A stretch of DNA of 64,000 bases from a virus (Duplodnaviria; Heunggongvirae; Uroviricota; Caudoviricetes), in the IMG/VR virus record IMGVR_UViG_3300042485_001768, one strand, 5' to 3'. A program made the translations under genes and the position numbers. The first letter of the stretch is position 1. Every line of letters starts with the position of its first letter. Below, one piece after another: positions 1 to 64,000 of the stretch. The notes beneath the pieces were generated by a model. The model worked only from the letters and a program-made list of their open reading frames with translations, ran no database searches and had not been told where the DNA came from.

Positions 1-21
1 CATCAACCAATAGGTGTTGGT

Positions 22-732
22 ATGACTGCAAAACAAATGAAAAGAAAAAAACCTATTAATACAGAATTACTTTTAGATATTGATCCTTTGACGGAAAATC
101 AAAAAAGATTATTCTCTTCATACGGTGAAAATAAAAATCTTGTAGCATATGGTGCTGCTGGAACTGGTAAAACTTTTATCACTCTTTATAATGCACTAAG
201 AGATGTACTTGACGAAAGAAACCCTTACGAAAAAATTTATATTGTACGTTCCCTTGTGGCAACTAGGGAGATTGGTTTTCTTCCAGGTGATCATGAGGAT
301 AAGTCCTCTCTTTATCAGATTCCATATAAGAATATGGTAAAGTACATGTTCCAACTTCCAAGTGATACTGAGTTTGAGATGTTATATGGAAATCTAAAAA
401 CACAGGGAACGATAAGTTTTTGGTCAACATCATTTCTTCGCGGAACTACATTAGATAATTCTATTATTATAGTTGATGAATTTCAAAACTTGAATTTTCA
501 TGAACTTGATAGTATAATTACTCGTGTTGGTGAGAATACTAAAATTTGTTTTTGTGGAGATGCGACTCAATCGGATCTTGTAAAAACAAATGAGCGTAAT
601 GGTATTATTGATTTTATGAAAATTTTAAGGGTAATGCCTTCTTTTGATATTATCGAATTTGGTGTAGAAGATATTGTTCGTTCTGGTCTATGTAAAGAAT
701 ACATTATTGCAAAAACTGAACTAGGATTTTAA
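22..732 (+). CDS. phoH: PhoH-like ATPase (phosphate-starvation-inducible protein family)
   Basis: 236 aa with Walker A GAAGTGKTF near the N-terminus and a DEFQN Walker-B-like motif. Size and motif spacing are typical of phage PhoH. Confidence 0.8.
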   Translation: MTAKQMKRKKPINTELLLDIDPLTENQKRLFSSYGENKNLVAYGAAGTGKTFITLYNALRDVLDERNPYEKIYIVRSLVATREIGFLPGDHEDKSSLYQIPYKNMVKYMFQLPSDTEFEMLYGNLKTQGTISFWSTSFLRGTTLDNSIIIVDEFQNLNFHELDSIITRVGENTKICFCGDATQSDLVKTNERNGIIDFMKILRVMPSFDIIEFGVEDIVRSGLCKEYIIAKTELGF

Positions 733-1409
733 TGTTTAAACATATTGATTTGAATCTTCCCACGCTAGAGCGGGAGACTATAGATGGAGTTCGTTATTAT
801 AAAATTCCTGATGGAGAAGAACTTCTAAAATTATTTTCTATTACTTCGGTAACTAGTCATAAAAATCGCCAGTTTTTTGCAAACTGGCGTAAAAAAATTG
901 GTGAAGAAGAGGCGGATAAAATTACACGACAAGCAACAAGTCGTGGTACTGATATGCATACTCTGGTTGAGTATCATTTAAAAAATGAAAAACTTCCAGA
1001 AGTTCAACCTCTGTCAGATTACTTATTTAAAATTGCTAAGCCAGAATTAAATAAGATAAATAATATTCATGCTCTAGAGTCTTCTCTCTATAGTAAAGTA
1101 TTAGGTGTTGCTGGAACAGTAGATTGTATTGCCGAATTTAATGGGGAATTGGCAATAATAGATTTTAAAACTTCAAAAAAACCCAAACCAAGAGAGTGGA
1201 TTGAACATTATTTTGTTCAGTGTGTAGCATACGCATGTATGCTTTATGAGTTAACTGGAATTACGGTTAAAAAACTAGTAATTATTATGTCCTGTGAAAA
1301 TGGAGAATGCATTGTTTATGAAGAATACGACAAAGAAAAATACATCAAACTACTCATACAGTATATTAGAGAGTTTGTTCAATACAAATTGGGAAAATAT
1401 GAAACCTGA
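732..1409 (+). CDS. PD-(D/E)XK-superfamily nuclease-like protein
   Basis: 225 aa. The segment GTVDCIAEF...ELAIIDFKTSKK fits a D...(D/E)xK nuclease core. ATGA overlap with the phoH stop. Confidence 0.4.
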   Translation: MFKHIDLNLPTLERETIDGVRYYKIPDGEELLKLFSITSVTSHKNRQFFANWRKKIGEEEADKITRQATSRGTDMHTLVEYHLKNEKLPEVQPLSDYLFKIAKPELNKINNIHALESSLYSKVLGVAGTVDCIAEFNGELAIIDFKTSKKPKPREWIEHYFVQCVAYACMLYELTGITVKKLVIIMSCENGECIVYEEYDKEKYIKLLIQYIREFVQYKLGKYET

Positions 1410-1689
1410 TAAACAAACAAAAAGTAATTCAGAACAAAGAGAATTTGAAAAGGTATTAGAAAATAAGTTTTTTTGTCCGACTAAATTTGCTCAAGAAATT
1501 GAGTCTTTAGTTCATCTCAATAGTGATATGAATTATATTGATGCTATTATTCATTTTTGCGATAGGAATAATATTGATTTAGAATCTGTCCCTAAACTTA
1601 TATCTAAACCATTAAAAGAAAAAATTAAATATAATGCAATGGAACTTAATTTCTTAAAACGAACTTCCAGAGCTAAATTAATTTTTTGA
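1399..1689 (+). CDS. hypothetical small protein
   Basis: The ORF track gives 1294..1689, but its first third overlaps the previous gene. An in-frame ATG at 1399 (MKPDKQTK...) directly follows the upstream stop and is taken as the likely start. Confidence 0.35.
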   Translation: MKPDKQTKSNSEQREFEKVLENKFFCPTKFAQEIESLVHLNSDMNYIDAIIHFCDRNNIDLESVPKLISKPLKEKIKYNAMELNFLKRTSRAKLIF

Positions 1690-1704
1690 TTTTTAATTTA
1701 TATT

Positions 1705-2295
1705 ATGACACCCTTTGAGGTCTATAAAACATATCTTGCTTTAAAAAATCATTTTACTAATGATAGTTACGATTATCATAAGTATTGTGGTAAAAGTAGG
1801 GCAACTTTACAGTCCTTTTATAAAAGGAAGGATAGGTATTGGTTTGAAAAATTATCTAGACAAAAAAGTGATAAAGAAGTTATAAATTTTTTTGTTGCTA
1901 ATTTTGTTACCTGTGATGATCCCCAATCATTGTGGATTGGAGAAATAATTAGAGAAGGCGAAGATAGATACGTCGATTGGGAAAAAAAGAAGCAATCACT
2001 TTCATATCATTTTAAAGAGCAAGTAAGTAATATATTTAATAAAACTAATCTTGATGAGATGTTTTTTATAGAGGGATCATCTCATCCACAAATATTGAAG
2101 CAGCATTTACAAAATAATATCTCCTTAGAAACTTTTATTATACTTGATAAAATTTTTGGTTTTGTAAAAATATTTGATAAAAAATTAAATGACCCTGTGT
2201 GGAAATTTATATCATCTAGAATAAAAAAATATTCTTCGTTTCTAAATATTGATATATTTAAGTATAAAAAGATTTTAAAGGAGTGTGTATTATGA
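1705..2295 (+). CDS. gp59: gp59-like helicase loading protein
   Basis: 196 aa. VYKTYLALKNHF..YDYHKY, KRKDRYWFEKLS and the C-terminal ISLETFIILD..NDPVWKF..NID blocks align with T4 gp59 sequence recalled from memory. Sits directly upstream of gp32 as in T4-like phages. Confidence 0.8.
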   Translation: MTPFEVYKTYLALKNHFTNDSYDYHKYCGKSRATLQSFYKRKDRYWFEKLSRQKSDKEVINFFVANFVTCDDPQSLWIGEIIREGEDRYVDWEKKKQSLSYHFKEQVSNIFNKTNLDEMFFIEGSSHPQILKQHLQNNISLETFIILDKIFGFVKIFDKKLNDPVWKFISSRIKKYSSFLNIDIFKYKKILKECVL

Positions 2296-2633
2296 GTTTT
2301 TTTGAATCTGATGTAGTTCGTGCAGAGATGGCAGAAATTTCAGAACTACAAGAAGAACTTTATAACAGCGTGTTTAAATTTTACCAAATGGACCATAATG
2401 GTAAAATGGGACATGTAAATTTACTTCAAAGACTTTTAGATAAACAAAAAGTTTTATATACTAGACTGTCTCTGTCTGATGATCCAGAGGCAAAAAAGAT
2501 GAAAGAAAATATTTCCAAATCTGCTGTAATGATGGGATTACCAGCAAATGTCGATATGAATGTGATATTTACCAATATGCAAACTCTAATTGAAAAGATG
2601 AAAGAACAAATTAATAAATTCGAAAGCAAATAG
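2283..2633 (+). CDS. hypothetical protein (116 aa) between gp59 and gp32
   Basis: Long ORF with good coding look and a start overlapping the gp59 end. No recognisable motif. Confidence 0.45.
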   Translation: MCIMSFFESDVVRAEMAEISELQEELYNSVFKFYQMDHNGKMGHVNLLQRLLDKQKVLYTRLSLSDDPEAKKMKENISKSAVMMGLPANVDMNVIFTNMQTLIEKMKEQINKFESK

Positions 2634-2646
2634 ACTTGACACTGAC

Positions 2647-2699
2647 GGGCATCTGCAATATATTGGTTTAGTGCCCACCGCAGATGCCCTAACGGGCAC
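2647..2699 (+). promoter_or_regulatory. H-type RNA pseudoknot in the gp32 5' leader (putative translational operator)
   Basis: Stem 1: GGGCATCTGC (2647-2656) pairs with GCAGATGCCC (2680-2689). Stem 2: GTGCCC (2671-2676), inside loop 1, pairs with GGGCAC (2694-2699) downstream. The gp32 ATG at 2736 lies about 37 nt further on. Confidence 0.55.
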
Positions 2700-2735
2700 C
2701 CAAAGGCCAAATCTAATTAAATCCGAGGTAATCTA

Positions 2736-3701
2736 ATGTCTTTCTCTGATCTTAAAAAGCAATCTTCTCTTGGTTCTCTTACACAAAAACTTGTTAAAGA
2801 GATGGAGAAGATGAATACATCTTCTAATGGTTCTGATGAACGTCTCTGGAAACCAGAGATGGATAAAACTGGTAATGGTTATGCCGTTGTTCGTTTTCTT
2901 CCTGCACCAGAAGGTGAAGATCTTCCGTGGGTAAAAATGTATGCCCATGGATTCCAAGGTCCTGGTGGATGGTATATTGAGAATTCTCTTACTACTATTG
3001 GACAAAAAGATCCAGTCTCCGAATACAACCGAGAACTGTGGAATAGTGGTAACGAAAAGGATAAAGAAACTGTTCGTAAGCAGAAGCGTAAACTGTCTTA
3101 CTACTCCAACATCTATGTGGTGAAGGACCCAGCAAATCCCGCAAATGAGGGTAAAATCTTCCTCTTCAAGTATGGTAAAAAAATCTTTGATAAGATTATG
3201 GCAGCAATGCAACCAGAATTTGAAGACGAAACTCCCATCAATCCTTTTGACTTCTGGCAAGGTGCAAACTTTAAACTGAAGATTCGTAAGGTTGATGGTT
3301 ATTGGAACTATGATAAGTCCGAATTTGATCGCCCTGAACCTCTTCTGGATGATGATGAAGCAATGGAAGCAATTTGGAAGAAAGAGTATTCTCTTAACGA
3401 ATTGATTGCACCTTCACAATTCAAGACTTATGAAGAACTTGAGAAGCGTCTTAAGTATGTCCTGGGACAAAAATCTGCATCACAACGTCCTATTGATGAT
3501 GAAGTTGATGATGAAGACAATTCACGCGGTTCCTATACACCAAACTTTGAGTCTCGTCGTCAAACTTCTGAACTTCCAGAAGATCTTAGTTCCGAATTAA
3601 ATGCACTCGCTTCAAATTCTAAAAGTTCAGCATCTTCTTCGTATGAAGATGAGGAAGAAGATGATGCTATGAGTTACTTCCAAAAATTAGCTGAAAGTTG
3701 A
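2736..3701 (+). CDS. gp32: gp32 single-stranded DNA-binding protein
   Basis: 321 aa. GNGYAVVRFLP, HGF..GGWYIE, SYYSNIYVVKDPANPANEGKIFLFKYGKKIFDKI, TPINPFDFWQGANFKLKI and an acidic C-terminal tail match the T4 gp32 layout. Confidence 0.9.
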   Translation: MSFSDLKKQSSLGSLTQKLVKEMEKMNTSSNGSDERLWKPEMDKTGNGYAVVRFLPAPEGEDLPWVKMYAHGFQGPGGWYIENSLTTIGQKDPVSEYNRELWNSGNEKDKETVRKQKRKLSYYSNIYVVKDPANPANEGKIFLFKYGKKIFDKIMAAMQPEFEDETPINPFDFWQGANFKLKIRKVDGYWNYDKSEFDRPEPLLDDDEAMEAIWKKEYSLNELIAPSQFKTYEELEKRLKYVLGQKSASQRPIDDEVDDEDNSRGSYTPNFESRRQTSELPEDLSSELNALASNSKSSASSSYEDEEEDDAMSYFQKLAES

Positions 3702-6041
3702 TTAATCGTAATATCTAGGATTATCTGCTCTCTTAAGGGTTCTGGACAAATATTGTTCAGAACCTTTTTTGTATGTCATAAGATTTTCAATGTCATCAAA
3801 TACAATACTTATATAATCTGGTTTCAGAACATAAATTGATCTTTTACGTTCTTCGAGTTCAATCTCATATTCATAGTTTGTTACTGGTTTTGATACTCTT
3901 CTTCCTTCAATTTCGACAACTTTTCTTTCTTTTATGTCGTAATATTGTACACCATCTGATATTTTTCTATACCAATTAAATCCATTATATTTCCACAACT
4001 GTCCATTAATTTCAAATACTTCATCTACTTGTGGTTCGTAGATGTTTCCTGGAGGACTAATTGTTACTTGTGGTGCTGTCTCATACCCTCTTCCTGGATT
4101 TGAGAGTATTAAATCAATAATTACTCCATCTTCAACTACAGCTCTTCCAGATGCTTGGATAGGGTCTAACGGTGGTTGTATTGTGATTTGGGGTGGTTCT
4201 CTGTAATTGTATCCTGGATCTGTTATTATTATTTGATTTACTGTTCCATCAGCAAAAAGTGCATAACCTTGAGTTGTTCTTGATGGAATTGGTGGTTGAA
4301 TAGTAATCGTTGGTGGTACAGTGTAACCCCCACCAGGATTAGTTAATACAAATGATCCTATATTTTCTCCATCTAGTGTTACATATCCTCTTGCTTGCAA
4401 ATCAATATTATAACCATATGCTTTTCTTGTAGATGAACCTGAAATAATTAATCTGGTTCTTGCAGAATCTATAAAAACATCTTGTGGATATAAATCTTTA
4501 GATGAAAAATCTAAACTTGTTAAAAGACTTGCAGTTGTAATATCCCACGCAGTCGTTAAAGTAAAAGCATATACTGTGTTTAATCCACCTACAAATAAAT
4601 CTTTACCAGTATCATTGAAGTTAAATCCTAAATTACTAAAATCATTTGTAATTGCGGAAAGATTTAATGAAGATACTTGTATTGGTGATAATGTTGTAAT
4701 GTCCCAAGCAACTGCTAAAGAATATTTTCTAATTGTGTCTGGAGAGTCTCCATCTAAAAGATAAATAAATCTTCCGTTATCTTGAAATCTTACCCCAGCG
4801 GCACCAATTGTTGATATGTTGGATTTATAAGTTACTGATGTTAATAACCAAGGATTTCCTAAAGTATATTGAGCAACTTTAAATCCACTTGATGTCAGTC
4901 CAGAAACATACATCCTTGTACCATCTGGACTGAATTCTACTCCAGTTGCATAAGTAAATGATACTCCAACGGTTAGGTTATATGTGCCAACATAAGATGC
5001 TGATGTGATATCCCAAGGTACTGTTAAAGTATATTGTTCTATTCTGCCTTGTGTATAACCAGATGCTCCATGGGCAGTGTACATTCTGTCTCCATCTGGA
5101 GATATGTACATTCCTTCAAGACCAGTATTAATTGTTTGTGAAGGCATCTCACCCAAGAATATCGCATTACTGATAATATCCTCTGGGTAAGAAAACTCTA
5201 ATGTAGGTAAAAATGTATAACCATCTCCAGAATTTCCTATGGAAACTGAGGTTACTGTTCCTGCTGTACCTATAGTAACATTAAATTCTGGAGGTATAGT
5301 TGGTGGTGGTGGCGTAAATGATACTAATGGTTGATATGTGTAACCTCTACCAGAGTCTACAATTGATACTGAAGCAACTTCTCTTTCACCTAAAACTGTT
5401 GATAATACCGCTGTAGCAATAGCAACTCTTCCTTGTGGTGGAGTCTCAATATAAATTTGTACATTATCGTCATAAGCAGTACCAGCATTAATTAAGTTTA
5501 AATTTACAATGCTAGAATTACTTATTGCTGATGATGCAGTCGCTTGTTCACCAGGTATTGCTGTTGGTAATTCTATATCACTATCTAACTCTAATGTATA
5601 TTCTGGTGCTTTATAAAATCCTTCATCTACAATGGTTCCATTAGGAACAATTGTGATAGAATTGGCAGTTTTATATTCTATTGTCTCGTAATGGTGTATT
5701 CCAGAATAAAGATTTTCATACGAACCATATTTTTCTAGTAGATATTTGTCGAGAGCATATTGTGTTTTTGGCCATTCATCATAGACATTTAATATATTAT
5801 TTGACAATAAAACTACCCAGTCTAATGTAGAATCATCATAAAGATTCTTTGCAACATTATCTGGGCGTTCATCGCCAATAATGTCATACTTTGTAAAGTA
5901 TTTTAAATTACCAAAAATATCGTCTCTTATTTTACCCCTCTTAAATAAATTCTTTACAGTTACATAATCATTAAGATTCCTCTTTCCTGGGAATCTACTT
6001 ACATATTCAAAATTGGGTACGTTTCTAAAATAGAATGCCAT
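3702..6041 (-). CDS. gp53-like baseplate wedge protein with a long C-terminal repeat domain
   Basis: 779 aa. N-terminus (FEYVSRF..DDIFGNLKYF..LDWVVLLSNN..YDEW..YALDKY) resembles T4 gp53. The C-terminal ~500 aa carries about 40-residue repeats of the type YTL(T/G)xPWDITSASY / TTAWDITTASLL. Confidence 0.55.
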   Translation of the reverse strand: MAFYFRNVPNFEYVSRFPGKRNLNDYVTVKNLFKRGKIRDDIFGNLKYFTKYDIIGDERPDNVAKNLYDDSTLDWVVLLSNNILNVYDEWPKTQYALDKYLLEKYGSYENLYSGIHHYETIEYKTANSITIVPNGTIVDEGFYKAPEYTLELDSDIELPTAIPGEQATASSAISNSSIVNLNLINAGTAYDDNVQIYIETPPQGRVAIATAVLSTVLGEREVASVSIVDSGRGYTYQPLVSFTPPPPTIPPEFNVTIGTAGTVTSVSIGNSGDGYTFLPTLEFSYPEDIISNAIFLGEMPSQTINTGLEGMYISPDGDRMYTAHGASGYTQGRIEQYTLTVPWDITSASYVGTYNLTVGVSFTYATGVEFSPDGTRMYVSGLTSSGFKVAQYTLGNPWLLTSVTYKSNISTIGAAGVRFQDNGRFIYLLDGDSPDTIRKYSLAVAWDITTLSPIQVSSLNLSAITNDFSNLGFNFNDTGKDLFVGGLNTVYAFTLTTAWDITTASLLTSLDFSSKDLYPQDVFIDSARTRLIISGSSTRKAYGYNIDLQARGYVTLDGENIGSFVLTNPGGGYTVPPTITIQPPIPSRTTQGYALFADGTVNQIIITDPGYNYREPPQITIQPPLDPIQASGRAVVEDGVIIDLILSNPGRGYETAPQVTISPPGNIYEPQVDEVFEINGQLWKYNGFNWYRKISDGVQYYDIKERKVVEIEGRRVSKPVTNYEYEIELEERKRSIYVLKPDYISIVFDDIENLMTYKKGSEQYLSRTLKRADNPRYYD

Positions 6042-6043
6042 TT

Positions 6044-7474
6044 TTAGTAACCTATTTCGCTAGAAGAATCGTCATAATCTTTTGCGTATATTGGTTCAAG
6101 TTCCATAAATTGTAAACTTAAAGTATACGAAAACATTGAGTGACTTTTATTGTCCCCATCTTCCATGAAATCTTCATTAAATGTCATATAAGAACCATCT
6201 GGAGTGTAGTCAACACTGCACGCTTGTAATGCACATTTCTTTATTTTGTTAATTCCCTTGTGTGGTTTTCCCTGATAGAAATATGAGATTTCATAAACAC
6301 ATGGAGCTTTTAAAAACAAATCTTTTGGAGTAGTTACTACTGCCATAGTTTGTTTAAAAAATCTAATAATTCCTTTTACTTGTTCTGCCTCTTTTATAGA
6401 TCTTGGTGATAATTTAAAATTAAATGTAAAAGGTCTCAGTGTTGGTCCATCAAATAGTAATTCTAAATTTGGATTTACAATTGCACCAGTTAATCTTGCC
6501 GCTAGATTTGTTTGTACTGCTTGTTCTGCTGCATATAATGCCACAAAGTTTTGTATTTGTGATGATACCTCACCGTCTTGGGTAGTTCTTAATGCATTTG
6601 ATAATGCTGCTTTAGCACCTTCCACACCATTGTTTATAGTTCCTAGGGACAAATTTGCCCCTCCCATTTGTAAAGGTGTTATTGTCCCTTCATTCCACTT
6701 AACACCATTTTGGTCTGTAATTGATGGTTGAATTGGAAGTCTTACGGATCCTTTTATTTCTTGCTTTAAATCACGTTCTTTAAAACTAAAGATATCTCCA
6801 CTAGCACCACCAACATCTCTTCCACCATATTTAAATGCTTTGAAAATAATGTAATCTATTGATTGTGTTCCTTCGTTTAATGGATATCTATAATCTGCAT
6901 ATTCACCTCTTTGACCAACACCTTTAAAATCTAAATTTGCTATCCCAGATATATTTACTGAAGTTGCTGTAGTATCTTGACCATTTTGATTATTAACATC
7001 ACCGCCTGTTGGTGGGGTGTCTGCAGGATTTGATGTATCTGGTGGAGTTATAACTCTTTTTTGTTCTTCTTTTGAGCTTATGCCACTATTTTCAAGTGTT
7101 CTTGTTACTTCCGTAGATGTATTTTGGTATAATTTTCCATTTTGGTTTGTTAAGGAACTTGCTTCTGAAGCACTTAAAATTTGCTTTCCGTCAGAAGATT
7201 TTAATAAATCCCAAGATGTTCCATTATTTGTTCTTGCTACTGGAACCCAACTACCATTTCCAGTTACTACTCCAGTTAAATTATTTACTCCTTGCCACTT
7301 ATATAATGTAGTTGTTCCTCCAGTAACTGCAGTTCCTCCAGATTGCTGAGAAACTGCAGTAGATGTCCTATAAAGACCACTAACTCCAGTGGATGATCTA
7401 GCACTTCCACTAGTTTTAGATGAAAATTCTCCACTACAAATTTGACCTTGGGGACATTGAAAGTTTCCTGCCAT
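6044..7474 (-). CDS. baseplate tail-tube junction protein (gp48/gp54-like)
   Basis: 476 aa, adjacent to the gp53-like gene. C-terminal block FTFNFKLSPRS..KAPCVYEISYFYQGK resembles the gp48/gp54/gp19 family. The N-terminal half is Thr/Gly/Ser-rich. Confidence 0.4.
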   Translation of the reverse strand: MAGNFQCPQGQICSGEFSSKTSGSARSSTGVSGLYRTSTAVSQQSGGTAVTGGTTTLYKWQGVNNLTGVVTGNGSWVPVARTNNGTSWDLLKSSDGKQILSASEASSLTNQNGKLYQNTSTEVTRTLENSGISSKEEQKRVITPPDTSNPADTPPTGGDVNNQNGQDTTATSVNISGIANLDFKGVGQRGEYADYRYPLNEGTQSIDYIIFKAFKYGGRDVGGASGDIFSFKERDLKQEIKGSVRLPIQPSITDQNGVKWNEGTITPLQMGGANLSLGTINNGVEGAKAALSNALRTTQDGEVSSQIQNFVALYAAEQAVQTNLAARLTGAIVNPNLELLFDGPTLRPFTFNFKLSPRSIKEAEQVKGIIRFFKQTMAVVTTPKDLFLKAPCVYEISYFYQGKPHKGINKIKKCALQACSVDYTPDGSYMTFNEDFMEDGDNKSHSMFSYTLSLQFMELEPIYAKDYDDSSSEIGY

Positions 7475-7476
7475 TA

Positions 7477-8118
7477 TCAGTTCCCCCTAAAGTCTAAATC
7501 ATTTTTGCCGTATCCTTTATAATTTCTTACTCCTCTTAGCATTTTCTTAAATGTTTTGTTAGTGTCTTTCCAAACATCAGTTACTAAAATGGATTTTTCT
7601 CTACCTTCTTTTATTGATACAAAAGATTCAATTGGTATATTTATGGCAGTCATCCATTCGTCAAATGCTATATCTAATAATAAACCTTTAATTTGATTCA
7701 TATTATATTTAGACACAGAACTATATGGTAAATTTAATCTACCTTCCATTAAATTTTCGGTTATGATTTGTCTCTTAATTGGGTCAATATAATGCAAATT
7801 ACTCCCAGTAAAAGAATTTCCAGAAGTTGAAATTACATATACTAAAGGATTTCTATCAAAGTATTTTAAATTTTTTGATGATGCTTCATACTGAAACATC
7901 ATTAGATGACCAGATTTTGGAATTCTTCTTAGTACATTTTTATCTTTACTTCCTTCTTCTCCATTATCTTGTTGCTCATCTAATATTAATCTTTGTGGAT
8001 CATTTTTATATTTTTCTGATAATCTTTTAAAGGCTCTTCTGTAGAAAATTGATGATCTTCCTTTTCCTTCTAGGTTTACTTCTTCGTTAATTTCCTCAAA
8101 CAGAGTTTTTTTAGACAT
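7477..8118 (-). CDS. hypothetical structural protein (baseplate/head-completion neighbourhood)
   Basis: 213 aa ORF co-oriented between gp4 and the gp48-like gene. No diagnostic motif. Confidence 0.4.
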   Translation of the reverse strand: MSKKTLFEEINEEVNLEGKGRSSIFYRRAFKRLSEKYKNDPQRLILDEQQDNGEEGSKDKNVLRRIPKSGHLMMFQYEASSKNLKYFDRNPLVYVISTSGNSFTGSNLHYIDPIKRQIITENLMEGRLNLPYSSVSKYNMNQIKGLLLDIAFDEWMTAINIPIESFVSIKEGREKSILVTDVWKDTNKTFKKMLRGVRNYKGYGKNDLDFRGN

Positions 8119-8561
8119 TATTTTATACCTAAATCGTCTTCTGTTATAATTTTAAATTCTAAAAGTCTATCTTTACACCACTCTTCTGCAGCCTTCCATT
8201 TGGCTTTATTTACTTCATATAACTGAGATTCATATAAAAAAGATTTTGTTATTCTTGATTTTTTCTTTGGTGGGGCAGTTTGTCTTTTTGGTTTTACTTC
8301 AACTACGTATGTTTTTATAGACCCTCTTTTATCTCTCATCTTTACTATAAAGTCTGGAAAATACTTATGAACTTTTCTATCAATTGGTGATATGTAAGGA
8401 ATAAAAAATTCCTCACTTGCCCACTCTAAAATATTTTCATTTAAGTCGCACCATTGACAAAATTTGCGTTCCCAACTACTTCTACAAATAATATTATTAG
8501 GATTACCTTTATATTTTTGTGGGTTTGATGGTCGGTACTTGCTTTTTATACTTTCGTTCAT
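8118..8561 (-). CDS. gp4: gp4-like head completion protein
   Basis: 147 aa, close to the T4 gp4 size (~150 aa). Motifs RSSWERKF..W, PYISPIDRKVHKYFPDF and EVKPKRQT..PKK are characteristic of the T4-like gp4 family. Confidence 0.55.
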   Translation of the reverse strand: MNESIKSKYRPSNPQKYKGNPNNIICRSSWERKFCQWCDLNENILEWASEEFFIPYISPIDRKVHKYFPDFIVKMRDKRGSIKTYVVEVKPKRQTAPPKKKSRITKSFLYESQLYEVNKAKWKAAEEWCKDRLLEFKIITEDDLGIK

Positions 8562-8601
8562 AAATTAACTACATAGTATATAATAGTAAAAATATTTATA
8601 G

Positions 8602-9465
8602 ATGACTGGTAAAAGTCTTCCACCAATAAATCCTGGAGTATCCATGTCTAGAATAAAAAGCAGGTTATTGCAACCTGCTTTGACTTCTAATTATTCTGTT
8701 ATAATTACTCCTCCAGGTAAAGCATCTTTTCCTAGACAATCTGGAGATAAAGGTTTTGCCTTATCATTTATAGAAACCCAATTAGGTGAACAAATAGATA
8801 ATGAAATATTAGAATTATCCTGCTCTGAAGCATCTCTTCCAGGGTCATCTTTTGCAACTATTGATATTAGTAATGATTATATGGGAATAACACAAAAACA
8901 TGCTTATAGGAGATTATATGATGACAGGGCAGACTTTACTTTTTATGTAACTCAAAATAGTAATTATTATCAAATAAGATTTTTTGAAGCATGGATGAGA
9001 TATATTGCAAATGAACAGTATATTCAAGGAGTATCTGCTAATGATAAATTATCGGGGGCATCAATATCTAGAGTTCAATATCCAGAATTTTATAAATCAG
9101 TTATTCAAATTGCCAAATATGAAAGAGACTATGGAACAGGAAGATCACCGACATCACCAATACTAATTTATAAATTTATAGAGGCATTTCCTATAAGTAT
9201 TAATTCTATTCCAGTATCTTATGAATCTTCTTCTTTATTAAAAGTTACCGTATCTTTTTCTTATACTAGATATGTCATTGATGACTTGACTACAGTTGCA
9301 GAATCGACAGTACCAAGTAGAAATCCAAATTCAATTGGAAATCCAGATGTTCCTTCTGGAACAACAACAGTACAGTTAAATGGACCAAGATCTACGGATA
9401 TACCTAGAAATGTTACTTTACAAGATGGAAGATCTACATTAGCCCAATTGAATGATGGTGTATAA
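8602..9465 (+). CDS. hypothetical structural protein
   Basis: 287 aa ORF transcribed divergently from gp4. Intergenic 8562-8601 is AT-rich and contains TATATAATA. No motif recognised. Confidence 0.4.
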   Translation: MTGKSLPPINPGVSMSRIKSRLLQPALTSNYSVIITPPGKASFPRQSGDKGFALSFIETQLGEQIDNEILELSCSEASLPGSSFATIDISNDYMGITQKHAYRRLYDDRADFTFYVTQNSNYYQIRFFEAWMRYIANEQYIQGVSANDKLSGASISRVQYPEFYKSVIQIAKYERDYGTGRSPTSPILIYKFIEAFPISINSIPVSYESSSLLKVTVSFSYTRYVIDDLTTVAESTVPSRNPNSIGNPDVPSGTTTVQLNGPRSTDIPRNVTLQDGRSTLAQLNDGV

Positions 9466-9512
9466 GTTCTTAAAAGCACAATAAATAAAGTAACTGAATT
9501 TTATAGGAGATT

Positions 9513-10232
9513 ATGCCTTTACCAAAAATTTCTGCCCCAACATATGAGTTGGAATTGCCTTCAACTGGTCAAGTTATACAATATAGACCTTTTTTAGTAA
9601 GAGAAGAAAAATTATTAGTTCTTGCTTTAGAAAGTGAAGATACAAAACAAATTACTACAGCAATTAAAACAGTTATTAAAAATTGTATTATTACAAAAAA
9701 TATAAAAGTAGAATCGTTACCAACTTTTGATATTGAATATTTGTTCTTAAATATTCGTGGAAAATCTGTTGGGGAAGAACTTGAAGTTAATATTATTTGT
9801 CCTGATGACGAACAGACTACAGTGCCTGTGACTATTAATATTGATGATATTCAAGTACAAAAAAATGATAAGCACAAAACGCAGATTAAAATTGATGACT
9901 CTATAATGATGGAAATGAAGTATCCTTCATTGGATCAATTTATTAAGAGTAACTTTGATTTTAGTGGTAATAGTAATATGGAGCAATCTTTTGATTTAGT
10001 TGCTTCTTGTGTTGATAAAATTTATACTGAGGATGAAGCATGGTCTTCCTCTGATGTAACTAAAAAAGAATTAATAGAATTTTTAGATCAGATGAATTCT
10101 TCTCAATTTAAAATGATTGAAGAATTTTTTGATACTATGCCAAAACTTTCTCATGAAATTAAAGTTACTAATCCCAACACTGGGGTTGAGAGCACTGTCG
10201 TTCTGGAGGGTCTGTCGAGTTTTTTCGTATAG
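9513..10232 (+). CDS. baseplate hub subunit (gp26-like), tentative
   Basis: 239 aa. General similarity to gp26-type hub proteins (P.YE..LPS.G, a CP..E acidic block) and position next to tape-measure/hub genes. Confidence 0.35.
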   Translation: MPLPKISAPTYELELPSTGQVIQYRPFLVREEKLLVLALESEDTKQITTAIKTVIKNCIITKNIKVESLPTFDIEYLFLNIRGKSVGEELEVNIICPDDEQTTVPVTINIDDIQVQKNDKHKTQIKIDDSIMMEMKYPSLDQFIKSNFDFSGNSNMEQSFDLVASCVDKIYTEDEAWSSSDVTKKELIEFLDQMNSSQFKMIEEFFDTMPKLSHEIKVTNPNTGVESTVVLEGLSSFFV

Positions 10233-10400
10233 CCCTGGTCCACATGGACTTAGAGAATTATTATAAATTAACTTTCTCTTTAATTCAGTATCATAAATAT
10301 TCATTAACAGAGATTGAAAATTTGATACCGTGGGAGCGGGATATTTACGTTACTTTATTGAAGGCTCACTTGGAAGAAGAAAAACTTAAACAGCAACAAA

Positions 10401-12803
10401 ATGGCGGCTAATAAACCAAAGTTTATCGATAAATTTTGGCCAATATCTACTATTGTAGCAAGTAGAACTGGGCAATACAAAAAAATACTTGCTCAACGAA
10501 TGGAGAAGAGCAAGTATTTAATCGAGAATAACTTTGGTGTAAAGGCAGATAAAGTAGTAGATACTTTTATTAAAGCATATTTGTCTTCTGATAAGGATTA
10601 TCCAGCACCAATTGAGTCTGTACAAAATCCACAATCTAATAAAGACTTTAGTTTACGTGATCAATATATTTTATTTTTGTGGAATTATTATGTAAATGAT
10701 AAAAGTAAAAAAACAAAAATACCAAAAGAAGTTCCTCCCAAAGAACAGTCTAAAGGAAATATTTCAGATCCTTCTGGTGCATTAACCTTATATGAAGGTA
10801 TCAAAGAAGAAGATTTAATTAATGAAGAAATTGATGAAAGAATATTAAAAATACTTGGAATACAAGATGTTTTTGATATTGATTATGGTACTTATTTGAG
10901 TTTGCTAAAAGAAAAATTAGTAACCATAAGTATGGGGGATAAAAAAATCCCCAGAGAAGAGCAGATATTATTACAAGATGAATTTAAAAGAGTAAAAGGA
11001 AAAGTTGGTAGATTTAAAGTAAGAAGTAAAAAAATAAATGCTGATAATATTGGAACAACAGGTCCGATAAGAGTATCAAGGCAGCAATATTTTCTTGCTG
11101 GAAAAGTTTCTGTACCTGATGTTTCTAGAGAATCTGCAAACATTGGAAGTTCTATAAAAAAAGATATAGAAGCAATAAAAAATTCTATAGTTTCTATTGC
11201 CTCTCTTCTTGCATCTCAAAATAAACTGATTCAAAAAGATGCGGATAATCAAAGAAAAATTGCTGAGAATTTAAAAAGAGGTAAAAGAGAGGAAGACCTA
11301 GAAAAAAAAGATAACAAGTTAAAAACATTAGCATCAAAAGTCTTAGCACCATTCCAAAGTATTCTTGACAAAATAATTAATTTTATTGTTTGGACTTTAC
11401 TTGGTCGTTTGATGGTCAAGTTTATAGATTGGATATCAGACAAAAAGAATAAGAAGAAAATTGATACTTTAGTTAGATTTATTGGTGATTGGTGGCCTGC
11501 TTTATTGGGGGCATTTCTATTATTCGCAACTCCTTTAGGCGGATTTGTTAGATCTATTATTGGAACGGTTGCTAAATTAACATTTAGATTGAGTAAATTT
11601 GCAATCCCTAAACTTCTTAATTTTGTAAAGGCAAATCCTGTTGCGGCAGCTCTTATTGGTGGTAGTATTGCTGCTGGGGTTGGTGCTTATGCATCCACAC
11701 AACAAGTAGATAAGACTAGAAAAGAAAACAAAAAATCAGATCCTTCTACAGTACTACCTCAAGAAACTGCAAAAACTGGTAAAGCACCAGGTGCTGCACA
11801 GTTATCGCAAGAGCAAATACAAAGTCGTGGATTTAATATGTTTAGGGGTGGAGGACTAATCCCTAAATTTGGAGATTATCAAAAACCAACTCCAATTAGA
11901 GATATTGGATTTGAAAGTGGTGGTGCTATAACCGATGATACTGGTGTTAGAATTGCTGGTGCTGGAAAGGATACTCAATTAATTGCTGCTCAACCTGGAG
12001 AGATTGTTATTTCTAAACCAGCAGTTGATAAGTATGGGGCAAACTTCTTTTTAGGATTAAACAAGTCTGGTGGGGGAACCAATGTTCCTAAGATGGTGAA
12101 CAATATTCAACTAGCTGCTGGTGGAGGAATGGTTGGAACAATAGTTCCAGAAAAACCATCTGCTGCTGCTAAAAAATCTGTTTTTAATCCTGAGGTTGCT
12201 AATAAAAAATCTATGATGGGTCTTAATAATATTATGAATGTGACTAATTCTTTTGACCAAAATAAAAAAATGACAACTCCAACAAAAATGTTTGGAGATA
12301 CCGCAGATACTTTACAAAATACACCAACTACAAATAAAAAATCAAATCAAAAAACATCTTCCATTAAACCATTTTCCCTTAAACCATCAAGAATACAACC
12401 AAATAATAAACCATCCAATTTACAAATATCTAATGATACAAACTCAGTTCCGATAAAAGACGCTGCGTTACAATCATTTAGACCATTATCTCAAAAAATG
12501 CCTTTCATTGTACCATTCATTAATAATGCAATGACAATGATAAGTGGTGTGGGTGATACTTTAGTCGATCTTAGAAAAAGAAATATTAATATACAACCAA
12601 ATATTAAGCAGTATATTCCAGAACCACCTAGTGTAAAATCAAAATCAAATATTATTACATTACCACCTGTTATAAAACAGTCAACTGAATCTTCTGGAAC
12701 TAAAATGAGTGCTATAAGAGATGTGGAAGATTTCCCTGCATTTATGATGAGTTCTCATCGAAAAAATAATATTCAAATATACGGAATAGGTGGTATAAAC
12801 TAA
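10401..12803 (+). CDS. tape-measure / baseplate-hub-like large protein (800 aa)
   Basis: Internal hydrophobic segments (FIVWTLLGRLMVKFI, WWPALLGAFLLFATPLGGF, AAALIGGSIAAGVGAYA) and a long low-complexity N/K/T/P-rich C-terminus. Immediately precedes a second tape-measure-like gene. Confidence 0.45.
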   Translation: MAANKPKFIDKFWPISTIVASRTGQYKKILAQRMEKSKYLIENNFGVKADKVVDTFIKAYLSSDKDYPAPIESVQNPQSNKDFSLRDQYILFLWNYYVNDKSKKTKIPKEVPPKEQSKGNISDPSGALTLYEGIKEEDLINEEIDERILKILGIQDVFDIDYGTYLSLLKEKLVTISMGDKKIPREEQILLQDEFKRVKGKVGRFKVRSKKINADNIGTTGPIRVSRQQYFLAGKVSVPDVSRESANIGSSIKKDIEAIKNSIVSIASLLASQNKLIQKDADNQRKIAENLKRGKREEDLEKKDNKLKTLASKVLAPFQSILDKIINFIVWTLLGRLMVKFIDWISDKKNKKKIDTLVRFIGDWWPALLGAFLLFATPLGGFVRSIIGTVAKLTFRLSKFAIPKLLNFVKANPVAAALIGGSIAAGVGAYASTQQVDKTRKENKKSDPSTVLPQETAKTGKAPGAAQLSQEQIQSRGFNMFRGGGLIPKFGDYQKPTPIRDIGFESGGAITDDTGVRIAGAGKDTQLIAAQPGEIVISKPAVDKYGANFFLGLNKSGGGTNVPKMVNNIQLAAGGGMVGTIVPEKPSAAAKKSVFNPEVANKKSMMGLNNIMNVTNSFDQNKKMTTPTKMFGDTADTLQNTPTTNKKSNQKTSSIKPFSLKPSRIQPNNKPSNLQISNDTNSVPIKDAALQSFRPLSQKMPFIVPFINNAMTMISGVGDTLVDLRKRNINIQPNIKQYIPEPPSVKSKSNIITLPPVIKQSTESSGTKMSAIRDVEDFPAFMMSSHRKNNIQIYGIGGIN

Positions 12804-12804
12804 A

Positions 12805-15800
12805 ATGGCTGTACTAGATCCTAAAAAATTATTACCATCTTCTAAGGAAGAAAATAAAAGGGCATCTTATAGTAATGTTACTAGATTTTTAGTACCAGCA
12901 AAAAATGTGCAGTATAGGGATACTGCACCAGTTTCTCCAGAACCTGATGAACAAGAATCTAACATTGATTTAAAAAAAGATGTTTTAATTATTAAAGAAA
13001 AAGTAATATCTATAGAGGATATTTTAAAAAAGAGTTTAGATTTACAAAAGAAAACTTTAATAGGAAAAAGTAAAGATTTAGAAAATAGAAAAAGAGCAAA
13101 AAAAGAAAGTATTTTAGAACAAAAAAAAGATAAACCTGTTCTAGGTGGATTATCTGTTCCCACTAAAAGAATGGGACTACTTGACAGCATTAAAAATTTT
13201 GTTACTAGTACTTTACTTGGATTTGTTTTAGTAAGACTAGTAAAATATCTCCCACAAATAATTGATTTTGCTAAAAAAATAACTCCAGCAATAACTTTTA
13301 TTGAGAGTTTTGTTGGTGGAATGGCTAATAAATTAATTAGTTTTATTGAGATTGGATATGGTGTATATGATAAAGTCAGAGATACTATTAAAAATATTGG
13401 TGGAGAGAATCTTCAAAAAACTTTTGATCAATTTTCTGGGCAGTTAAACACTTTTATTAATCTTGCTATAATTGCTGGAATGTCCACCATGGGTGGAACT
13501 GATTTTGGAATGGGTAAAAAAAGTCCAAAGGGACTGCCTACTAAACCTGGAACAAAACCTACAGCACCATCAAATCAATCTCTTAACAGATATTTAAATC
13601 GAGGGAAGGAAGCAAAATTAATTGAAAGAAAATTTGGTAATAGTGCAGCAAGATATTATGAAGAACTAAGAGACTCTGGTAAAAATTCTACACAAGCATT
13701 CAAAGAAGTTAAAAGAAGATTTCAACCAAGAGGATTATTTAATCGCAGAAATATTTCTGGACTTGCTGGAGAAGGACAAACTGCTGGGCAAGTCGGTAGG
13801 AGAGGGCTTGGAAGAACTGCAACTAGATTTGCTACAAAGAACTTTGGTAAGGGTGGGGCAAAAATTGCTAGTGGTGCTACTAAAGCACTCGGTAGATTTC
13901 CTATTATTGGACCTTTAGTTGATTTTGCTTTTAGATATTTTGTTCTTAGAGAACCACTTGGTAAATCTGCTGCTGGTGCTGTTGGTGCTGGAGTTGGGCA
14001 AGCACTTGGTACATGGTTGGGTGGAACTGTAGGTGGTGTTGCTGGAACTGTAGTCCCAATTATTGGTAATTTAATTGGTGCTGGTGCTGGTGCTGCGATT
14101 GGAGGTCTTCTTGGTGGATTAATTGGAGATCAATTGGGTGTAAGTTTGTATGAAACCATTGTTGCTTATCAAAAACCACCAAAAATTGAAGGCCGTGCTA
14201 AAGGTGGACAGGTATCTACAAGAGGTGGAAAACAAGTTGGTGGAAAAATACAAAGATCTTTTAAAAGAGCAAAACCAAAACCACCAAAAATAAATGAAAG
14301 ACCAGTTCAAATTGGTAGAGATATTGGTGGACAAGAAGTAATTGAAAAAGTATTTACTCCAGAAGATCCAAAAAATTCTCAGCAAATGAGTTCTTTGAGG
14401 GTTTTAACAACTGCATCTAGTGAACTTAAAAAACCAAATAGTTCATTTTTTGGTCAAATTATGGGTGTTGGTGTTGATCTTGTAATGGGTCAAAAACCAA
14501 ATAAGAATTTTTATAATCAAGTTGGCAATGCTTTTGGTTCGGTTATTCAACAATTAATTGATACAAATGCTGATATGGCAGTCAATGATACTGCAAGAAC
14601 TATTCTAGCAATGGCTAATGGTGGAATAGTTCCGACTATGTTATCAAATGATAAGTTAAATTTTGGTGAAAGAGTTGGAAATGCTGTTGCTGGAATGTTT
14701 AGGCAATTTGTAGAAAGACAATCTGATATAATATTAAATTCGATTAAATTGGAATCTGAAAAGACACCTCCTGCTGGGTCTGTTACTGGAGACCCTACTG
14801 CTGGATTAGATGGAGAACTTGCTGCTGGAACTGTGGCAAGAGGGCAAATAACTATTGAACAACTTGTTGGTTTGGCTAAAGGTGCTGGATTTAGTCAGTC
14901 TGATGCTATAATTATGGCTGCAATTGCTATGGCAGAATCTGGTGGAAATTCCAACGCACATAATGCAAAACCACCAGATAATTCATATGGTTTATGGCAA
15001 ATTAATATGATTGGTAATTTGGGTCCAGAGAGAAGAAAACAAATAGGAATAACAAGTGATGACCAATTAAAAGACCCAGTTATAAATGCACACGCTGCAA
15101 AATTGATAAAACAAAGTCAAGGATTTAGTGCATGGACAGTATATAAAACTGGGGCATACAAAAAACATTTAAATGCTGCACAAAAATCTGCAAGTGCTTC
15201 ACCAATTACAGTATACAAACCATCAACTGGTGCAAATATTGATCCAAATATGCAGCTTGGAAGTGGGCGAGGGAATTTACAATCTGTTAGATCATTAGCA
15301 GAAAGTATGGGTGTTCCTTTATTCTCTAGTTATCGCCCAGGATCTAGAGGTTATCATGGAGTTGGTCGTGCAATGGATTTCTCAAATGATTCTAAAGGAT
15401 TAGGAACACCGCAACAACTTGCTTTGGCAAAAGAAATTGTAAAAAGATATGGAAGTTCCGTTCAAGAATTAATATATACTCCTCTTGGATTTGGAATTTC
15501 TGGAGGTAAAAAAGTTCCTTTAACACATTGGGGACCACCATCAAAATCTAAATGGGCTGGGGGAGATCCTTCCAATACTAATGCTGCACATTATGACCAT
15601 GTTCACGTAGCATTTAAAAAGGGTGGTTATACTGGTGATGGTGGTGTAGGATTACTTCACAAAAATGAAATGGTTATGTCTTCAAAGGCAGTTAATCTAT
15701 TTGGCAGAGAAACTTTTGAAGCAATGAATGAGATGGGTAATAAAATGCATGATATGAAACCATCTGCAAAAATATCAAAAGTAAATAAAAAATCTTATGT

Positions 15801-15972
15801 TCCTGAAAGCATAAAATCTCAAGCATCATATGAATCTACTGGAATGACCGTTGTAATACTACCAATACATGAAAGAATTAAATCAACATCTACTGTTGGG
15901 TCTGGTGGAGGAATTCCTAATATTGGAAGATCTGCACACATAGATAATAGTATCGAATCCGCACTAGCATGA
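12805..15972 (+). CDS. tail tape-measure/hub protein with lytic transglycosylase (SLT) and M15 (VanY-like) peptidase domains
   Basis: 1055 aa. Gly-zipper TM-like stretch (GGTVGGVAGTVVPIIGNLIGAGAGAAIGGLLGGLIG). SLT motif AMAESGGNSNA...YGLWQINMI. M15/LAS motifs GYHGVGRAMDFS and AHYDHVHVAF. Confidence 0.7.
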   Translation: MAVLDPKKLLPSSKEENKRASYSNVTRFLVPAKNVQYRDTAPVSPEPDEQESNIDLKKDVLIIKEKVISIEDILKKSLDLQKKTLIGKSKDLENRKRAKKESILEQKKDKPVLGGLSVPTKRMGLLDSIKNFVTSTLLGFVLVRLVKYLPQIIDFAKKITPAITFIESFVGGMANKLISFIEIGYGVYDKVRDTIKNIGGENLQKTFDQFSGQLNTFINLAIIAGMSTMGGTDFGMGKKSPKGLPTKPGTKPTAPSNQSLNRYLNRGKEAKLIERKFGNSAARYYEELRDSGKNSTQAFKEVKRRFQPRGLFNRRNISGLAGEGQTAGQVGRRGLGRTATRFATKNFGKGGAKIASGATKALGRFPIIGPLVDFAFRYFVLREPLGKSAAGAVGAGVGQALGTWLGGTVGGVAGTVVPIIGNLIGAGAGAAIGGLLGGLIGDQLGVSLYETIVAYQKPPKIEGRAKGGQVSTRGGKQVGGKIQRSFKRAKPKPPKINERPVQIGRDIGGQEVIEKVFTPEDPKNSQQMSSLRVLTTASSELKKPNSSFFGQIMGVGVDLVMGQKPNKNFYNQVGNAFGSVIQQLIDTNADMAVNDTARTILAMANGGIVPTMLSNDKLNFGERVGNAVAGMFRQFVERQSDIILNSIKLESEKTPPAGSVTGDPTAGLDGELAAGTVARGQITIEQLVGLAKGAGFSQSDAIIMAAIAMAESGGNSNAHNAKPPDNSYGLWQINMIGNLGPERRKQIGITSDDQLKDPVINAHAAKLIKQSQGFSAWTVYKTGAYKKHLNAAQKSASASPITVYKPSTGANIDPNMQLGSGRGNLQSVRSLAESMGVPLFSSYRPGSRGYHGVGRAMDFSNDSKGLGTPQQLALAKEIVKRYGSSVQELIYTPLGFGISGGKKVPLTHWGPPSKSKWAGGDPSNTNAAHYDHVHVAFKKGGYTGDGGVGLLHKNEMVMSSKAVNLFGRETFEAMNEMGNKMHDMKPSAKISKVNKKSYVPESIKSQASYESTGMTVVILPIHERIKSTSTVGSGGGIPNIGRSAHIDNSIESALA

Positions 15973-17240
15973 CGGCAAATAAAGAAGCACAATCTGCCAA
16001 TATTAAAAAGTTTATTGTCTACTCGAATCGAGGTAGTGGTTCTTGTGATGTATCTACTGGTGTGGTATTATTTGATTATTATGAAAGTGTACTAGAACAT
16101 ACTATAACTGTTTCTACTACTATTATTGATACTGGAAATGCTCCTGGTAGTAAAACTGTATTGGAAGGATTAAAATTATCTGGATTTGAAAAGGTAGAAC
16201 TTGAATTTGAAGACAATTATGGTAATGTTTTAAAATTTGATGAGTTGTATATTTCTAAGATTAGAAATATTTTTTCCGATAGACAAAATGCTGTATTTAC
16301 TTTAGATATTGTAAGTAAAGAATTTTTGACAAATCAATTCACAAATTCTGAAGTGTATAGGAGATTTGATGGGGAAATATCAGAATCTGTAATGAGAATT
16401 TTGCGAGATAATATAAAAACTGATAAAATTATAGATGTTGATACAACAGTAAACAAATATAATTTTATTGGTGGTGGAAAAAAACCATTTAAATTGGCAA
16501 CAGAAGTTGCAAAGTTATCTGTTCCCAGTGGATCATCTGGAACTTCTGCGGGATATTTTTTGTTTGAAACTTATGATGGATTTAAATTTAAATCCATTGA
16601 TAAATTATTTGAACAAGAACCAGTAGCAAAATATATTTTTAATGGTACTACATTATTACCTCCTGGTTATGATGCCAAAATATTAAGATATGATGCAAGT
16701 AAAACAATTGATGTTATGTCTAATTTGGTTATGGGTTCTTATGAAAGTAAGATTGAAACATTCGACCCATATACCGATAAATTTAGGACTACCAAACAGT
16801 TATCTTCAGAACAACAAGAAGAACTTGGTGGTTTAGAATCTCCCAAACTGGGTGAGGGTTTTGAAGGTGCAACTAGAAGATCGTACAAAAGAATGGATGT
16901 TGGGCATTTGCCAGAACCTGCAAATAATAGTAATTCTCAACTTCAAAAAGCGACAAAAGAAAATTTAGATTCTAATAATGTTCTCATTCAATCTTCTATG
17001 AGATATAATCAAGTTTTTACTTTAGTATTAAGTATTATTATTCCAGGAGATTGTTCATTAAGAGCTGGTGATTTAGTTTTTTGTGATTTTCCAGAACAAG
17101 GGGAAAAAGAAACAATTATGGCAGACAAGGAATTAAGTGGTATATATATGATATCAGATATATGTTTTCACATTACACCAAGTTCAACTCTAACAAAAAT
17201 GAACTTAGTCCGTGACTCATTTGGAAGAAAACCAAGGTAA
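15969..17240 (+). CDS. gp27-like baseplate hub protein
   Basis: 423 aa. C-terminal similarity to the T4 gp27 pattern (..IIIPGDCSLRAGDLVFCDF.....YMISDICFHIT). Located between tape-measure and gp5-like genes. Confidence 0.45.
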   Translation: MTANKEAQSANIKKFIVYSNRGSGSCDVSTGVVLFDYYESVLEHTITVSTTIIDTGNAPGSKTVLEGLKLSGFEKVELEFEDNYGNVLKFDELYISKIRNIFSDRQNAVFTLDIVSKEFLTNQFTNSEVYRRFDGEISESVMRILRDNIKTDKIIDVDTTVNKYNFIGGGKKPFKLATEVAKLSVPSGSSGTSAGYFLFETYDGFKFKSIDKLFEQEPVAKYIFNGTTLLPPGYDAKILRYDASKTIDVMSNLVMGSYESKIETFDPYTDKFRTTKQLSSEQQEELGGLESPKLGEGFEGATRRSYKRMDVGHLPEPANNSNSQLQKATKENLDSNNVLIQSSMRYNQVFTLVLSIIIPGDCSLRAGDLVFCDFPEQGEKETIMADKELSGIYMISDICFHITPSSTLTKMNLVRDSFGRKPR

Positions 17241-17460
17241 AAAAATCATGGATACAATCAATCAACACATTGAAAAGGATAAAAAAATTCTTGATGATCC
17301 ACAAACATCTCCACAAGCTCGTAGACATACTCAAGAAGAATTGTCTTCTTTAGAGAAATATAAAGAAAATCACCCAAATGATGAACACGATCCATCTCCT
17401 TTAGAGTTGTTTTGTGATGAAAACCCTGATGCTCCAGAATGTAGAATATACGAAAGTTAA
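17212..17460 (+). CDS. hypothetical small acidic protein
   Basis: 82 aa ORF filling the gap between the gp27-like and gp5-like genes. Confidence 0.3.
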   Translation: MTHLEENQGKKIMDTINQHIEKDKKILDDPQTSPQARRHTQEELSSLEKYKENHPNDEHDPSPLELFCDENPDAPECRIYES

Positions 17461-17463
17461 TAA

Positions 17464-19806
17464 ATGGAATTTGCTGGATCTTTTTTATTCGAGTCTGATA
17501 AACCCTGGTTAATATGGGAAGGTATTGTTGCACCTAGAACTGAATGGCCTAGGGATGATGAAGGTCTTGAAACCAGGGAACAATTAAAAAATTGGGCTTA
17601 TCGTGTTAAGGTTAGAATACAACATGTTCACCCTGAAGATAAGAAGATACTTCCAGATTCTGCCCTTCCTTGGATTGAAGTACCAACAACCATTATGGGT
17701 TCTGGGCACAAAGGAACTGGAATAACACCTGGAATTACTCAAGGAACTAGAGTTTGGGGTATTTGGGGTAGCCCTTCCACAAAAACTAATCCTATAATGT
17801 TGGGAGTTAAAGTAAATAATGACCAAACAAAATTAGTAAAAACTCAACCAACTAACGCTGCTTTTACTCCTTACAGTGGATATACTCCTGAAGATACTGT
17901 TGCTGGATATGATGTACCTCTAGCAAAAGGATTGCCTTTAGAGGGAATAAATTATCCAAATATATGGAGTATTTCTGATTTAGACATATTAGATGAACCA
18001 AAATTTGCTGTTGCTGCACCATCAGACTGTGAAAAAATTCCTTTACGAGGAATTCAAAAAGCAATTCAGGGTTTGATACAGGACATTGAAAAAACTCAAC
18101 GCCAATTAAAAAGATGGCAAAATGCTGCTCAAGGATGGATTGCTGATAAACAAGCATATATTCAAAAATTAATTGATAAGGCAGCAAAATTTATTGCCAA
18201 AGCACTTAAGTGGGTATTTGAAGAAATTAGAAAATTTGTATTAGAACAAATAAATGATAAGACAAAAAAACTTTATTATCTTGTAAATCCACCAGATAGA
18301 GATAAAGTAAAGGCTGCTAAAGACACTGTTGTAGAATTAATTGTTTGTTTGTTTAATAAGTTAATTGCCAACTTAATTAAAATGGTTGGCAGATTCTTAT
18401 TCAATGCCTTTGATAAGTTTATTACAGTTCCTGAATGTGTTGTTGAGAATTTTATTGGTAATTTGTTGGGAAATGTGTTGGGTCTTGTTGGGGGACTTGT
18501 AGATAAAATACTCGGAACTTTATCATCTATTTTAGGTGCTGTTTTTAGTATTGCTGATGGTATTCTTGGACTTCTTAAAGCAATTCTTGGGTTTTTCTTG
18601 TGCGATGAAAAACAAGAATGTCCACAAGCTAAAGAATGGGATATATTTGAAGCAGGAGAACCTGGAGCAATTTTTGATTTTGATTCTATTATAAGCAAAG
18701 CTAAAAGTATTTCTGCTAGTGTAGCTGGATTGTCTAGTATTGATGATTTAAATATCAACTTTTCTAATATGATTTCTGGTGCAGGATCTGCATTTGACTC
18801 TTGTAATACTGGACCAGTATTTTGTGGACCTCCTAGTATTCAAATTTGGGGTGGTGGGGGTTCTGGTGCAGTAGGAAATGCAATAATAAGTGCTACTGGT
18901 GACTTATTGGGTGTTGATATAATTGCTGGTGGATCTGGATATACTGAGGCACCATATGTTAATTTTAAAGATTCTTGTGGAAAAGGTAAAGGTGGTAGAG
19001 GTAGAGTTATAGTTAATGATGATGGCACAGGAAATGGAACTAGTACAGTATCGAATGTAGTTATTTTAGATGAGGGTTATGGATATCTACCATCACCAAA
19101 TGGAGATCTTGGTGGTGATGGAAGAACTTGGGCAACAAATAATCAAACAGTTGTTCAGAGAGTAAATGGAAGTTATGATGTTCCCTATGATCCAGGTGAA
19201 GAAATAACACCAGAACTAAGAGATGGTGATAGAGTAATTAGACCAGAAGATAGAACAATATTAAATACAATTGCTGTTTTGGGTGGAGGTTCTAATAATC
19301 CTATTAATTTTGGACCTACAAATACTGGAATTGCTGGAAGTAGTACTGGTAGTCCAAGTATAGGATTTGCTGGAACTGATACTGCATCTAATAATATTGC
19401 AACACCACCTATTCCAGGTTCTGGTGTTAATGGTGCAACTGATTTTAAATCTTTCCCAAGAGTTAATGTTGGTTCTTATCCTGTTATTTTATATCTTTGT
19501 GGTATTGACATTGAAAATGCTGGTATAAATTATTCTAGTGAAGATAAAATTGTTATAGAACCAAATACTGGTGGTGCTGTTGTTGAACCAATTTTTGGAC
19601 CTTTTGGTGTTTTGACTGGAATTAATATTGTTGATGGTGGAAAAGGATTTACTGAAAGACCAAGTATTTACATTAATTCTGAAACAGGTTATAATGCAAA
19701 ATTAAATCCTATATTTTGTGTTAGTAGATTTGGCGATGATACTGAAGGCGAAGTTCCAGAAAATGTTAATGTTATTAGAGTAGTAGATTGTGTTGGTAAA
19801 GTTTAA
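17464..19806 (+). CDS. gp5: gp5-like baseplate central spike protein (N-terminal OB-fold domain)
   Basis: 780 aa. AYRVKVRIQHVHPEDKKILPDSALPWIEVP...GSG..G.....GTRVWGIWGSP matches the gp5/VgrG N-terminal OB-domain signature. Confidence 0.65.
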   Translation: MEFAGSFLFESDKPWLIWEGIVAPRTEWPRDDEGLETREQLKNWAYRVKVRIQHVHPEDKKILPDSALPWIEVPTTIMGSGHKGTGITPGITQGTRVWGIWGSPSTKTNPIMLGVKVNNDQTKLVKTQPTNAAFTPYSGYTPEDTVAGYDVPLAKGLPLEGINYPNIWSISDLDILDEPKFAVAAPSDCEKIPLRGIQKAIQGLIQDIEKTQRQLKRWQNAAQGWIADKQAYIQKLIDKAAKFIAKALKWVFEEIRKFVLEQINDKTKKLYYLVNPPDRDKVKAAKDTVVELIVCLFNKLIANLIKMVGRFLFNAFDKFITVPECVVENFIGNLLGNVLGLVGGLVDKILGTLSSILGAVFSIADGILGLLKAILGFFLCDEKQECPQAKEWDIFEAGEPGAIFDFDSIISKAKSISASVAGLSSIDDLNINFSNMISGAGSAFDSCNTGPVFCGPPSIQIWGGGGSGAVGNAIISATGDLLGVDIIAGGSGYTEAPYVNFKDSCGKGKGGRGRVIVNDDGTGNGTSTVSNVVILDEGYGYLPSPNGDLGGDGRTWATNNQTVVQRVNGSYDVPYDPGEEITPELRDGDRVIRPEDRTILNTIAVLGGGSNNPINFGPTNTGIAGSSTGSPSIGFAGTDTASNNIATPPIPGSGVNGATDFKSFPRVNVGSYPVILYLCGIDIENAGINYSSEDKIVIEPNTGGAVVEPIFGPFGVLTGINIVDGGKGFTERPSIYINSETGYNAKLNPIFCVSRFGDDTEGEVPENVNVIRVVDCVGKV

Positions 19807-20390
19807 TGGCAAAGGCTAAAATACATAACCCACTAAGAGTTGGTAATGATTATGGACAAATAAAATTTGGGCACATTAACATTAATAATCATGTTGCTGG
19901 TGTAATGATTCGTAATGGTCCCCCAGCACCCGCAGCAGAGCATTACATGCAGTTCATGTCTACTGGGACTATGGCTGGTGGAACAATTAATAGATGTCCT
20001 GGAGTTTATCAAATATGGTGTGGGAATAATCCAGTAACCAATGTATCATTTGTTTTAAATGCTGTTGATGGTGACATCATTATTCGTGCTCCAAATGGGC
20101 GAATAATGATGGAAGCAAAAAATATTGATATTAGAGCAAATGGTGATAGTAATAAAAGTGGATTTGTAAATATTGATGCTAATGAAAAAGTAGTCATTCG
20201 CTCTAAAAATATTGAAATTAATGCCTCTTCTGTGGCAAAATTTTTCTCCTCTGGATTATGTGAGATAGTTGGCAAAAATACTTTAAATTTTGCTGGCGGT
20301 TTAATTGATTGTGCAGATGGTGCTACATCTGTTAGAAAATCTAAAGGAATATCTAACTTAGAAAATCAAGAAGCAAGGGACTCGACTTAA
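19806..20390 (+). CDS. beta-helix protein, possibly a spike tip/needle protein (gp5 C-terminal-domain-like)
   Basis: 194 aa, ATGG overlap with the gp5 stop. Repetitive V/I-x-x-N-x-D/N-I pattern (IIIRAPNGRIMMEAKNIDIRANGD..VNIDANEKVVIRSKNIEINA) typical of beta-helix. Confidence 0.4.
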   Translation: MAKAKIHNPLRVGNDYGQIKFGHININNHVAGVMIRNGPPAPAAEHYMQFMSTGTMAGGTINRCPGVYQIWCGNNPVTNVSFVLNAVDGDIIIRAPNGRIMMEAKNIDIRANGDSNKSGFVNIDANEKVVIRSKNIEINASSVAKFFSSGLCEIVGKNTLNFAGGLIDCADGATSVRKSKGISNLENQEARDST

Positions 20391-20391
20391 T

Positions 20392-21171
20392 ATGAAATTA
20401 CCTGACGTAGAAGTTAAAAAAAGATTATTTGTTGGTGTTGGTGATCCGTCACTTGTACTTGGATTAGGTCCAACAGAAATTAGAGGTTCTGCATATGTAG
20501 AAGGTCCAGAAGTTGTTGGAGACCCAAAAGTTTTTGGTGCTGGACCAAAAGCTACATTGATGGTTGGTCCAAATAAAAACTCAGACTCCCCACCAAATAT
20601 TATTCCTGGTGCTCTATGTACTGGTAATAATTCACCTTATTCTTTAGGTGTTATTGGAAATGCTGCTATCTTTACGCATCTTGATGTAAATGGTAACATC
20701 AGTGCTGGTAACAATATTATTGCTCAGGGTGAAGTGATGTCACGTTGCGGTGGGCATATTCTTTCTGCTAAAAAGAATTTTGACATTCCACACCCAACAA
20801 AAGAAGGGTGGAGACTTCGCCATACTTGTCCAGAAGGACCATCTAATGATGTATATTTTCGTGGTAAAACTAAAAAAAATATTATAGAACTTCCAGAATA
20901 TTGGTTAAATTTAGTTGATGAAGATTCTATAACTGTTAATTTAACACCGATTGGAATAAATCAAGACCTAGTTGTTGAGGATATTAAAGACAATAAAATT
21001 TATATAAAAAATAACGGATTCCCAATACATTGTTTTTATCATGTTTATGGTGAAAGAAAAGATGGTGAAAAACTAATTCCTGAATATGAGGGTTCTACCC
21101 CTGCTGATTATCCAGGTAATAATGATGAATACTCTGTATCTGGATATCATTATGATATTAAGGAGGATTAA
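20392..21171 (+). CDS. conserved phage structural protein, FDIPHPTK-motif family (paralog 1)
   Basis: 259 aa. Shares KKNFDIPHPTKEGWRLRHTCPEGPSNDVYFRGK...LPEYW..VDED..VNLTPIG...IKNN with the next ORF. Confidence 0.5.
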   Translation: MKLPDVEVKKRLFVGVGDPSLVLGLGPTEIRGSAYVEGPEVVGDPKVFGAGPKATLMVGPNKNSDSPPNIIPGALCTGNNSPYSLGVIGNAAIFTHLDVNGNISAGNNIIAQGEVMSRCGGHILSAKKNFDIPHPTKEGWRLRHTCPEGPSNDVYFRGKTKKNIIELPEYWLNLVDEDSITVNLTPIGINQDLVVEDIKDNKIYIKNNGFPIHCFYHVYGERKDGEKLIPEYEGSTPADYPGNNDEYSVSGYHYDIKED

Positions 21172-21173
21172 AA

Positions 21174-21830
21174 ATGGCTGAAGAAGGAACTTTTGTATCA
21201 AAAAGAGTTGGAAGAAGGAATTGTGGGGATAAAGGTATTAAAGGACCATTCTCTACAAAGTTTGATTATATCTTAAAGTCCTTAACTGGAGATGATGATT
21301 ATCCTAAAGAGGCATGTACTCCTTGGATTCATTACAACGTTAAAGTTGGTAATTTAAAAGCAGATCAAATTGTTCAGGCTGCAGATGTTAAAACTTCTGC
21401 AGTGTACTCATTGAATGCAAAGTCTGCTATTTGGGATGCTAAAAAATCTTTTGATATTCAGCACCCAACTAAACCAGATCATCGTCTTAGATATATTTGT
21501 CTCGAAGGTCCAACAGCAGATGTATATCTGAGGGGTAAACTGATTAATGAGTCATACATTCAACTACCAGATTATTGGAAGAATTTTGTTGATATGGACA
21601 ATTTGGTAATAAATTTAACACCAAATGGGCATTGGCAAGAATTATTTGTTGATAAAATTGAATGGGGAAATAAAATCCACATCAAAAATAATGCAGGAAC
21701 TGCAATTAATTGTGATTATGTTGTATTTGGTGAGCGTATTGATACCACTAAAAATATTTCTGAATACCAAGGCTTGACACCAGCGGACTATCCAGGAGAT
21801 AATAGAGAATATAATATCAACGGTAAGTGA
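21174..21830 (+). CDS. conserved phage structural protein, FDIPHPTK-motif family (paralog 2)
   Basis: 218 aa. KKSFDIQHPTKPDHRLRYICLEGPTADVYLRGK...LPDYWKNFVDMDNLVINLTPNG is collinear with the previous ORF, indicating a tandem duplication. Confidence 0.5.
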   Translation: MAEEGTFVSKRVGRRNCGDKGIKGPFSTKFDYILKSLTGDDDYPKEACTPWIHYNVKVGNLKADQIVQAADVKTSAVYSLNAKSAIWDAKKSFDIQHPTKPDHRLRYICLEGPTADVYLRGKLINESYIQLPDYWKNFVDMDNLVINLTPNGHWQELFVDKIEWGNKIHIKNNAGTAINCDYVVFGERIDTTKNISEYQGLTPADYPGDNREYNINGK

Positions 21831-22504
21831 TGCATAGAGTACATGAAGCATTTCCTCTGATTGTTTATCAGGGAATGGTGGAATCTCACGATAAAATTAA
21901 AATTTATTTAGAAGAACTTCGTGATTATTGGTTTGATGGATATCAAAATGAAAGTCCAGAGTATTCTGGTAGAATTTTTGCACATCAAAATAAAATTTAT
22001 CGTCCATTTTTTGAAGAACTTCGTACTCATGTAGATAATTATTTTGAATATCTTAATGTAGATTATTCAAAACTTGATTATCATATCATCAAATCTTGGG
22101 TAGGATATCATAAAGATGATGAGACTCCATCAATCAAACCTCATAATCACAATGCATCTGATTTGAGTTTTGTTTTTTATGTTAAAACTGATGAAACTTC
22201 GGATAAATTTTGTGTAGCACAAGAAAAAAATCTTAATGAGTGTGTTGGTGATATGTTCACTGAGGCATTGCAAAAGAATTTAATCACTGGATATAATCGT
22301 TATAATTGTAATGTATACAGTATTACTCCAATAGAGGGAAGTGTAGTAATCTTTCCTAGTAAAATTGGGCATTTTACTCAAAAATTTACTGAGAGGAAGG
22401 GTGAACGTCTTGTGATTCCTGGTGATATTCGTGTTACTTTAAAACCAGAACATCCAGATTATCACCAAGGGTCTACTCACCCATCCCAGTGGTTACAACT
22501 TTAG
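21827..22504 (+). CDS. hypothetical protein, weak 2OG-Fe(II) oxygenase/cupin-like features
   Basis: 225 aa. PHNHNASD...GHF could be a His-x-Asp...His metal site. Weak. Confidence 0.3.
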   Translation: MMHRVHEAFPLIVYQGMVESHDKIKIYLEELRDYWFDGYQNESPEYSGRIFAHQNKIYRPFFEELRTHVDNYFEYLNVDYSKLDYHIIKSWVGYHKDDETPSIKPHNHNASDLSFVFYVKTDETSDKFCVAQEKNLNECVGDMFTEALQKNLITGYNRYNCNVYSITPIEGSVVIFPSKIGHFTQKFTERKGERLVIPGDIRVTLKPEHPDYHQGSTHPSQWLQL

Positions 22505-23213
22505 TGGGTTCATATTTTGTATAAATTTTTTGAACGTTAGACATCCAAGGTTCATCTCTCATTTTCCAATCCATATCATAATCGAGTGTGATATGTGCTG
22601 AACCAATATACCTATCGATGTATGATTTGATTAGGGTTTCTCCAATAGAGACATCACCCCAATCATTATCATGCATTATTTTTATTTTTGTATATAATTT
22701 AAGATACTTCTTCATCCAATAATAATTACCGTGGGCAAAGTAATCAACATAAGAATCTTCTGGATTGCATGGTCCTGGATGAACCTTCCATACAGGTAAA
22801 ACTAAATCTTTATCTGATTGAAGATTGAAATTTTTTATTGATAAATCTGCTCTACATTTAATAATAATATCATATTCTTTTGGTTCAAAAAGATATAATC
22901 CAAGAAAGTTTGTATACCACTGTCTTAGTATTCTATAAGACCATTCTCTTCCATGTGCTTCTAATCCATTTGATTTGAATTCAAAATTTGGAAGAGATTC
23001 TTTATCTCTAAACAAATAATTTTTTGGTTTATATTTTTCTATTACTTTATTTACATTTACTTGGACTATTTCAGACCCCATGTAAAGTTCAGAGTAAGTA
23101 TATGAACTAATATATACATCTGCCGAATACTTATCAATTATATTTTGTTTTATGTTTTGGAAGTGGTTCTCCCAATTCCTCATATATCCAGTTAATAATA
23201 GAGCAACTTTCAT
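22473..23213 (-). CDS. hypothetical protein
   Basis: 246 aa lone minus-strand ORF with coding-like composition. No motif recognised. Confidence 0.45.
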   Translation of the reverse strand: MKVALLLTGYMRNWENHFQNIKQNIIDKYSADVYISSYTYSELYMGSEIVQVNVNKVIEKYKPKNYLFRDKESLPNFEFKSNGLEAHGREWSYRILRQWYTNFLGLYLFEPKEYDIIIKCRADLSIKNFNLQSDKDLVLPVWKVHPGPCNPEDSYVDYFAHGNYYWMKKYLKLYTKIKIMHDNDWGDVSIGETLIKSYIDRYIGSAHITLDYDMDWKMRDEPWMSNVQKIYTKYEPTKVVTTGMGE

Positions 23214-23259
23214 TTCGATTAAAAATGTGATATATATAAATTTATAATGATAATTTAAA

Positions 23260-24036
23260 ATGTCTGAACTTGTAAATTTATTAACATTAGAAGCATCTCA
23301 GTTAGAACAAAATTCTGAAGGACTTCCAGAATATCGTGATAGAGCTGCTGGATTGGCTGCTTCTTATAGATTGCCATCAAAACAATTTGATGACTTGGCA
23401 TTAAATCTTTTAACATCTGCAAATGCAGCAAAAGTTACTGCAGTATCTTTAGGTGGTAATACTGGATTAAATACTGCATGTTACACTGCAGATACATCTT
23501 GGATTACTTCTACATATGGAAGTCTTGTTGCTAGTGTTGGTGTTGCATCTGCAGCGTCTTTAGGTGTTGTTGGACTGGGTTCAATATCAATTGCTTATGG
23601 TGTAATTAAAGGTGATGTTCTAGAAGCATATACTTATCCAAAAGTGGAGAGTTTGGATGTAAGTGTTGAAAATCCATTTGTTGGTGAAGGATATGTTACT
23701 GTAAATTCTGGTAATTCTGGTATTGGTAAAGATACTAGATATACTATAAATGGTGGATCTGTGATTGGGAATGTTTTTGCAGTATCCGTGGCAGGAACTT
23801 GTGGTGGGTCTACTATTGCGAGTAATGTGTCACCACTAAAAATTCAATACACAAATTCATCTGCTGGAATTTCTTCTTATAATACTTTAGCAACTAAAGT
23901 AAAAAAATATAAGACTGAATATGAATTTCATGTGTGGTCTTATAATAGGAAAATAAAAGAAAATGATGATGATTCTGCAGATCAAATTGTAGTTGCAGGA
24001 ATTCTCACCGACCCTGTGTATGGTGGACCATACTAA
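23260..24036 (+). CDS. hypothetical protein (Ala/Gly/Ser/Thr-rich, possibly structural)
   Basis: 258 aa ORF followed at 24037-24055 by the GGGGGGTTGACAACCCCC hairpin. Confidence 0.45.
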   Translation: MSELVNLLTLEASQLEQNSEGLPEYRDRAAGLAASYRLPSKQFDDLALNLLTSANAAKVTAVSLGGNTGLNTACYTADTSWITSTYGSLVASVGVASAASLGVVGLGSISIAYGVIKGDVLEAYTYPKVESLDVSVENPFVGEGYVTVNSGNSGIGKDTRYTINGGSVIGNVFAVSVAGTCGGSTIASNVSPLKIQYTNSSAGISSYNTLATKVKKYKTEYEFHVWSYNRKIKENDDDSADQIVVAGILTDPVYGGPY

Positions 24037-24095
24037 GGGGGGGTTGACAACCCCCAAAGACCCTGCTATTATATGGAGGTAAACAACGCAAAACC

Positions 24096-24311
24096 TTGAT
24101 AAATATGATTGATGAAAACATTGATGAATATTTGACTCGTTGCGTTGTTGATACCAGTACACGAACCTTTTTAATTTACTCAAATCTGGGTGACGAAAAA
24201 GTAATTGAGTGTTCTAATAGTGAAGAGTTCTTAAATGTTCTTTCTTTTGTGAGAGGTGTTCTTGGTGAAGACATTCTTGTTTATGCCGATCCTCTTGTAA
24301 AGAACAACTAG
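24096..24311 (+). CDS. hypothetical small protein
   Basis: 71 aa ORF ending 2 nt before the tRNA-like element. Confidence 0.3.
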   Translation: MINMIDENIDEYLTRCVVDTSTRTFLIYSNLGDEKVIECSNSEEFLNVLSFVRGVLGEDILVYADPLVKNN

Positions 24312-24312
24312 T

Positions 24313-24383
24313 GCGGGTGTGGTGTAGCGGTAACATACCATCCTTCCAAGTTGTAGTCACGGGTTCGATCCCCGTCACCCGCT
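24313..24383 (+). tRNA. tRNA-like element with a non-canonical anticodon arm (possible pseudo-tRNA or atypical tRNA)
   Basis: Perfect 7-bp acceptor stem GCGGGTG/CACCCGC. D-arm GTGT-AGCGGTAAC-ATAC. T-arm ACGGG-TTCGATC-CCCGT. A TTCCAAG stretch could present a CCA or UCC anticodon, but no 5-bp anticodon stem pairs. Confidence 0.45.
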
Positions 24384-24717
24384 TACCAAAATTTGGATTT
24401 AATTCCATTTTTGGTCGAAAAAAATTCCGCCAAAATTTGCTAAAAAACCTTTTTATGAATCCTTATAAAATTTCTTATAGGAACCTGTGCGAATCTGTAG
24501 TTAAAACAACTCCAGAAAATGTTAAAGAAGCAAATGAAGGTTTATTTAACTGTACTATGACATTGCCATCTGCTGCTAAGCATTGTGGTATGTCTCAAAA
24601 AGAAATGAAATTAACTTTTTATGAATATTTAAAGTATAATCCTTCTACTTATAAATTTGATTGAGGGGAATATCTAAAGGGATTGAGCATAACTCTCCGC
24701 CCCTCATATATAAATAA

Positions 24718-24999
24718 ATGGTGATTCTTATGAAGTATAGAATCGATACCACATATTGTTGGTATAATAAAGGAAGTATGATTGTAAAAATGTATTTTAT
24801 CAATCACATACCATTCACTTTTGATGAACTTCCATCTATCTCTTTAGAAGATCCAGAATTAATCTCTATCGCTGACAAAAATAGAAGATACGATCCAGAA
24901 GATTTGTATAAAACTTCTTTTTATTTAATTGATGAACAAGCACATCCATGCTTGTTTCCGATAGAACTGGAAAATCCAGAAGATCTTCCAGTAGATTAA
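24718..24999 (+). CDS. hypothetical protein
   Basis: 93 aa ORF. TATAAATA (24709-24716) abuts the first ATG, so the second ATG at 24730 (MKYRID...) may be the true start. Confidence 0.35.
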   Translation: MVILMKYRIDTTYCWYNKGSMIVKMYFINHIPFTFDELPSISLEDPELISIADKNRRYDPEDLYKTSFYLIDEQAHPCLFPIELENPEDLPVD

Positions 25000-25036
25000 T
25001 GTAGTAGACCTTATAAATAAAACAACACGGTCTACC

Positions 25037-25453
25037 ATGTTAGGAACTTGCTCTTATTGTTCGCAAAAGTTTAAGTACAAACCATCACAACAAAGTGGTA
25101 AGTATTGCTCTAACACTTGTCAGCAAGAGATTCAAAAAAGACAAAGGATTTCTGAGTGGTTATCTGGGGGAAAACTTCCAGGTAAAACTACACTAAGAGA
25201 ATATCTCACAGAAAAACACGGCTATAAATGTTCGTGCTGTGGGATAACTGAATGGAACAATAACCCAATCAGTTTAGAGGTTGACCATATTGATGGAAAC
25301 CCCTATAATGATAGTCCTGACAATCTCAGGTTTATCTGTCCTAACTGTCATTCTCAAACACCTACATATAAGGCAAAGAATAAAGGTAACGGCAGAGTTC
25401 ATAGACGTGAGAAAGCAAAATTAGATTTTCATAAACAAAAAATATGCTCCTAA
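25037..25453 (+). CDS. HNH endonuclease (homing-endonuclease-like)
   Basis: 138 aa. CSCCG..EWNNNPISLEVDHIDGNPYNDSPDNLRFICPNCH is a complete HNH/Zn-finger motif. Sits between the two tRNA elements. Confidence 0.75.
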   Translation: MLGTCSYCSQKFKYKPSQQSGKYCSNTCQQEIQKRQRISEWLSGGKLPGKTTLREYLTEKHGYKCSCCGITEWNNNPISLEVDHIDGNPYNDSPDNLRFICPNCHSQTPTYKAKNKGNGRVHRREKAKLDFHKQKICS

Positions 25454-25518
25454 AGCATTTAGTGGCGATGTACCTGACTTGTAATCAGGAGAGGATGGTT
25501 CAATTCCGTCTGGGAGCT
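25446..25518 (+). tRNA. tRNA-Thr (anticodon UGU)
   Basis: Manual fold: acceptor GCTCCTA/TGGGAGC with one G-U. D-arm GCAT/ATGT. Anticodon stem CCTGA/TCAGG with loop CTTGTAA (U33, UGU, A37). Variable AGAG. T-arm GATGG-TTCAATT-CCGTC. Discriminator T. Overlaps the HNH stop codon. Confidence 0.8.
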
Positions 25519-25538
25519 TAAGTTTTATAAAACTTCAA

Positions 25539-25694
25539 ATGTCACTAATTTCACAACGAGATCGAGATGTTGCTATTGAAGCACTCAATTTTTATATCTT
25601 TAGTAAAGGTGTTGATTTTACTGAAGAAAAAAGAATGGAAATCAATGCCCTTATTAATTGGTTGAAGTTGGAGAAATCTAAGAATGAAAATTAA
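25539..25694 (+). CDS. hypothetical small protein (51 aa)
   Basis: Hand-translated ATG..TAA ORF (MSLISQRDRDVAIEALNFYIF...) downstream of the tRNA. Below the ORF-track length cutoff. Confidence 0.25.
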   Translation: MSLISQRDRDVAIEALNFYIFSKGVDFTEEKRMEINALINWLKLEKSKNEN

Positions 25695-25848
25695 TTTGTG
25701 GTATTGTAAAGATATGAATCAGTGGCGTTGGACATTGACTGATGATTATCGTCCCGTTGTCAAACAGGAATCTGGTCAGCAACCAGAATTAAGAGTTGCC
25801 ATGAATGATATCGCAACTACTGTAGAATATATGCTTGACAACCATTAA
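25684..25848 (+). CDS. hypothetical small protein (54 aa)
   Basis: Hand-translated ORF (MKINLWYCKDMNQWRWTLTDDYRPV...) whose start overlaps the previous small ORF's stop in ATGAAAATTAA. Confidence 0.25.
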   Translation: MKINLWYCKDMNQWRWTLTDDYRPVVKQESGQQPELRVAMNDIATTVEYMLDNH

Positions 25849-25910
25849 AATTTCTCTTATAATTAATAATGCGATACTAATTCGCAGTGACCCAAAAAGT
25901 GTGACGGTAG

Positions 25911-25940
25911 AACCCTCCTTGTGAGGGTTTTATTGTATTT
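25911..25940 (+). terminator. rho-independent terminator
   Basis: AACCCTC-CTTGT-GAGGGTT: 7-bp stem with 5-nt loop, followed by TTTATTGTATTT. Confidence 0.6.
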
Positions 25941-25997
25941 CTATTGCGGATTTTTAAGTGAATAAATAAAACATAATAGAAATCTTAGTATAATAAA

Positions 25998-28900
25998 ATG
26001 GGTCTCAGTCGCTTAGATAATTTCTTAAAGAATAGTAGAGGTGATATTATATATGTTGATCCCTCAAGTATAGATTCAACTGACAGTATTGAGAATCAAG
26101 GTAATTCTCTAGTCAGACCCTTTAAAACTATTCAAAGAGCTTTAATAGAAGCAGCAAGATTTTCATATCAAAGAGGTTTAGATAATGACCGATTTGGTAG
26201 AACAACAATTATTGTATATCCAGGTGAGCATTTAATCGATAATAGACCTGGATGGATACCAATTCATGACAATCCAGTAGCTGGAAATAATTGGTTAACC
26301 AGAGGTGGTGCAGTATCTAATGAATTTCCAGAGTTTAACTTAAATTCCAACTTTGATATTAATAATGATACTAATGATCTTTATAAAATGAATAGTGTAT
26401 TCGGGGGTATTATTATTCCTCGTGGTACATCTATTGTTGGTATGGATCTTAGGAAAACTAAAATTAGGGCTAAATTTATCCCTAATCCAGAAGATGATAC
26501 TATTGATAGAACATCAATCTTTAGAGTAACTGGTTCTTGTTATTTTTATCAGTTTACGTTTTTTGACGCAGACCCAAATAGTGTAGTATTTAAAGATTAT
26601 GGTCCTACAAAGTTCGTTCCAAATTTTTCACACCATAAACTAACTTGTTTTGAATATGCTGATGGTGTAAATCCTGTTATTTTCGATGACCAATATATTA
26701 CATATAAGACTACAAAAACCGATCTAGATTTATATTATGATAAAATCGCACTTGCATATGGTTCATCTAGTGGAAGATTAATATCTCCAGATTTTCCAAC
26801 TGATGGTGTAGATGTACAAACAAAAATTGATGAATATAGAATTGTTGGTTCAAAAGGTCAAAATGTTGGTATCACCAGCATTAAGGCGGGTGATGGTGTA
26901 GTATCTTCGACTACAATCACCGTTGATATTGAAGAACCAATTGGTGGACTAGATGTAGATACTCCAATTAGAATCGAAGGTGTACCTACTGCTGGTTATA
27001 ATGGACAATATGTTGTAAGCACATCTGAAAGTCCTACTCGAATTACCTATAAAACTTCTTCTTCTCCAGCAAATCCGCTTCCTACTATTGTAAGTGGAAC
27101 ACCTACATTAAACATTGTAGTTGATACTGTAACATCAGCTTCTCCATATATCTTTAACTGTTCTCTTAGATCAGTATTTGGTATGTGTGGTCTTCACGCT
27201 GATGGTAGTAAAGCCGATGGATTTAAATCCATGGTTGTTGCCCAGTTTACTGGTATCGGTCTACAAAAAGACGATAATGCATTCTTAAAATATAATACTA
27301 CCTCTGGTGTATATGAAGACAAAACTGCAGTATCGAATATTCACACAAATTCTTCTGCGGTATATAAACCAGAATACGAAAACTTCCACATTAAAGCATC
27401 GAATGATGCATTCTTACAGTTAGTTTCTGTATTTGCTATTGGTTATGCAAATCACTTCTTAGCGGAAAGTGGTGGTGACCATTCTATTACAAACTCTAAC
27501 TCAAACTTTGGTGCAAAATCTCTTGTTGCTAGAGGATTTAAAAAAGAAGCGTTCTCAAGAGATGACACTGGATTTATAACTCATATTATTCCACCACAAG
27601 AAATTCAAAGTGAAGATATTAATGTTGAGTATACTTCTATTGACGTAGAAACAACTGTAGGTATTGGAAGTACCACAAGATTATATCTTTATAATGAAAC
27701 TGATTTAGATAATCCACCACTATCAGTTGTTGATGGATACAGAATTGGTTCTAAAATAAATGATGAATTAAAGGTTCTTCTTAACATTAACGGGCAATCT
27801 ACTACAAAAACATCTAAAATTATAATGCCAAATACCCAGTCAACTGGGATTTATGAAAGTTCTTCTTATAAAGAAGCTGTTGTTGGTAGAACAAATATTG
27901 GTATTAATAGTATTTCTTCTAATACTTTTACTTTAACTGCACCTCACCAATTCATACAAGGCGAATCTTTAAGAGTTTTTAGTAGTGATGGTGAACTTCC
28001 TGATGGATTAAATCATAATCAGGTTTATTATGCAATTACTGCTGGAATTAATTCTGACCAAATTAAACTTTCCCAAACATTTAACGATACAATTACTGAA
28101 GATGCAGTAACTGTTAACAACAAAGGTGGCATTTTAACAATTGAAAGTAGAGTATCGGATAAAAAGTCTGGTGATATTGGGCATCCAATTCAGTTTGATA
28201 GTAATATTGGTCAATGGTATCTTACTGTTAGTGGAATATCTAGTTACAATCAAATATACTCTAGTGTTGTTGGTCTTGGAACTACTACTCTTGGAAGAAC
28301 AACACCAAGAACATTTATCACTAGAAAGTCTGATACCAGATCATTAATTGATAAAATCTATAAAGTTCGTTATGTAATTCCAAAAGATTCTGCAGTTATT
28401 GCACGACCACCTAGAGATGGATTCGTAATTCAAGAATCTAATACTACTATTGGTGCTACTCAAGAAGAAATTGGCAAGTACAATAGTGTTGATGCTGTAA
28501 TTTTAAATAATTCTTCTGAATTAAGAAATTACAGATTTATATCTAATGCAGTTTGGGATTCTGTTGGTATTGCTACTCTTACAACTGAAGTTCCACACGA
28601 ATTATCTGTAGGTTCATTAATTCAAATTAATAACATTAAGTCTGGATTTAACACTACAGGTGTTGGTAATAGTGGTTTTAATGGTGAATACTTTGTAACT
28701 TCAAAACTTTCGAGAAGAGAATTTACAATTGGATTAACTACAAATCCAGGACTATTCCAAAGTGACACCTCTATTAGAGACGTAGAGTTACCATATTATA
28801 AGAGAGTTAGATTTAATAATACTTTTGTAGTATATAAGTCCGAAGAAATTCAGCAATATGTTCCAAATACAAAAGATGGTGTTTATCATTTAACTATTAT

Positions 28901-31835
28901 TGATTCTTCAAATTCCCCATCTGTTGAACCATTTACTCAACTAAGATTCTCTCAACCAGTAAAAAATCTTTATCCACAACTAGATAGAGATAATATTACT
29001 TCTGACCCAGATCCAACAGTATCTTTTGCATTACCTTCTCCATTAGGATTAGTCGAAGTTAATAATCCAGAGAATTCTGTTACTAGAGAAAGTATTGTAA
29101 AGAGCATTAATGATTTTGCTGTAGGATTTGGATTGACTGATATCCAATCTGCTACTGGATTTGCACATACATTATATACTAGAATTGACCATGGATTAAA
29201 CAGAATTACTAGAGTTGGTATAGTAAGTGCTGGTGAAAATTATGGTTCTGGTTCTGGTTCTATTGAAACTCTTTATAATGCTAGGTTAGTAGGATTTGCT
29301 GGTTCAACAACTGGCAACTATGCAACTGCAAATATTAAAGTTGATGCTTTAGGTAGAATAACTGATGTTAGAATTGTTGATGGTGGTTCTGCGTATGGAA
29401 TTGGTAATACCCTTTCCGTGGTTGGTGTTGGTACAACATTAGGACATATTGTTGGTGTAGTATCTGTAACCCAAATTAATAATGATATTGGTAATGTAAT
29501 TTCTATAAGTGGACTATATGATAAAGTATTTGATACTTACAATAATCTTTATAGAATTACTGGAATTAACGTAGGGCAAACAAATCAAATTCAAGTTACT
29601 TCTTCTTCTGAAGTAGTTGCCCAATATCCATTTACTGGTTCTACTGCAATTGCTGGTGTTAATACTAATGGATTAAGTAAAATTAATGCAACTTTTTTAA
29701 ATACTGTCGAGTCTTATGTAACTGGCAATTCTCTTGGAATCACTTCATTTACTTATAACAACTCTACTGGAATTGCTAGTGTAACAACATTACAATCTCA
29801 TGGATTTGTAAATGGTACAAAGTTTAAAATTGGTGGATTTAATCAAAGTCTTTATAATGGTGATTTTATTACCACAAAAATTGTTGGATTAAATGATTTT
29901 GAATTTAATATTGGTATAGGTACAACTTCTCCAGTATCTTCTGGAATAGCATACATTTATATTCCAGGATTTGCCGCACAAGGTGGATTATTGGCTGCGG
30001 ATAATGAAGCAAATTCCAGTAGACTTGTTGCACAATATGCGGGTATTACAACTACTTTGGATGTTGCTTTAGTAGATCCAACAATCAATACATTGACAGT
30101 TACAAATGCATTAAACCGCAATTGGCAAGCTGGGGATTATATTATTGTAAACAAAGAAATAATGCGTATTAGTGAAACTGTCGTAATTGACACTGCAATA
30201 GATGTATTCCGTGGATTGTTTGGAACTTCAAAACAAGTACATCCTGCTGGATCTGTTGTTAGAAGAGTAAGATTTAAACCAATTGAATTTAGAAGAAACT
30301 CTATTCTACGTGCTTCTGGTCATACTTTTGAATATCTGGGTTATGGTCCAGGTAACTACTCTACAGCACTTCCAGAAAGACAAGATAGACAATTTATTGA
30401 TGTTGAAAGAGTCTTATCACAGTCTGTAAGTGATGATGGTGGAACTCCAATTTATAATGGATTGGACGATAATGGTAATACATATACAGTTAATAAACTA
30501 ACAAATGCTTCTACTGGTCAAGATTTATTAACTAAAGCACCAATCCCAACTGTCAGGGGTGAAGATATTACATCGAATACACAAGCAGTTGGATTTGATG
30601 TAGATTCCACTGATGATTTAACAGTTGCTAGAGGTTTAAAGGTTGAGGGTGGTTCTGAGTCTACTATTATTTCTGAATTTAACGGTCCCGTAATCTTTAC
30701 CGAAAAAATAACATCGACTTCTGAAGATGGTATTTTGGCATCATCGTTATTCCTTCAAGGAGAATCGACAACTTCTAGAAAATATACCGTAGGAATTGCT
30801 ACTCCACTATTATCTGGTAATGCTGGAGATATTGTTTATAAAGCAGATCCTAATGGCGGTGTTGCTGTTGGATGGGTTTATACTTTAGAGAATTCCTGGC
30901 AAGAATTTGGTCCTATTAAATCTGTAGGAACTGAAAGATATTGTGGTATCTTTAGTGGTGCATTTGTTGGTGATGGTTCTGGTCTTGATAATGTATCTGA
31001 TGTTTGGGTGTTCGATGGTATTGGTATCTCTACCACAAGAGCTGTTGGTATGGGAACAACTACATCTGTTCCAAGCGTTGCACTATATGTTGGTGGTAAT
31101 GCAATTTTTGCTGGTGTTACAACAATTAGAACAAATCAGCTAACATTTGATGTTCCAAATGGATTCCTCGTTAATACAGGTATAACAACCTTTAATCAGC
31201 AAGTTAATGTTAATACATTAAGAGCGATTGGTATTTCTACATTCCAAAATGACGTTATTATTACAACAAATCCAGCAACAACTGGAGATACTGCAGGTAA
31301 CTTCTTAAGATTTGTTCAATCTGATACCGCAATTACTTCTGCTTATCAATATGGGGGAATTAATTGGGAGGGTAATGATATTGGTAATACTGGAGTAAGA
31401 GGATACATTAGGGGTGTTGCCGAAGGTAGTACAGGACAGTTTGCTATTACATTTGGAACCCAACAGTCTGGTCCTTCCGCACCAATTGAACAATTAAGAA
31501 TTGCTTCTGATGGTAATATTACTGCTAGTGGAGAAATTACTGCACTATCTGATGAAAGATATAAGACAAATGTGAAGAATATTGATGACCCTCTCGCTAA
31601 AGTTTTACAACTTCGTGGTGTAGAATATGATAGAATCGATAAAGAACAACATACTATTGGACTTATTGCTCAAGAAGTAGAAAAAGTTCTTCCTGAATTG
31701 GTTCACGAAAATCATGAGGGAGTAAAATCAGTTGCATATCAAAACATGGTTGCACTTCTAATTGAGGCAATTAAAGAGCAACAAAAACAAATTAGTGATT
31801 TGAAAGAAGAGGTTGACAAATTGAAGAATGTTTAG
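25998..31835 (+). CDS. giant tail fibre / tail spike protein (1945 aa) with C-terminal intramolecular chaperone (peptidase S74-type) domain
   Basis: C-terminus ...ALSDERYKTNVKNIDDPLAKVLQLRGVEYDRID...GLIAQEVEKVLPELV matches the auto-cleaving chaperone domain, with the Ser-Lys dyad in SDERYK (Ser codon ~31548). The rest is Thr/Ser/Gly/Asn-rich and beta-rich. Confidence 0.75.
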   Translation: MGLSRLDNFLKNSRGDIIYVDPSSIDSTDSIENQGNSLVRPFKTIQRALIEAARFSYQRGLDNDRFGRTTIIVYPGEHLIDNRPGWIPIHDNPVAGNNWLTRGGAVSNEFPEFNLNSNFDINNDTNDLYKMNSVFGGIIIPRGTSIVGMDLRKTKIRAKFIPNPEDDTIDRTSIFRVTGSCYFYQFTFFDADPNSVVFKDYGPTKFVPNFSHHKLTCFEYADGVNPVIFDDQYITYKTTKTDLDLYYDKIALAYGSSSGRLISPDFPTDGVDVQTKIDEYRIVGSKGQNVGITSIKAGDGVVSSTTITVDIEEPIGGLDVDTPIRIEGVPTAGYNGQYVVSTSESPTRITYKTSSSPANPLPTIVSGTPTLNIVVDTVTSASPYIFNCSLRSVFGMCGLHADGSKADGFKSMVVAQFTGIGLQKDDNAFLKYNTTSGVYEDKTAVSNIHTNSSAVYKPEYENFHIKASNDAFLQLVSVFAIGYANHFLAESGGDHSITNSNSNFGAKSLVARGFKKEAFSRDDTGFITHIIPPQEIQSEDINVEYTSIDVETTVGIGSTTRLYLYNETDLDNPPLSVVDGYRIGSKINDELKVLLNINGQSTTKTSKIIMPNTQSTGIYESSSYKEAVVGRTNIGINSISSNTFTLTAPHQFIQGESLRVFSSDGELPDGLNHNQVYYAITAGINSDQIKLSQTFNDTITEDAVTVNNKGGILTIESRVSDKKSGDIGHPIQFDSNIGQWYLTVSGISSYNQIYSSVVGLGTTTLGRTTPRTFITRKSDTRSLIDKIYKVRYVIPKDSAVIARPPRDGFVIQESNTTIGATQEEIGKYNSVDAVILNNSSELRNYRFISNAVWDSVGIATLTTEVPHELSVGSLIQINNIKSGFNTTGVGNSGFNGEYFVTSKLSRREFTIGLTTNPGLFQSDTSIRDVELPYYKRVRFNNTFVVYKSEEIQQYVPNTKDGVYHLTIIDSSNSPSVEPFTQLRFSQPVKNLYPQLDRDNITSDPDPTVSFALPSPLGLVEVNNPENSVTRESIVKSINDFAVGFGLTDIQSATGFAHTLYTRIDHGLNRITRVGIVSAGENYGSGSGSIETLYNARLVGFAGSTTGNYATANIKVDALGRITDVRIVDGGSAYGIGNTLSVVGVGTTLGHIVGVVSVTQINNDIGNVISISGLYDKVFDTYNNLYRITGINVGQTNQIQVTSSSEVVAQYPFTGSTAIAGVNTNGLSKINATFLNTVESYVTGNSLGITSFTYNNSTGIASVTTLQSHGFVNGTKFKIGGFNQSLYNGDFITTKIVGLNDFEFNIGIGTTSPVSSGIAYIYIPGFAAQGGLLAADNEANSSRLVAQYAGITTTLDVALVDPTINTLTVTNALNRNWQAGDYIIVNKEIMRISETVVIDTAIDVFRGLFGTSKQVHPAGSVVRRVRFKPIEFRRNSILRASGHTFEYLGYGPGNYSTALPERQDRQFIDVERVLSQSVSDDGGTPIYNGLDDNGNTYTVNKLTNASTGQDLLTKAPIPTVRGEDITSNTQAVGFDVDSTDDLTVARGLKVEGGSESTIISEFNGPVIFTEKITSTSEDGILASSLFLQGESTTSRKYTVGIATPLLSGNAGDIVYKADPNGGVAVGWVYTLENSWQEFGPIKSVGTERYCGIFSGAFVGDGSGLDNVSDVWVFDGIGISTTRAVGMGTTTSVPSVALYVGGNAIFAGVTTIRTNQLTFDVPNGFLVNTGITTFNQQVNVNTLRAIGISTFQNDVIITTNPATTGDTAGNFLRFVQSDTAITSAYQYGGINWEGNDIGNTGVRGYIRGVAEGSTGQFAITFGTQQSGPSAPIEQLRIASDGNITASGEITALSDERYKTNVKNIDDPLAKVLQLRGVEYDRIDKEQHTIGLIAQEVEKVLPELVHENHEGVKSVAYQNMVALLIEAIKEQQKQISDLKEEVDKLKNV

Positions 31836-31863
31836 TAAGATTTGACCATAACTATATGGTATT

Positions 31864-32703
31864 ATGAATTTTACTATATTATCAAATCCTCCATATCAAG
31901 ACAATAATAAAGCAAAAAATAATAAACTTTGGTATAAATTTATTGAGTTAGATATTAATCTTCTTCAGACTGGCGGAACTATGGCAAAAGTTACGCCAGC
32001 ATCTTTCATTGGAACAACGGGATTCGGTAAAAAGTTTTTTCAAAAATGTCAAACAATTTATAATTTGATTCAGATTGACTATACTTCTGATAAGTATTTC
32101 ACTGAAGGAGTATCAATTTGCTCTTGGATTTTAAAAAAAGAACCATATAAAGGAACTACAAAAGTCATACATGAGACTGGAATTTATTATTTGGATTTGA
32201 GGGATGGTCTTCCTTTATTTGGTGAAGAAAAAATATTGCATTCTATTTTTAACAAAATAGCAAACTCAAATCATCCAAGAATACCTCTTAAGATTGGTCA
32301 GGATATTCCAAATGATGAATATTGTGATGATGGAAAATATGAGGTTTATGCCTCTGGTAAAAATATTAAAAGAACTAATGTTGTTCCAACAACTGGAGAT
32401 TTATTGAAGTTTGTAGTTCCATACTCGTGCTCATATTCTGGTAGATTTATCACAAATGGATATGTTGGTATGTTAAACTCGTGGTGCCATATTAAAAATG
32501 AAGAGGAGGGAGACCTGCTATCAAAAATTTTTGATGTTCCTCTAATACAATTGTTTGTTGAAAATTATAAAACTACTGCTGGATTTGCTGCAGCAGTTAA
32601 AAATGCAGAAGTTCCTCTTTTAAAGAATTTTGAAAATGTGCATGAACAATTTGATTTTACACCTGAAGAACTTGAGTATTTAAAAGATAAAAATGTCATC
32701 TAA
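31864..32703 (+). CDS. beta-class amino DNA methyltransferase, N-terminal part (motif IV NPPY + TRD-like region); frame-disrupted or split gene
   Basis: 279 aa beginning MNFTILSNPPYQ (motif IV). No AdoMet-binding motif I in this ORF. Overlaps the next ORF by 11 nt in a different frame. Confidence 0.55.
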   Translation: MNFTILSNPPYQDNNKAKNNKLWYKFIELDINLLQTGGTMAKVTPASFIGTTGFGKKFFQKCQTIYNLIQIDYTSDKYFTEGVSICSWILKKEPYKGTTKVIHETGIYYLDLRDGLPLFGEEKILHSIFNKIANSNHPRIPLKIGQDIPNDEYCDDGKYEVYASGKNIKRTNVVPTTGDLLKFVVPYSCSYSGRFITNGYVGMLNSWCHIKNEEEGDLLSKIFDVPLIQLFVENYKTTAGFAAAVKNAEVPLLKNFENVHEQFDFTPEELEYLKDKNVI

Positions 32704-33112
32704 TAAAAATAAGCATAATGAGTCTTTGGGGTCTAAAGTTGAAAGATCCGACCAAAGAATTTCAGAGACTGGTGAAGTTTTTACTCCACCAGATTTAGTT
32801 AATGAGTTGATTGAGTGTATCGATGAAGATTTATTTAAAAATCCCAATTCAAAATTTCTTGATAACTCTGCTGGAAATGGAAATTTTATATTTGAATTAA
32901 AAACCAAATTATGTAAATATCATGATGAAGATTATGTGTTAAACAATATGCTATATGCTGTTGAATTGATGGAAGATAATCATAAAGAATTGTGTAAACG
33001 ATTGGGGGTTCCTACAACACATCCACATTATGTTTGTGCGGATGCCCTTGAATATCACTATCGATTTGATGGTACAATAGGTCATCCTACCTTAGACCAA
33101 TTTTTTAACTGA
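32693..33112 (+). CDS. beta-class amino DNA methyltransferase, C-terminal part (motifs X, I, II, III)
   Basis: 139 aa. GEVFTPPDLV (motif X), FLDNSAGNGNFIFEL (motif I), LYAVELMEDN (motif II), YVCADAL (motif III). The IV...X-I-II-III order across the two ORFs equals the beta-class arrangement. Confidence 0.55.
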   Translation: MSSNKNKHNESLGSKVERSDQRISETGEVFTPPDLVNELIECIDEDLFKNPNSKFLDNSAGNGNFIFELKTKLCKYHDEDYVLNNMLYAVELMEDNHKELCKRLGVPTTHPHYVCADALEYHYRFDGTIGHPTLDQFFN

Positions 33113-33140
33113 CCACCTGCACCACCCGTGCGGGTAAATT

Positions 33141-34403
33141 TTGCTGTATAATAATTTTATTGACATGACACCCATGAAACTCCGAACTCATCAGTCCGAA
33201 GCACTCTCCATCATGAGCAATACCCCCAAAGGTACTATTGTGGTTCCTACTGGCGGTGGCAAGTCCCTGATTGCCATTATGGATGCTGTGCGTCAGTTTG
33301 AGCAAGGAAACAAAACCATTGTGGTGGTTGCTCCTCGTCTCATGCTTGCACGTCAGTTGTCTGCTGAGTTTACAGAGCACATTACCAATGCTTCTGTGAT
33401 GCATGTTCACTCTGGTAATGATCTTCCTTATTTTACTACTACAAAACCCAAAGAGATCTTCTCTTGGTGCTATCGCACTAATGGTAATAAGTTGATTTTT
33501 ACTACTTATCAATCTTTGTATCGTATTGAGCAGGCAGATATTGTAGTTGATACAATCTATTATGATGAAGCACACAACTCGGTCAAAAAGAGTTTTTACC
33601 CTACCGTCAAGCATTTCTCTTCTAATGCTAACCGCAGTTATTTCTTCACTGCTACTCCTAAGTATTCTGCTACTGCTTCCAAACCTGGAATGAACGATGT
33701 GGAAGTTTATGGTGGAATCATTTACAATGTTGCTGCTACACGCCTCGTCAACAACGGTTCTATTCTTCCCCCTAAGATTAACGCAATTAATATCGGTGGT
33801 ATCCGTCTGAAGGGCGAGGAGGCAGCAGAGAGGGACTGTATGACCCTTCTGGATACCCTGTACAATGAAGAGCACATGGAGAAGGTTTTGATTGCTGCTC
33901 CTAACACTAAAGTGATGATCCGTATGCTTGCAGAGACTGATTTCTTGAAAGAAGTTCAGTCTATGGGTTATGACCTTCTTTGGATTACCAGCAAGCATGG
34001 TTCGTTCCTTAACGACAAAAAGATTTCCCGTGAGGAATTCTTTAATCTTGTTCGTGAGTTTGGTGCAGACCCTGACAAAAAGTTCATTGTTCTTCACTAT
34101 TCCATTCTCAGCGAAGGAATCTCTGTTCCTGGTCTGACTTCTTTGATTCTCATGCGTCAGATGAATGTGATTGAAATGTGTCAGTCTGTTGGTCGCGTCA
34201 TTCGTCTTCATCTTGATGATGTGAAGCGTATTCAAGAAGGAACTCTTGTTCCTGGTAAACTTCAGGATTACACTAAATCTTTTGGTTTAGTTCATGTTCC
34301 TGTCTACAACAATGTTGGAATTGCTACTGTGAAGCGTCTCCAAAGTATTGTTGATACTGTATTTGTTCAAGGTCAACCTGCAATCTCTACTATTAAACGA
34401 TGA
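33141..34403 (+). CDS. uvsW: UvsW-like SF2 DNA helicase
   Basis: 420 aa. Walker A VVPTGGGKSL, motif II YYDEAHNS, motif III FTATP. The C-terminal block HYSILSEGISVPGLTSLILMRQ...QSVGRVIRLH parallels T4 UvsW (SYGVFSTGISVKNL..LQTIGRVLRKH). Visibly higher GC than flanking DNA. Confidence 0.7.
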   Translation: MLYNNFIDMTPMKLRTHQSEALSIMSNTPKGTIVVPTGGGKSLIAIMDAVRQFEQGNKTIVVVAPRLMLARQLSAEFTEHITNASVMHVHSGNDLPYFTTTKPKEIFSWCYRTNGNKLIFTTYQSLYRIEQADIVVDTIYYDEAHNSVKKSFYPTVKHFSSNANRSYFFTATPKYSATASKPGMNDVEVYGGIIYNVAATRLVNNGSILPPKINAINIGGIRLKGEEAAERDCMTLLDTLYNEEHMEKVLIAAPNTKVMIRMLAETDFLKEVQSMGYDLLWITSKHGSFLNDKKISREEFFNLVREFGADPDKKFIVLHYSILSEGISVPGLTSLILMRQMNVIEMCQSVGRVIRLHLDDVKRIQEGTLVPGKLQDYTKSFGLVHVPVYNNVGIATVKRLQSIVDTVFVQGQPAISTIKR

Positions 34404-34573
34404 AAGAAGGATTTATTACAAAGGATGGATATGCCGCAGTTCCTTTCGGCAATCAACTCATGGTTATTTACAATGGACAGCAGTTGAAAGTTTGTAGAAC
34501 TGAAAATTCTGCTAGAAAGTTTATTAAAGACCATTCATCTCAACCAAAGTCTGGAACTGTTTTTATTAATTGA
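34400..34573 (+). CDS. small conserved protein downstream of uvsW (UvsW.1-like position)
   Basis: 57-aa hand-translated ORF (MKEGFITKDGYAAVPFGNQLMVIYNGQQLKVCRTE...) whose ATG overlaps the uvsW stop (ATGA). Confidence 0.3.
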   Translation: MKEGFITKDGYAAVPFGNQLMVIYNGQQLKVCRTENSARKFIKDHSSQPKSGTVFIN

Positions 34574-34576
34574 ATT

Positions 34577-34771
34577 ATGAAATCTAAATTTATTTGCGTC
34601 TCTCCCATCACAGATAAGGCAAAAGAAAACTTTTCAACTATAATGAATTCTTTTCATTCTTGTCGAGTAAAACAAGAAAAAAAAGACATGATTTATCTTG
34701 AGTCTCTCAATAAAATGTATTATTTTTGGGTAAATAAAAGTAAAGACCCTAACTGGAAAATTGAAAAATAA
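34577..34771 (+). CDS. hypothetical small protein
   Basis: 64 aa ORF, tightly packed. Confidence 0.3.
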   Translation: MKSKFICVSPITDKAKENFSTIMNSFHSCRVKQEKKDMIYLESLNKMYYFWVNKSKDPNWKIEK

Positions 34772-35258
34772 TATGTGGAAGATAAAATATCTTGAACATG
34801 GTTATGCAGATTATTTTGACAAATGGTTACCATTTTTTAAATATAAATCTGATTTAGTTCAAGATAATACGAACAATTGTTTATCTAAAAATTGCTTTGC
34901 AACAAAAAATCTGTTAAAATTTGTGGGCGATAATGAATTTTTAGATATTATTGAAGAGTTAAAGTCTATTTGTGAGAAATGTGTAAATAAAGAACTAGAA
35001 TACTTTTATTTGCATATGATTGATTATGAAAATGGAGGTGAAATGTCATCCCACAAACATGATCATAATGAAGACTATAGTTTTATTCTTTATCTTAATT
35101 CTTGTGAAGATGGGGATACCCTTCTTCATCTTGATCCTGAAATAAAAATAAAACCAGTTAAAGATAAAATGGTGTTATTTTCTTCAGATATTGTTCATTC
35201 TGCTATTTTTTCTAATAAAAAAAGAATTCTTGTTGGAGGATTAAAACTATGTCTTTAA
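34761..35258 (+). CDS. 2OG-Fe(II) oxygenase superfamily protein
   Basis: 165 aa. SSHKHDHNEDYSFILYLN (HxD) and a downstream DIVHSAIF His fit the double-stranded beta-helix facial triad. Confidence 0.45.
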   Translation: MKNNMWKIKYLEHGYADYFDKWLPFFKYKSDLVQDNTNNCLSKNCFATKNLLKFVGDNEFLDIIEELKSICEKCVNKELEYFYLHMIDYENGGEMSSHKHDHNEDYSFILYLNSCEDGDTLLHLDPEIKIKPVKDKMVLFSSDIVHSAIFSNKKRILVGGLKLCL

Positions 35259-35818
35259 ATCGTTCTTTTGAAATTCTTCATTTTTCCTATCGACATTGGC
35301 CTTCTTATCATGAACAGGGTTGTTATAATCTTAACCTTGTTTTTCGTGCGTCTGATGAAGATGATGAATATTACAGCACTAAAGATAGATTTATGTATGA
35401 AGCTGAAGAGTGGCATAAATCTGAAATTGTTCAAGACCTTGAGTTAGAACAAAAATATGTTATGGGACTTAATGTTTTAGACGCAAGAACGGGTAAAGAC
35501 CTATTAGATGGGTGGAAGGAAGAGAAAGAAAAAGAGGATTTTGATGAGAACGAACTTATTCCAATTGATATTGTGAATAAGGATGGTATAGAAAGAGAAG
35601 ATGTTTATATCAAAGGATATCAAAGAAACGAAACTATGATGCTTAATTATATTGAAAAGTTTGATGTATTTCGTTTCTATGAATTTTTTGAAATTAATCC
35701 AGCAACTAAAGGTATTATTGAGTATATTGAGGATTTGAAAAAAATGGAGAATACAGATCCATATTATGCTGGTCAATTTCTCAGGGCACTTAAATCTTTA
35801 GAACTTTGGTGGGATTAG
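35249..35818 (+). CDS. hypothetical protein
   Basis: 189 aa acidic ORF. Confidence 0.4.
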   Translation: MSLNRSFEILHFSYRHWPSYHEQGCYNLNLVFRASDEDDEYYSTKDRFMYEAEEWHKSEIVQDLELEQKYVMGLNVLDARTGKDLLDGWKEEKEKEDFDENELIPIDIVNKDGIEREDVYIKGYQRNETMMLNYIEKFDVFRFYEFFEINPATKGIIEYIEDLKKMENTDPYYAGQFLRALKSLELWWD

Positions 35819-35848
35819 TCAAATATATAATAAAGATGTTATTTTATA

Positions 35849-36094
35849 ATGTTAACTCAATTACAATTAATCTTTCTTACTATATTTGCACTTGTTGCCT
35901 ATGCTATGGTAACAGATCCAAATATAGTAAGATTTTTTGATATTTGCATTAAATTGTTTAAAATAAATATCGAAAGATTAATTTGGATGATAAGATTTCA
36001 TCCTTTAGTTACTACTAATCCTGTGAGTCAATGGTTAATGATGCGTAAGTATATGAAGCAGGTGGAAGAAATGCAAAAAGATTTAAATAAGTGA
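35849..36094 (+). CDS. small membrane protein
   Basis: 81 aa with an N-terminal hydrophobic helix (LQLIFLTIFALVAYAMV). Confidence 0.35.
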   Translation: MLTQLQLIFLTIFALVAYAMVTDPNIVRFFDICIKLFKINIERLIWMIRFHPLVTTNPVSQWLMMRKYMKQVEEMQKDLNK

Positions 36095-36100
36095 TTTTAT

Positions 36101-36817
36101 ATGGAAGAAGATTTAAGAACTAAACATGCAGACATTTTAAAAGATCCAGAGGGTCCTTTGAATCATTATAATGTCATATATCCAGATGACCCTAGAACAG
36201 AAAATTATTTTGATTTCTGTGGGAATACCATCTATAGGGCATATAATGTATTGAGTTTGGAAGATAGGCAAGGACTATTGGAAGAAATTGATGATGAATT
36301 ATCTAAAAATCCTAATTGGGATTTATCTGTAGAAGCTACTAAAGAACTTAGTATTAGAAAATTAAAAAATAAAGAGTGTTGGGTTAACTTCTTTAAGATG
36401 GTAAAACATCATTTGTATAATTATGCAAAAGTAACAAATAATCCAAAAATTTTAGAATTAAAAATTCAATCTTATTGGGCGAAGAGATTGAGAGATGTCT
36501 CTGAAGAAAAATATGCAGAAGAATTGTATATAAACTACGGAAACACCCACAGTCATCAGCATTTTGATCTGGGATTAATTTTTTACCTACAAAATCCCTC
36601 AAGAATTTATGGAACAATAATTGAAAATGATGGGAGGGAAGTTATAATTCCTGGGGATGAAAATTCTTTACTGTTACATCATTCTGCGGTGAATCATCAA
36701 CCAGCACATCCACCTCCGATGGTTGCAAAAGATTATTATAGATGTGTCATTGTTGCAGATTTTATGTATCCAGATAAAGATAAAAAAATGAGAATCGCAG
36801 ATGACAGAAAAAGATAA
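36101..36817 (+). CDS. 2OG-Fe(II) oxygenase-like protein
   Basis: 238 aa. HSHQHFDLGLIFYLQN and LLLHHSAVNH suggest a HxD...H metal site. Confidence 0.4.
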   Translation: MEEDLRTKHADILKDPEGPLNHYNVIYPDDPRTENYFDFCGNTIYRAYNVLSLEDRQGLLEEIDDELSKNPNWDLSVEATKELSIRKLKNKECWVNFFKMVKHHLYNYAKVTNNPKILELKIQSYWAKRLRDVSEEKYAEELYINYGNTHSHQHFDLGLIFYLQNPSRIYGTIIENDGREVIIPGDENSLLLHHSAVNHQPAHPPPMVAKDYYRCVIVADFMYPDKDKKMRIADDRKR

Positions 36818-37034
36818 AAAAATCTATAAAAATATTTTTAAAAAAATATTAGATAATAAAAAAGATTCCATGACCTATGAAGAAGGAACATGGTTAATGG
36901 AAAGACCCGAATTGATGGATTTGGCAAAAAAATTAAATGCCAAAGTGAAAATAATGGCTAGATTTCCAGAGTATAAAAATACAATAGAAGAAATACTTTT
37001 TATTCTTGACTTATCTGACAGGTTTTTAAGATAA
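36801..37034 (+). CDS. hypothetical small protein
   Basis: 77 aa ORF. Confidence 0.3.
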   Translation: MTEKDKKIYKNIFKKILDNKKDSMTYEEGTWLMERPELMDLAKKLNAKVKIMARFPEYKNTIEEILFILDLSDRFLR

Positions 37035-37102
37035 GAACAACTTATATGGGGTTGTTTTTTAATCGATCTTTTGCTATCATAGGCAAATAACAAAGCAGAG
37101 TT

Positions 37103-38245
37103 ATGCACTACAAATTTCCAACAATTACAAATTTGGATCAGGTTAAAACTGCCATTGAAGGTTATGATGAATTTCGCGTAACTAACAAAGGATTTTATAC
37201 CGTAGTGAATTATGCTGTAGCATTCGATAATACTTTTGATATTGTCGATGAGAATGATGTTAATGGAATGATACGTAGAGAATGTAGGGGATTAATTTTT
37301 GATGTTGATGGTAATTTAATCTCTCGTCCTTATCATAAATTTTTTAATTTGAATGAAAGGAAAGAAACCCATATCGACACAGTTGGATTTGACCTCCACA
37401 CTGTTCTTGAAAAGATGGATGGATCTATGATTAGACCAATTCCTTCTGAATATGGATTTAGACTCGCCACTAAAGCTGGGATTACTGATGTTGCAATAAA
37501 TGCTGAAATTTTTATTTCAGATAAACCAGAGTATGCAAATTTTATTAATCATTGTATTTCTAGAAATCTAACCCCAATTTTTGAATGGTGCTCTCGTAAA
37601 AACAGAATCGTAGTTGATTATCCAGAAGATAAATTAGTTCTTACTGCTTTGAGAAGTATTAAAAATGGTTCTTATTGTTCGTATAATAACCTTCGTCTTT
37701 TATCTGAACATTATGATATTCCTCTGGTTAAAAAATGGCCAGATAATATGGACATACAACAATTAGTTGAATATGTCCGTAATCTTGAAGATGAGGAAGG
37801 TATTGTTCTTCGTTTTGATAATGGACATATGTTAAAAATCAAAGCAGAAGAATATGTTCTTCGTCATAAATCTAAAGAACAAATCAGTCAAGAAAAAAAT
37901 GTCTTGGAAGTAATCATTGAAGATAAAGTTGATGATGTAATACCATTATTGAGTGATTCTGATGCCAACAGATTAAAATACTTCCAAAAGGCATTTTGGA
38001 TTAATGTTGACGAGGTTGCTTTTAATTTAGCAGAAGTTTATCAAAAAGGAAAAAACTATAAAGATAAGAAATCTTTTGCTGTGGAGTTTGTTCAAAAACT
38101 TAGTCCTCACTTGCAACCATTCATGTATGCAATGAATTCTGGAAAAGGTTCTAAGAGTCTTTTGATAGAATCTATTAAAAAGTCTACTACTTCACAAACT
38201 AAGATTGATCAATCACGTTGGATGTGGGGAAACCTAGTTTGGTAA
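37103..38245 (+). CDS. rnlA: RNA ligase 1 (T4 RnlA-like)
   Basis: 380 aa. ECRGLIFDVDGN, RPYHKFFNLNE and adenylation motif I EKMDGSMI match T4 Rnl1 (ECRGIMFE, RPMEKFFNLNE, KEDGSLV). Confidence 0.8.
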   Translation: MHYKFPTITNLDQVKTAIEGYDEFRVTNKGFYTVVNYAVAFDNTFDIVDENDVNGMIRRECRGLIFDVDGNLISRPYHKFFNLNERKETHIDTVGFDLHTVLEKMDGSMIRPIPSEYGFRLATKAGITDVAINAEIFISDKPEYANFINHCISRNLTPIFEWCSRKNRIVVDYPEDKLVLTALRSIKNGSYCSYNNLRLLSEHYDIPLVKKWPDNMDIQQLVEYVRNLEDEEGIVLRFDNGHMLKIKAEEYVLRHKSKEQISQEKNVLEVIIEDKVDDVIPLLSDSDANRLKYFQKAFWINVDEVAFNLAEVYQKGKNYKDKKSFAVEFVQKLSPHLQPFMYAMNSGKGSKSLLIESIKKSTTSQTKIDQSRWMWGNLVW

Positions 38246-38249
38246 ATTT

Positions 38250-38726
38250 ATGGAAAACGTATCAATAGAACCATATAAAACAATATTAGTTCTTAACGCA
38301 AGTTATGAACCAATAAATTTTTGTAATTGGAAAAGAGCCGTTGTGCTTTTACTAAAAGAGAAAGCACAATTATTGTCATCTAGAGTCATACGATTGGTAA
38401 ATTACATAAATTTACCAATTTCTAAAATAATTTCATGCAAACCATCTAGGCATTTAATTTACAAAAGAGATGACCACAGATGTCAGTATTGTGGTTCTAT
38501 AAAACAACTTACAATTGACCACGTAATTCCAAAATCTAAAGGTGGTAAAGATACTTGGGAAAATTTAGTGGTTGCTTGTATGCCATGTAATACAAAAAAA
38601 GGTGATAGAACTCCAGAAGAATGGGGAACTCCTCTATATCAAAAACCAAAAGCATTATATAATAAAATGCTAATATCTTTAAAATCTTCTAATGTTCCTG
38701 AATGGAAGGAGTACGTTTATGCCTGA
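38250..38726 (+). CDS. HNH endonuclease
   Basis: 158 aa. HRCQYCGS....LTIDHVIPKSKGGKDTWENLVVACMPCNTKK is a canonical HNH motif. Inserted between the ligase and kinase genes. Confidence 0.75.
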   Translation: MENVSIEPYKTILVLNASYEPINFCNWKRAVVLLLKEKAQLLSSRVIRLVNYINLPISKIISCKPSRHLIYKRDDHRCQYCGSIKQLTIDHVIPKSKGGKDTWENLVVACMPCNTKKGDRTPEEWGTPLYQKPKALYNKMLISLKSSNVPEWKEYVYA

Positions 38727-39195
38727 ATGTGTAATGTTGTGTGGAATTCCTACTTGTGGGAAGTCCACATATGTTAAAAAATTACAATCTTTAAACTATT
38801 GGAAAGATGCTGTAGTATTATCTACCGACAATTATATTGAGAAGCAGGCACAAAGGATGGGTCTGACTTATAATCAAATTTTTGATGATGTGATTGATGA
38901 TGCAACTCGGGAACTTGAACTTGAGTTCAATATGGCAAAGGACAAGGGAAAAGACATCATTTGGGATCAGACAAACTTATCAATTAAGTCCAGAAAGAAA
39001 AAACTTTCTAAACTTCCTTCCTATTACAGGAGAGAGGCGGTATACTTTGAAATAACATTGGAGGAAGCACTAAAACGAAATGAATGCCGTGAAGGCAAAT
39101 TCATTCCCAAAAGTATTCTTCATAGAATGTACCATCAGTTTGAATTTCCAACCTTAGAAGAGGGATTTGATTATGTTGAAAAAATTAAAGTTTAA
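38719..39195 (+). CDS. P-loop polynucleotide kinase-like protein (Pnk kinase-domain-like)
   Basis: Walker A MLCGIPTCGKST follows the ATG at 38719 (MPECVML...), which overlaps the HNH stop. The ORF track's 38692 start would overlap HNH further. About 158 aa with a kinase-like D..TN layout. Confidence 0.6.
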   Translation: MPECVMLCGIPTCGKSTYVKKLQSLNYWKDAVVLSTDNYIEKQAQRMGLTYNQIFDDVIDDATRELELEFNMAKDKGKDIIWDQTNLSIKSRKKKLSKLPSYYRREAVYFEITLEEALKRNECREGKFIPKSILHRMYHQFEFPTLEEGFDYVEKIKV

Positions 39196-39400
39196 ATCTC
39201 CATACAATCATCATTTTGAATATACTAGCGATATTGAACGTATCGTAAAAATCTTTGCCGATCGTGGATATGAGATTTCACATCAAGATGCTGTTCATGC
39301 TTGGGAAGAATTTTCTGACAGTATGTGTGCAGGTTGGATGTGCTTAGGTGAAGATGATGAAGTCTTTCAAGACGCATTTTATTATTTTGAGGAAGTTTGA
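39167..39400 (+). CDS. hypothetical small protein
   Basis: 77 aa ORF between the kinase and phosphatase genes. Confidence 0.3.
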   Translation: MIMLKKLKFKSPYNHHFEYTSDIERIVKIFADRGYEISHQDAVHAWEEFSDSMCAGWMCLGEDDEVFQDAFYYFEEV

Positions 39401-39864
39401 TGGCAGAAAAAAAGAAAAATTGTTTTATATTTGACTTAGATGGAACGATTTGTAATGTAAGTCATCGTAGACAATATGTTGTAACCAAACCACGTAACTG
39501 GGATGCTTGGAACAAAGGTCTCATTAATGATGTACCTAACGTAGCAGTTCAAAAGGTATTCCAAGCACTTCGCAATGCTAATGATTACGATACTGATTTG
39601 ATTATTGTTTCTGGTCGCTCAGACGATTATAAAGAACAAACGGTCAAGTGGTTGACTGATAATGAAATCTTTTACGATGAAATTTATATGAGAAAGTATA
39701 AAGATCATCGGGATGATGCTGTTGTTAAAGCAGAAATTGCTGACGAAATTGAAAAAACTCACCAAATTCTTGGTGTGTTTGATGACCGTCAGAGGGTTGT
39801 GAATATGTGGATTGAGCGTGGTATCTGGGTGTTCGACGTTGGGCAAGGTAAGGGCAATTTTTGA
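39397..39864 (+). CDS. HAD-family phosphatase (Pnk 3'-phosphatase-domain-like)
   Basis: 155 aa. FIFDLDGTI (DxDGT motif I), IVSGRS (motif II), and GVFDDR.RVVNMW (motif III/IV-like). Confidence 0.65.
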   Translation: MMAEKKKNCFIFDLDGTICNVSHRRQYVVTKPRNWDAWNKGLINDVPNVAVQKVFQALRNANDYDTDLIIVSGRSDDYKEQTVKWLTDNEIFYDEIYMRKYKDHRDDAVVKAEIADEIEKTHQILGVFDDRQRVVNMWIERGIWVFDVGQGKGNF

Positions 39865-39929
39865 ACTGGCACATACAATCCCACATCTGAGTTTTTTTAA
39901 CCTATAATCATCTTGTACGAAAATTAACA

Positions 39930-40217
39930 ATGAGTTTTTCCAAAACTGTTTCCGTTTTCGCTGCACTTGCAAGTATTTTTGCTGCTGGAGCTACTGGTTG
40001 GAAACTTGCAAATTCCCAACAAGAAGTTCCTTTGAATCCATTAGACCAAAAAGTAATGGAGTTGGAAAAAAAGATTGAAGAAGTAACAACTGAAAAACCA
40101 ATTGAGCAAGTGGTACAACCACAAGTAGAATTGCAACCTAAACCAACTATACCTCCAGTACCACCACTACCCCCGCTTCCAGCACCTACAGAGGACACAA
40201 ATGAACAAACTCCGTAA
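39930..40217 (+). CDS. small secreted/membrane-anchored Pro-rich protein
   Basis: 95 aa with a signal-anchor (VSVFAALASIFAAGA) and C-terminal PTIPPVPPLPPLPAPT. Confidence 0.4.
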   Translation: MSFSKTVSVFAALASIFAAGATGWKLANSQQEVPLNPLDQKVMELEKKIEEVTTEKPIEQVVQPQVELQPKPTIPPVPPLPPLPAPTEDTNEQTP

Positions 40218-41244
40218 ACTTGCTTCCATCAAACCTATCACCTATATCAAACCGATTGAAGGTGCTGATGCTATTGAGTGTGCTATTGTTGATGGTGGTT
40301 GGCCTGTAGTTGTCAAAAAAGGTGAGTATAAGGTTGGGGATATTGCCATCTACCTTGAGATTGATAGTTGGGTGCCCCACAAACTTGCTCCATTCCTTAG
40401 TAAGGGTCAAGAACCCCGTGAGTATAATGGTGTAAAGGGTGAGCGTCTTCGTACTGTTAAACTTCGTGGTCAAGTTAGTCAGGGTCTTCTGCTGCCGATT
40501 GAACTTACGTTCTGGCGTGATATTGGCACGGACCTTACAGAATCTCTGGGTATTCAGAAGTGGGAACCGCCCATCCCTGCTCAACTTCAGGGTACGATGA
40601 AGGGTAACTTCCCACACTTCATTCCTAAAACTGATCAAGAGCGTTGCCAAAATCTTCGTAAAGACATCTTTGAGACTCATAAAGAGGAGATTTATGAAGT
40701 CACCGTCAAACTTGATGGTAGTAGCACCACTATCTATGTCAAAGATGGTGAGGTTGGTGTATGTTCGCGGAATATTGACCTCATTGAAACTGAGGGCAAT
40801 AGTTTCTGGAAAGCAGCACGGGAGCAGAATATTATCGAACCTCTTCTTGAATTGTGTAAAGAAAAGGGTGAAGAATATGCTATTCAAGGTGAATTGATTG
40901 GTGAAGGTATTCAGGGTAATCCTGAAAAAATCAAAGGTCAACGATTCTATTTGTTTGATATTTACAGTATTACCTGTGGTGAATATTTTAAAGCAAATGT
41001 TCGATATAGTATTCTCGATAAACTAAAGATGCTTGGTGCTGATATTGAGCACGTTCCTATTGTTGATGTTGATGTTCGTGTTGCTCAAGCATACGACAGT
41101 ATTGATGACCTTCTTGAGTTTGCTGAGGGTCCATCGTTGAATCCTCAGACCAAACGTGAAGGTCTGGTCTTCAAATCGTGGGAAAGTGACTTTACTTTTA
41201 AAGCAATTTCTAACTCTTATCTCCTAAAGCATAAAGACCGATGA
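40201..41244 (+). CDS. second ATP-dependent RNA/polynucleotide ligase (KxDG nucleotidyltransferase with N-terminal OB-like domain; DraRnl/NgrRnl Rnl5-like)
   Basis: 347 aa. Motif I VTVKLDGSSTTIY. The KxDG motif is preceded by a ~150-aa N-terminal domain rather than followed by an OB domain, as in the Rnl5 family. Higher GC than surroundings. Confidence 0.55.
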   Translation: MNKLRKLASIKPITYIKPIEGADAIECAIVDGGWPVVVKKGEYKVGDIAIYLEIDSWVPHKLAPFLSKGQEPREYNGVKGERLRTVKLRGQVSQGLLLPIELTFWRDIGTDLTESLGIQKWEPPIPAQLQGTMKGNFPHFIPKTDQERCQNLRKDIFETHKEEIYEVTVKLDGSSTTIYVKDGEVGVCSRNIDLIETEGNSFWKAAREQNIIEPLLELCKEKGEEYAIQGELIGEGIQGNPEKIKGQRFYLFDIYSITCGEYFKANVRYSILDKLKMLGADIEHVPIVDVDVRVAQAYDSIDDLLEFAEGPSLNPQTKREGLVFKSWESDFTFKAISNSYLLKHKDR

Positions 41245-42041
41245 AAGTAAAAGTTGTATCCGATTTACATTTAGAATGTTGTGAATACGGTCACGGTGTT
41301 CCTGACCTTGGAGAGGGAGAAGTCTTAATTCTTGGTGGTGATATTCTCTGTGCTCGACACTTCAAAAAAGACGGAAACCTTCACAAGGTTTATACCGACT
41401 TCTTGAAGAAGTGTGCCGACAACTTCATGCACGTTCTGTATATCGCAGGAAATCATGAAGCATATGGATACAACTATGAAGGAACTTGGAATGTTCTCAA
41501 AGAAAACCTTCCCAATGGTATTCATCTGATGGAAGATAGTGTAGTGAAGATTGCGGACTGGGTTTTTATTGGTTCGACTTTTTGGACTGATTTCCGCAAT
41601 GGAAATGCCCTGGAAATGATGGAAGCAGCACAGTGTATGAATGATTATAAGACCATTCGCATTACTCCAAAGTATCGCAAGATGAATCCTGATGATACTT
41701 ATGCCTTTCATAACAAATCAAAGCAATTTCTACTGGATCAGTTAGAACTTTTTAAAAATCAAAAAATTTGGGTTCTCACGCACCATGCACCATCTTATCA
41801 ATCAGTTCATGAGCAGTATAAAACAAGTGGTATTGCGAATGGTGCATATGTCAGCGATCTTGATGATTTTATTTTAGAACATCCAGAGATTAGAATTTGG
41901 TCTCATGGACATACACATAACTCATTTGATTACAAAATTGGTGATTGTAGAGTTGTCTGTAATCCCAGAGGGTACTATAATGGATATAATAATTCTGGTT
42001 TGAATTTAGATTTTGATCCAAATTTTGAAATTGAGTTATGA
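41241..42041 (+). CDS. calcineurin-like metallophosphoesterase
   Basis: 266 aa. Motifs VVSDLH, GGDI, AGNHE, THHAP and SHGHTH. Confidence 0.75.
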   Translation: MKVKVVSDLHLECCEYGHGVPDLGEGEVLILGGDILCARHFKKDGNLHKVYTDFLKKCADNFMHVLYIAGNHEAYGYNYEGTWNVLKENLPNGIHLMEDSVVKIADWVFIGSTFWTDFRNGNALEMMEAAQCMNDYKTIRITPKYRKMNPDDTYAFHNKSKQFLLDQLELFKNQKIWVLTHHAPSYQSVHEQYKTSGIANGAYVSDLDDFILEHPEIRIWSHGHTHNSFDYKIGDCRVVCNPRGYYNGYNNSGLNLDFDPNFEIEL

Positions 42042-42235
42042 ATTATAAAACTTTTGATGATTGGTTTGATGAACTGGAAGGTTATTCTTATCGTTCTGAA
42101 AGATTTTGGGATGATTTTGAATACGCAGCAAAAACTAAAGATTATCCCATGATCAAAAAATGGTTGAAGACTGCATGGGAAGTGGGATATGAGACATCCG
42201 AAAATAAATTTTATGGTGGAACAAAAAATGATTGA
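42038..42235 (+). CDS. hypothetical small protein
   Basis: 65 aa ORF. Confidence 0.3.
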   Translation: MNYKTFDDWFDELEGYSYRSERFWDDFEYAAKTKDYPMIKKWLKTAWEVGYETSENKFYGGTKND

Positions 42236-42395
42236 TACTGCTAGATTTCCTTATCCAAATTTCCCATTTAGATTAGAATACGAAGAAAACAAAGTTAAAA
42301 GAGTTTGTCATTTTGAGTGTAAAGAACATCTCAATAAATATTTGGAACGTCATAAACTTAAAAAGAATAAAGTTACAATCGAAACTCGTAAATGA
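42189..42395 (+). CDS. hypothetical small protein
   Basis: 68 aa ORF with a CHFEC motif. Confidence 0.25.
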   Translation: MRHPKINFMVEQKMIDTARFPYPNFPFRLEYEENKVKRVCHFECKEHLNKYLERHKLKKNKVTIETRK

Positions 42396-43225
42396 AAATA
42401 TTTAAAGTCCCTCACATAGAATTACATGTAACGCATACTTGCAATTTTAGTTGTGAAGGATGTTCTCATTATTCTAATCATGGACATTCTGGGTCTTTAA
42501 CTTTAAAAGAATGTGATGAATGGTTGTATTCTTGGAGTAGAAGATTACAACCAGAACTATTCACTATACTTGGTGGTGAGCCAACTCTTAATAAAAATTT
42601 GATTGATATAATTTATCTGGTTCGGATGATGTGGCCAGATACTGCAACTGCTATTGATCTTGTATCAAATGCTAGTTTTTTACATACACATCCAAATTTA
42701 CCGCAGGCATTATTGGATACTGACAGTACTTTAGCAATATCTATTCATAGTAAAGTACATGCTGGATATGTAAATAAATTTAAAAAAGGTTATAGATTGA
42801 CAAAAGAATGGAGAAAGCAATACGGAATTAATTTAGAATTTTGGGATTTTACCACAGATACCTGGACTCCTCAATATAATGGATTTGGGAATAATATGCT
42901 TCCCTATGAAGATAATAATCCAAGAAAGAGTTGGGAGAAGTGTCTATCTAAAAAAGCTCTACAAATACATGAGGGTAAATTGTGGAAATGTCCACCATTG
43001 GCATATTTACCAATGCAAGCAAAAAAATATAATCTTGACAAAAAATGGGATCCTTATTTAAAATATAAACCATTAGATTCGGATTGTTCTGATCAAGAAC
43101 TTGAAGAATTTTTAAATAAAGAAGATGAATGTTTTTGTTCTATGTGCCCTGCAAATATGGATAATCCTTATAAAAAAAATGATCCAACTCTTCCAGTAAG
43201 TTATTGGGAGAAGTTAAATTCATGA
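42392..43225 (+). CDS. radical SAM enzyme
   Basis: 277 aa. HVTHTCNFSCEGCSHY is a CxxxCxxC 4Fe-4S/SAM cluster motif near the N-terminus. GGEPTLN is a glycine-rich SAM motif. Confidence 0.7.
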   Translation: MKIFKVPHIELHVTHTCNFSCEGCSHYSNHGHSGSLTLKECDEWLYSWSRRLQPELFTILGGEPTLNKNLIDIIYLVRMMWPDTATAIDLVSNASFLHTHPNLPQALLDTDSTLAISIHSKVHAGYVNKFKKGYRLTKEWRKQYGINLEFWDFTTDTWTPQYNGFGNNMLPYEDNNPRKSWEKCLSKKALQIHEGKLWKCPPLAYLPMQAKKYNLDKKWDPYLKYKPLDSDCSDQELEEFLNKEDECFCSMCPANMDNPYKKNDPTLPVSYWEKLNS

Positions 43226-44646
43226 TTACCTGGGGAATATCATCAGAGAGTCATAATGCTGCACTTTCTGTATTTGTTAATGATAGTCTAGTCTTCGCAA
43301 GCGAAAGTGAAAGATTCAGTGGTATAAAAAATGATGCTTATTTAAATAATGGCATTATTGACTATGCACTAAAGTTTGGAAAACCAGAATTGGTATGCTG
43401 GTATGAGAATCCATATAAGAAAACGTTTAGACAACTTCTTGCAGGTCAAGGATGGATTCAGAACGTCAAAAAGTATGTTGATGTTCCAATCAAGTATTAT
43501 GACCATCACTATACTCATGCTTGTGCTGGTTACTTTACCAGTCAGTTTGACGAGTGTTGTGTGGTGGTTATTGATGCTATAGGAGAATTCCAAACACTTA
43601 CTATCTGGGAAGCAAGAGGTAATAAATTAAAACTTAAATTTCAACGTAAATATCCACACAGCGTTGGACTTTGGTATTCTGCAATGACACAAAGGTGTGG
43701 ATTAAAACCAAATGAAGAAGAGTATATCCTCATGGGCATGTCTGCTTATGGGGATAAAACACGTTATGAAGATGATATCTATAAAGATTTCATAGGATTT
43801 AGAACAGCAACCTTTAAAAAGAATTTACATAAAGGATGTGTTGATTGGAGACCAGATATTAAAAACACTTTTGATATCGCTGCTGCAACTCAAAACATTT
43901 ATGAAACAATTTTTAGAGATATTATGCAAGTAGCATCCAATAAAGTAAAAAGTAAAAATTTAGTTCTAATGGGTGGATGTGCGTTAAATTGTGTTGCAAA
44001 TCCAATTGCATATTATTATTTTGACAATTTATGGATTATGCCTGCACCTGGAGATAATGGGTCTGCCATTGGTTCTGTGCTTGCACATAAAAAGAAACAT
44101 ATTGATTGGCATGGACCTTATCTTGGATATTATATTAAATCAGTTGCATCAAACGAAGAAATTGTTAACCACTTAATGGATTATGGTCTTTGTGGAGTTG
44201 CAAGAGGTTGTGCAGAGTTTGGTCCTAGGGCACTGGGGAATCGTAGTTTATTTGCAGACCCTAGAGATCCACAAATTAAATCAATGGTCAACAATATTAA
44301 ACAAAGACAACAGTTTAGGCCATTTGCACCAGTAATTATGGAAGAATATGTACACGATTACTTTAGAATGCCTACAAATTCTTCACCATACATGCAATAT
44401 GCTGTAAAATGTAGATATTCTAAAAAGTTTCCAGCAATTGTTCACATAGATAAAACAAGTAGAGTTCAAACTGTTAATAGACAACAAAATACAGAACTTT
44501 ATGATCTTTTAAAGATGTGGAATGAAAAAACAGGTTGTCCTATGTTATTGAATACTAGTTTGAATATTAAAGGGAAACCGATGGTAAATGATGAAAAAGA
44601 TTGTAAAGAATGGGAAGAAACTTATGGGGTTAAAATATTCTCATGA
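43204..44646 (+). CDS. carbamoyltransferase (NodU/CmcH/TobZ family)
   Basis: 480 aa. N-terminal domain IKYYDHHYTHACAGYFTSQFDECCVVVIDAIGE matches the carbamoyltransferase N-domain HH..HA..A...S.F..A.V..DG.GE signature. C-terminal domain present. Confidence 0.7.
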   Translation: MGEVKFMITWGISSESHNAALSVFVNDSLVFASESERFSGIKNDAYLNNGIIDYALKFGKPELVCWYENPYKKTFRQLLAGQGWIQNVKKYVDVPIKYYDHHYTHACAGYFTSQFDECCVVVIDAIGEFQTLTIWEARGNKLKLKFQRKYPHSVGLWYSAMTQRCGLKPNEEEYILMGMSAYGDKTRYEDDIYKDFIGFRTATFKKNLHKGCVDWRPDIKNTFDIAAATQNIYETIFRDIMQVASNKVKSKNLVLMGGCALNCVANPIAYYYFDNLWIMPAPGDNGSAIGSVLAHKKKHIDWHGPYLGYYIKSVASNEEIVNHLMDYGLCGVARGCAEFGPRALGNRSLFADPRDPQIKSMVNNIKQRQQFRPFAPVIMEEYVHDYFRMPTNSSPYMQYAVKCRYSKKFPAIVHIDKTSRVQTVNRQQNTELYDLLKMWNEKTGCPMLLNTSLNIKGKPMVNDEKDCKEWEETYGVKIFS

Positions 44647-45380
44647 ATATTATAGATAATTTAAACAATAAAAACTTTTTTCCTATTGATAAACCAAATA
44701 ACAAATTTTGGTATGACCAAGATACAAAAGAACGATATATTCATAATTTAAAAGTTCAACCAGAAGAATGGCATTATAGAGATAAAATAGTTTATTATTT
44801 GACAAATTCTTTTGGATATAGAACTAAGCCATTTAAAGATATTGATTGGAGAAAATGTATTGTTTTATTTGGGTGTTCTTACATTTACGGTGTTGGTAGT
44901 GCAGAAGATGAAACTGTAACTGGATATTTGGAACAAATAACTGGAATTCCTGTAATTAATATGGGAGCACCTGGATCTTCACCAACCTTTTCTTTACATA
45001 ATTCTGGAATTTTGAGTGCAAAATATCCAAATCCAAAAGCAGTTGTTTATGGTTGGTCTTCTCAATATAGATGTCCTTTTTATACTAAAAATGAAGTTAT
45101 TCATTGTGGTAATTGGTTAAAAGATTCTAAAAAAATGGGAGAATCGTGGAATAGTAATGAAGAACATCCTGCAGTAAATTTAAAATTATCATCTATTATT
45201 TCTAAAGAAATGTGGAATAATAGAACAAAATATTATGAATTTACATTCTTTAAGACAGTTTCGGACGTTTTAAATTGTGATTATATAAAACAAGTTGATT
45301 ATGCAAGAGATTTGGGACATTCTGGAAAAGAAACTAATAAAATTGCTGCTGAAACTATTGCTAAAAATTTGAACTTGTGA
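44643..45380 (+). CDS. SGNH/GDSL-hydrolase-like protein (paralog A)
   Basis: 245 aa. VLFGCSYIYGVGSAED...ITGIPVINMGAPGSS...VVYGWSS is collinear with ORF 45836..46642. Confidence 0.45.
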   Translation: MNIIDNLNNKNFFPIDKPNNKFWYDQDTKERYIHNLKVQPEEWHYRDKIVYYLTNSFGYRTKPFKDIDWRKCIVLFGCSYIYGVGSAEDETVTGYLEQITGIPVINMGAPGSSPTFSLHNSGILSAKYPNPKAVVYGWSSQYRCPFYTKNEVIHCGNWLKDSKKMGESWNSNEEHPAVNLKLSSIISKEMWNNRTKYYEFTFFKTVSDVLNCDYIKQVDYARDLGHSGKETNKIAAETIAKNLNL

Positions 45381-45435
45381 TAAAATTTAATTTTTAAAAC
45401 AAACACTATGGCAACAAGAACTTATACTCAAAAAG

Positions 45436-45726
45436 ATGGGACTATTTGGGAATGGAAAGAAACTTCCGAACTTCTCAGCATTCTTGCCCAAATCCATAGC
45501 CAAAAAAATAATGAGCAACAAAAATCTAATTGACGAATCATTTTATATCAAACAATCCCAATGGGGAACATGGAGGTCATTTGATGTAAACGGGAAAGAA
45601 TTAATCACTGCATTAAATGAAGAGAATTGTATAAGTGCCACAAGATTTTACTTAAAAGGTGTGCAGGAAGGGTGGAGTAATGTTGATTCTGTTAAATATG
45701 AAGGCACTGTGGGTGGCAAATTATAA
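45436..45726 (+). CDS. hypothetical protein
   Basis: 96 aa ORF between the two paralogs. Confidence 0.35.
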   Translation: MGLFGNGKKLPNFSAFLPKSIAKKIMSNKNLIDESFYIKQSQWGTWRSFDVNGKELITALNEENCISATRFYLKGVQEGWSNVDSVKYEGTVGGKL

Positions 45727-45835
45727 TGAGTAATTTAATTCAAAAGATTATTATACATATTAGTGAATATATTGAAAAAATAAAACTAAAAAGATTAGAG
45801 AAAAAAATTAAAAAAGAAGATAACTTCATATATAA

Positions 45836-46642
45836 ATGATAAACCGATTTAACTTAAAATTTAATAATAGAAATATTATTAAATCAATTAGAAATAATCA
45901 ATTTTTACCCCTTGCAAATCATACAGTTTATAATGAAAATGGATATATACCTGCTAATAGGTTAACTCTAAAGGGAACTTGGGATTATTCTGGAACAGAT
46001 AACCAAGAAAAATATTATGAACATTTACAAACACAACCTGAAGATTGGTATTATCGTCATAATAAAGTAAAATATACTTTAAATTCTGAAGGATATAGAA
46101 CTAAGGAATTTGATGAATTAGATTGGAAAAATTCTATCGTTATGTTTGGGTGCTCGTATGTATTTGGAACTGGAGTTGATGATAAACATACTATTTCTTC
46201 TTTTTTAGAGGAGATAACTGGTATTCCCGTTATTAACATGGGTGTAGGTGGGTCATCTATTCAATTGGCACTGCATAATTCCATGATTTTAAATGATCGT
46301 TATGGACCACCTGCAGCTGTTGTATATGGATGGACTTCATTAATGAGGTATCTTGTATATCACCCACTTTATTTTGATAATAAAATACCTACAGACAGCG
46401 TAAAAGTAAAACCTGCTGAGCATCTGGTTCCTTTTAACATGATGAATGTTAAAATAGTTCGTAATCTTTGGAAGGATAAATGTAAATATTATGAATTTAG
46501 TCTTTTTGATACGACAGCAAAAATTTTAAATTGCGACTTTTATCAACCAAAAGACGATTATGCAAGAGACTTAAGGCATTGTGGTATAGAATCAAATAAA
46601 GAATTTGCAGAACTTATAAATGTAAATTTATCACTATTATGA
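45836..46642 (+). CDS. SGNH/GDSL-hydrolase-like protein (paralog B)
   Basis: 268 aa. QPEDWYYRH..YRTKEFDELDWKNSIVMFGCSYVFGTGVDD..ITGIPVINMGVGGSS..VVYGWTS is a paralog of 44643..45380. Confidence 0.45.
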   Translation: MINRFNLKFNNRNIIKSIRNNQFLPLANHTVYNENGYIPANRLTLKGTWDYSGTDNQEKYYEHLQTQPEDWYYRHNKVKYTLNSEGYRTKEFDELDWKNSIVMFGCSYVFGTGVDDKHTISSFLEEITGIPVINMGVGGSSIQLALHNSMILNDRYGPPAAVVYGWTSLMRYLVYHPLYFDNKIPTDSVKVKPAEHLVPFNMMNVKIVRNLWKDKCKYYEFSLFDTTAKILNCDFYQPKDDYARDLRHCGIESNKEFAELINVNLSLL

Positions 46643-46781
46643 ACTATCACATATTAGACCCAACAACTCCCTGGTATGAATTTTTATCTTATCAAGAATG
46701 TTGTCTTAGTTTGGGAGTTCCTTGTAGAATGGGAAGTTTTTTAAGATATCATGCATATTTAAAAGAGATAGGGATAAAATA

Positions 46782-47054
46782 ATGATTAAAAATATATTCA
46801 ATAAATTTTTTGATCGTTTTTTAAAAGATTATGACTTAAAAACTTATAATATAAATTTGGTAGATAGGAAGAATGAAAGAATTTCTCTCGCAGATGAAAT
46901 TGCAAACCTTCATTCTAGAATAAGATATCTTGAAAGAGAAAATGTTTGTATGTCAAATGCAATGTATGAGATGGAGAACAGACTACAAGCACAAATTGAC
47001 AAAATTAATCCTACAGTGTTAGATTTAAAGAACTTTAGTTTGGGAGACACTTAA
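46782..47054 (+). CDS. hypothetical small protein
   Basis: 90 aa ORF. Confidence 0.3.
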   Translation: MIKNIFNKFFDRFLKDYDLKTYNINLVDRKNERISLADEIANLHSRIRYLERENVCMSNAMYEMENRLQAQIDKINPTVLDLKNFSLGDT

Positions 47055-47245
47055 TGTACGAGTCTTTAACAGAATTCGAAAGAGCACTTGCTCGTTTTGG
47101 AGATAAAGTTCAACTGATAGTTGGACTTGAAATTGGAGATAAAATGAGTCCTGAAATTGCATATCAGGAAATCAAAGAGATGTTGAAAGAACTTAAAAAA
47201 CTTCGTAAAAAAGAAAAATCTAATTGGGAAGAAGATGACAAATAA
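47054..47245 (+). CDS. hypothetical small protein
   Basis: 63 aa, start overlaps the previous stop (TAATG). Confidence 0.3.
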   Translation: MYESLTEFERALARFGDKVQLIVGLEIGDKMSPEIAYQEIKEMLKELKKLRKKEKSNWEEDDK

Positions 47246-47417
47246 AAAAGATAGTTTAAGAGTAACTGAAGAAAAAGATGGTAGTTTTACCGTTGAATGG
47301 GACTCAGATGACCCAGCATACTCTTGGTTAAGTACAAAAACAGAAGAGGAATTGACAGAAATTTTAACAGAGCAGATTGAAAATTATTTAAATCAACTTA
47401 AAAATAATGAGCGATAA
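47235..47417 (+). CDS. hypothetical small protein
   Basis: 60 aa, overlapping start/stop arrangement. Confidence 0.3.
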   Translation: MTNKKDSLRVTEEKDGSFTVEWDSDDPAYSWLSTKTEEELTEILTEQIENYLNQLKNNER

Positions 47418-47661
47418 AGTAATCAAATGGTCTTTACCTGTACAATATGATCCAGAATCTGGTGATTATTTTATCTCTTTTCCAGAAGATCTTTTACATG
47501 CTGCAAATTTAAAAGAAGGTGACCAAGTATTTTGGGTTGATAATGGCGACAAGACTTTTACAATAAAAAAAGTAAAAGAAGATGCACCAAAAACTTATCA
47601 GGATATGATTGCTGATGGGTGGGAAATGACTGTAGATGGATTCTGGATAAAGGAGAATTAA
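47407..47661 (+). CDS. hypothetical small protein
   Basis: 84 aa ORF. Confidence 0.3.
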   Translation: MSDKVIKWSLPVQYDPESGDYFISFPEDLLHAANLKEGDQVFWVDNGDKTFTIKKVKEDAPKTYQDMIADGWEMTVDGFWIKEN

Positions 47662-47706
47662 AATTACAATAAATAAGTAAATAAAAGAAAATAATATCGT
47701 TATAAA

Positions 47707-48267
47707 ATGGCAGTATTAACCGCAACTGGTATTCTATTTAATGATAGTACGTCATTAAATTCAAGATATGATGTTATAGCACAATCATCAGTAGCAATTT
47801 TTTATCAAGCTTCGGCACCTACTGGGTGGACTAAAGTAACAACACATAATGATAAGGCACTTAGAGTTGTTAGTGGGACTGGTGGCGGATTTGGATATGG
47901 TGGAGTATCTGGTGCAGGAGGAATAACATTTACTTCTGCATTCCCTTCTAATTTAAAAAATCTCAGTATTCCAATTAGTGTTAGTGCTGGAATTGCTGGA
48001 ACAGTTGGTAATACAACTCTTTCTGTTTCGCAAATTCCAAATCATACTCACGATAGCTTAACTGGTGGCACTAGTTCTGCAGCATCTGGTGGTGCTTCAT
48101 TTAGAACTCCAGGAACTAATGCTACTGGTGGAGTAGTAAGTCCTACAGGAACAGGAGGAGCACACAACCACCCCTTTACGGGAAGTGTTGGGATTACTTC
48201 AACTGCAACTGGATCTTTGGATTTAAGAGTCCAATATATAGATGTAATTATCTGCAGCTTCGATTAA
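47707..48267 (+). CDS. phage tail-collar domain protein (paralog 1)
   Basis: 186 aa. GNTTLSVSQIPNHTHD and GGAHNHPFTG match the tail-collar LPxHTH signature. Gly/Ser/Thr-rich. Confidence 0.6.
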   Translation: MAVLTATGILFNDSTSLNSRYDVIAQSSVAIFYQASAPTGWTKVTTHNDKALRVVSGTGGGFGYGGVSGAGGITFTSAFPSNLKNLSIPISVSAGIAGTVGNTTLSVSQIPNHTHDSLTGGTSSAASGGASFRTPGTNATGGVVSPTGTGGAHNHPFTGSVGITSTATGSLDLRVQYIDVIICSFD

Positions 48268-48268
48268 T

Positions 48269-48826
48269 ATGGCATCTTTAACTAGTGGCGGGATAAGATT
48301 TAGTTTAACTGATTTCACCAATATAATTGAATCTTTTTATTGGATGTATCCTGCGGGGACTAAAAAGGTATTTTATCAAGCAGAAGCACCAACTGGTTGG
48401 GTAAAAGATACAACTCAAAATAATAAAATGTTAAGAGTTGTTAGTGGAAGTGGTGGAGTTTCTGGTGGAACAATTTCAGCATCTAATGCCTTTATATCTA
48501 CAGGAACTGAAGTATCTTTCCCATTTGCTGGTTCTTATCCCGCAAGTGGTACTGTTGGTAATACTACTCTTTCATTAGGACAACTTCCAAATCACACTCA
48601 TGAAGGAACTATGGGTTCAAATGGAGGTTCTTCTGCAACTCCATTCAGTAATGCTGGTTCTAGAACTGTTTTTGGTAGTGTTGCGACTAGTGGTATGCTA
48701 GAATCTACTGGTGGAGGTTCTCATACACATCCTTGGTCTGGTACACTAAACTTAAATGCTAATATTACTAGCACTACAGATCTTAGTGTGCAATATGTTG
48801 ATGTGATTATTTGCACATTATCATAA
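48269..48826 (+). CDS. phage tail-collar domain protein (paralog 2)
   Basis: 185 aa. GNTTLSLGQLPNHTHEG, GGSHTHPWSG. Collinear with the previous ORF; both end in SVQYVDVIIC. Confidence 0.6.
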   Translation: MASLTSGGIRFSLTDFTNIIESFYWMYPAGTKKVFYQAEAPTGWVKDTTQNNKMLRVVSGSGGVSGGTISASNAFISTGTEVSFPFAGSYPASGTVGNTTLSLGQLPNHTHEGTMGSNGGSSATPFSNAGSRTVFGSVATSGMLESTGGGSHTHPWSGTLNLNANITSTTDLSVQYVDVIICTLS

Positions 48827-48864
48827 ATATGTTATACTAATTATTAAAATCCCGTGTATTAATT

Positions 48865-49206
48865 ATGAAAATTGAGAATGGAAAATATTGTCCTCTTCTT
48901 AAAAAAGATTGTATTGGATTGAAATGTTCTTGGTATACTCAAGTTAGAGGCGTAAATCCTAATACAGGGCAAGAAGTTGATGAATGGTCGTGTGCTATTA
49001 CTTGGCTTCCTATGATGTTAATTGAAAATTCTCAGCAACAAAGGTCTACAGGTGCTGCTGTTGAATCATTTAGAAATGAAATGGTTAAAGCAAATCAAAC
49101 CAACATTAATGTTTTATCTGCTGCAGCACAAATGCTTCAAGCAACTATGGATGAAAACACAAATAAAATTCTACCAACAGATGTAAAAGAGGTAACAGAT
49201 CAATGA
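48865..49206 (+). CDS. hypothetical protein
   Basis: 113 aa ORF. Confidence 0.35.
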   Translation: MKIENGKYCPLLKKDCIGLKCSWYTQVRGVNPNTGQEVDEWSCAITWLPMMLIENSQQQRSTGAAVESFRNEMVKANQTNINVLSAAAQMLQATMDENTNKILPTDVKEVTDQ

Positions 49207-49979
49207 GAGTAACTGTTATTTACCCTGACAAATTTATCAGTGTTGATGGCAAAGGAATGTATTTTGCTGAAAACTGGCCTTTTGAGGAAACTGATATTCA
49301 CGCAATTCAGTGGAATGGAGATAAGGGGGAATTAGAATATACTACACCAATTCCAAATAAAGAAATTACAAATAAATCAGAAATTAAAAAATATGTAGAT
49401 TTGTTCACTGAAGGATATCAGAAGTGGATGAAGGAACAAGAGATTCTTGCAGAAATTGAAAAAGAAAAATTGATGACATGGGAAGATGCCATGAAGGAAC
49501 TTGAACTTCAATTAGATGTGATGCAAAAGAATCATGAATTTGAATTGGAACAAATGCTAAAGGAACAAGATAAGCATTTGGAAGGAGTTAAAGAAGAATT
49601 CGAACTACAAGTAGAACAAATCTATAATAAAGTTCAAGAGAATCAACTTAATCTTTATTATGCAGAAAATGCAATTGAGGATGAATCTAAAGAAAAAAGT
49701 TATGACAGCATGACTATTTTTGATAGTAATATTGATCCATCTCTATTTGATGATAGCTTCGACCCAACAGAGGATGATAGTGAAGAAGATGGTGAAGAAA
49801 CTGAAATTGAAGAGTCTTCAGATATTCAAGACTTTAAAAACTTTGATTTAAGTCTTCTGGAAGATGAATTTAACTTAGAAATGCTTTTTGAAGACGAAGA
49901 CACCCCAATTGTAAATGAAATTGAAGAACTTATTGAACAAGAACAACAAGTAGACGCTGCAGAAATTCCAGACAATTAA
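49203..49979 (+). CDS. hypothetical highly acidic protein
   Basis: 258 aa with a Glu/Asp-rich C-terminal half. Confidence 0.35.
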   Translation: MRVTVIYPDKFISVDGKGMYFAENWPFEETDIHAIQWNGDKGELEYTTPIPNKEITNKSEIKKYVDLFTEGYQKWMKEQEILAEIEKEKLMTWEDAMKELELQLDVMQKNHEFELEQMLKEQDKHLEGVKEEFELQVEQIYNKVQENQLNLYYAENAIEDESKEKSYDSMTIFDSNIDPSLFDDSFDPTEDDSEEDGEETEIEESSDIQDFKNFDLSLLEDEFNLEMLFEDEDTPIVNEIEELIEQEQQVDAAEIPDN

Positions 49980-49994
49980 TAAACTACTTTTATT

Positions 49995-51161
49995 ATGAAT
50001 CAATCTTTAGTTGAAAACGGATATATTATAATACCAAATTTTATATGTTCGGAACGTGCAAAAAATTTATCCAAAGAATTTGCACAAGTATGTAAAGAAA
50101 ATAATATAGATGGAGATGAGCAAGTTCCGACTTCAAAATCTCAATATGACTATATTTCTTTTTTAGAATTACTTTGTGAAAAAACTCCTGAAGTATCATC
50201 TATTATTGGCGAAACTGTTTTACCAACTTATAGTTATGCTAGAGTATATGAAAAAGGAAGCACTTTACCATCGCATACTGACAGAAAAGAATGTGAAATA
50301 TCAATAACTATCAATTTAGATTCTGATGTATCTTGGCCTATTTGGGTCATGACACCAGATAAAAAGCAAAAAAGAATCATTTTAAATCCAGGGGATGGTC
50401 TTCTTTACTTGGGCATAGATATACCTCATTGGAGAGAAGAATTAAAAGGAAATTATTGCACTCAAGTATTTTTACATTATGTAAGAAGTAGAGGACCTAA
50501 TGTTGCCTTGTATTTTGATAAAGAGAATAGAAAATTTTGCAACTTCAATGAGATTAAAAAAAGTCCAGAAGTGATGATAAAAACTGAAAATTATAAGAGT
50601 AAAAATCCATTGGATGAATACATTAAAATATATTACTCTGCAATTCCAGATTATGTTTGTGATTTGATTTTAGAAGAGTATAAAAATTGTGAAGATTGGA
50701 ATCCAAGTAGAACAGGAAACGGAGAAGTAAATAAATTCGTTCGCAATTGTGATACTATTGGATTGTCGATGGCAAATGTTATCAACAAAAATTTAGAAAC
50801 CAGAAAGAAAATCGATACCTTATTATTTGAACATTCTGGTAATACCCTTAAAAAATATGTTGAAGAATTTCCACACTGCCAATTAATTTCTGATAGTGGA
50901 TATGATCTCTTGAGATATGATATGGGAGGATATTATTCTATTCATACAGATTCTCATAAAACTACACCTAGAACAGTGTCCTGTTCTTTTAATTTGAATG
51001 ATGATTATGAAGGTGGAGAATTTGCATTCTTTGATAGAGAATTAATCATTAAAGCACCAAAAGGGTCTGCAATTGTATTTCCATCGAATTTTATGTATCC
51101 TCATGAAATTATGGAAGTTAAATCTGGATCCAGATATTCTATTGTGACTTGGTTCGTTTAA
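49995..51161 (+). CDS. tandem-domain 2OG-Fe(II) oxygenase / prolyl-4-hydroxylase-like protein
   Basis: 388 aa with two jelly-roll-like halves: LPSHTDRKECEISITINL...IPHW and YSIHTDSH...VSCSFNLNDDYEGGEFAFFD...MYPHEIMEV. Confidence 0.45.
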   Translation: MNQSLVENGYIIIPNFICSERAKNLSKEFAQVCKENNIDGDEQVPTSKSQYDYISFLELLCEKTPEVSSIIGETVLPTYSYARVYEKGSTLPSHTDRKECEISITINLDSDVSWPIWVMTPDKKQKRIILNPGDGLLYLGIDIPHWREELKGNYCTQVFLHYVRSRGPNVALYFDKENRKFCNFNEIKKSPEVMIKTENYKSKNPLDEYIKIYYSAIPDYVCDLILEEYKNCEDWNPSRTGNGEVNKFVRNCDTIGLSMANVINKNLETRKKIDTLLFEHSGNTLKKYVEEFPHCQLISDSGYDLLRYDMGGYYSIHTDSHKTTPRTVSCSFNLNDDYEGGEFAFFDRELIIKAPKGSAIVFPSNFMYPHEIMEVKSGSRYSIVTWFV

Positions 51162-51219
51162 CCGAACATTGACAGAATAAAAATATTAATCTATTATTAA
51201 ATTAACTTTATATTAACCA

Positions 51220-51441
51220 ATGGCACTATCAAAATCTGTTGAAGAATCTTTAAGAGAAGCAGAGTCTTCCCTTAGAAATGCCCTTGCTTTTGCAGCAAGA
51301 CAAGAAAAACCCTTTGTTGGTAAGCATATTGCCTGTATGATTGCTGACCTTGATGCCCTTATTAAAACTGATGAATTAATGGATAAACTTGAGAGTAGAC
51401 TAAAAGGAGATAAGGGGACGTGGGGACCTTTTGGTGAATAA
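51220..51441 (+). CDS. hypothetical small protein
   Basis: 73 aa ORF. Confidence 0.3.
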   Translation: MALSKSVEESLREAESSLRNALAFAARQEKPFVGKHIACMIADLDALIKTDELMDKLESRLKGDKGTWGPFGE

Positions 51442-51494
51442 TAAGATTTGTAACATCAATAATTAAGAGACTATTAAAAATTCCATAGATAATC

Positions 51495-51686
51495 ATGGAA
51501 TGTGTTAAAATCAACACAGTTGCACAAAAACAAATGGAATTAACACAAGAAGAGTGGAACGAATTGGTTGCTCTTAAAGACGCAATTAATTACGATCCAT
51601 CTCAAGTCCATTATGAAAAAATGGAAAGGTTTACTGAATTATTTGTTAAAACTTTGGAAGGTAAAGGTGACAATTGCCCAATGTGA
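51495..51686 (+). CDS. hypothetical small protein
   Basis: 63 aa ORF. Confidence 0.3.
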   Translation: MECVKINTVAQKQMELTQEEWNELVALKDAINYDPSQVHYEKMERFTELFVKTLEGKGDNCPM

Positions 51687-51716
51687 TACATAATTAATAA
51701 AGGTATCATAAAATAA

Positions 51717-52130
51717 ATGGATACAAATCTTTTCACTCAAACTAGTGATGAAAAATCTATTTTGTTAAAAACAGGGTTCTTATGTTTAAAATTGACTAAA
51801 AATTATTTTAATGAAGTTTCTTCTATTGCTAAGAAATTAATTAGAGATAATATTGATGTAAGAAGTAACAAGTTCAAATTAAAAGAACTTGATAATTACC
51901 TTGATTTGGGTTCTTTTTTTATTGAGGAAACAAAAAAATATTATAAAGTTTATCAATTTACAGATGAATCTGATTCAAAAATTCACTGTTTTGTTGATAA
52001 AGAGAGTGGTTTAGTTTATAAACCACTCAATAGAAATTCTCCTAATAAAAGAAGAGTGTATGAAATTGATAAGTGTATATTACATGCTGATTGGAGAGGG
52101 TATTATTTGAATGATGTGACACCTCAGTAA
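51717..52130 (+). CDS. hypothetical protein, HCF(V/I)DK..G.VYK family (paralog of 55177..55632)
   Basis: 137 aa. The C-terminal IHCFVDKESGLVYKP....ILHADWRGYYL mirrors VHCFIDKKTGEVYKS....LLQNADWAGSYLY in ORF 55177. Confidence 0.4.
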   Translation: MDTNLFTQTSDEKSILLKTGFLCLKLTKNYFNEVSSIAKKLIRDNIDVRSNKFKLKELDNYLDLGSFFIEETKKYYKVYQFTDESDSKIHCFVDKESGLVYKPLNRNSPNKRRVYEIDKCILHADWRGYYLNDVTPQ

Positions 52131-52138
52131 CTGTCCAC

Positions 52139-52161
52139 TGCCCCTTGACGGGGCATTTTTT
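52139..52161 (+). terminator. rho-independent terminator
   Basis: TGCCCC-TTGAC-GGGGCA followed by TTTTTT, 8 nt after the stop at 52130. Confidence 0.65.
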
Positions 52162-52175
52162 ATGGCGTATATTAC

Positions 52176-52484
52176 ATGAGTAAACCAAGCACACCAATGA
52201 TTTCTCTTCCAAACTTTGCTGAATTTGCTGAGAGCGTCAATACTGATGAAGAATTGACCGAGAAAAATTATTGTGACCAACAATCGGTCACAATGGAGTT
52301 TACTTATGAAGAGCATGACCTTCTAAATTCCATTCTTTGCCATGCATCCGATGCTATGGATCTTGCTATTCCTTTTGTTTATGAATTGGAAGAGGATTCG
52401 GAAATTCGCCAGCGTTATCATCTGCTAGAACAAATGAAAAATCGTTCTTACGACCTCTGGAAAAACCGTTTCGGTAATAAGTGA
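52176..52484 (+). CDS. hypothetical acidic protein
   Basis: 102 aa ORF. Confidence 0.35.
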   Translation: MSKPSTPMISLPNFAEFAESVNTDEELTEKNYCDQQSVTMEFTYEEHDLLNSILCHASDAMDLAIPFVYELEEDSEIRQRYHLLEQMKNRSYDLWKNRFGNK

Positions 52485-52966
52485 TGACTACTTGGAAAGC
52501 TGATGTATTTGTCAACTCTCAAGTTGGCAAAATTTCGACAGAAGTTGAAGCGGCAACTTTCTCTGGTGCTAAAGAACAAATCTATGCAAAGCATGGTGAT
52601 GTTCAACAAATTTATAATCTGAGGCAAGTATCTTCAGATTCTTCTTCTGGATTTACTTCATCTTCTGGAGGTAGTACGTCTGGTAGTATTGCCCTTGTAG
52701 GTCTTGTTGCTGCTGGTTGGGCATTTATTACGTTTACTCCTTGGATTCTCATGTTTGGTGGTGGAATAGCATCAACTTGGATTATTCAAAAACTTCTGAG
52801 AACTGATTTGGAATCTGCTTCGGATTCTGGTAATAATGGTGCTGTTGCATTAATTTTAGGCACAGCTATTTTGTTTGGTGGTGTTGGATTTGTGCAGGGA
52901 GAATCTATTCGCAAATCTTTTGAAACCCCAGAAGTTCCATCAACTCAAGTTCAAAAACAACAATGA
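52481..52966 (+). CDS. membrane protein
   Basis: 161 aa with two hydrophobic segments (IALVGLVAAGWAFITF, AVALILGTAILFGGVGFV). Confidence 0.4.
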   Translation: MMTTWKADVFVNSQVGKISTEVEAATFSGAKEQIYAKHGDVQQIYNLRQVSSDSSSGFTSSSGGSTSGSIALVGLVAAGWAFITFTPWILMFGGGIASTWIIQKLLRTDLESASDSGNNGAVALILGTAILFGGVGFVQGESIRKSFETPEVPSTQVQKQQ

Positions 52967-53229
52967 AGTTTACTGATCTTAACTTTGAGGAACATTATTT
53001 TGGAGGTGTACATGCTGTTCATTTTTTTGAAAATGGATATGGTGTGAGTGTGGTTTGTTTTCCTGGATCATATGGTTATGAGCAGGGATTGTATGAAGTA
53101 GCAATTCTTAAAGGCAATCCAGATAAATTTGAGTTGTGCTATGATACTCCCATCACTGATGATGTTTTTGGTCATCGTGATGAGAATGATGTAGAAAACA
53201 TTATGAAAGAGGTTGCTGATTTATCATGA
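52963..53229 (+). CDS. hypothetical small protein
   Basis: 88 aa ORF. Confidence 0.3.
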   Translation: MKFTDLNFEEHYFGGVHAVHFFENGYGVSVVCFPGSYGYEQGLYEVAILKGNPDKFELCYDTPITDDVFGHRDENDVENIMKEVADLS

Positions 53230-53387
53230 TTGCTCGTATTCTTGGTGTTGGGGCAGGAGTATTTCTAATCCTGTTCGTTCTTCTCTCAAGGGGACTTCCT
53301 GTGCTATTCTTCATCAAGATGTTCCCCCTCATTCTTCTTGTTCTTGTAGCAGCAGCACTAATCTATGCTGGTGTTACTTCTGACTGA
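53226..53387 (+). CDS. small hydrophobic membrane protein (53 aa)
   Basis: Hand-translated MIARILGVGAGVFLILFVLLSRGLPVLFFIKMFPLILLVLVAAALIYAGVTSD. Start overlaps the upstream stop. Confidence 0.3.
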   Translation: MIARILGVGAGVFLILFVLLSRGLPVLFFIKMFPLILLVLVAAALIYAGVTSD

Positions 53388-53412
53388 TTGTTCTTTATCA
53401 ATTAACTAAATT

Positions 53413-54231
53413 ATGTCTACTACAAAAATTGCTCTGGGTGCTGGTGCTGCTGTTCTTGCTCTAGTGCTTACTGCTGGTCAATTCACCACCATCAACACTG
53501 GAGAAAATGGTCTCTACGTTGGATTTGATGGTCAGGTGAAGAATGAAGTGCTGACGCCTGGTATTAAATACGATGGTTTCGGTTCTATCAAAGTCTTCAA
53601 CACTCGTAAGATTACGGTACAATCTAACGATTTGACTCCGAAGACTAAAGACAACACCATCATGAAAGATATGGATGTTGTGGTTACTTACAGCATTGCT
53701 CCCACTTCACTCTATAGCTTCTATACTGGTTACGATATGAGTAACCATGGTGTCAGTGAGAATGGACAGATTGAACTGATGTCCACGTTTATCAAGCGTC
53801 TGATTACGTCTGCCGTGAACCAATCGGTTGACGAATATGCTGCCCTGGATGTGAACAGCAGTCTGGATAAGATTCAAGATACCATCAAACAGAATCTGAA
53901 CCTTGCCCTGGAGAAGAACAACCTTGCTGGTAAGATTGATATTGAATCCGTTGTGGTTGTAAAAGCAGACTTGCCTGAGGATCTGGTTGCTGCTGTGAAT
54001 CGTGTGGTGACTGCTCAATCTGCTGAAAAGGAGCAAATTGTGAAGAACCGTACTGCTGAACTGAAAGCAAACGAGAACAAGTCTCTTGCTTCTACTATCA
54101 CTCCTCAGTACCTTGAGTACCAACGTAATGAAATCATGAAGGAAGCATTCAAGAATGGTGGCATTGAAAAGATGATCATTGTGAATGGTTCTTCGATGAA
54201 CTTCCTGCCTGGTGGTCTGACTGGTAAGTGA
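53413..54231 (+). CDS. SPFH/band-7 (prohibitin/stomatin-like) domain protein
   Basis: 272 aa. N-terminal TM helix (IALGAGAAVLALVLTAG), then a band-7-like core and a C-terminal coiled region (AEKEQIVKNRTAELKANE). Higher GC than neighbours. Confidence 0.55.
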   Translation: MSTTKIALGAGAAVLALVLTAGQFTTINTGENGLYVGFDGQVKNEVLTPGIKYDGFGSIKVFNTRKITVQSNDLTPKTKDNTIMKDMDVVVTYSIAPTSLYSFYTGYDMSNHGVSENGQIELMSTFIKRLITSAVNQSVDEYAALDVNSSLDKIQDTIKQNLNLALEKNNLAGKIDIESVVVVKADLPEDLVAAVNRVVTAQSAEKEQIVKNRTAELKANENKSLASTITPQYLEYQRNEIMKEAFKNGGIEKMIIVNGSSMNFLPGGLTGK

Positions 54232-54233
54232 TT

Positions 54234-54401
54234 ATGATTGAACTCCTCGCTAGTGCTATTATTGCTTCAAGCAATCAATCTGAGCAAATCAACCGATTCT
54301 GTGCTTATGTTGTTGGTATTCCATATGCTAGTGATAACTTCACCGACGAGGAGTGGGGGAGGTTTGAATACTGTAGGGAACACTTAAAAATTACTGATTA
54401 A
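54234..54401 (+). CDS. hypothetical small protein (55 aa)
   Basis: Hand-translated MIELLASAIIASSNQSEQINRFCAYVVGIPY... ORF overlapping the previous stop. Confidence 0.25.
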   Translation: MIELLASAIIASSNQSEQINRFCAYVVGIPYASDNFTDEEWGRFEYCREHLKITD

Positions 54402-54408
54402 CTTTATT

Positions 54409-54440
54409 GGGGAGAATGAACTTCTCCCCCTTTATCTTAT
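54409..54440 (+). terminator. rho-independent terminator-like hairpin
   Basis: GGGGAGAA-TGAAC-TTCTCCCC followed by CTTTATCTTAT. Confidence 0.5.
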
Positions 54441-55107
54441 GTACGAATTTAATGATTTTACTTTTAAATGTTGTGTTTGGTATTATGCCAAAAGATTGGG
54501 AGTAATTGATGCTTTAACCTGGGAAATAATCATTGCCAAATCAACAAATAGTCAATGGATTCCTGGGGATCATTTTATGGCAGATGTTGTAAATTCAGAA
54601 TATCTCTGCAACGTCAAGTCATTAAAAAAGAAATTTGCTAAAGGCGATAAACAATCTTTAACTTACGTTCAATGTAGGGCACCAATTACCAAAGACAGGA
54701 CATTATTGGACGATGAGTTGGGAAATGAAATTATTTCAACTTTAATTAAAAAAAAGCAAGAAAGTTTTGAACAATTTTCTTGTAATGTAATGAAGGATTA
54801 TATGATTCAACATTGCAGAGATGGTGAAAAATATTTTGCTAGAGTATTCTTGTGTGACCATCCAAATTTTAATGAGTATGATTTGCAATGGAAAGATGGT
54901 GAAGGTAAATTAGAAGGTTCAAAAACTTGGTTTTTAAAACGTGCATATGGAGATTCTAAGCACGGTCAAAACTGCGTTCACATTAAAAAGGTTTTTGAAA
55001 AATCTATGTTAATTGCGGATATTGTTGTTGAATGTCCAGATGAACACAATGTTTCCAATGAATTAATTGTTGAAGAATATATGAAATATCACCAGGGGGA
55101 CGGATGA
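54439..55107 (+). CDS. hypothetical protein
   Basis: 222 aa, Cys-rich (several CxxC-like pairs). Confidence 0.4.
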   Translation: MYEFNDFTFKCCVWYYAKRLGVIDALTWEIIIAKSTNSQWIPGDHFMADVVNSEYLCNVKSLKKKFAKGDKQSLTYVQCRAPITKDRTLLDDELGNEIISTLIKKKQESFEQFSCNVMKDYMIQHCRDGEKYFARVFLCDHPNFNEYDLQWKDGEGKLEGSKTWFLKRAYGDSKHGQNCVHIKKVFEKSMLIADIVVECPDEHNVSNELIVEEYMKYHQGDG

Positions 55108-55176
55108 ACCACTGTCCACTGGAACGAACCAACCTGAGAACTTTGCCCTATAATAACTTCAGTTCAAACAAAGGAC

Positions 55177-55632
55177 ATGACCACCACCTTCGCTGAATAC
55201 TCTGCTTCTGCTGAGGCAAGGAAGGACATTGCAACTGCTGTTCTGGGTCATACGTATGCTCTCTGTGAGGCACTGCGTCAGAACTACATTGACTATTCCA
55301 TTCGTAGTCATGAACGTTCTTTACAGCGTCTTGAGGGTAATACTGACACTGGTATTAAATATCACAAAGAACAGATTGCTAAACTCAAGCAAGGAACTTG
55401 TGATTACGATTTCTACCCCGAGTCTGGTAGAAAGTATCATAAGGTAATCATGAATGCCAATGGTAATAAGTCCGTTCATTGCTTCATCGACAAGAAAACT
55501 GGTGAAGTCTACAAGTCTGCATCATGGAAGGCACCTGCCAAGGGTGTGCGATATGATCTGCGTATCATCAATCAGCGTGAGTGGTTGCTTCAAAATGCTG
55601 ATTGGGCAGGTAGTTATCTTTATATGCGTTGA
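55177..55632 (+). CDS. hypothetical protein, HCF(V/I)DK..G.VYK family (paralog of 51717..52130)
   Basis: 151 aa with shared C-terminal motifs (see ORF 51717). Higher GC. Confidence 0.4.
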   Translation: MTTTFAEYSASAEARKDIATAVLGHTYALCEALRQNYIDYSIRSHERSLQRLEGNTDTGIKYHKEQIAKLKQGTCDYDFYPESGRKYHKVIMNANGNKSVHCFIDKKTGEVYKSASWKAPAKGVRYDLRIINQREWLLQNADWAGSYLYMR

Positions 55633-55675
55633 ATATGACAAAAACTGACAAACTTATCTTCATCTCTTCGTTTAT

Positions 55676-56149
55676 TTGGTTTCTTCACTGGGGCACATGT
55701 ATTACCTCGAAACTTCTGGTTATGGCTATCGAAAGCGAGTCTGTGAGAGCGTTACCGATTGGTTTATGAATCGGTATATGCCAAGACATCACATTGGTCT
55801 TCGCATTGTCCACAAAGGACTTAAACGAGAATTTGTCTATGGTTATTGTGACGTTGATGGTGAAATTAAACGTCCTCGTGACTTTTTGATTGAACTACAA
55901 TCGCATATGGACCTTGAGACCTATACAAAAACTTTAATTCATGAGTTAGTTCATGTTCGTCAATGGGTTTTTGGTGATCTCCGTGATAAAAGGGGAAAGA
56001 TGTATTATGGTTCCGTAAAAGTGGAAGAACTAGATTATGAAGATCAACCACATGAGATTGAAGCGAGAGAGCAGGAAGAAACTTTGTATATTACCTATTT
56101 GATAGAGACTGGGCAGATGAAATTTAAATCATCCAAATCTAGACTTTGA
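55676..56149 (+). CDS. putative HExxH zinc-metallopeptidase-like protein
   Basis: 157 aa with LIHELVHVRQW (HExxH), consistent with a short gluzincin-type helix. Confidence 0.35.
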   Translation: MVSSLGHMYYLETSGYGYRKRVCESVTDWFMNRYMPRHHIGLRIVHKGLKREFVYGYCDVDGEIKRPRDFLIELQSHMDLETYTKTLIHELVHVRQWVFGDLRDKRGKMYYGSVKVEELDYEDQPHEIEAREQEETLYITYLIETGQMKFKSSKSRL

Positions 56150-56154
56150 ACTAT

Positions 56155-56181
56155 AAGGGTGGAATATTCCACCCTTTTTTG
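56155..56181 (+). terminator. rho-independent terminator
   Basis: GGGTGGAAT-ATTCCACCC perfect palindrome followed by TTTTTT. Confidence 0.7.
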
Positions 56182-56217
56182 TTAAATAATTAATGAATAT
56201 TAGTAGTAGATGTATAA

Positions 56218-57162
56218 ATGGAGAAGATAATTTATTGTATTATCAATAAAAATATGAACTCCGAAGATACTGCTTTTGGGAATAGGATGTATATATGGAC
56301 TCAACTTTATTATGTGTCTTATAGAACTAATTTTGAGTATAAAATTGCGGTTCAAAAAGAGAAATGGCCAGAATTAAAATTTTTAAATTTACCAAATACC
56401 ATTGCATTAAAAGAAGAATATTTTTGTAAAAATGAAAAAGTATATAAAATTAGTGAAAGTCACCTTAAACTAATAATTCATAAAAATAATATTGAGTATT
56501 TAAAAACTAATAATTATTGGTATCTAGATGAATGGTTGATCTATGAAGGTCAATATGATAAACTCAATCTTCCAAATCCATATTCTTTGATAAAATTTAA
56601 AAATCCATCTATAAATGATATTTTGAGTGAATATTTCAAATCTTTTGTTTCTATTCACATTAGAAGATATCACGGAACATATTATACTGAAGATGATTTG
56701 AGTGAAATGCCTTTAAATTTAAGGGAACAATATTTAAAAGAATCTTATTTTCCAACAACATTAACACATTACACTTATATAAAAGATGCTGTTTATTTTA
56801 AAATAATAGAAAAATTAATAAATTCCAATGAAAATGTAAAAATTTACATTAGCACCGATTTACCTTTAAAATTTTATAAACACTATAAAACAAGATACTT
56901 TAAAAAAAATATAAAAGATAAGTATGATTACTACGAAAAATTTAAGAACATTTTAAAGCAATGTTTTACTGATGATTATATTGATAATAATAAGAAAATA
57001 GTTGAAGATTTATTAGACTTTTTTGTTATTGCTTATTCTAAATTTATCATTATGCCAAATTACTCTACTTGGAGCAGAATTGCTAAAAAAGTCAAAAATA
57101 CTAAATGTCTCAACTTACCTATTTCCGAGGTTGCACTAGAACTTTTACAATTTAGGATATGA
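56218..57162 (+). CDS. glycosyltransferase family 11 (alpha-1,2-fucosyltransferase)-like protein, diverged paralog
   Basis: 314 aa, extremely AT/Lys/Asn/Tyr-rich. SIHIRRYHGTYY is a degenerate HxRRGD motif I. C-terminal IIMPNYSTWSRIAKK resembles the GT11 SNSTFSWW motif. Confidence 0.4.
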   Translation: MEKIIYCIINKNMNSEDTAFGNRMYIWTQLYYVSYRTNFEYKIAVQKEKWPELKFLNLPNTIALKEEYFCKNEKVYKISESHLKLIIHKNNIEYLKTNNYWYLDEWLIYEGQYDKLNLPNPYSLIKFKNPSINDILSEYFKSFVSIHIRRYHGTYYTEDDLSEMPLNLREQYLKESYFPTTLTHYTYIKDAVYFKIIEKLINSNENVKIYISTDLPLKFYKHYKTRYFKKNIKDKYDYYEKFKNILKQCFTDDYIDNNKKIVEDLLDFFVIAYSKFIIMPNYSTWSRIAKKVKNTKCLNLPISEVALELLQFRI

Positions 57163-57298
57163 CACTTAAAAAAGTGACCATTGAACCTTTAAATAGGTGT
57201 TAAAGATAGTATACTATGAGAGGTTCGATAGAAATGAACCCATTTATTGACAAACCCCAACATTTAACCTAGACTAAAAAAGTTCTTTAAATCAAAAA

Positions 57299-57532
57299 AT
57301 GAAGTATCTCTACATCGTTGACTATTGGATTCCATTTCCTTCCTCTGAATATGGTGGTCTCTTTAACGTAATTGCTGAAAGCGATACTGAGTGCCATGAT
57401 ATTCTTTTAGATTGGAGAGAAGAATATGATAGTGAATATGATAGTCGTATTATGGAACGAGTTGTTTCTGCACCTAAGTTCTTACTCGCAGAAAATCAAG
57501 AGTCCCGAATTGTAGAAAGTTTTACCACTTGA
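57299..57532 (+). CDS. hypothetical small protein
   Basis: 77 aa ORF. Confidence 0.3.
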   Translation: MKYLYIVDYWIPFPSSEYGGLFNVIAESDTECHDILLDWREEYDSEYDSRIMERVVSAPKFLLAENQESRIVESFTT

Positions 57533-57694
57533 TATGACACACCATAACGTCTCTCACGCAAACAACATTCTTAAAGAGTTGAAAGAACAACATCAAAAAA
57601 GAATTGAATATCTAGAAAGTAAAATTGAAGACATGCAAACTGAGATTGAAATTCTCAACACCTATCAAAATAGAATTTACGACTGTTAATCATT

Positions 57695-57892
57695 ATGAAT
57701 CTTGAATTAAATGAAATCCGAGAAGATTGTATTACAAATGTAGAAAACTATTTTTGTAGTAGGATTATTGATCATATGGATTGTGGCAATCTCTTTGATG
57801 CCCAAGCAATTCACGAAGAATTTGTGATTGATGAAGAAGATATTCCCAAAAATTGGTTGTTTTTGAACGACCTTACTGGTGATGATTATTGA
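57695..57892 (+). CDS. hypothetical small protein
   Basis: 65 aa ORF. Confidence 0.25.
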   Translation: MNLELNEIREDCITNVENYFCSRIIDHMDCGNLFDAQAIHEEFVIDEEDIPKNWLFLNDLTGDDY

Positions 57893-58184
57893 AGAAGGAA
57901 AATTGGTCAAATACAAAGATTATGTTGGAAAAATCAAATTTATTACAACAGAATATTTGACTATATGTAATCCTGGTTCTCGTTGGGACATTTGTGTTGT
58001 TGTTTATTCTACAGATTTTCATTTAATTCATGAAGTACCAAGTAACGTACAAAAATCCTAAAAATAAAGAGGGATTTTACTCAAACCAAAAAGCAGTATT
58101 TTTAGATGTGTCTGATGCAATTATGTGGCAAGAACATGTTAAAAAACAAGGGGCAATTGATATTGAAATGGTAGTTGACTTCTC

Positions 58185-58376
58185 ATGAAACTCATTCAAA
58201 CTTGTGGTTCTTATAATCCAGATGATGGGTACTCTATTTGTATTGCCCTTAGTGAAAGACATGTCATTACATTAGATGGACTGAATGAAGAAGATATGTT
58301 AGAATTAAAGTCTTGCATTGATTGCATGATTTTTGATCTATATGAAGAAGAAGAACTTTATGAAGGAGAATTCTAA
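58185..58376 (+). CDS. hypothetical small protein
   Basis: 63 aa ORF. Confidence 0.25.
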   Translation: MKLIQTCGSYNPDDGYSICIALSERHVITLDGLNEEDMLELKSCIDCMIFDLYEEEELYEGEF

Positions 58377-58584
58377 GTCCTTTTGGAGATGGTGGGCAAA
58401 GGCATTAGGGGAGAAAGCTTCTAAATGCGATCGAGAGTCGGATACTGTTGCACGTATCCGAACTTTTATTTTTTTAACTTACTTGATTACTAACTTTTTT
58501 ATTGTGGCTGGAGTTATCAGACATTGGAATGATTCACCTATAGAAATTAAAATTGAAGTTCTTGATGACCCCAAAATGATCTAA
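58333..58584 (+). CDS. small membrane protein
   Basis: 83 aa with a hydrophobic helix (IFLTYLITNFFIVAGVI). Confidence 0.3.
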   Translation: MIYMKKKNFMKENSKSFWRWWAKALGEKASKCDRESDTVARIRTFIFLTYLITNFFIVAGVIRHWNDSPIEIKIEVLDDPKMI

Positions 58585-58627
58585 CAATAGTCATTATTAA
58601 ATAAATAAATTATCGTTTTATATTAAT

Positions 58628-59728
58628 ATGATTAAAATAAGATTAGAGCACAATGCAACTGGAAATGGATTGGGTTATCAAATATCTTCATATGTTTTGC
58701 TTAAAAGTCTTGCAAAACACTTTGGGTATGAATACGGTACTGATGAGTTCGAATTCTTAAATTTAAGATCAACTTTTGAGGGTGTCTCCTTTGATGGTAC
58801 AACAAGACCTGACACAGAATACGATAAGTTTCTTGAATTTTCGGATAATGAGTCTTTTGATACTATTGTAAGTAAAGGTCTTGAAGATGAAAGTTTGATA
58901 TTTGGATATCCAAGTCCAACAAATTTTTACAAAAAGGAATACTTTGAAGAAGTAAAAAAAGATTTGGTATTTCGTAAAATTATAAAAGATAAGTGTTCAG
59001 AATTTGTTAATAAATTTGAAGGACAAGAAATCATATCCTTACACATAAGAAGGGGAGATTTTTTAGATCCAATTAGCGGAATGTTTGTTTGTGGTGATGA
59101 TTATTATCAGAACGCATTAAAACTTCTTCCAGAAGATGCAAAAGTTTTTATATTCACAAATGATAAAGAATATGTAAAAAATAATCCACTCTATCAAGAT
59201 GACAGATTTGTATTGATAACTGATATCTACAATGACAACCAACCAATTAATTGTGATTATGGCCAATTAATTGATAAAATGCTTGATTTTAGTGGTCATT
59301 CTAGATTTAATTATAAGTTTGTTATCTCTCAAATTGCAGCAAAAGAAGTACGTACCATAAAATCTATTGTCGATGAACTTCATCCAAAATATTTGGAAAA
59401 ACTAAAAAATAAACTATATAATCATTCATTTGATTTGTGTTTGATGACAATGTGTGATTATCACATTTCAGCAAATAGCACATTTGGTATGTGGGGAACG
59501 ACATTATCTAATAGTAAAAAAGTCATATATCCAAAGTATTGGATGCATGGACATGTACCAAATCCTTTGGAACTTGAGAGAAAATTGGATCTTGGTGATT
59601 ATGACCAGACTAAAGATATTGGTGGAGAATTCATGCGTGACCAACAAAAGAATTCTATTGGTATTGAAAATCCAGACCAAATTATAAGTCAACTAGAAAG
59701 TGAAATAAATACTATAAAGGGTGTATAG
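58628..59728 (+). CDS. glycosyltransferase family 11 alpha-1,2-fucosyltransferase-like protein
   Basis: 366 aa. ISLHIRRGDFLDP matches the GT11 HxRRGD(Y/F) motif I. DYHISANSTFGMWGTTLSN matches the GT11 C-terminal SNSTFSWW motif. Confidence 0.65.
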   Translation: MIKIRLEHNATGNGLGYQISSYVLLKSLAKHFGYEYGTDEFEFLNLRSTFEGVSFDGTTRPDTEYDKFLEFSDNESFDTIVSKGLEDESLIFGYPSPTNFYKKEYFEEVKKDLVFRKIIKDKCSEFVNKFEGQEIISLHIRRGDFLDPISGMFVCGDDYYQNALKLLPEDAKVFIFTNDKEYVKNNPLYQDDRFVLITDIYNDNQPINCDYGQLIDKMLDFSGHSRFNYKFVISQIAAKEVRTIKSIVDELHPKYLEKLKNKLYNHSFDLCLMTMCDYHISANSTFGMWGTTLSNSKKVIYPKYWMHGHVPNPLELERKLDLGDYDQTKDIGGEFMRDQQKNSIGIENPDQIISQLESEINTIKGV

Positions 59729-59939
59729 AATCATGTCAGAAAGAGCAGAACGTTTATCTAATCTTTATTTAAATACTTTGGCTCTCACTTCTAGAAGAAC
59801 CAGGTTAAAAAAACATCAAGTTGGTGCTAAAGCACTTGCAACCTTTTTGTCTGCAGTTATTGATGAATGTGAAACAATGACTATGAAAACCAGTAAGGAA
59901 ATTTATCAGATTATAGATGAGCTTGAAAACATTGATTAA
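59721..59939 (+). CDS. hypothetical small protein
   Basis: 72 aa ORF. Confidence 0.3.
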   Translation: MYRIMSERAERLSNLYLNTLALTSRRTRLKKHQVGAKALATFLSAVIDECETMTMKTSKEIYQIIDELENID

Positions 59940-60215
59940 TCAGACAGTGTGCCTGGTGTCACAGACAAACCCAACGAAGCAAGTCTAGCCCCTATACTGT
60001 GGGAGTAATCGACGGAGCACTCCTACGATGTCTCTCTCCTTCCCATCTAGGTCGCATCATACCGCAGCACTGTACGATGCCTGTAAACTAATTGTAGACA
60101 CATATAACAATACAGATCTTCTTGATCTTTATGAGGAAAAAGGTCTTGGTGATGCTTATCAATTATCATCAACATGTCGGGAAATCATCAATCTTATTGT
60201 TGAGGGGTCTATCAA

Positions 60216-60392
60216 ATGAAACCCTATCCTCTTGGTTTGGACAATCCCTACGTTATCCGTGGTATTATTGGTAGTTCGCGGTGGGGATTGTATCGTCGTG
60301 AACCGTTTGAGAAAGTTGCTGAATTTGCTTCTCAAACACAAGCATACGATGCCCGTCGTGCTATTTTAAAAATTCAGGGTTATGATTCATGA
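60216..60392 (+). CDS. hypothetical small protein (58 aa)
   Basis: Hand-translated MKPYPLGLDNPYVIRGIIGSSRWGLYRREPFEKV... ORF overlapping the upstream stop (ATGA). Confidence 0.25.
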   Translation: MKPYPLGLDNPYVIRGIIGSSRWGLYRREPFEKVAEFASQTQAYDARRAILKIQGYDS

Positions 60393-60510
60393 AGTATTTT
60401 ATTGGTTTTGGACTTTTTGCAATGGTTGGATGGAATGTTTTTTTGATTCAACGCGATCAAAGTCTTTTCAAAACATATGATGCTTGCACACAATTTACAT
60501 ATCATCCTGA

Positions 60511-60708
60511 TTGCCCTTACAACAAATGAAACCTAAATTTCGCACTGTATTAGAAATGGCACTTGAAGAAGGTGTTCGATTTGGTTGGAACCGTGCCCAT
60601 AAACACAATTCTAATCCTGATGTAGATGCTGCTGCTGATGCCATTGTGTCGGAGATTATGAACTCTCTTGACACTTGGTTTGAGATGGAGGATGGAGTTT
60701 ACAAATGA
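60511..60708 (+). CDS. hypothetical small protein
   Basis: 65 aa ORF. Confidence 0.3.
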   Translation: MPLQQMKPKFRTVLEMALEEGVRFGWNRAHKHNSNPDVDAAADAIVSEIMNSLDTWFEMEDGVYK

Positions 60709-61304
60709 AATATAAAGAATATAATGAACTTGAAGAAAAAGATATTGATTTGATTTGTGATTATCTTTTGAATCCTTCAACTAATGCAAATCAAGATAAG
60801 CAACGAAGAAAAGAACTTTACGATTTAAATATTGTAAAAAAAACAAAAACCAATGAAACAAATCAGAAGTATTTGAGTGGTCCTCTTGGTGAAGCGATTG
60901 TTCGATTATACTTTGATAAAATTGATAAAATTTTTATTCCTAAACCACCAGAAGTAAAATATTTTAATTCACAAAAAGAATTGATTGTTCTTCGTCCTGA
61001 TGGTTTGCATGTTAGGGGAGAGTATAACATTTGGATTGAATCTAAAATGAGGTCATATTTTTCTGATGGAACAGCACATGAAAAAATTCATGGTGTCCCA
61101 GAAAAATATTGTCATATGCATGGAAAACTAATGCTATTTCTTCTTGCTGATGATGAGCATAAGTATAATAAAAATTGGACTAAACTTCGTCGCGGAGAAA
61201 TCTTACCACAGAATAAATGTGAAGAATATCATATGTTGGGAGATTTAGAGGTTCTTGACTCTATTGTTCTTGGAACAGAAGTTGCAAAAGTTTTAAAAGC
61301 ATAA
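60705..61304 (+). CDS. hypothetical protein with possible PD-(D/E)XK nuclease core
   Basis: 199 aa. VLRPDGLHVRGEYNIWIESKMR fits a (P)D...E.K nuclease core. Sits immediately upstream of dam. Confidence 0.3.
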   Translation: MKYKEYNELEEKDIDLICDYLLNPSTNANQDKQRRKELYDLNIVKKTKTNETNQKYLSGPLGEAIVRLYFDKIDKIFIPKPPEVKYFNSQKELIVLRPDGLHVRGEYNIWIESKMRSYFSDGTAHEKIHGVPEKYCHMHGKLMLFLLADDEHKYNKNWTKLRRGEILPQNKCEEYHMLGDLEVLDSIVLGTEVAKVLKA

Positions 61305-61329
61305 TAAAATAGTAAAAATATCATTAATC

Positions 61330-62142
61330 ATGAACAAATCCTTTCTCAAATGGGCAGGAAATAAGTATCGGGTTCTTCAACATATTTTACCCGAAATTCA
61401 ATTCCCCAATCAATTTATTGAACCTTTTATTGGGTCTGCCTCTGTAACTCTTAATGTTTGTGCAGATACTTATGTGATTAATGATTTTAATAATGATTTA
61501 ATTTCATTATATTCTTTTATACTTCACGATAATTCATTTATTGATGATTGTGAAAATTATTTTTATAATAAAAACACTGAGGAATTATATTATTCTTGTC
61601 GTGAGGAGTTTAATACAACCGATGACAAAAGACTTAAAGCAATGTTGTTTGTCTATTTGAATCGTCATTGTTTCAATGGACTTACACGTTATAATAAATC
61701 TGGTCAGTTTAATGTTCCTTATGGAAAATATAAGTCTCTTTATTTTCCAAAAAAAGAGATGGAAAACTTTAAGACAAATTTAAATCAAAGAAGTATTCAG
61801 TTATTTTCTGGTGATTTTGCAAATCCGAAAATTTATACTAATCTAACTGAGGATACAGTTGTTTATTTTGACCCCCCATATCTACCACTGACGAATACCG
61901 CAAATTTTAGTGATTATGCAACTGGTGGATTCTCTTATGATGACCAAGTAAGACTTAAAAATTTGGCATTAGGTCTACAATCTCAGGGAGTAAAAGTTAT
62001 TATTAGTAATCATGATACTGAGGTGTCTAGAGAATTATATTCTTCTGCTTCTAGAATTCACAGTTTTAATGTTGGTAGATTTATTGCAGCAAAAGGAGTG
62101 TCAAGGCAACCCGTTAAAGAAATACTTGCTGTTTTTTGTTGA
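61330..62142 (+). CDS. dam: Dam-type DNA N6-adenine methyltransferase (alpha class)
   Basis: 270 aa. LKWAGNKYRVL (motif X), EPFIGSASV (motif I FxGxG) and DPPY (motif IV) in alpha-class order, typical of T4/E. coli Dam. Confidence 0.85.
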   Translation: MNKSFLKWAGNKYRVLQHILPEIQFPNQFIEPFIGSASVTLNVCADTYVINDFNNDLISLYSFILHDNSFIDDCENYFYNKNTEELYYSCREEFNTTDDKRLKAMLFVYLNRHCFNGLTRYNKSGQFNVPYGKYKSLYFPKKEMENFKTNLNQRSIQLFSGDFANPKIYTNLTEDTVVYFDPPYLPLTNTANFSDYATGGFSYDDQVRLKNLALGLQSQGVKVIISNHDTEVSRELYSSASRIHSFNVGRFIAAKGVSRQPVKEILAVFC

Positions 62143-62432
62143 GACTCAGACCAATTATCGATCTGGCACACCCCACCTTCACAGGTGGGGTGTTTTGCTT
62201 TATAATATCAACAGTTAAATCAAAATCCATGTCCAGCAACTCTTCCTCTTCCTCCAGCGGTATCGGTTTTCCTGGTCTGCTGACTGTTCTGTTTATTGGT
62301 CTGAAACTTACTGGTCATATTACTTGGCCCTGGGTCTGGGTTCTTTCTCCCCTGTGGATTAGTGCTTTGATTGGTCTTACTATTATTGCTATCATTTTGA
62401 TTGTTGGTGTTGCCTCTGGCATCTGGAAGTGA
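62136..62432 (+). CDS. small membrane protein with Ser-rich linker
   Basis: 98 aa with two TM-like helices (VFCFIISTV, LSPLWISALIGLTIIAIILIVGV). The terminator hairpin lies inside its 5' end, so the true start may be the internal Met. Confidence 0.3.
   Translation: MLRLRPIIDLAHPTFTGGVFCFIISTVKSKSMSSNSSSSSSGIGFPGLLTVLFIGLKLTGHITWPWVWVLSPLWISALIGLTIIAIILIVGVASGIWK
62168..62200 (+). terminator. rho-independent terminator
   Basis: ACACCCCACC-TTCACA-GGTGGGGTGT 10-bp perfect stem followed by TTTTGCTTT, 26 nt after the dam stop. Confidence 0.7.
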
Positions 62433-62598
62433 TACGAAAAATTCTTAATCAGTTTCCTGCTCGCTATGGATCTTATTCTGCTGAAGGTAACAAAATCCGT
62501 AGGACATTCTCCAACGGTTTTAGTTACATCGTAGAAGAATGTAAGTCACCACAAGAAGCACAACGCATCGTAAAAGATCTCAATCAACTTTTAAGCAA

Positions 62599-62886
62599 AT
62601 GACTGAAACCAAAACCTATCCCTATCTGAAGTACATTCCACACTTTGTTGCACTTAGAATAGTTGTACTTGGTCCGTTTGCCATTGCACAAGCAACGGCA
62701 GAGTTCATCTCCAACTCTCTGGACAAAGTGTGCCATAAGATTGATAAATTTCTTCCATCACCTTATGTTGAAAAGCAAGTAGAATGGGATCAGTTGCCCA
62801 AACGAAATCAAGAAGCGATTGAACAACTTGCAAAAGCACGGGACACTACCAAAGAACGAATTCTCATTCAAACTGTGAAACCATGA
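62599..62886 (+). CDS. hypothetical small protein
   Basis: 95 aa ORF. Confidence 0.3.
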   Translation: MTETKTYPYLKYIPHFVALRIVVLGPFAIAQATAEFISNSLDKVCHKIDKFLPSPYVEKQVEWDQLPKRNQEAIEQLAKARDTTKERILIQTVKP

Positions 62887-63140
62887 CTAAAATCCAACTC
62901 AAAGCAATCACAGTTACATACACCAGAACTCTCACAGTTTCTCCCACAACTGAAATGTTTGAGGACTGGGAGGATTATCCAGATCAAGAAGCATTTGAGA
63001 GTTTAGTGCTTAATGAATTGTTTGATAAAATCCATTATGAGATGGGAGGACCTGCAAATCCTATGCCTTACACTAATGTAGAGCAGTTTGAAACCGTTGA
63101 GATTGACTGGGGGAGTGATGAAGAGGAGGATGAAGAATGA
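62883..63140 (+). CDS. hypothetical small acidic protein
   Basis: 85 aa ORF with an overlapping start. Confidence 0.3.
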   Translation: MTKIQLKAITVTYTRTLTVSPTTEMFEDWEDYPDQEAFESLVLNELFDKIHYEMGGPANPMPYTNVEQFETVEIDWGSDEEEDEE

Positions 63141-63415
63141 CTGAAGAACTCCCAGTATCAAACGAATTCGTCACATTTGTAAGAATTCAACTTGACCACG
63201 AACAAAAGCAACAACTCAATCGTTTCCTAAATCTCCATTATCTTGGTGATGTGAATTGTAATGAGTATGATGAGAACTTCAAACTTGTTCCCAAATACCC
63301 AGAGAAAGAAACAGAAGAGTTCAAAGATGCTATGTGGAGAGCAGGTATGTGTGTAGATTATCAAGTCAAAGTGGTTTATGATGTGAATGGTGGTTGTAAA
63401 TTGGAGTTGCTATGA
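63137..63415 (+). CDS. hypothetical small protein
   Basis: 92 aa ORF. Confidence 0.3.
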   Translation: MTEELPVSNEFVTFVRIQLDHEQKQQLNRFLNLHYLGDVNCNEYDENFKLVPKYPEKETEEFKDAMWRAGMCVDYQVKVVYDVNGGCKLELL

Positions 63416-63669
63416 AGTTATTTCAATACGATAAAAAGGTTTGGGATGATGGTGATACTGACCGCACTTGGCAGTTTGGTATCATCAACAATAAAACATT
63501 ACTCTGGGTTCATTATGAAAATCCCAGTCGTTTAGTTTTTAGTGATGGTGGATTACACATCCTATTCTCATTCTTTACTAATTCTTTATTTGGTGTAGAT
63601 TTTCAAGTTGCTAAGATTGGTTTGAGTTTCAACTTTTTTACTGAATACTTTGATGGGTGGGATGAATGA
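63412..63669 (+). CDS. hypothetical small protein
   Basis: 85 aa ORF. Confidence 0.3.
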   Translation: MKLFQYDKKVWDDGDTDRTWQFGIINNKTLLWVHYENPSRLVFSDGGLHILFSFFTNSLFGVDFQVAKIGLSFNFFTEYFDGWDE

Positions 63670-63881
63670 CTGACGAACAAATCCTTGAACTTGTGAGATT
63701 TCACTTTGAAGAGGGTGGGTTGAGAGACGATGGTAGTTGTTCTGAATATTTCGGAACTCCTGAAGATTTTATTGAGTTTGCCCAAGCAATTTATGAAATG
63801 GGTAATGAAAATGGTTGGGAAAGTCACCAAGAAAGTGTATACTTGAACTCCTCTTATCCTACTGATTATAACTATGACTGA
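63666..63881 (+). CDS. hypothetical small protein
   Basis: 71 aa ORF. A further ORF begins at 63878 and runs off the window. Confidence 0.3.
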   Translation: MTDEQILELVRFHFEEGGLRDDGSCSEYFGTPEDFIEFAQAIYEMGNENGWESHQESVYLNSSYPTDYNYD

Positions 63882-64000
63882 CGCAGCATACAAAGTTTGG
63901 GAAGCATTCAAAGGTGAATTGATTGTTGAACCCACAGATGATATGAAAGAAGCACTTGCTACTGCTATCCGTGAGATTGCTGACCAACTTTATTTTGACC

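What the first reader, a model, noticed from the sequence alone, without database searches (positions are those of the whole stretch)
42392..46642. Radical SAM - carbamoyltransferase - duplicated SGNH-like hydrolase cluster (candidate modification pathway)
Five consecutive overlapping genes encode:
- a radical SAM enzyme (CNFSCEGC)
- a NodU/CmcH/TobZ-type carbamoyltransferase
- two paralogous proteins with a GDSL-like FGCSY(I/V)(Y/F)G block, flanking a 96-aa ORF

This set is not part of the T4 core and looks like a small biosynthetic or modification pathway. Radical SAM enzymes and group transferases are established parts of phage nucleobase hypermodification pathways (7-deazaguanines, 5-substituted pyrimidines). 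Carbamoyltransferases otherwise O-carbamoylate sugars and antibiotics. Possibilities are therefore a nucleic-acid base modification, or a host surface-glycan or metabolite modification. The target is not deducible from sequence.
Basis: partly seen in the sequence, partly recalled or inferred. Interest (0 to 1): 0.7.

Follow-up and report, generated by a model that had tools for sequence, protein, structure and literature searches.

The report
Conserved phage sugar-tailoring enzyme cassette
An uncultured marine T4-like phage carries a tightly linked, widely conserved set of three enzymes (a radical SAM enzyme, a carbamoyltransferase and an unclassified SGNH hydrolase present twice) that most likely modifies a sugar or glycan rather than a DNA base, although the final target is still unknown.

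Summary
All five ORFs are at the stated coordinates. They encode a radical SAM enzyme, a NodU/TobZ-type carbamoyltransferase (CT), two SGNH-type paralogs (41% identical) and a 96-aa DUF7468 protein.

The genes are not chance neighbours. In 41 distinct IMG/VR loci that carry an rSAM ortholog, 32 keep the order rSAM-CT-SGNH, 9 keep rSAM-SGNH, and none lacks the SGNH gene. A related set (rSAM, CT and SGNH-like proteins with the same Gly-Cys-Ser motif) recurs in Ralstonia jumbo phage RsoM2USA and in cultured Pelagibacter phage Mosig.

- **CT.** It resembles NovN, GdmN and TobZ. It is only 24% identical to the validated phage 5hmC carbamoyltransferase and lacks that enzyme's thymidylate-synthase context.
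- **Gene context.** Relatives of the rSAM and SGNH genes repeatedly sit among glycosyltransferase, DegT, epimerase and Wzy genes.

Best reading: a sugar or glycan tailoring cassette whose acceptor is unknown. DNA hypermodification and peptide maturation are not excluded. I found no published description of the cassette or of this SGNH subfamily.

The parts
42392..43225 (+). Twitch-type radical SAM enzyme, 277 aa. It has the CxxxCxxC cluster (C17/C21/C24), a GGEP motif, and four further invariant Cys (C184, C200, C249, C252) consistent with an auxiliary [4Fe-4S] cluster.
43222..44646 (+). NodU/CmcH/TobZ-family O-carbamoyltransferase. It is 474 aa from ATG 43222; the ORF finder's TTG start at 43204 gives 480 aa. 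It has a Kae1-like N-terminal domain and a YrdC-like C-terminal domain.
   Evidence: Pfam Carbam_trans_N (E 1.5e-36) and Carbam_trans_C (E 1.3e-51). phrog_1601, E 3.5e-102. phmmer against PDB gives NovN 155 bits, 7xb6 149, GdmN 141 and TobZ 116, with the HHxxH, D and GD motifs aligned. ATG 43222 overlaps the rSAM TGA stop as ATGA.
44643..45380 (+). SGNH-fold hydrolase paralog A, 245 aa, from an unclassified subfamily with block I Gly-Cys-Ser (FGCSY). No signal peptide or transmembrane segment is evident from the sequence.
45436..45726 (+). DUF7468 small protein, 96 aa, function unknown. It is an accessory gene of the carbamoyltransferase-containing form of the cassette.
   Evidence: Pfam PF24272, E 8.6e-25, and phrog_744. 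It is present within 8 genes downstream in 24 of 33 loci with CT and in 0 of 9 loci without CT (Fisher p 1e-4, not corrected for phylogeny). In two gene orders, L035 and L047/L049, it lies between the rSAM and CT genes.
45836..46642 (+). SGNH-fold hydrolase paralog B, 268 aa, with all catalytic blocks intact.
   Evidence: 41% identical to paralog A, E 3e-65. Blocks I, II, III and V are conserved in alignment A1. A second, B-type SGNH copy (52-56% identical) is present in 10 of 38 related loci, all of which also carry CT.
46782..47054 (+). Conserved 90-aa ORF (cluster c19) that often accompanies the cassette. Function unknown; membership of the cassette is uncertain.
   Evidence: Detected at 36-76% identity downstream of the cassette in many related loci, sometimes before and sometimes after the second SGNH gene. 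It has only weak coiled-coil-like Pfam noise.

Best explanation
This is a functionally linked phage cassette that most likely tailors a carbohydrate: a nucleotide-sugar, an aminocyclitol-like sugar or a glycan.

Proposed steps:
1. The twitch radical SAM enzyme reductively cleaves SAM and abstracts a hydrogen from a sugar carbinol carbon. It then passes the electron to its auxiliary [4Fe-4S] cluster, which oxidises (or epimerises) a secondary alcohol, as SpeY and BtrN do.
2. The carbamoyltransferase makes carbamoyl-adenylate from carbamoyl phosphate and ATP in its YrdC-like domain. It transfers the carbamoyl group to a hydroxyl in its Kae1-like domain, as TobZ, NovN and NodU do.
3. The one or two cytoplasmic SGNH proteins (Ser79/Asp223/His226) remove or transfer an O-acyl group on the same substrate.

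What is shown:
- the enzyme superfamilies and their intact catalytic motifs;
- the strict rSAM-SGNH linkage and the frequent inclusion of CT;
- the recurrence of the same three enzyme types in unrelated phages;
- the carbohydrate gene context of homologs.

What is inferred: the reaction chemistry, the order of the steps, and that the substrate is a sugar. The final acceptor (host envelope glycan, virion glycoprotein, glycosylated DNA or a free metabolite) is not determined.
For: Linkage.
- 41 distinct IMG/VR loci carry an rSAM ortholog of at least 63% identity. Of these, 32 are rSAM-CT-SGNH, 9 are rSAM-SGNH, and none lacks SGNH.
- The set persists down to 60%, 55% and 34% pairwise identity for rSAM, CT and SGNH.
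- The first three genes are joined by ATGA start/stop overlaps.

Independent recurrence.
- RsoM2USA has the order DUF6071, rSAM (460 aa), DUF6071, DUF6071, CT; this CT is 46% identical to the window's.
- DUF6071 shares the unusual GCS block I motif and aligns to the SGNH family by hhalign at 76% probability, E 2e-5.
- Pelagibacter phage Mosig has a GCS-type SGNH-like protein, a DegT aminotransferase, a twitch-like rSAM directly followed by CT, a GT8-like protein and an NAD-dependent epimerase/dehydratase.
- In marine virus AG-345-D19, CT is directly followed by an rSAM homolog.

Carbohydrate theme.
- Cellular rSAM homologs (35-50% identical) often neighbour GT2, GT25-sulfotransferase and Wzy_C genes.
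- The S-SCSM2R homolog sits among five genes annotated as glycosyltransferases, a DegT fragment and an annotated inosamine amidinotransferase.
- Distant SGNH-family members sit beside GT7, UDP-glucose/GDP-mannose dehydrogenase, epimerase/dehydratase, DegT and B12-rSAM genes.
- The best-characterised relatives of the CT are NovN, GdmN and TobZ.
- The SGNH fold matches carbohydrate esterases.
Against: - No glycosyltransferase or nucleotide-sugar gene lies next to the cassette in the window or in its 41 orthologous loci. The nearest is a GT11-like gene about 12 kb away. The immediate neighbours are 2OG-Fe(II) oxygenase-like genes, talC and unknown genes.
- The carbohydrate theme rests on more distant homologs and on structural resemblance, not on orthologs of known function.
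- RsoM2USA's version sits among DHFR, ligase and helicase genes rather than sugar genes.
- One distant SGNH member lies next to dCMP deaminase and gp23, with no rSAM nearby.
- The top fold match of the SGNH protein is a peptide hydrolase, CgnD.
- The correlated divergence of the three genes would be seen for any co-inherited neighbours.
- The window covers only part of the genome, so a 5hmC pathway encoded elsewhere cannot be excluded.
Confidence: 0.55

Rival explanations
1. DNA (or nucleotide-pool) base hypermodification. The carbamoyltransferase would convert 5-hydroxymethylcytosine to 5-carbamoyloxymethylcytosine, as in the phage enzyme of Yang et al. 2021. The rSAM and SGNH proteins would add or trim further groups.
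For: - A phage TobZ-family CT has been shown to carbamoylate 5hmC in DNA, RNA and dNTPs (PMC8670742).
- Radical SAM enzymes take part in phage thymidine hypermodification (from my own knowledge).
- The RsoM2USA version lies near DHFR, ligase and helicase genes.
- One distant SGNH member lies next to a dCMP deaminase.
- The window is only part of the genome.
Against: - The CT is only 24% identical (85 bits) to the validated 5hmC enzyme, which is no closer than family level.
- In that study, 5hmC-type CTs had thymidylate synthase, PRA-PH and dCMP deaminase within 3 kb, while CTs on unmodified contigs were flanked by unrelated genes such as glycosyltransferases.
- None of those domains occurs in about 75 scanned window ORFs or within 10 kb on either side in L170/L171.
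- Nine loci keep rSAM-SGNH without CT, so the conserved core does not need carbamoylation.
- The closest relative of the rSAM acts on a sugar.
Confidence: 0.13
2. Peptide or protein maturation (RiPP-like, by analogy with crocagin). The rSAM would modify a small precursor or a virion protein, the SGNH protein would act as a leader-peptide hydrolase like CgnD, and the CT would carbamoylate the product. The neighbouring 2OG-Fe(II) oxygenases would contribute hydroxylations.
For: - The crocagin cluster also has a carbamoyltransferase (CgnI) and a dioxygenase (CgnC) (PMC10070186).
- Small conserved ORFs (DUF7468, c16, the 90-aa ORF) and several 2OG oxygenase-like genes flank the cassette.
- DUF7468 co-occurs with CT.
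- RiPP rSAM maturases (SuiB, SkfB, CteB, PqqE) appear among the weaker fold hits.
Against: - The rSAM is small (277 aa). It has no RRE/leader-binding domain, and it has a single four-Cys twitch motif rather than a two-cluster SPASM domain.
- SpeY outscores every peptide maturase by 8 Z units.
- CgnD's margin over ordinary esterases is small (13.9 against 12.6).
- DUF7468 is conserved over its C-terminal 67 residues, is a broad phage family, and also occurs far from the rSAM gene in S-SCSM2R. This is unlike a hypervariable core peptide.
- The same 2OG oxygenase genes are common in cyanophages that lack the cassette.
Confidence: 0.1
3. The genes are neighbours in a hypervariable island with no shared pathway. 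The rSAM-SGNH pair and the CT would act on unrelated substrates and be kept together only by synteny.
For: - The region is a variable island in T4-like marine phages, and genes are tightly packed and overlapping throughout.
- CT is absent from 9 of 41 loci.
- The CT family occurs alone in many cyanophages.
- Co-divergence is expected for any linked genes.
Against: - SGNH follows the rSAM gene in 41 of 41 loci. CT is inserted exactly between them in 30 loci and after DUF7468 in the other two gene orders.
- The same three enzyme types recur with non-orthologous members in RsoM2USA and Mosig, and CT-rSAM adjacency recurs in AG-345-D19.
- The BFVD library contains a 602-aa phage protein annotated as Radical_SAM that matches the SGNH model over 183 columns, which may be a fusion.
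Confidence: 0.07

Closest known systems
SpeY (PDB 7wzv), the twitch radical SAM dehydrogenase of spectinomycin biosynthesis; more distantly BtrN, BlsE and DesII
   Same: - Similar size (277 against about 320 aa).
- A CxxxCxxC cluster plus a C-terminal four-Cys auxiliary-cluster (twitch) motif that aligns in sequence.
- No RRE or SPASM extension.
   Different: - Only 21% identical.
- It is encoded by phages, and by diverse Proteobacteria, Planctomycetes and Verrucomicrobia at 35-50% identity, not in an aminoglycoside cluster.
- Substrate and reaction are untested.
- It is always paired with an SGNH protein, which SpeY is not, as far as I know.
TobZ / NovN / GdmN / NodU O-carbamoyltransferases
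   Same: - Both Pfam domains are present.
- The conserved His/Asp metal motifs align.
- phmmer scores are 116-155 bits.
   Different: - It is shorter (474-480 aa against 570-700).
- Its NodU equivalog score of 145 is far below the cut-off of 1000, so it is not an ortholog of any characterised member.
- It is 27-30% identical to the usual cyanophage CT and 46% to the RsoM2USA CT.
Phage 5-hydroxymethylcytosine carbamoyltransferase (Yang et al. 2021, eLife; PMC8670742)
   Same: Same enzyme family, and also phage-encoded.
   Different: - 24% identity.
- No thymidylate-synthase homolog, PRA-PH or dCMP deaminase nearby.
- It is flanked instead by rSAM and SGNH genes.
Crocagin RiPP cluster (CgnD SGNH-like hydrolase, CgnI carbamoyltransferase, CgnC dioxygenase)
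   Different: - No CgnB/CgnE-type peptide-binding proteins and no recognisable precursor were found.
- A radical SAM enzyme is present here but is not part of the crocagin steps described in that paper.
- 14% identity to CgnD.
SGNH/GDSL carbohydrate esterases (CE2, CE3 and acetyl-xylan esterases) and Pfam DUF6071
   Same: - The fold and all four catalytic blocks are present.
- DUF6071 shares the Gly-Cys-Ser block I motif and the W-[ST]-x3-R-x3-Y motif.
   Different: - No GDSL or SGNH Pfam model detects it.
- Block I is GCS, not GDS.
- It has an N-terminal extension of about 70 residues.
- The relation to DUF6071 is only moderately supported (76% probability).
Glycan and 'LPS' gene islands of large cyanomyophages (P-SSM2, S-SM2, S-SSM7, S-SCSM2R) and the sugar island of pelagiphage Mosig
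   Same: - These are non-core islands in marine T4-like phages that mix glycosyltransferases, sugar aminotransferases, epimerases, carbamoyltransferases and rSAM enzymes.
- Their function is also untested.
   Different: The window's cassette is a compact three-enzyme unit without adjacent glycosyltransferases. No isolate phage among the 50,697 records matches the SGNH protein (tblastn), and only two records match the rSAM.

Membership tests
Radical SAM superfamily | CxxxCxxC [4Fe-4S] motif, a SAM-binding GGE motif, and a Pfam PF04055 score above the gathering cut-off | tested here: met
   C17/C21/C24 and G61-G62-E63-P64 are invariant. PF04055 scores 31.0 bits against a cut-off of 29.5.
Twitch-domain rSAM dehydrogenases/epimerases (SpeY/BtrN type) | A single auxiliary [4Fe-4S] cluster bound by four Cys in a short C-terminal domain, with fold similarity | tested here: met
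Twitch-domain rSAM dehydrogenases/epimerases (SpeY/BtrN type) | Oxidation or epimerisation of a sugar or cyclitol secondary alcohol | not testable with these tools
   This needs anaerobic enzymology.
NrdG (anaerobic RNR activase) / QueE | A score above the NCBIfam equivalog cut-off, and a partner NrdD or queCD genes | tested here: not met
   NrdG scores 19-21 bits against cut-offs of 126-131. The window protein has no QueE hit. No NrdD or QueC/D domains occur among the scanned window ORFs.
NodU/CmcH/TobZ O-carbamoyltransferase family | Carbam_trans_N (Kae1-like) and Carbam_trans_C (YrdC-like) domains with conserved metal-binding His/Asp | tested here: met
   The domains score 126.9 and 174.9 bits. 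HHxxH, D and GD align to NovN and 7xb6.
NodU ortholog | A score above the NF041651 equivalog cut-off | tested here: not met
   144.8 bits against a cut-off of 1000.
Phage 5hmC carbamoyltransferase system | A dCMP hydroxymethylase (thymidylate-synthase homolog), PRA-PH and dCMP deaminase co-located with the CT | tested here: not met
   None is present in about 75 scanned window ORFs or within 10 kb on either side in L170/L171. The criterion is taken from PMC8670742. The rest of the genome was not seen.
Phage 5hmC carbamoyltransferase system | Close sequence relationship to the validated enzyme | tested here: not met
   24% identity, 85 bits.
SGNH/GDSL hydrolase superfamily | Blocks I (Ser), II (Gly), III (Asn) and V (Asp-x-x-His), and the alpha/beta/alpha fold | tested here: met
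SGNH/GDSL hydrolase superfamily | Detection by the Pfam Lipase_GDSL or Lipase_GDSL_2 models, and a canonical GDS(L) block I | tested here: not met
   No Pfam hit at E 0.1. Block I is G-C-S.
Pfam DUF6071 | Profile match | tested here: inconclusive
   No hmmscan hit. hhalign of A1 against A5 gives 76% probability, E 2.2e-5, over 123 columns that include the GCS block.
RiPP biosynthetic cluster | A precursor peptide with a variable core, and an RRE or SPASM domain on the rSAM | tested here: not met
   The 277-aa rSAM has no N-terminal extension and only four auxiliary Cys. DUF7468 is conserved over its C-terminal 67 residues. No precursor-like ORF was identified.

The most novel reading that the evidence does not exclude
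Marine T4-like phages, and convergently a pelagiphage and a Ralstonia jumbo phage, encode a previously unrecognised aminoglycoside-like tailoring pathway. It would combine radical oxidation or epimerisation, O-carbamoylation and SGNH-catalysed acyl editing. The product would be an unusual carbamoylated sugar, displayed on the virion or the infected cell or released as a metabolite, that changes phage-host recognition or defence. The GCS-type SGNH protein would be an obligate partner of a twitch radical SAM enzyme, a pairing with no characterised precedent.
Probability: 0.15. Interest if true: 0.85.

Novelty: new variant of a known kind. Interest (0 to 1): 0.6.

Why it matters
Each of the three enzymes belongs to a known superfamily. 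I found no description of their fixed association in phages in the searchable literature.

- The SGNH subfamily has no Pfam, PHROG or NCBIfam model, although it has at least 572 cluster representatives at E 1e-30 or better.
- The cassette is common in marine metagenomes; single 90%-identity clusters hold 100-200 member sequences.
- It is absent from cultured cyanophages.

If it tailors a sugar, it points to radical chemistry in phage-directed glycan modification. It also gives a concrete, testable handle on the long-unexplained 'LPS'/glycan and 2OG-oxygenase islands of marine myophages.

If it instead acts on DNA, it would define a new hypermodification route.

Two cultured phages with related gene sets, Mosig and RsoM2USA, make both ideas experimentally testable.

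Tried and rejected
- **Close cultured relative.** A megablast of 7 kb against 50,697 phage records found none.
- **SGNH family size.** The single-sequence word-index search suggested a tiny family of 30 clusters. The exhaustive profile search showed this was a sensitivity artefact: 2,705 representatives at E 1e-10 or better.
- **CT as a lineage-specific insert.** My first impression, from L007-L009, was that CT had been inserted into an rSAM-SGNH pair. The wider scan rejected this: CT is present in 32 of 41 loci.
- **Possible rSAM-SGNH fusion in L015.** The 598-aa rSAM there was tested as a fusion. It is a B12-binding rSAM with no SGNH part. The 602-aa BFVD protein that may be such a fusion could not be retrieved.
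- **Bacterial neighbourhoods of rSAM homologs.** There is no universally conserved partner, only recurrent glycosyltransferase and Wzy genes. ORF calling in high-GC DNA was noisy.
- **SGNH/DUF6071 homologs in AG-345-D19, C48C1 and RAS14.** None was found.
- **Promoter and terminator scan.** Nothing above chance.
- **Literature.** Searches for 7wzv/SpeY and DUF6071 found nothing usable. The SpeY reaction is therefore cited from the PDB title and from memory. The last paper search was wasted on a loose query.
- **afdb50 fold search.** The library was unavailable.
- **NrdG or QueE identity.** Rejected.

Full report
**Observation**

The five ORFs are present on the + strand at the stated coordinates.
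- rSAM, 42392-43225 (277 aa): carries CNFSCEGC and passes the Pfam Radical_SAM gathering cut-off (31 against 29.5 bits).
- CT, 43204/43222-44646: matches Carbam_trans_N and Carbam_trans_C strongly and phrog_1601, 'Nol-like carbamoyltransferase'.
- ORFs 44643-45380 and 45836-46642: paralogs, 41% identical, E 3e-65.
- The 96-aa ORF between them: Pfam DUF7468 / phrog_744.

The rSAM stop and the CT ATG at 43222 overlap as ATGA, and so do the CT stop and the start of paralog A at 44643. The last two genes are separated from their upstream genes by short gaps. A consensus scan finds no promoter or terminator signal above chance in this stretch. G+C content (0.30-0.32) matches the rest of the window.

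**The two 'SGNH-like' proteins**

No Pfam, PHROG or NCBIfam model detects them.
- An alignment of 28 family members has invariant Ser79 (FGCSY, block I), Gly108 (block II), Asn120 (block III) and Asp223-x-x-His226 (block V).
- The AlphaFold model is confident (pLDDT 95.5).

The family first looked tiny (30 clusters). An exhaustive profile search then found 572 cluster representatives at E 1e-30 or better and 2,705 at E 1e-10 or better. It is therefore a sizeable SGNH subfamily that current models do not cover. Its hallmark is Gly-Cys-Ser instead of Gly-Asp-Ser in block I.

**The radical SAM enzyme**

It is not NrdG or QueE. Every NCBIfam hit covers only the generic N-terminal core and lies far below its cut-off. 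Besides C17/C21/C24 and GGEP, four further Cys (C184, C200, C249, C252) are invariant in 27-30 homologs. That pattern matches a single auxiliary cluster, the 'twitch' arrangement.

**The carbamoyltransferase**

It is a true family member. The metal-binding His/Asp motifs are conserved, and phmmer gives NovN 155 bits, 7xb6 149, GdmN 141 and TobZ 116. It is not a NodU ortholog (145 bits against a cut-off of 1000).

**Is the cluster more than neighbours?**

A scan of IMG/VR with an rSAM alignment returned 72 loci. tblastn and ORF clustering and a de-duplicated count gave these results for the 41 distinct loci whose rSAM is at least 63% identical:
- 32 have the order rSAM-CT-SGNH. In two gene orders (L035 and L047/L049), DUF7468 lies between the rSAM and CT genes.
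- 9 have rSAM-SGNH without CT.
- None lacks the SGNH gene.
- 10 of 38 have a second SGNH copy.
- 20 of 24 have a second rSAM paralog 3-4 kb upstream.
- DUF7468 accompanies 24 of 33 loci with CT and 0 of 9 without (not corrected for phylogeny).

The set persists down to 60%, 55% and 34% pairwise identity for rSAM, CT and SGNH. The identity matrices of the three genes correlate at r 0.81-0.88, although any co-inherited neighbours would show this.

The stronger evidence is recurrence with non-orthologous parts.
- **Ralstonia jumbo phage RsoM2USA.** Its CT is the best isolate match (46%). The gene order is DUF6071, 460-aa rSAM, DUF6071, DUF6071, CT. DUF6071 proteins carry NGCSM, GGSN and DHP..H motifs and align to the window's SGNH family by hhalign at 76% probability, E 2e-5, across the GCS block.
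- **Cultured Pelagibacter phage Mosig.** It has a GCS-type SGNH-like protein (local HMM E 3e-6 and 7e-4), a full-length DegT aminotransferase, a 274-aa twitch-like rSAM directly followed by a CT (33% identical), a GT8-like protein and an NAD-dependent epimerase/dehydratase.
- **Marine virus AG-345-D19.** A CT, apparently split and with its domains in swapped order, is directly followed by an rSAM homolog.
- **BFVD.** A 602-aa phage protein annotated as Radical_SAM matches the SGNH model. This may be a fusion, but I could not retrieve it.

**What is the substrate?**

Evidence pointing to carbohydrate:
- The rSAM is closest to SpeY, and sugar-acting BtrN, BlsE and DesII are among the hits.
- Cellular rSAM homologs at 35-50% identity, in Mesorhizobium, Bradyrhizobium, Planctomycetes and Verrucomicrobia, often neighbour GT2, GT25-sulfotransferase and Wzy_C genes.
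- The 41%-identical homolog in Synechococcus phage S-SCSM2R sits among five annotated glycosyltransferases, a DegT fragment and an annotated inosamine amidinotransferase. Similar islands occur in L015 and L172.
- Distant SGNH-family members lie beside GT7, UDP-glucose/GDP-mannose dehydrogenase, epimerase/dehydratase, DegT and B12-rSAM genes.
- The characterised relatives of the CT carbamoylate hydroxyl groups on sugars or natural products.

Evidence against the DNA route:
- The validated phage 5hmC carbamoyltransferase (PMC8670742) is only 24% identical to this CT.
- In that study, 5hmC-type CTs had thymidylate synthase, PRA-PH and dCMP deaminase within 3 kb. CTs on unmodified contigs were flanked by unrelated genes such as glycosyltransferases.
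- None of those domains occurs in about 75 scanned window ORFs or within 10 kb on either side in L170/L171.

Caveats:
- The window is only part of the genome.
- The cassette has no adjacent glycosyltransferase in the 41 orthologous loci.
- RsoM2USA's version sits among DHFR, ligase and helicase genes.
- One distant SGNH member lies next to a dCMP deaminase.

The crocagin analogy (SGNH hydrolase CgnD, carbamoyltransferase CgnI, dioxygenase CgnC) keeps a peptide-maturation reading alive. Against it, the rSAM lacks an RRE or SPASM domain, and DUF7468 does not look like a precursor peptide.

**Genomic setting**

The window comes from a divergent marine T4-like myophage. Its tail-tube cap protein is only 30-47% identical to those of cyanomyophages. 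No isolate phage matches the SGNH protein, and only two phage records match the rSAM.

The cassette lies in a syntenic island. In relatives, the upstream side carries 2OG-Fe(II) oxygenase-like genes. The downstream side carries talC in relatives (absent from the window), DUF7219 and two tandem 185-aa paralogs. In this sub-lineage an RNA-repair set (RnlA, HNH, Pnk kinase, Pnkp phosphatase, an Rnl2-like ligase and a metallophosphoesterase) is inserted just upstream.

**Verdict**

The cassette is real, conserved and apparently undescribed (literature searches). The most likely function is carbohydrate tailoring through radical oxidation or epimerisation, O-carbamoylation and acyl editing. The acceptor is unknown.

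| Claim | Confidence |
|---|---|
| The genes form a functional unit (my estimate) | about 0.8 |
| The substrate is a sugar | 0.55 |
| DNA hypermodification | 0.13 |
| Peptide or protein maturation | 0.10 |
| Coincidental neighbours | 0.07 |

Noticed in passing
window 37103-42041: An RNA-repair-like gene set lies directly upstream of the cassette: RnlA-like ligase (37103-38245), HNH endonuclease (38250-38726), P-loop kinase (38692-39195), HAD_PNKP phosphatase (39397-39864), PHA02142-OB/RNA_ligase (40201-41244) and a metallophosphoesterase (41241-42041). Most related loci lack the last two. The 40-42 kb stretch has raised G+C (0.40 against about 0.32), which suggests a more recent acquisition.
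   Followed up: partly
window 47707-48267 and 48269-48826: Two tandem paralogs of about 185 aa, rich in Gly/Ser/Thr, share a GNTTLS..Q.PNHTH motif and have no Pfam hit. They are conserved downstream of the cassette in almost all related loci (cluster c0). They may be tail-collar or fibre-like proteins.
   Followed up: no
window 36101-36817; L007 3311-3970: In relatives, gene c3 (about 220-240 aa, no Pfam hit) always directly follows the second, upstream rSAM paralog. The window keeps c3 but has lost that rSAM. This may be a second rSAM-partner pair parallel to rSAM-SGNH.
   Followed up: no
L002 (MH319720.1) 8929-11175: In marine virus AG-345-D19 the carbamoyltransferase appears split and permuted. 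An ORF matching the C-terminal (YrdC-like) domain precedes an ORF matching the N-terminal (Kae1-like) domain, and an rSAM homolog follows directly.
   Followed up: partly
L077-L089 (IMG/VR loci): More distant rSAM homologs (43-47% identical) sit in arrays of three to five rSAM paralogs on both strands, with no SGNH or CT gene. This is an expansion of twitch-like rSAM genes in large marine phages, one of them on a 282-kb contig.
   Followed up: no
L001 (Synechococcus phage S-SCSM2R) 6140-12893; L015 3063-8843: These phage islands combine an rSAM homolog with a truncated 195-aa DegT aminotransferase, an amidinotransferase-like protein, a B12-binding rSAM and several glycosyltransferases. The set is reminiscent of aminoglycoside/aminocyclitol tailoring genes.
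   Followed up: partly
window 61330-62142, 31864-32703, 58628-59728, 53413-54231, 51717-52130 and 55177-55632: Other accessory genes in the window: a Dam-type N6-adenine methyltransferase, an Eco57I-like methylase fragment, a GT11 (fucosyltransferase-family) glycosyltransferase, an SPFH/Band 7 protein and two DUF7717 proteins.
   Followed up: no
BFVD entry A0A6J5LTW5: A 602-aa protein of an uncultured phage, annotated as containing a Radical_SAM domain, matches the SGNH model over 183 columns (E 2e-9). It may be a natural rSAM-SGNH fusion. The sequence could not be retrieved with the tools.
   Followed up: partly
window 49995-51161: A 388-aa protein with two 2OG-Fe(II)-oxygenase-like halves matches PHROGs whose label is 'ferrochelatase'. 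That label looks like an annotation artefact; the 2OG-Fe(II) oxygenase PHROG also matches.
   Followed up: no

Follow-up and report, generated by a model that had tools for sequence, protein, structure and literature searches.

A long GT11-family glycosyltransferase gene and an unannotated fucosyltransferase-superfamily gene in a large uncultured T4-like phage

The stretch of DNA analyzed here (64,000 nucleotides, referred to as the window) comes from a large, uncultured T4-like aquatic myovirus with a genome of ~246 kb and carries one gene for a GT11-family protein (ORF2) and one for a very distant relative within the same superfamily (ORF1). A preliminary description of this DNA had placed two GT11 genes at these coordinates. 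The positions and lengths of both ORFs proved correct (Table 1), as did the statement that only tiny ORFs separate them; the family assignment holds for ORF2, which scores 50.1 bits against the Pfam GT11 profile PF01531 (cutoff, 23.9), but overstates the case for ORF1, which matches no profile. Both genes are functional and under purifying selection (dN/dS, 0.18 in ORF1 versus 0.06 in ORF2).

A megablast search of positions 55000 to 61000 against 50,697 phage records returned zero matches, and this phage is therefore without a close cultured relative; its tail-tube cap is 31 to 47% identical to those of cultured cyanomyophages, a distant relationship. The neighbors of the two ORFs are small ORFs of no assigned function and genes for DUF7717, a Band 7 protein, and, 1.6 kb downstream, a Dam methylase. 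Neither ORF is accompanied in the 64-kb window by genes for GDP-fucose or other nucleotide-sugar synthesis or by further glycosyltransferases, neither lies near other genes of a polysaccharide (LPS, O-antigen, or EPS) biosynthesis cluster such as those for a flippase or polymerase, and neither matches a defense system in PADLOC. The two genes do not obligatorily occur together: among the flanks examined, two related contigs (L020 and L022) carry ORF2 alone and another (L013) carries the ORF1 family alone.

Table 1 Features of the ORF1-ORF2 region (positions in the window)
Feature	Coordinates	Strand	Remarks
ORF1-containing presence/absence cassette, 1.1 kb	56131..57242	.	46 bp instead in L001; present in L002, L006, and L007
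Intrinsic-terminator-like hairpin and T-run	56155..56176	+	Directly 5' of ORF1; 9-bp stem with 5 GC pairs, then TTTTTGTT
ORF1, 314 aa	56218..57162	+	Fucosyltransferase-superfamily GT-B protein lacking annotation; not GT11 by profile
Sigma-70-type promoter-like site, TTGACA-17-TAGACT	57247..57275	+	Heads the small-ORF run and ORF2
Seven small codirectional ORFs, 51 to 83 aa	57299..58584	+	No assigned function; hydrophobic segment in the last
AATAAATA, T4/cyanomyophage-type late-promoter core	58600..58607	+	21 nt 5' of the ORF2 ATG
ORF2, 366 aa	58628..59728	+	GT11-family glycosyltransferase, long variant
Conserved 68-aa ORF	59733..59939	+	Present after ORF2-type genes in all relatives examined

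ORF2, a conserved GT11-family gene

ORF2 is a bona fide GT11-family protein. In addition to PF01531 (E = 3.1e-13), it matches PHROG 2644, "glycosyltransferase" (3.4e-38), and aligns with canonical 265-aa GT11-like proteins at 100% hhalign probability (E = 1e-103). Its motifs follow in GT11 order: GLGYQ (residues 14 to 18), HIRRGDF (139 to 145), TND (177 to 179), and ISANSTFGMWG (279 to 289); the second and last of these are the two signatures that had been recognized earlier, and the sole departure is the replacement of Asn by Tyr in the first motif. The protein is lengthened by a helical insertion of ~65 aa (approximately residues 200 to 264) in the C-terminal (nucleotide-sugar) domain and by a short C-terminal tail. 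An AlphaFold (AF2) model (pLDDT, 90.8) has the GT-B fold with two Rossmann domains, and its best Foldseek matches are NodZ and FUT8 (E = 2.5e-7); no solved GT11 structure is among these matches, and a PDB search with the ORF2 sequence returned no match.

The gene is conserved and syntenic in this phage lineage, occurring in place across relatives of 150 to 257 kb. The 68-aa ORF that follows it is 41 to 46% identical to same-position ORFs in L020 and L022, has no PHROG or PADLOC match, and is preceded by its own ATAAATA at 59705-59711.

ORF2 is also a predicted late gene of the T4 type, with a (T/N)ATAAATA core shortly before its start codon; the late-promoter consensus is NATAAATA (PMC2984593). 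ATAAATA is rarer in the window than expected (16 copies versus 40.5), and 9 of the 16 copies lie 10 to 60 nt upstream of start codons, compared with 6.8% for 7-mers of the same composition (p = 2.4e-7); head-closure, baseplate-hub, and tail-fiber genes are among those it precedes. At -27 before the ORF2-type gene, the motif is kept in L001, in L011, and in the distant L020 and L021, which are only 40% identical at the protein level and whose surrounding DNA is unrelated. Sigma-70-type sites are in excess in the window (3 versus 0.51 expected), and the one that heads the small-ORF run has a counterpart in L001 (TTGACA-17-TATACT). The small ORFs, arranged head to tail, have gene calls in related contigs too, where their presence varies.

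ORF1, an accessory gene from an unannotated sister family

No match to ORF1 was found in Pfam, PHROG, NCBIfam, or PADLOC. PF01531 is silent even at E <= 10 and matches 0 of 9 close and 0 of 68 diverse members of the ORF1 family; weak Pfam matches to O-FucT and NodZ are limited to a few members. The start codon at 56218 is backed by a first beta-strand that homologues retain. ORF1 had been described as carrying degenerate versions of the two GT11 motifs, and these are indeed present, within the series FGN (residues 20 to 22), HIRRYHG (147 to 153), STD (212 to 214), and NYSTWSRIA (281 to 289). HIRRYHG retains the H-x-R-R of HxRRGD, with Gly-Asp substituted. The order of the motifs is that of GT11, while their spacing differs through insertions.

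The resemblance exceeds chance. Compared with the ORF2 subfamily, the ORF1 family aligns over 261 columns with 97.1% hhalign probability (E = 7e-11). This full-length relationship became visible only after an exhaustive HMM search had enlarged the family to 218 clusters, all metagenomic; a 9-sequence ORF1 alignment matched in the N-terminal motif only. With canonical short GT11-like proteins, just 27 to 51 N-terminal columns align, at 52 to 91% probability. Each of H147, R149, R150, D214, D267, and S283 is either invariant or conserved in >=90% of 68 diverse family members, and all of them align with motif positions of FUT8 (HVRR, ATDD, D, and S). According to Martinez-Duncker et al. (2003, as cited in PMC9602691), three shared peptide motifs define the alpha-2/alpha-6/protein-O-fucosyltransferase superfamily; ORF1 has HxRR, (A/S)TD, and D...S in order, with the Arg, Asp, and Ser residues conserved; in its family, the last of the three takes the form D..F...S(T)W.

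The predicted structure agrees. In Foldseek, the top 50 PDB matches of the ORF1 AF2 model (pLDDT, 84.8; pTM, 0.85) are all FUT8, NodZ, AtFUT1, or POFUT1/2 (E = 4e-7 to 3e-5; probability, 1.00), with modest TM-scores of 0.43 to 0.53. Top viral fold matches are alpha-1,2-fucosyltransferase-like proteins, and fucosyltransferase-like proteins of giant viruses are among the closest. A 68-sequence ORF1 profile searched against the PDB places FUT8 below threshold (E ~0.16) yet with consistent motifs; AcrIF14 and MxiA, which emerged when the small alignment was used, were rejected as spurious. ORF1 is thus a true remote homologue, representing a sister family without annotation in the fucosyltransferase GT-B superfamily (GT11/23/37/65/68).

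ORF1 is an accessory cassette gene. L001, which lacks the cassette, is 97% identical to the window on both of its flanks. The region had been called the most AT-rich part of the window, and extreme codon usage there had been taken to suggest a distinct origin; the former holds for ORF1 only, and the claim about codon usage is right only in part. ORF1 is in fact the lowest-GC gene in the window (GC, 0.231), and the lowest-GC 945-bp stretch of the whole 64 kb begins at 56121 (z = -2.8), but ORF2 is unremarkable (GC, 0.299; 16th percentile). The low GC of ORF1 reflects a protein rich in K, I, Y, and N (12.4, 10.5, 10.5, and 8.6%), since the deficit lies at codon positions 1 and 2 (0.283 and 0.225 versus means of 0.442 and 0.345); foreign codon usage was rejected as its cause, as GC3 (0.184) is typical of this phage (mean, 0.207). 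A distinct origin has support for ORF1, from its presence/absence polymorphism and not from its codon preference, and lacks support for the conserved, syntenic ORF2.

ORF1 has evolved four times faster than ORF2 (dN, 0.167 versus 0.043), and a related 257-kb phage has an expanded set of three paralogues from its family. A 375-aa gene beside the ORF1 homologue of L013 was considered as an ORF2 homologue, which would have made an ancestral adjacent pair, and was rejected; it is another ORF1-family paralogue. Only one cultured phage has an ORF1 homologue, annotated as hypothetical. Ten of ten sampled family clusters are metagenomic, on contigs of <=128 kb. A search for ORF1-family loci found two viral contigs and none in 185,579 bacterial and archaeal genomes, although with search patterns so narrow that this gives weak support for absence from cells. 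Distant members in other phages lie within sugar-metabolism clusters (GT7, DegT aminotransferase, UDP-glucose dehydrogenase, and radical SAM), which supports a carbohydrate role.

Candidate acceptors and roles

We tentatively prefer the interpretation that both ORFs encode soluble cytoplasmic GT-B enzymes that alter host-envelope polysaccharide by GDP-6-deoxyhexose transfer. Donor sugar, linkage, acceptor, and biological effect are inferred. The two roles first put forward for these genes, remodeling of the host surface and glycosylation of the virion, are the standard hypotheses. Each enzyme would bind a 6-deoxyhexose in GDP-activated form, for which GDP-L-fucose from the host is the likeliest candidate, held by the HxRR arginines in the interdomain cleft, and would transfer the sugar with inversion onto a preexisting glycan acceptor, for which our preferred candidate is a cell-envelope polysaccharide intermediate (LPS, O-antigen, or EPS) of the infected host. 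This would alter infected cells at their surface, or their debris, and so reduce adsorption by other phages or by the phage's own progeny. Characterized GT11 enzymes are all known to use glycans or lipid-linked glycans as acceptors when surface polysaccharides are made. GT11 is typified by a GDP-L-fucose donor and an alpha-1,2 linkage to a galactoside-type acceptor; some members use other GDP-6-deoxyhexoses. Because ORF1 lacks the Gly-Asp of HxRRGD and fails every curated glycosyltransferase profile, its donor could differ. This weighs against the preferred interpretation, as do the solitary setting of each ORF in a run of small ORFs, the absence of GDP-fucose synthesis genes from the window, and the late-promoter-like motif before ORF2; late expression suits superinfection exclusion poorly and a virion role at least equally well.

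Such a virion role, in which ORF2 and possibly ORF1 would fucosylate capsid, tail, or fiber proteins or their glycans and so alter particle adsorption, stability, or recognition, is doubtful in our judgment. In its favor, the ATAAATA core before ORF2 recurs at an unchanged position in L020 and L021 and elsewhere in the window marks structural genes; protein O-fucosyltransferases belong to the superfamily and appear among the fold matches of ORF1, and giant-virus proteins are among its closest viral fold matches. Mycobacteriophage virions are glycosylated by phage-encoded glycosyltransferases (Freeman et al. 2023, as cited in PMC12619734). Virion glycosylation is, however, unreported for T4-like phages, ORF2 lies in a hyperplastic small-ORF region and not in a structural module, and ORF1 has no late motif upstream. 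We know of no GT11 enzyme with a protein acceptor, which also counts against this role. ORF2 is, moreover, downstream of the sigma-70-like promoter, so that its expression may be early plus late, a pattern described as "middle-like" (PMC2984593), and this too argues against a virion function. DNA glycosylation, whereby sugars would be added to hydroxymethylated bases of the phage DNA to evade restriction, as by the T4 alpha- and beta-glucosyltransferases, is highly improbable. DNA glycosylation by GT-B enzymes occurs in numerous viruses, T-even phages among them (Pyle et al. 2024, as cited in PMC12619734), the role has been proposed for cyanophage glycosyltransferases (PMC12801897), and the nearby Dam methylase gene would fit it; but it is specifically fucosyltransferases, and not T4 AGT/BGT-like enzymes, that both fold and profile searches match, and the larger ORFs of the 64-kb window, in a genome of ~246 kb, include no dCMP/dUMP hydroxymethylase.

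It also seems improbable that ORF1 is not an active fucosyltransferase and instead uses another nucleotide sugar or is a noncatalytic, binding, or decaying paralogue, a dispensable moron. The substituted HIRRYHG motif, the lack of any curated glycosyltransferase profile match, the fourfold-higher dN, the absence of the gene from a 97%-identical relative, and the hypothetical annotation of its sole cultured-phage homologue would be in keeping with this. Against it stand a dN/dS indicative of selection on the protein, near-invariant residues in 68 members that map to FUT8 motif residues, and the growth of the family to three paralogues in the 257-kb phage.

A broader proposal, which we regard as rather unlikely, is that the long GT11 variant is a lineage-conserved late gene of 150- to 257-kb aquatic T4-like phages that fucosylates the virion with its invariably linked 68-aa partner, while ORF1 represents a new phage-restricted glycosyltransferase family, absent from CAZy and Pfam, that diversifies by cassette gain and loss and by tandem duplication. 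If this is true, T4-like phages would have their first example of a virion glycosylation system. Since 2005, fucosyltransferase-type genes of T4-like aquatic phages have appeared in lists as "LPS genes." Conserved in the lineage, marked by a distinctive insertion, and preceded by a late-promoter signal that is itself conserved, the ORF2 subfamily makes the choice between host surface and virion experimentally decidable, and the mobile ORF1 cassette offers natural plus/minus genotypes for comparison. The placement of more than 200 formerly hypothetical clusters in the fucosyltransferase superfamily can improve annotation. The locus does not overturn current understanding.

Comparison with known systems

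Phage-borne fucosyltransferases had been called uncommon, which is wrong for phages of this kind: tblastn found homologues in 99 phage records, 84 of them from named Synechococcus phages and 6 from Prochlorococcus phages, many annotated as GT11 or alpha-1,2-fucosyltransferase; most of the 99 are cyanomyophages. T4-like cyanophages commonly carry such genes, so that the finding, although real, is for the most part ordinary. Phage fucosyltransferase genes, and the cell-surface hypothesis for LPS-type genes of cyanomyophages, have been published (PMC1079782, PMC9602691, PMC12801897).

Relative to the solved superfamily members that its model best matches (GT23 FUT8 and NodZ, GT37 AtFUT1, and GT65/GT68 POFUT1/2), ORF1 has an ~28-residue insertion after HIRR, lacks the SH3, coiled-coil, and EGF/TSR-binding features of the eukaryotic enzymes, and matches in sequence only below threshold; a model of its family is absent from Pfam, PHROGs, and NCBIfam. 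Nonetheless, the FUT8 motifs GVHVRR, YLATDD, and DIHFLS..FLVCTFSS align with IHIRR, YISTD, and D.F.LS...I....S.W of the ORF1 family. Set against CAZy GT11, ORF1 falls below every profile threshold.

ORF2, in contrast, scores above the Pfam gathering threshold and resembles CAZy GT11 members (bacterial FutC, WbsJ, and WbgL and mammalian FUT1/FUT2) and the cyanomyophage GT11 proteins of P-SSM2, S-SCSM1, S-SCSM2R, and ACG-2014f in the GLG(Y/N)Q, HxRRGD(F/Y), NS(T/S)F..WG order and the GT-B fold; cyanophage GT11 proteins are 25 to 30% identical to it over ~80% of its length. It differs from canonical GT11 in having Tyr for the Asn of GLGNQ and in being ~100 residues longer, through the insertion, which separates the (T/S)xD strand from the D.CLMT helix, and the C-terminal tail. 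ORF2 is also solitary, with no polysaccharide gene cluster around it. S-SCSM1 combines POFUT, alpha-1,2-fucosyltransferase, and NodZ with GDP-fucose synthesis genes, the last of which are absent from the 64-kb window. In phage type (T4-like aquatic myovirus), enzyme superfamily, and the functional hypotheses that apply (PMC1079782, PMC9602691, PMC12801897), the locus is like the LPS gene sets of T4-like cyanophages, such as the 24 "LPS" genes of P-SSM2.

A long-form GT11 gene and an unannotated relative

ORF1 (314 aa) and ORF2 (366 aa) lie where the preliminary description placed them, with the motifs it gave, and the seven small ORFs between them are all co-directional. Its designation of both as GT11 (alpha-1,2-fucosyltransferase-like) genes holds for ORF2, which exceeds the Pfam GT11 gathering threshold (50.1 versus 23.9 bits), but not for ORF1, which lacks a Pfam match and belongs to a family in which PF01531 matches 0 of 68 members. 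ORF2 also matches PHROG 2644, "glycosyltransferase" (3.4e-38). Aligned by hhalign with canonical GT11-like proteins of ~265 aa (100% probability, E = 1e-103), it pairs at all motifs: GLGYQ with GRLGNQ, HIRRGDF with HIRRGDY, FTND with FSDD, and CDYHISANSTFGMWG with CDYHIIANSSFSWWG. Unlike these proteins, ORF2 carries a 65-residue insertion (approximately residues 200 to 264) and extra C-terminal residues. In a confident AlphaFold model (pLDDT 90.8), the insertion forms four helices (pLDDT 85 to 97), and the closest solved structures are NodZ and FUT8.

This long form is common to ~100 metagenomic clusters at 33 to 60% identity. In relatives of 150 to 257 kb, the ORF2-type gene keeps its position 3′ of a DUF7717 gene, among small ORFs; compared with a relative sharing 84% DNA identity, ORF2 shows 92% protein identity and a dN/dS of 0.06. 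Every relative that was examined has a homologous ORF of ~68 aa (41 to 46% identity) only a few bases 3′ of the ORF2-type gene; this small ORF has no family match and may be a functional partner of the ORF2-type GT11. All related phages that were examined also have DUF7717 paralogs just 5′ of the glycosyltransferase (GT) genes.

No model in Pfam, PHROG, NCBIfam, or PADLOC matches ORF1. A word-indexed search returned only 10 relatives, and among 50,697 phage records the only cultured phage with a homolog is the cyanomyophage S-SCSM2R, where it is annotated as hypothetical. With an exhaustive HMM search, family membership rose to 218 clusters (E ≤ 1e-3), 158 of them at E ≤ 1e-10. All 10 clusters sampled are metagenomic, on contigs of ≤128 kb, and one scan of cellular genomes with narrow patterns found no members. 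Across 68 aligned sequences, D267 never varies, and conservation reaches at least 90% at D17, W27, E52, P59, H147, R149, R150, D190, D214, F269, and S283. The corresponding profile aligns with the ORF2 subfamily over 261 columns (97.1% probability, E = 7e-11), with the GN motif near the N terminus, HIRR, and the D..F...S.W region all covered; when canonical short GT11 proteins are used instead, alignment is confined to the N-terminal motif. Compared with GT11, ORF1 is longer by ~28 residues in each of two places, after HIRR and ahead of the last motif. Weak matches to O-FucT (two members) and NodZ (one) occur among the 68.

The top 50 PDB matches to the AlphaFold model of ORF1 (pLDDT 84.8, pTM 0.85) are exclusively FUT8, NodZ, AtFUT1, and POFUT1/2 (E = 4e-7 to 3e-5; TM 0.43 to 0.53), and in a viral structure library the model matches giant-virus and cyanophage fucosyltransferase-like proteins. 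A sub-threshold HMM alignment of the family with FUT8 brings three motif pairs into register: IHIRR with VHVRR, YISTD with YLATDD, and LLD.F.LS...I....S with ILDIHFLS..FLVCTFSS. Mutagenesis by Ihara et al. in 2007 reportedly defined these positions as essential in FUT8. Together, the profile alignments, fold matches, and motif pairs place ORF1 in the fucosyltransferase GT-B superfamily, outside any curated family.

Base composition, expression signals, and gene turnover

Placement of both genes in the most AT-rich part of the window is borne out for ORF1, the window's lowest-GC gene (GC 0.231; the minimum-GC 945-bp stretch starts at 56121, z = −2.8), but not for ORF2 (GC 0.299, 16th percentile, not unusual). 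Third-position GC in ORF1 (0.184) is normal for the phage; its GC deficit falls on the first two codon positions and results from a Lys/Ile/Tyr/Asn-rich protein, not from a foreign codon preference.

The late-promoter core of T4 and cyanomyophages is NATAAATA (PMC2984593). Its core, ATAAATA, occurs 16 times in the window versus 40.5 expected, a 2.5-fold depletion (all shuffles gave more than 16), and is the least frequent of 21 same-composition seven-mers. Nine of the 16 copies lie 10 to 60 nt 5′ of a same-strand start codon; for the remaining 20 seven-mers the share is 6.8% (p = 2.4e-7). The genes so preceded include those for head-closure, baseplate-hub, and long-tail-fiber proteins. Judged from sequence, ATAAATA appears to be a usable predictor of late genes for this uncultured phage. 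The core copy upstream of ORF2 ends 21 nt 5′ of its ATG. Its −27 position is kept in the related contigs L001, L011, and L020/L021; in the last pair, the proteins are only 40% identical and the upstream DNA is otherwise unrelated, yet the core is at −27. L022/L023 carry CTAAATA there in place of ATAAATA. Another copy precedes the 68-aa ORF. Our reading is that ORF2 is probably a late-transcribed gene, perhaps with added read-through from the early-type promoter. ORF1 has no recognizable promoter of its own.

L001, whose flanks are both 97% identical, has only 46 bp in place of positions 56131-57242, a stretch that takes in the terminator-like hairpin, ORF1, and the 80 bp that follow; other contigs retain it. 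Protein identity to L011 is 74% for ORF1 and 92% for ORF2. With a dN/dS of 0.18, ORF1 is under selection, yet it evolves fast. L013, a related 257-kb phage, encodes three ORF1-family paralogs and no ORF2-type gene within the flanks examined. Distant family members in marine T4-like phage contigs adjoin genes for GT7-laminin-G, radical SAM, DegT aminotransferase, and UDP-glucose dehydrogenase, and these sugar-gene neighbors support a carbohydrate function. The clusters concerned constitute a sizeable phage glycan-synthesis island.

Features of the window and of related contigs (ATAAATA copies are examples)
Feature	Position (strand)	Remark
ATAAATA copies	8593-8599 (−); 9481-9487; 25962-25968; 42334-42340; 47669-47675; 58601-58607; 59705-59711	
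Region with tRNA-Gly and tRNA-Thr	24313-25518 (+)	Two TATAAATA sites 5′ of small ORFs
HNH endonuclease ORF	25037-25453	Between the tRNA genes; 3′ end abuts/overlaps tRNA-Thr at 25446
RNA-repair-like module	37103-42041 (+)	Includes Rnl1-type ligase and metallophosphoesterase; local GC up to 0.38-0.42
HNH endonuclease; P-loop kinase	38250-38726; 38692-39195 (+)	In module
PNKP-type phosphatase; PHA02142/Rnl-type ligase	39397-39864; 40201-41244 (+)	In module
Radical SAM gene	42392-43225	Overlaps start of next gene
NodU/CmcH-type carbamoyltransferase	43204-44646 (+)	Followed by 245-aa ORF without known function (42392-45380 (+) overall; ATAAATA at 42334)
Band 7/SPFH (prohibitin-like) and DUF7717 genes	53413-55632 (+)	Upstream of locus
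Terminator-like hairpin	56155-56176	Directly 5′ of ORF1
ORF1	56218-57162 (+)	
Sigma-70-type site TTGACA-17-TAGACT	57247-57275	Heads small-ORF run; conserved in L001
Small ORF	58333-58584 (+)	Directly 5′ of ORF2; hydrophobic segment IRTFIFLTYLITNFFIVAGVI, probably membrane-spanning
Terminator-like hairpin	58438-58461	Inside small ORF
Late-promoter core AATAAATA	58600-58607	5′ of ORF2
ORF2	58628-59728 (+)	
~68-aa ORF	59733-59939 (+); L020 11142-11348; L022 11133-11336	Helical, conserved
199-aa ORF	60705-61304 (+)	Weak Type II restriction-enzyme match (PADLOC REase_II, E = 5e-5)
Dam-type (MethyltransfD12) DNA methyltransferase	61330-62142 (+)	Directly 3′ of 199-aa ORF; pair kept in relatives
ORF1-family paralogs, L013	8001-9041; 9043-10170; 16309-17041	Two in tandem, syntenic with ORF1
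Clusters with distant ORF1-family members	L015 1809-16300; L017 798-6462	Two fusion proteins of GT7 (beta-4-GalT-like) with laminin-G domains; also radical SAM proteins, DegT aminotransferase fragment, DUF6734, methyltransferase, UDP-glucose dehydrogenase

The phage, the candidate acceptors, and known systems

The window (mean GC, 33%) comes from a T4-like myovirus. It carries PhoH, gp59, and gp32 genes and two tRNA genes, and it encodes head-closure, baseplate wedge, baseplate-hub, hub/lysozyme, tail-tube, and tail-tube cap proteins, a 1945-aa long tail fiber, and an Rnl1-type ligase. Identical copies of the ORF1 and ORF2 products are encoded on metagenomic contigs as long as 246.5 kb; megablast of the ORF1-ORF2 region gave no match and no close cultured phage. 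The best matches of the tail-tube cap are Synechococcus and Prochlorococcus myophages, at only 31 to 47% identity, and a cyanobacterial host is plausible. Elsewhere in the window, the 199-aa ORF and the Dam-type methyltransferase may form a phage-borne restriction-modification pair, and the carbamoyltransferase region may represent a small module that modifies a sugar, a nucleotide, or some other substrate. In the RNA-repair-like module, the Pnkp kinase and phosphatase halves are separate genes, adjoined by the HNH gene.

The evidence supports the ORF1 and ORF2 products as soluble GT-B glycosyltransferases that keep an intact fucosyltransferase-type nucleotide-sugar motif set. By analogy with characterized families, the donor would be GDP-L-fucose or a related GDP-6-deoxyhexose, transferred with inversion of configuration onto a glycan acceptor. 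The 64-kb window holds no GDP-fucose pathway genes, so the donor would have to be supplied by the host or by another part of the phage genome. Host envelope polysaccharide intermediates are our leading, if tentative, candidate acceptor; to our knowledge, they are the precedent for all characterized GT11 enzymes. Virion components rank second and are somewhat unlikely, although the conserved late-promoter signal 5′ of ORF2 and precedents in mycobacteriophages and giant viruses speak for them. Phage DNA ranks last, as a very improbable acceptor. The favored host-envelope acceptor is also the one hypothesized in published work on cyanomyophages (PMC1079782, PMC9602691, PMC12801897).

Two things are new, in a modest way. 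One is a long GT11 variant, conserved as a gene of this phage lineage, which has a late-promoter signal and a constant small companion ORF; the other is an unannotated sister family within the fucosyltransferase superfamily that is apparently phage-borne and acts as a mobile cassette. The supposed rarity of phage fucosyltransferases does not stand, because 99 phage records carry a homolog. T4-like cyanophages commonly carry GT11 and related fucosyltransferase genes: the S-SCSM1 set comprises POFUT-, alpha-1,2-FucT-, and NodZ-type genes (PMC9602691), and S-SCSM2R encodes 13 GTs, two of them GT11 (PMC12801897).
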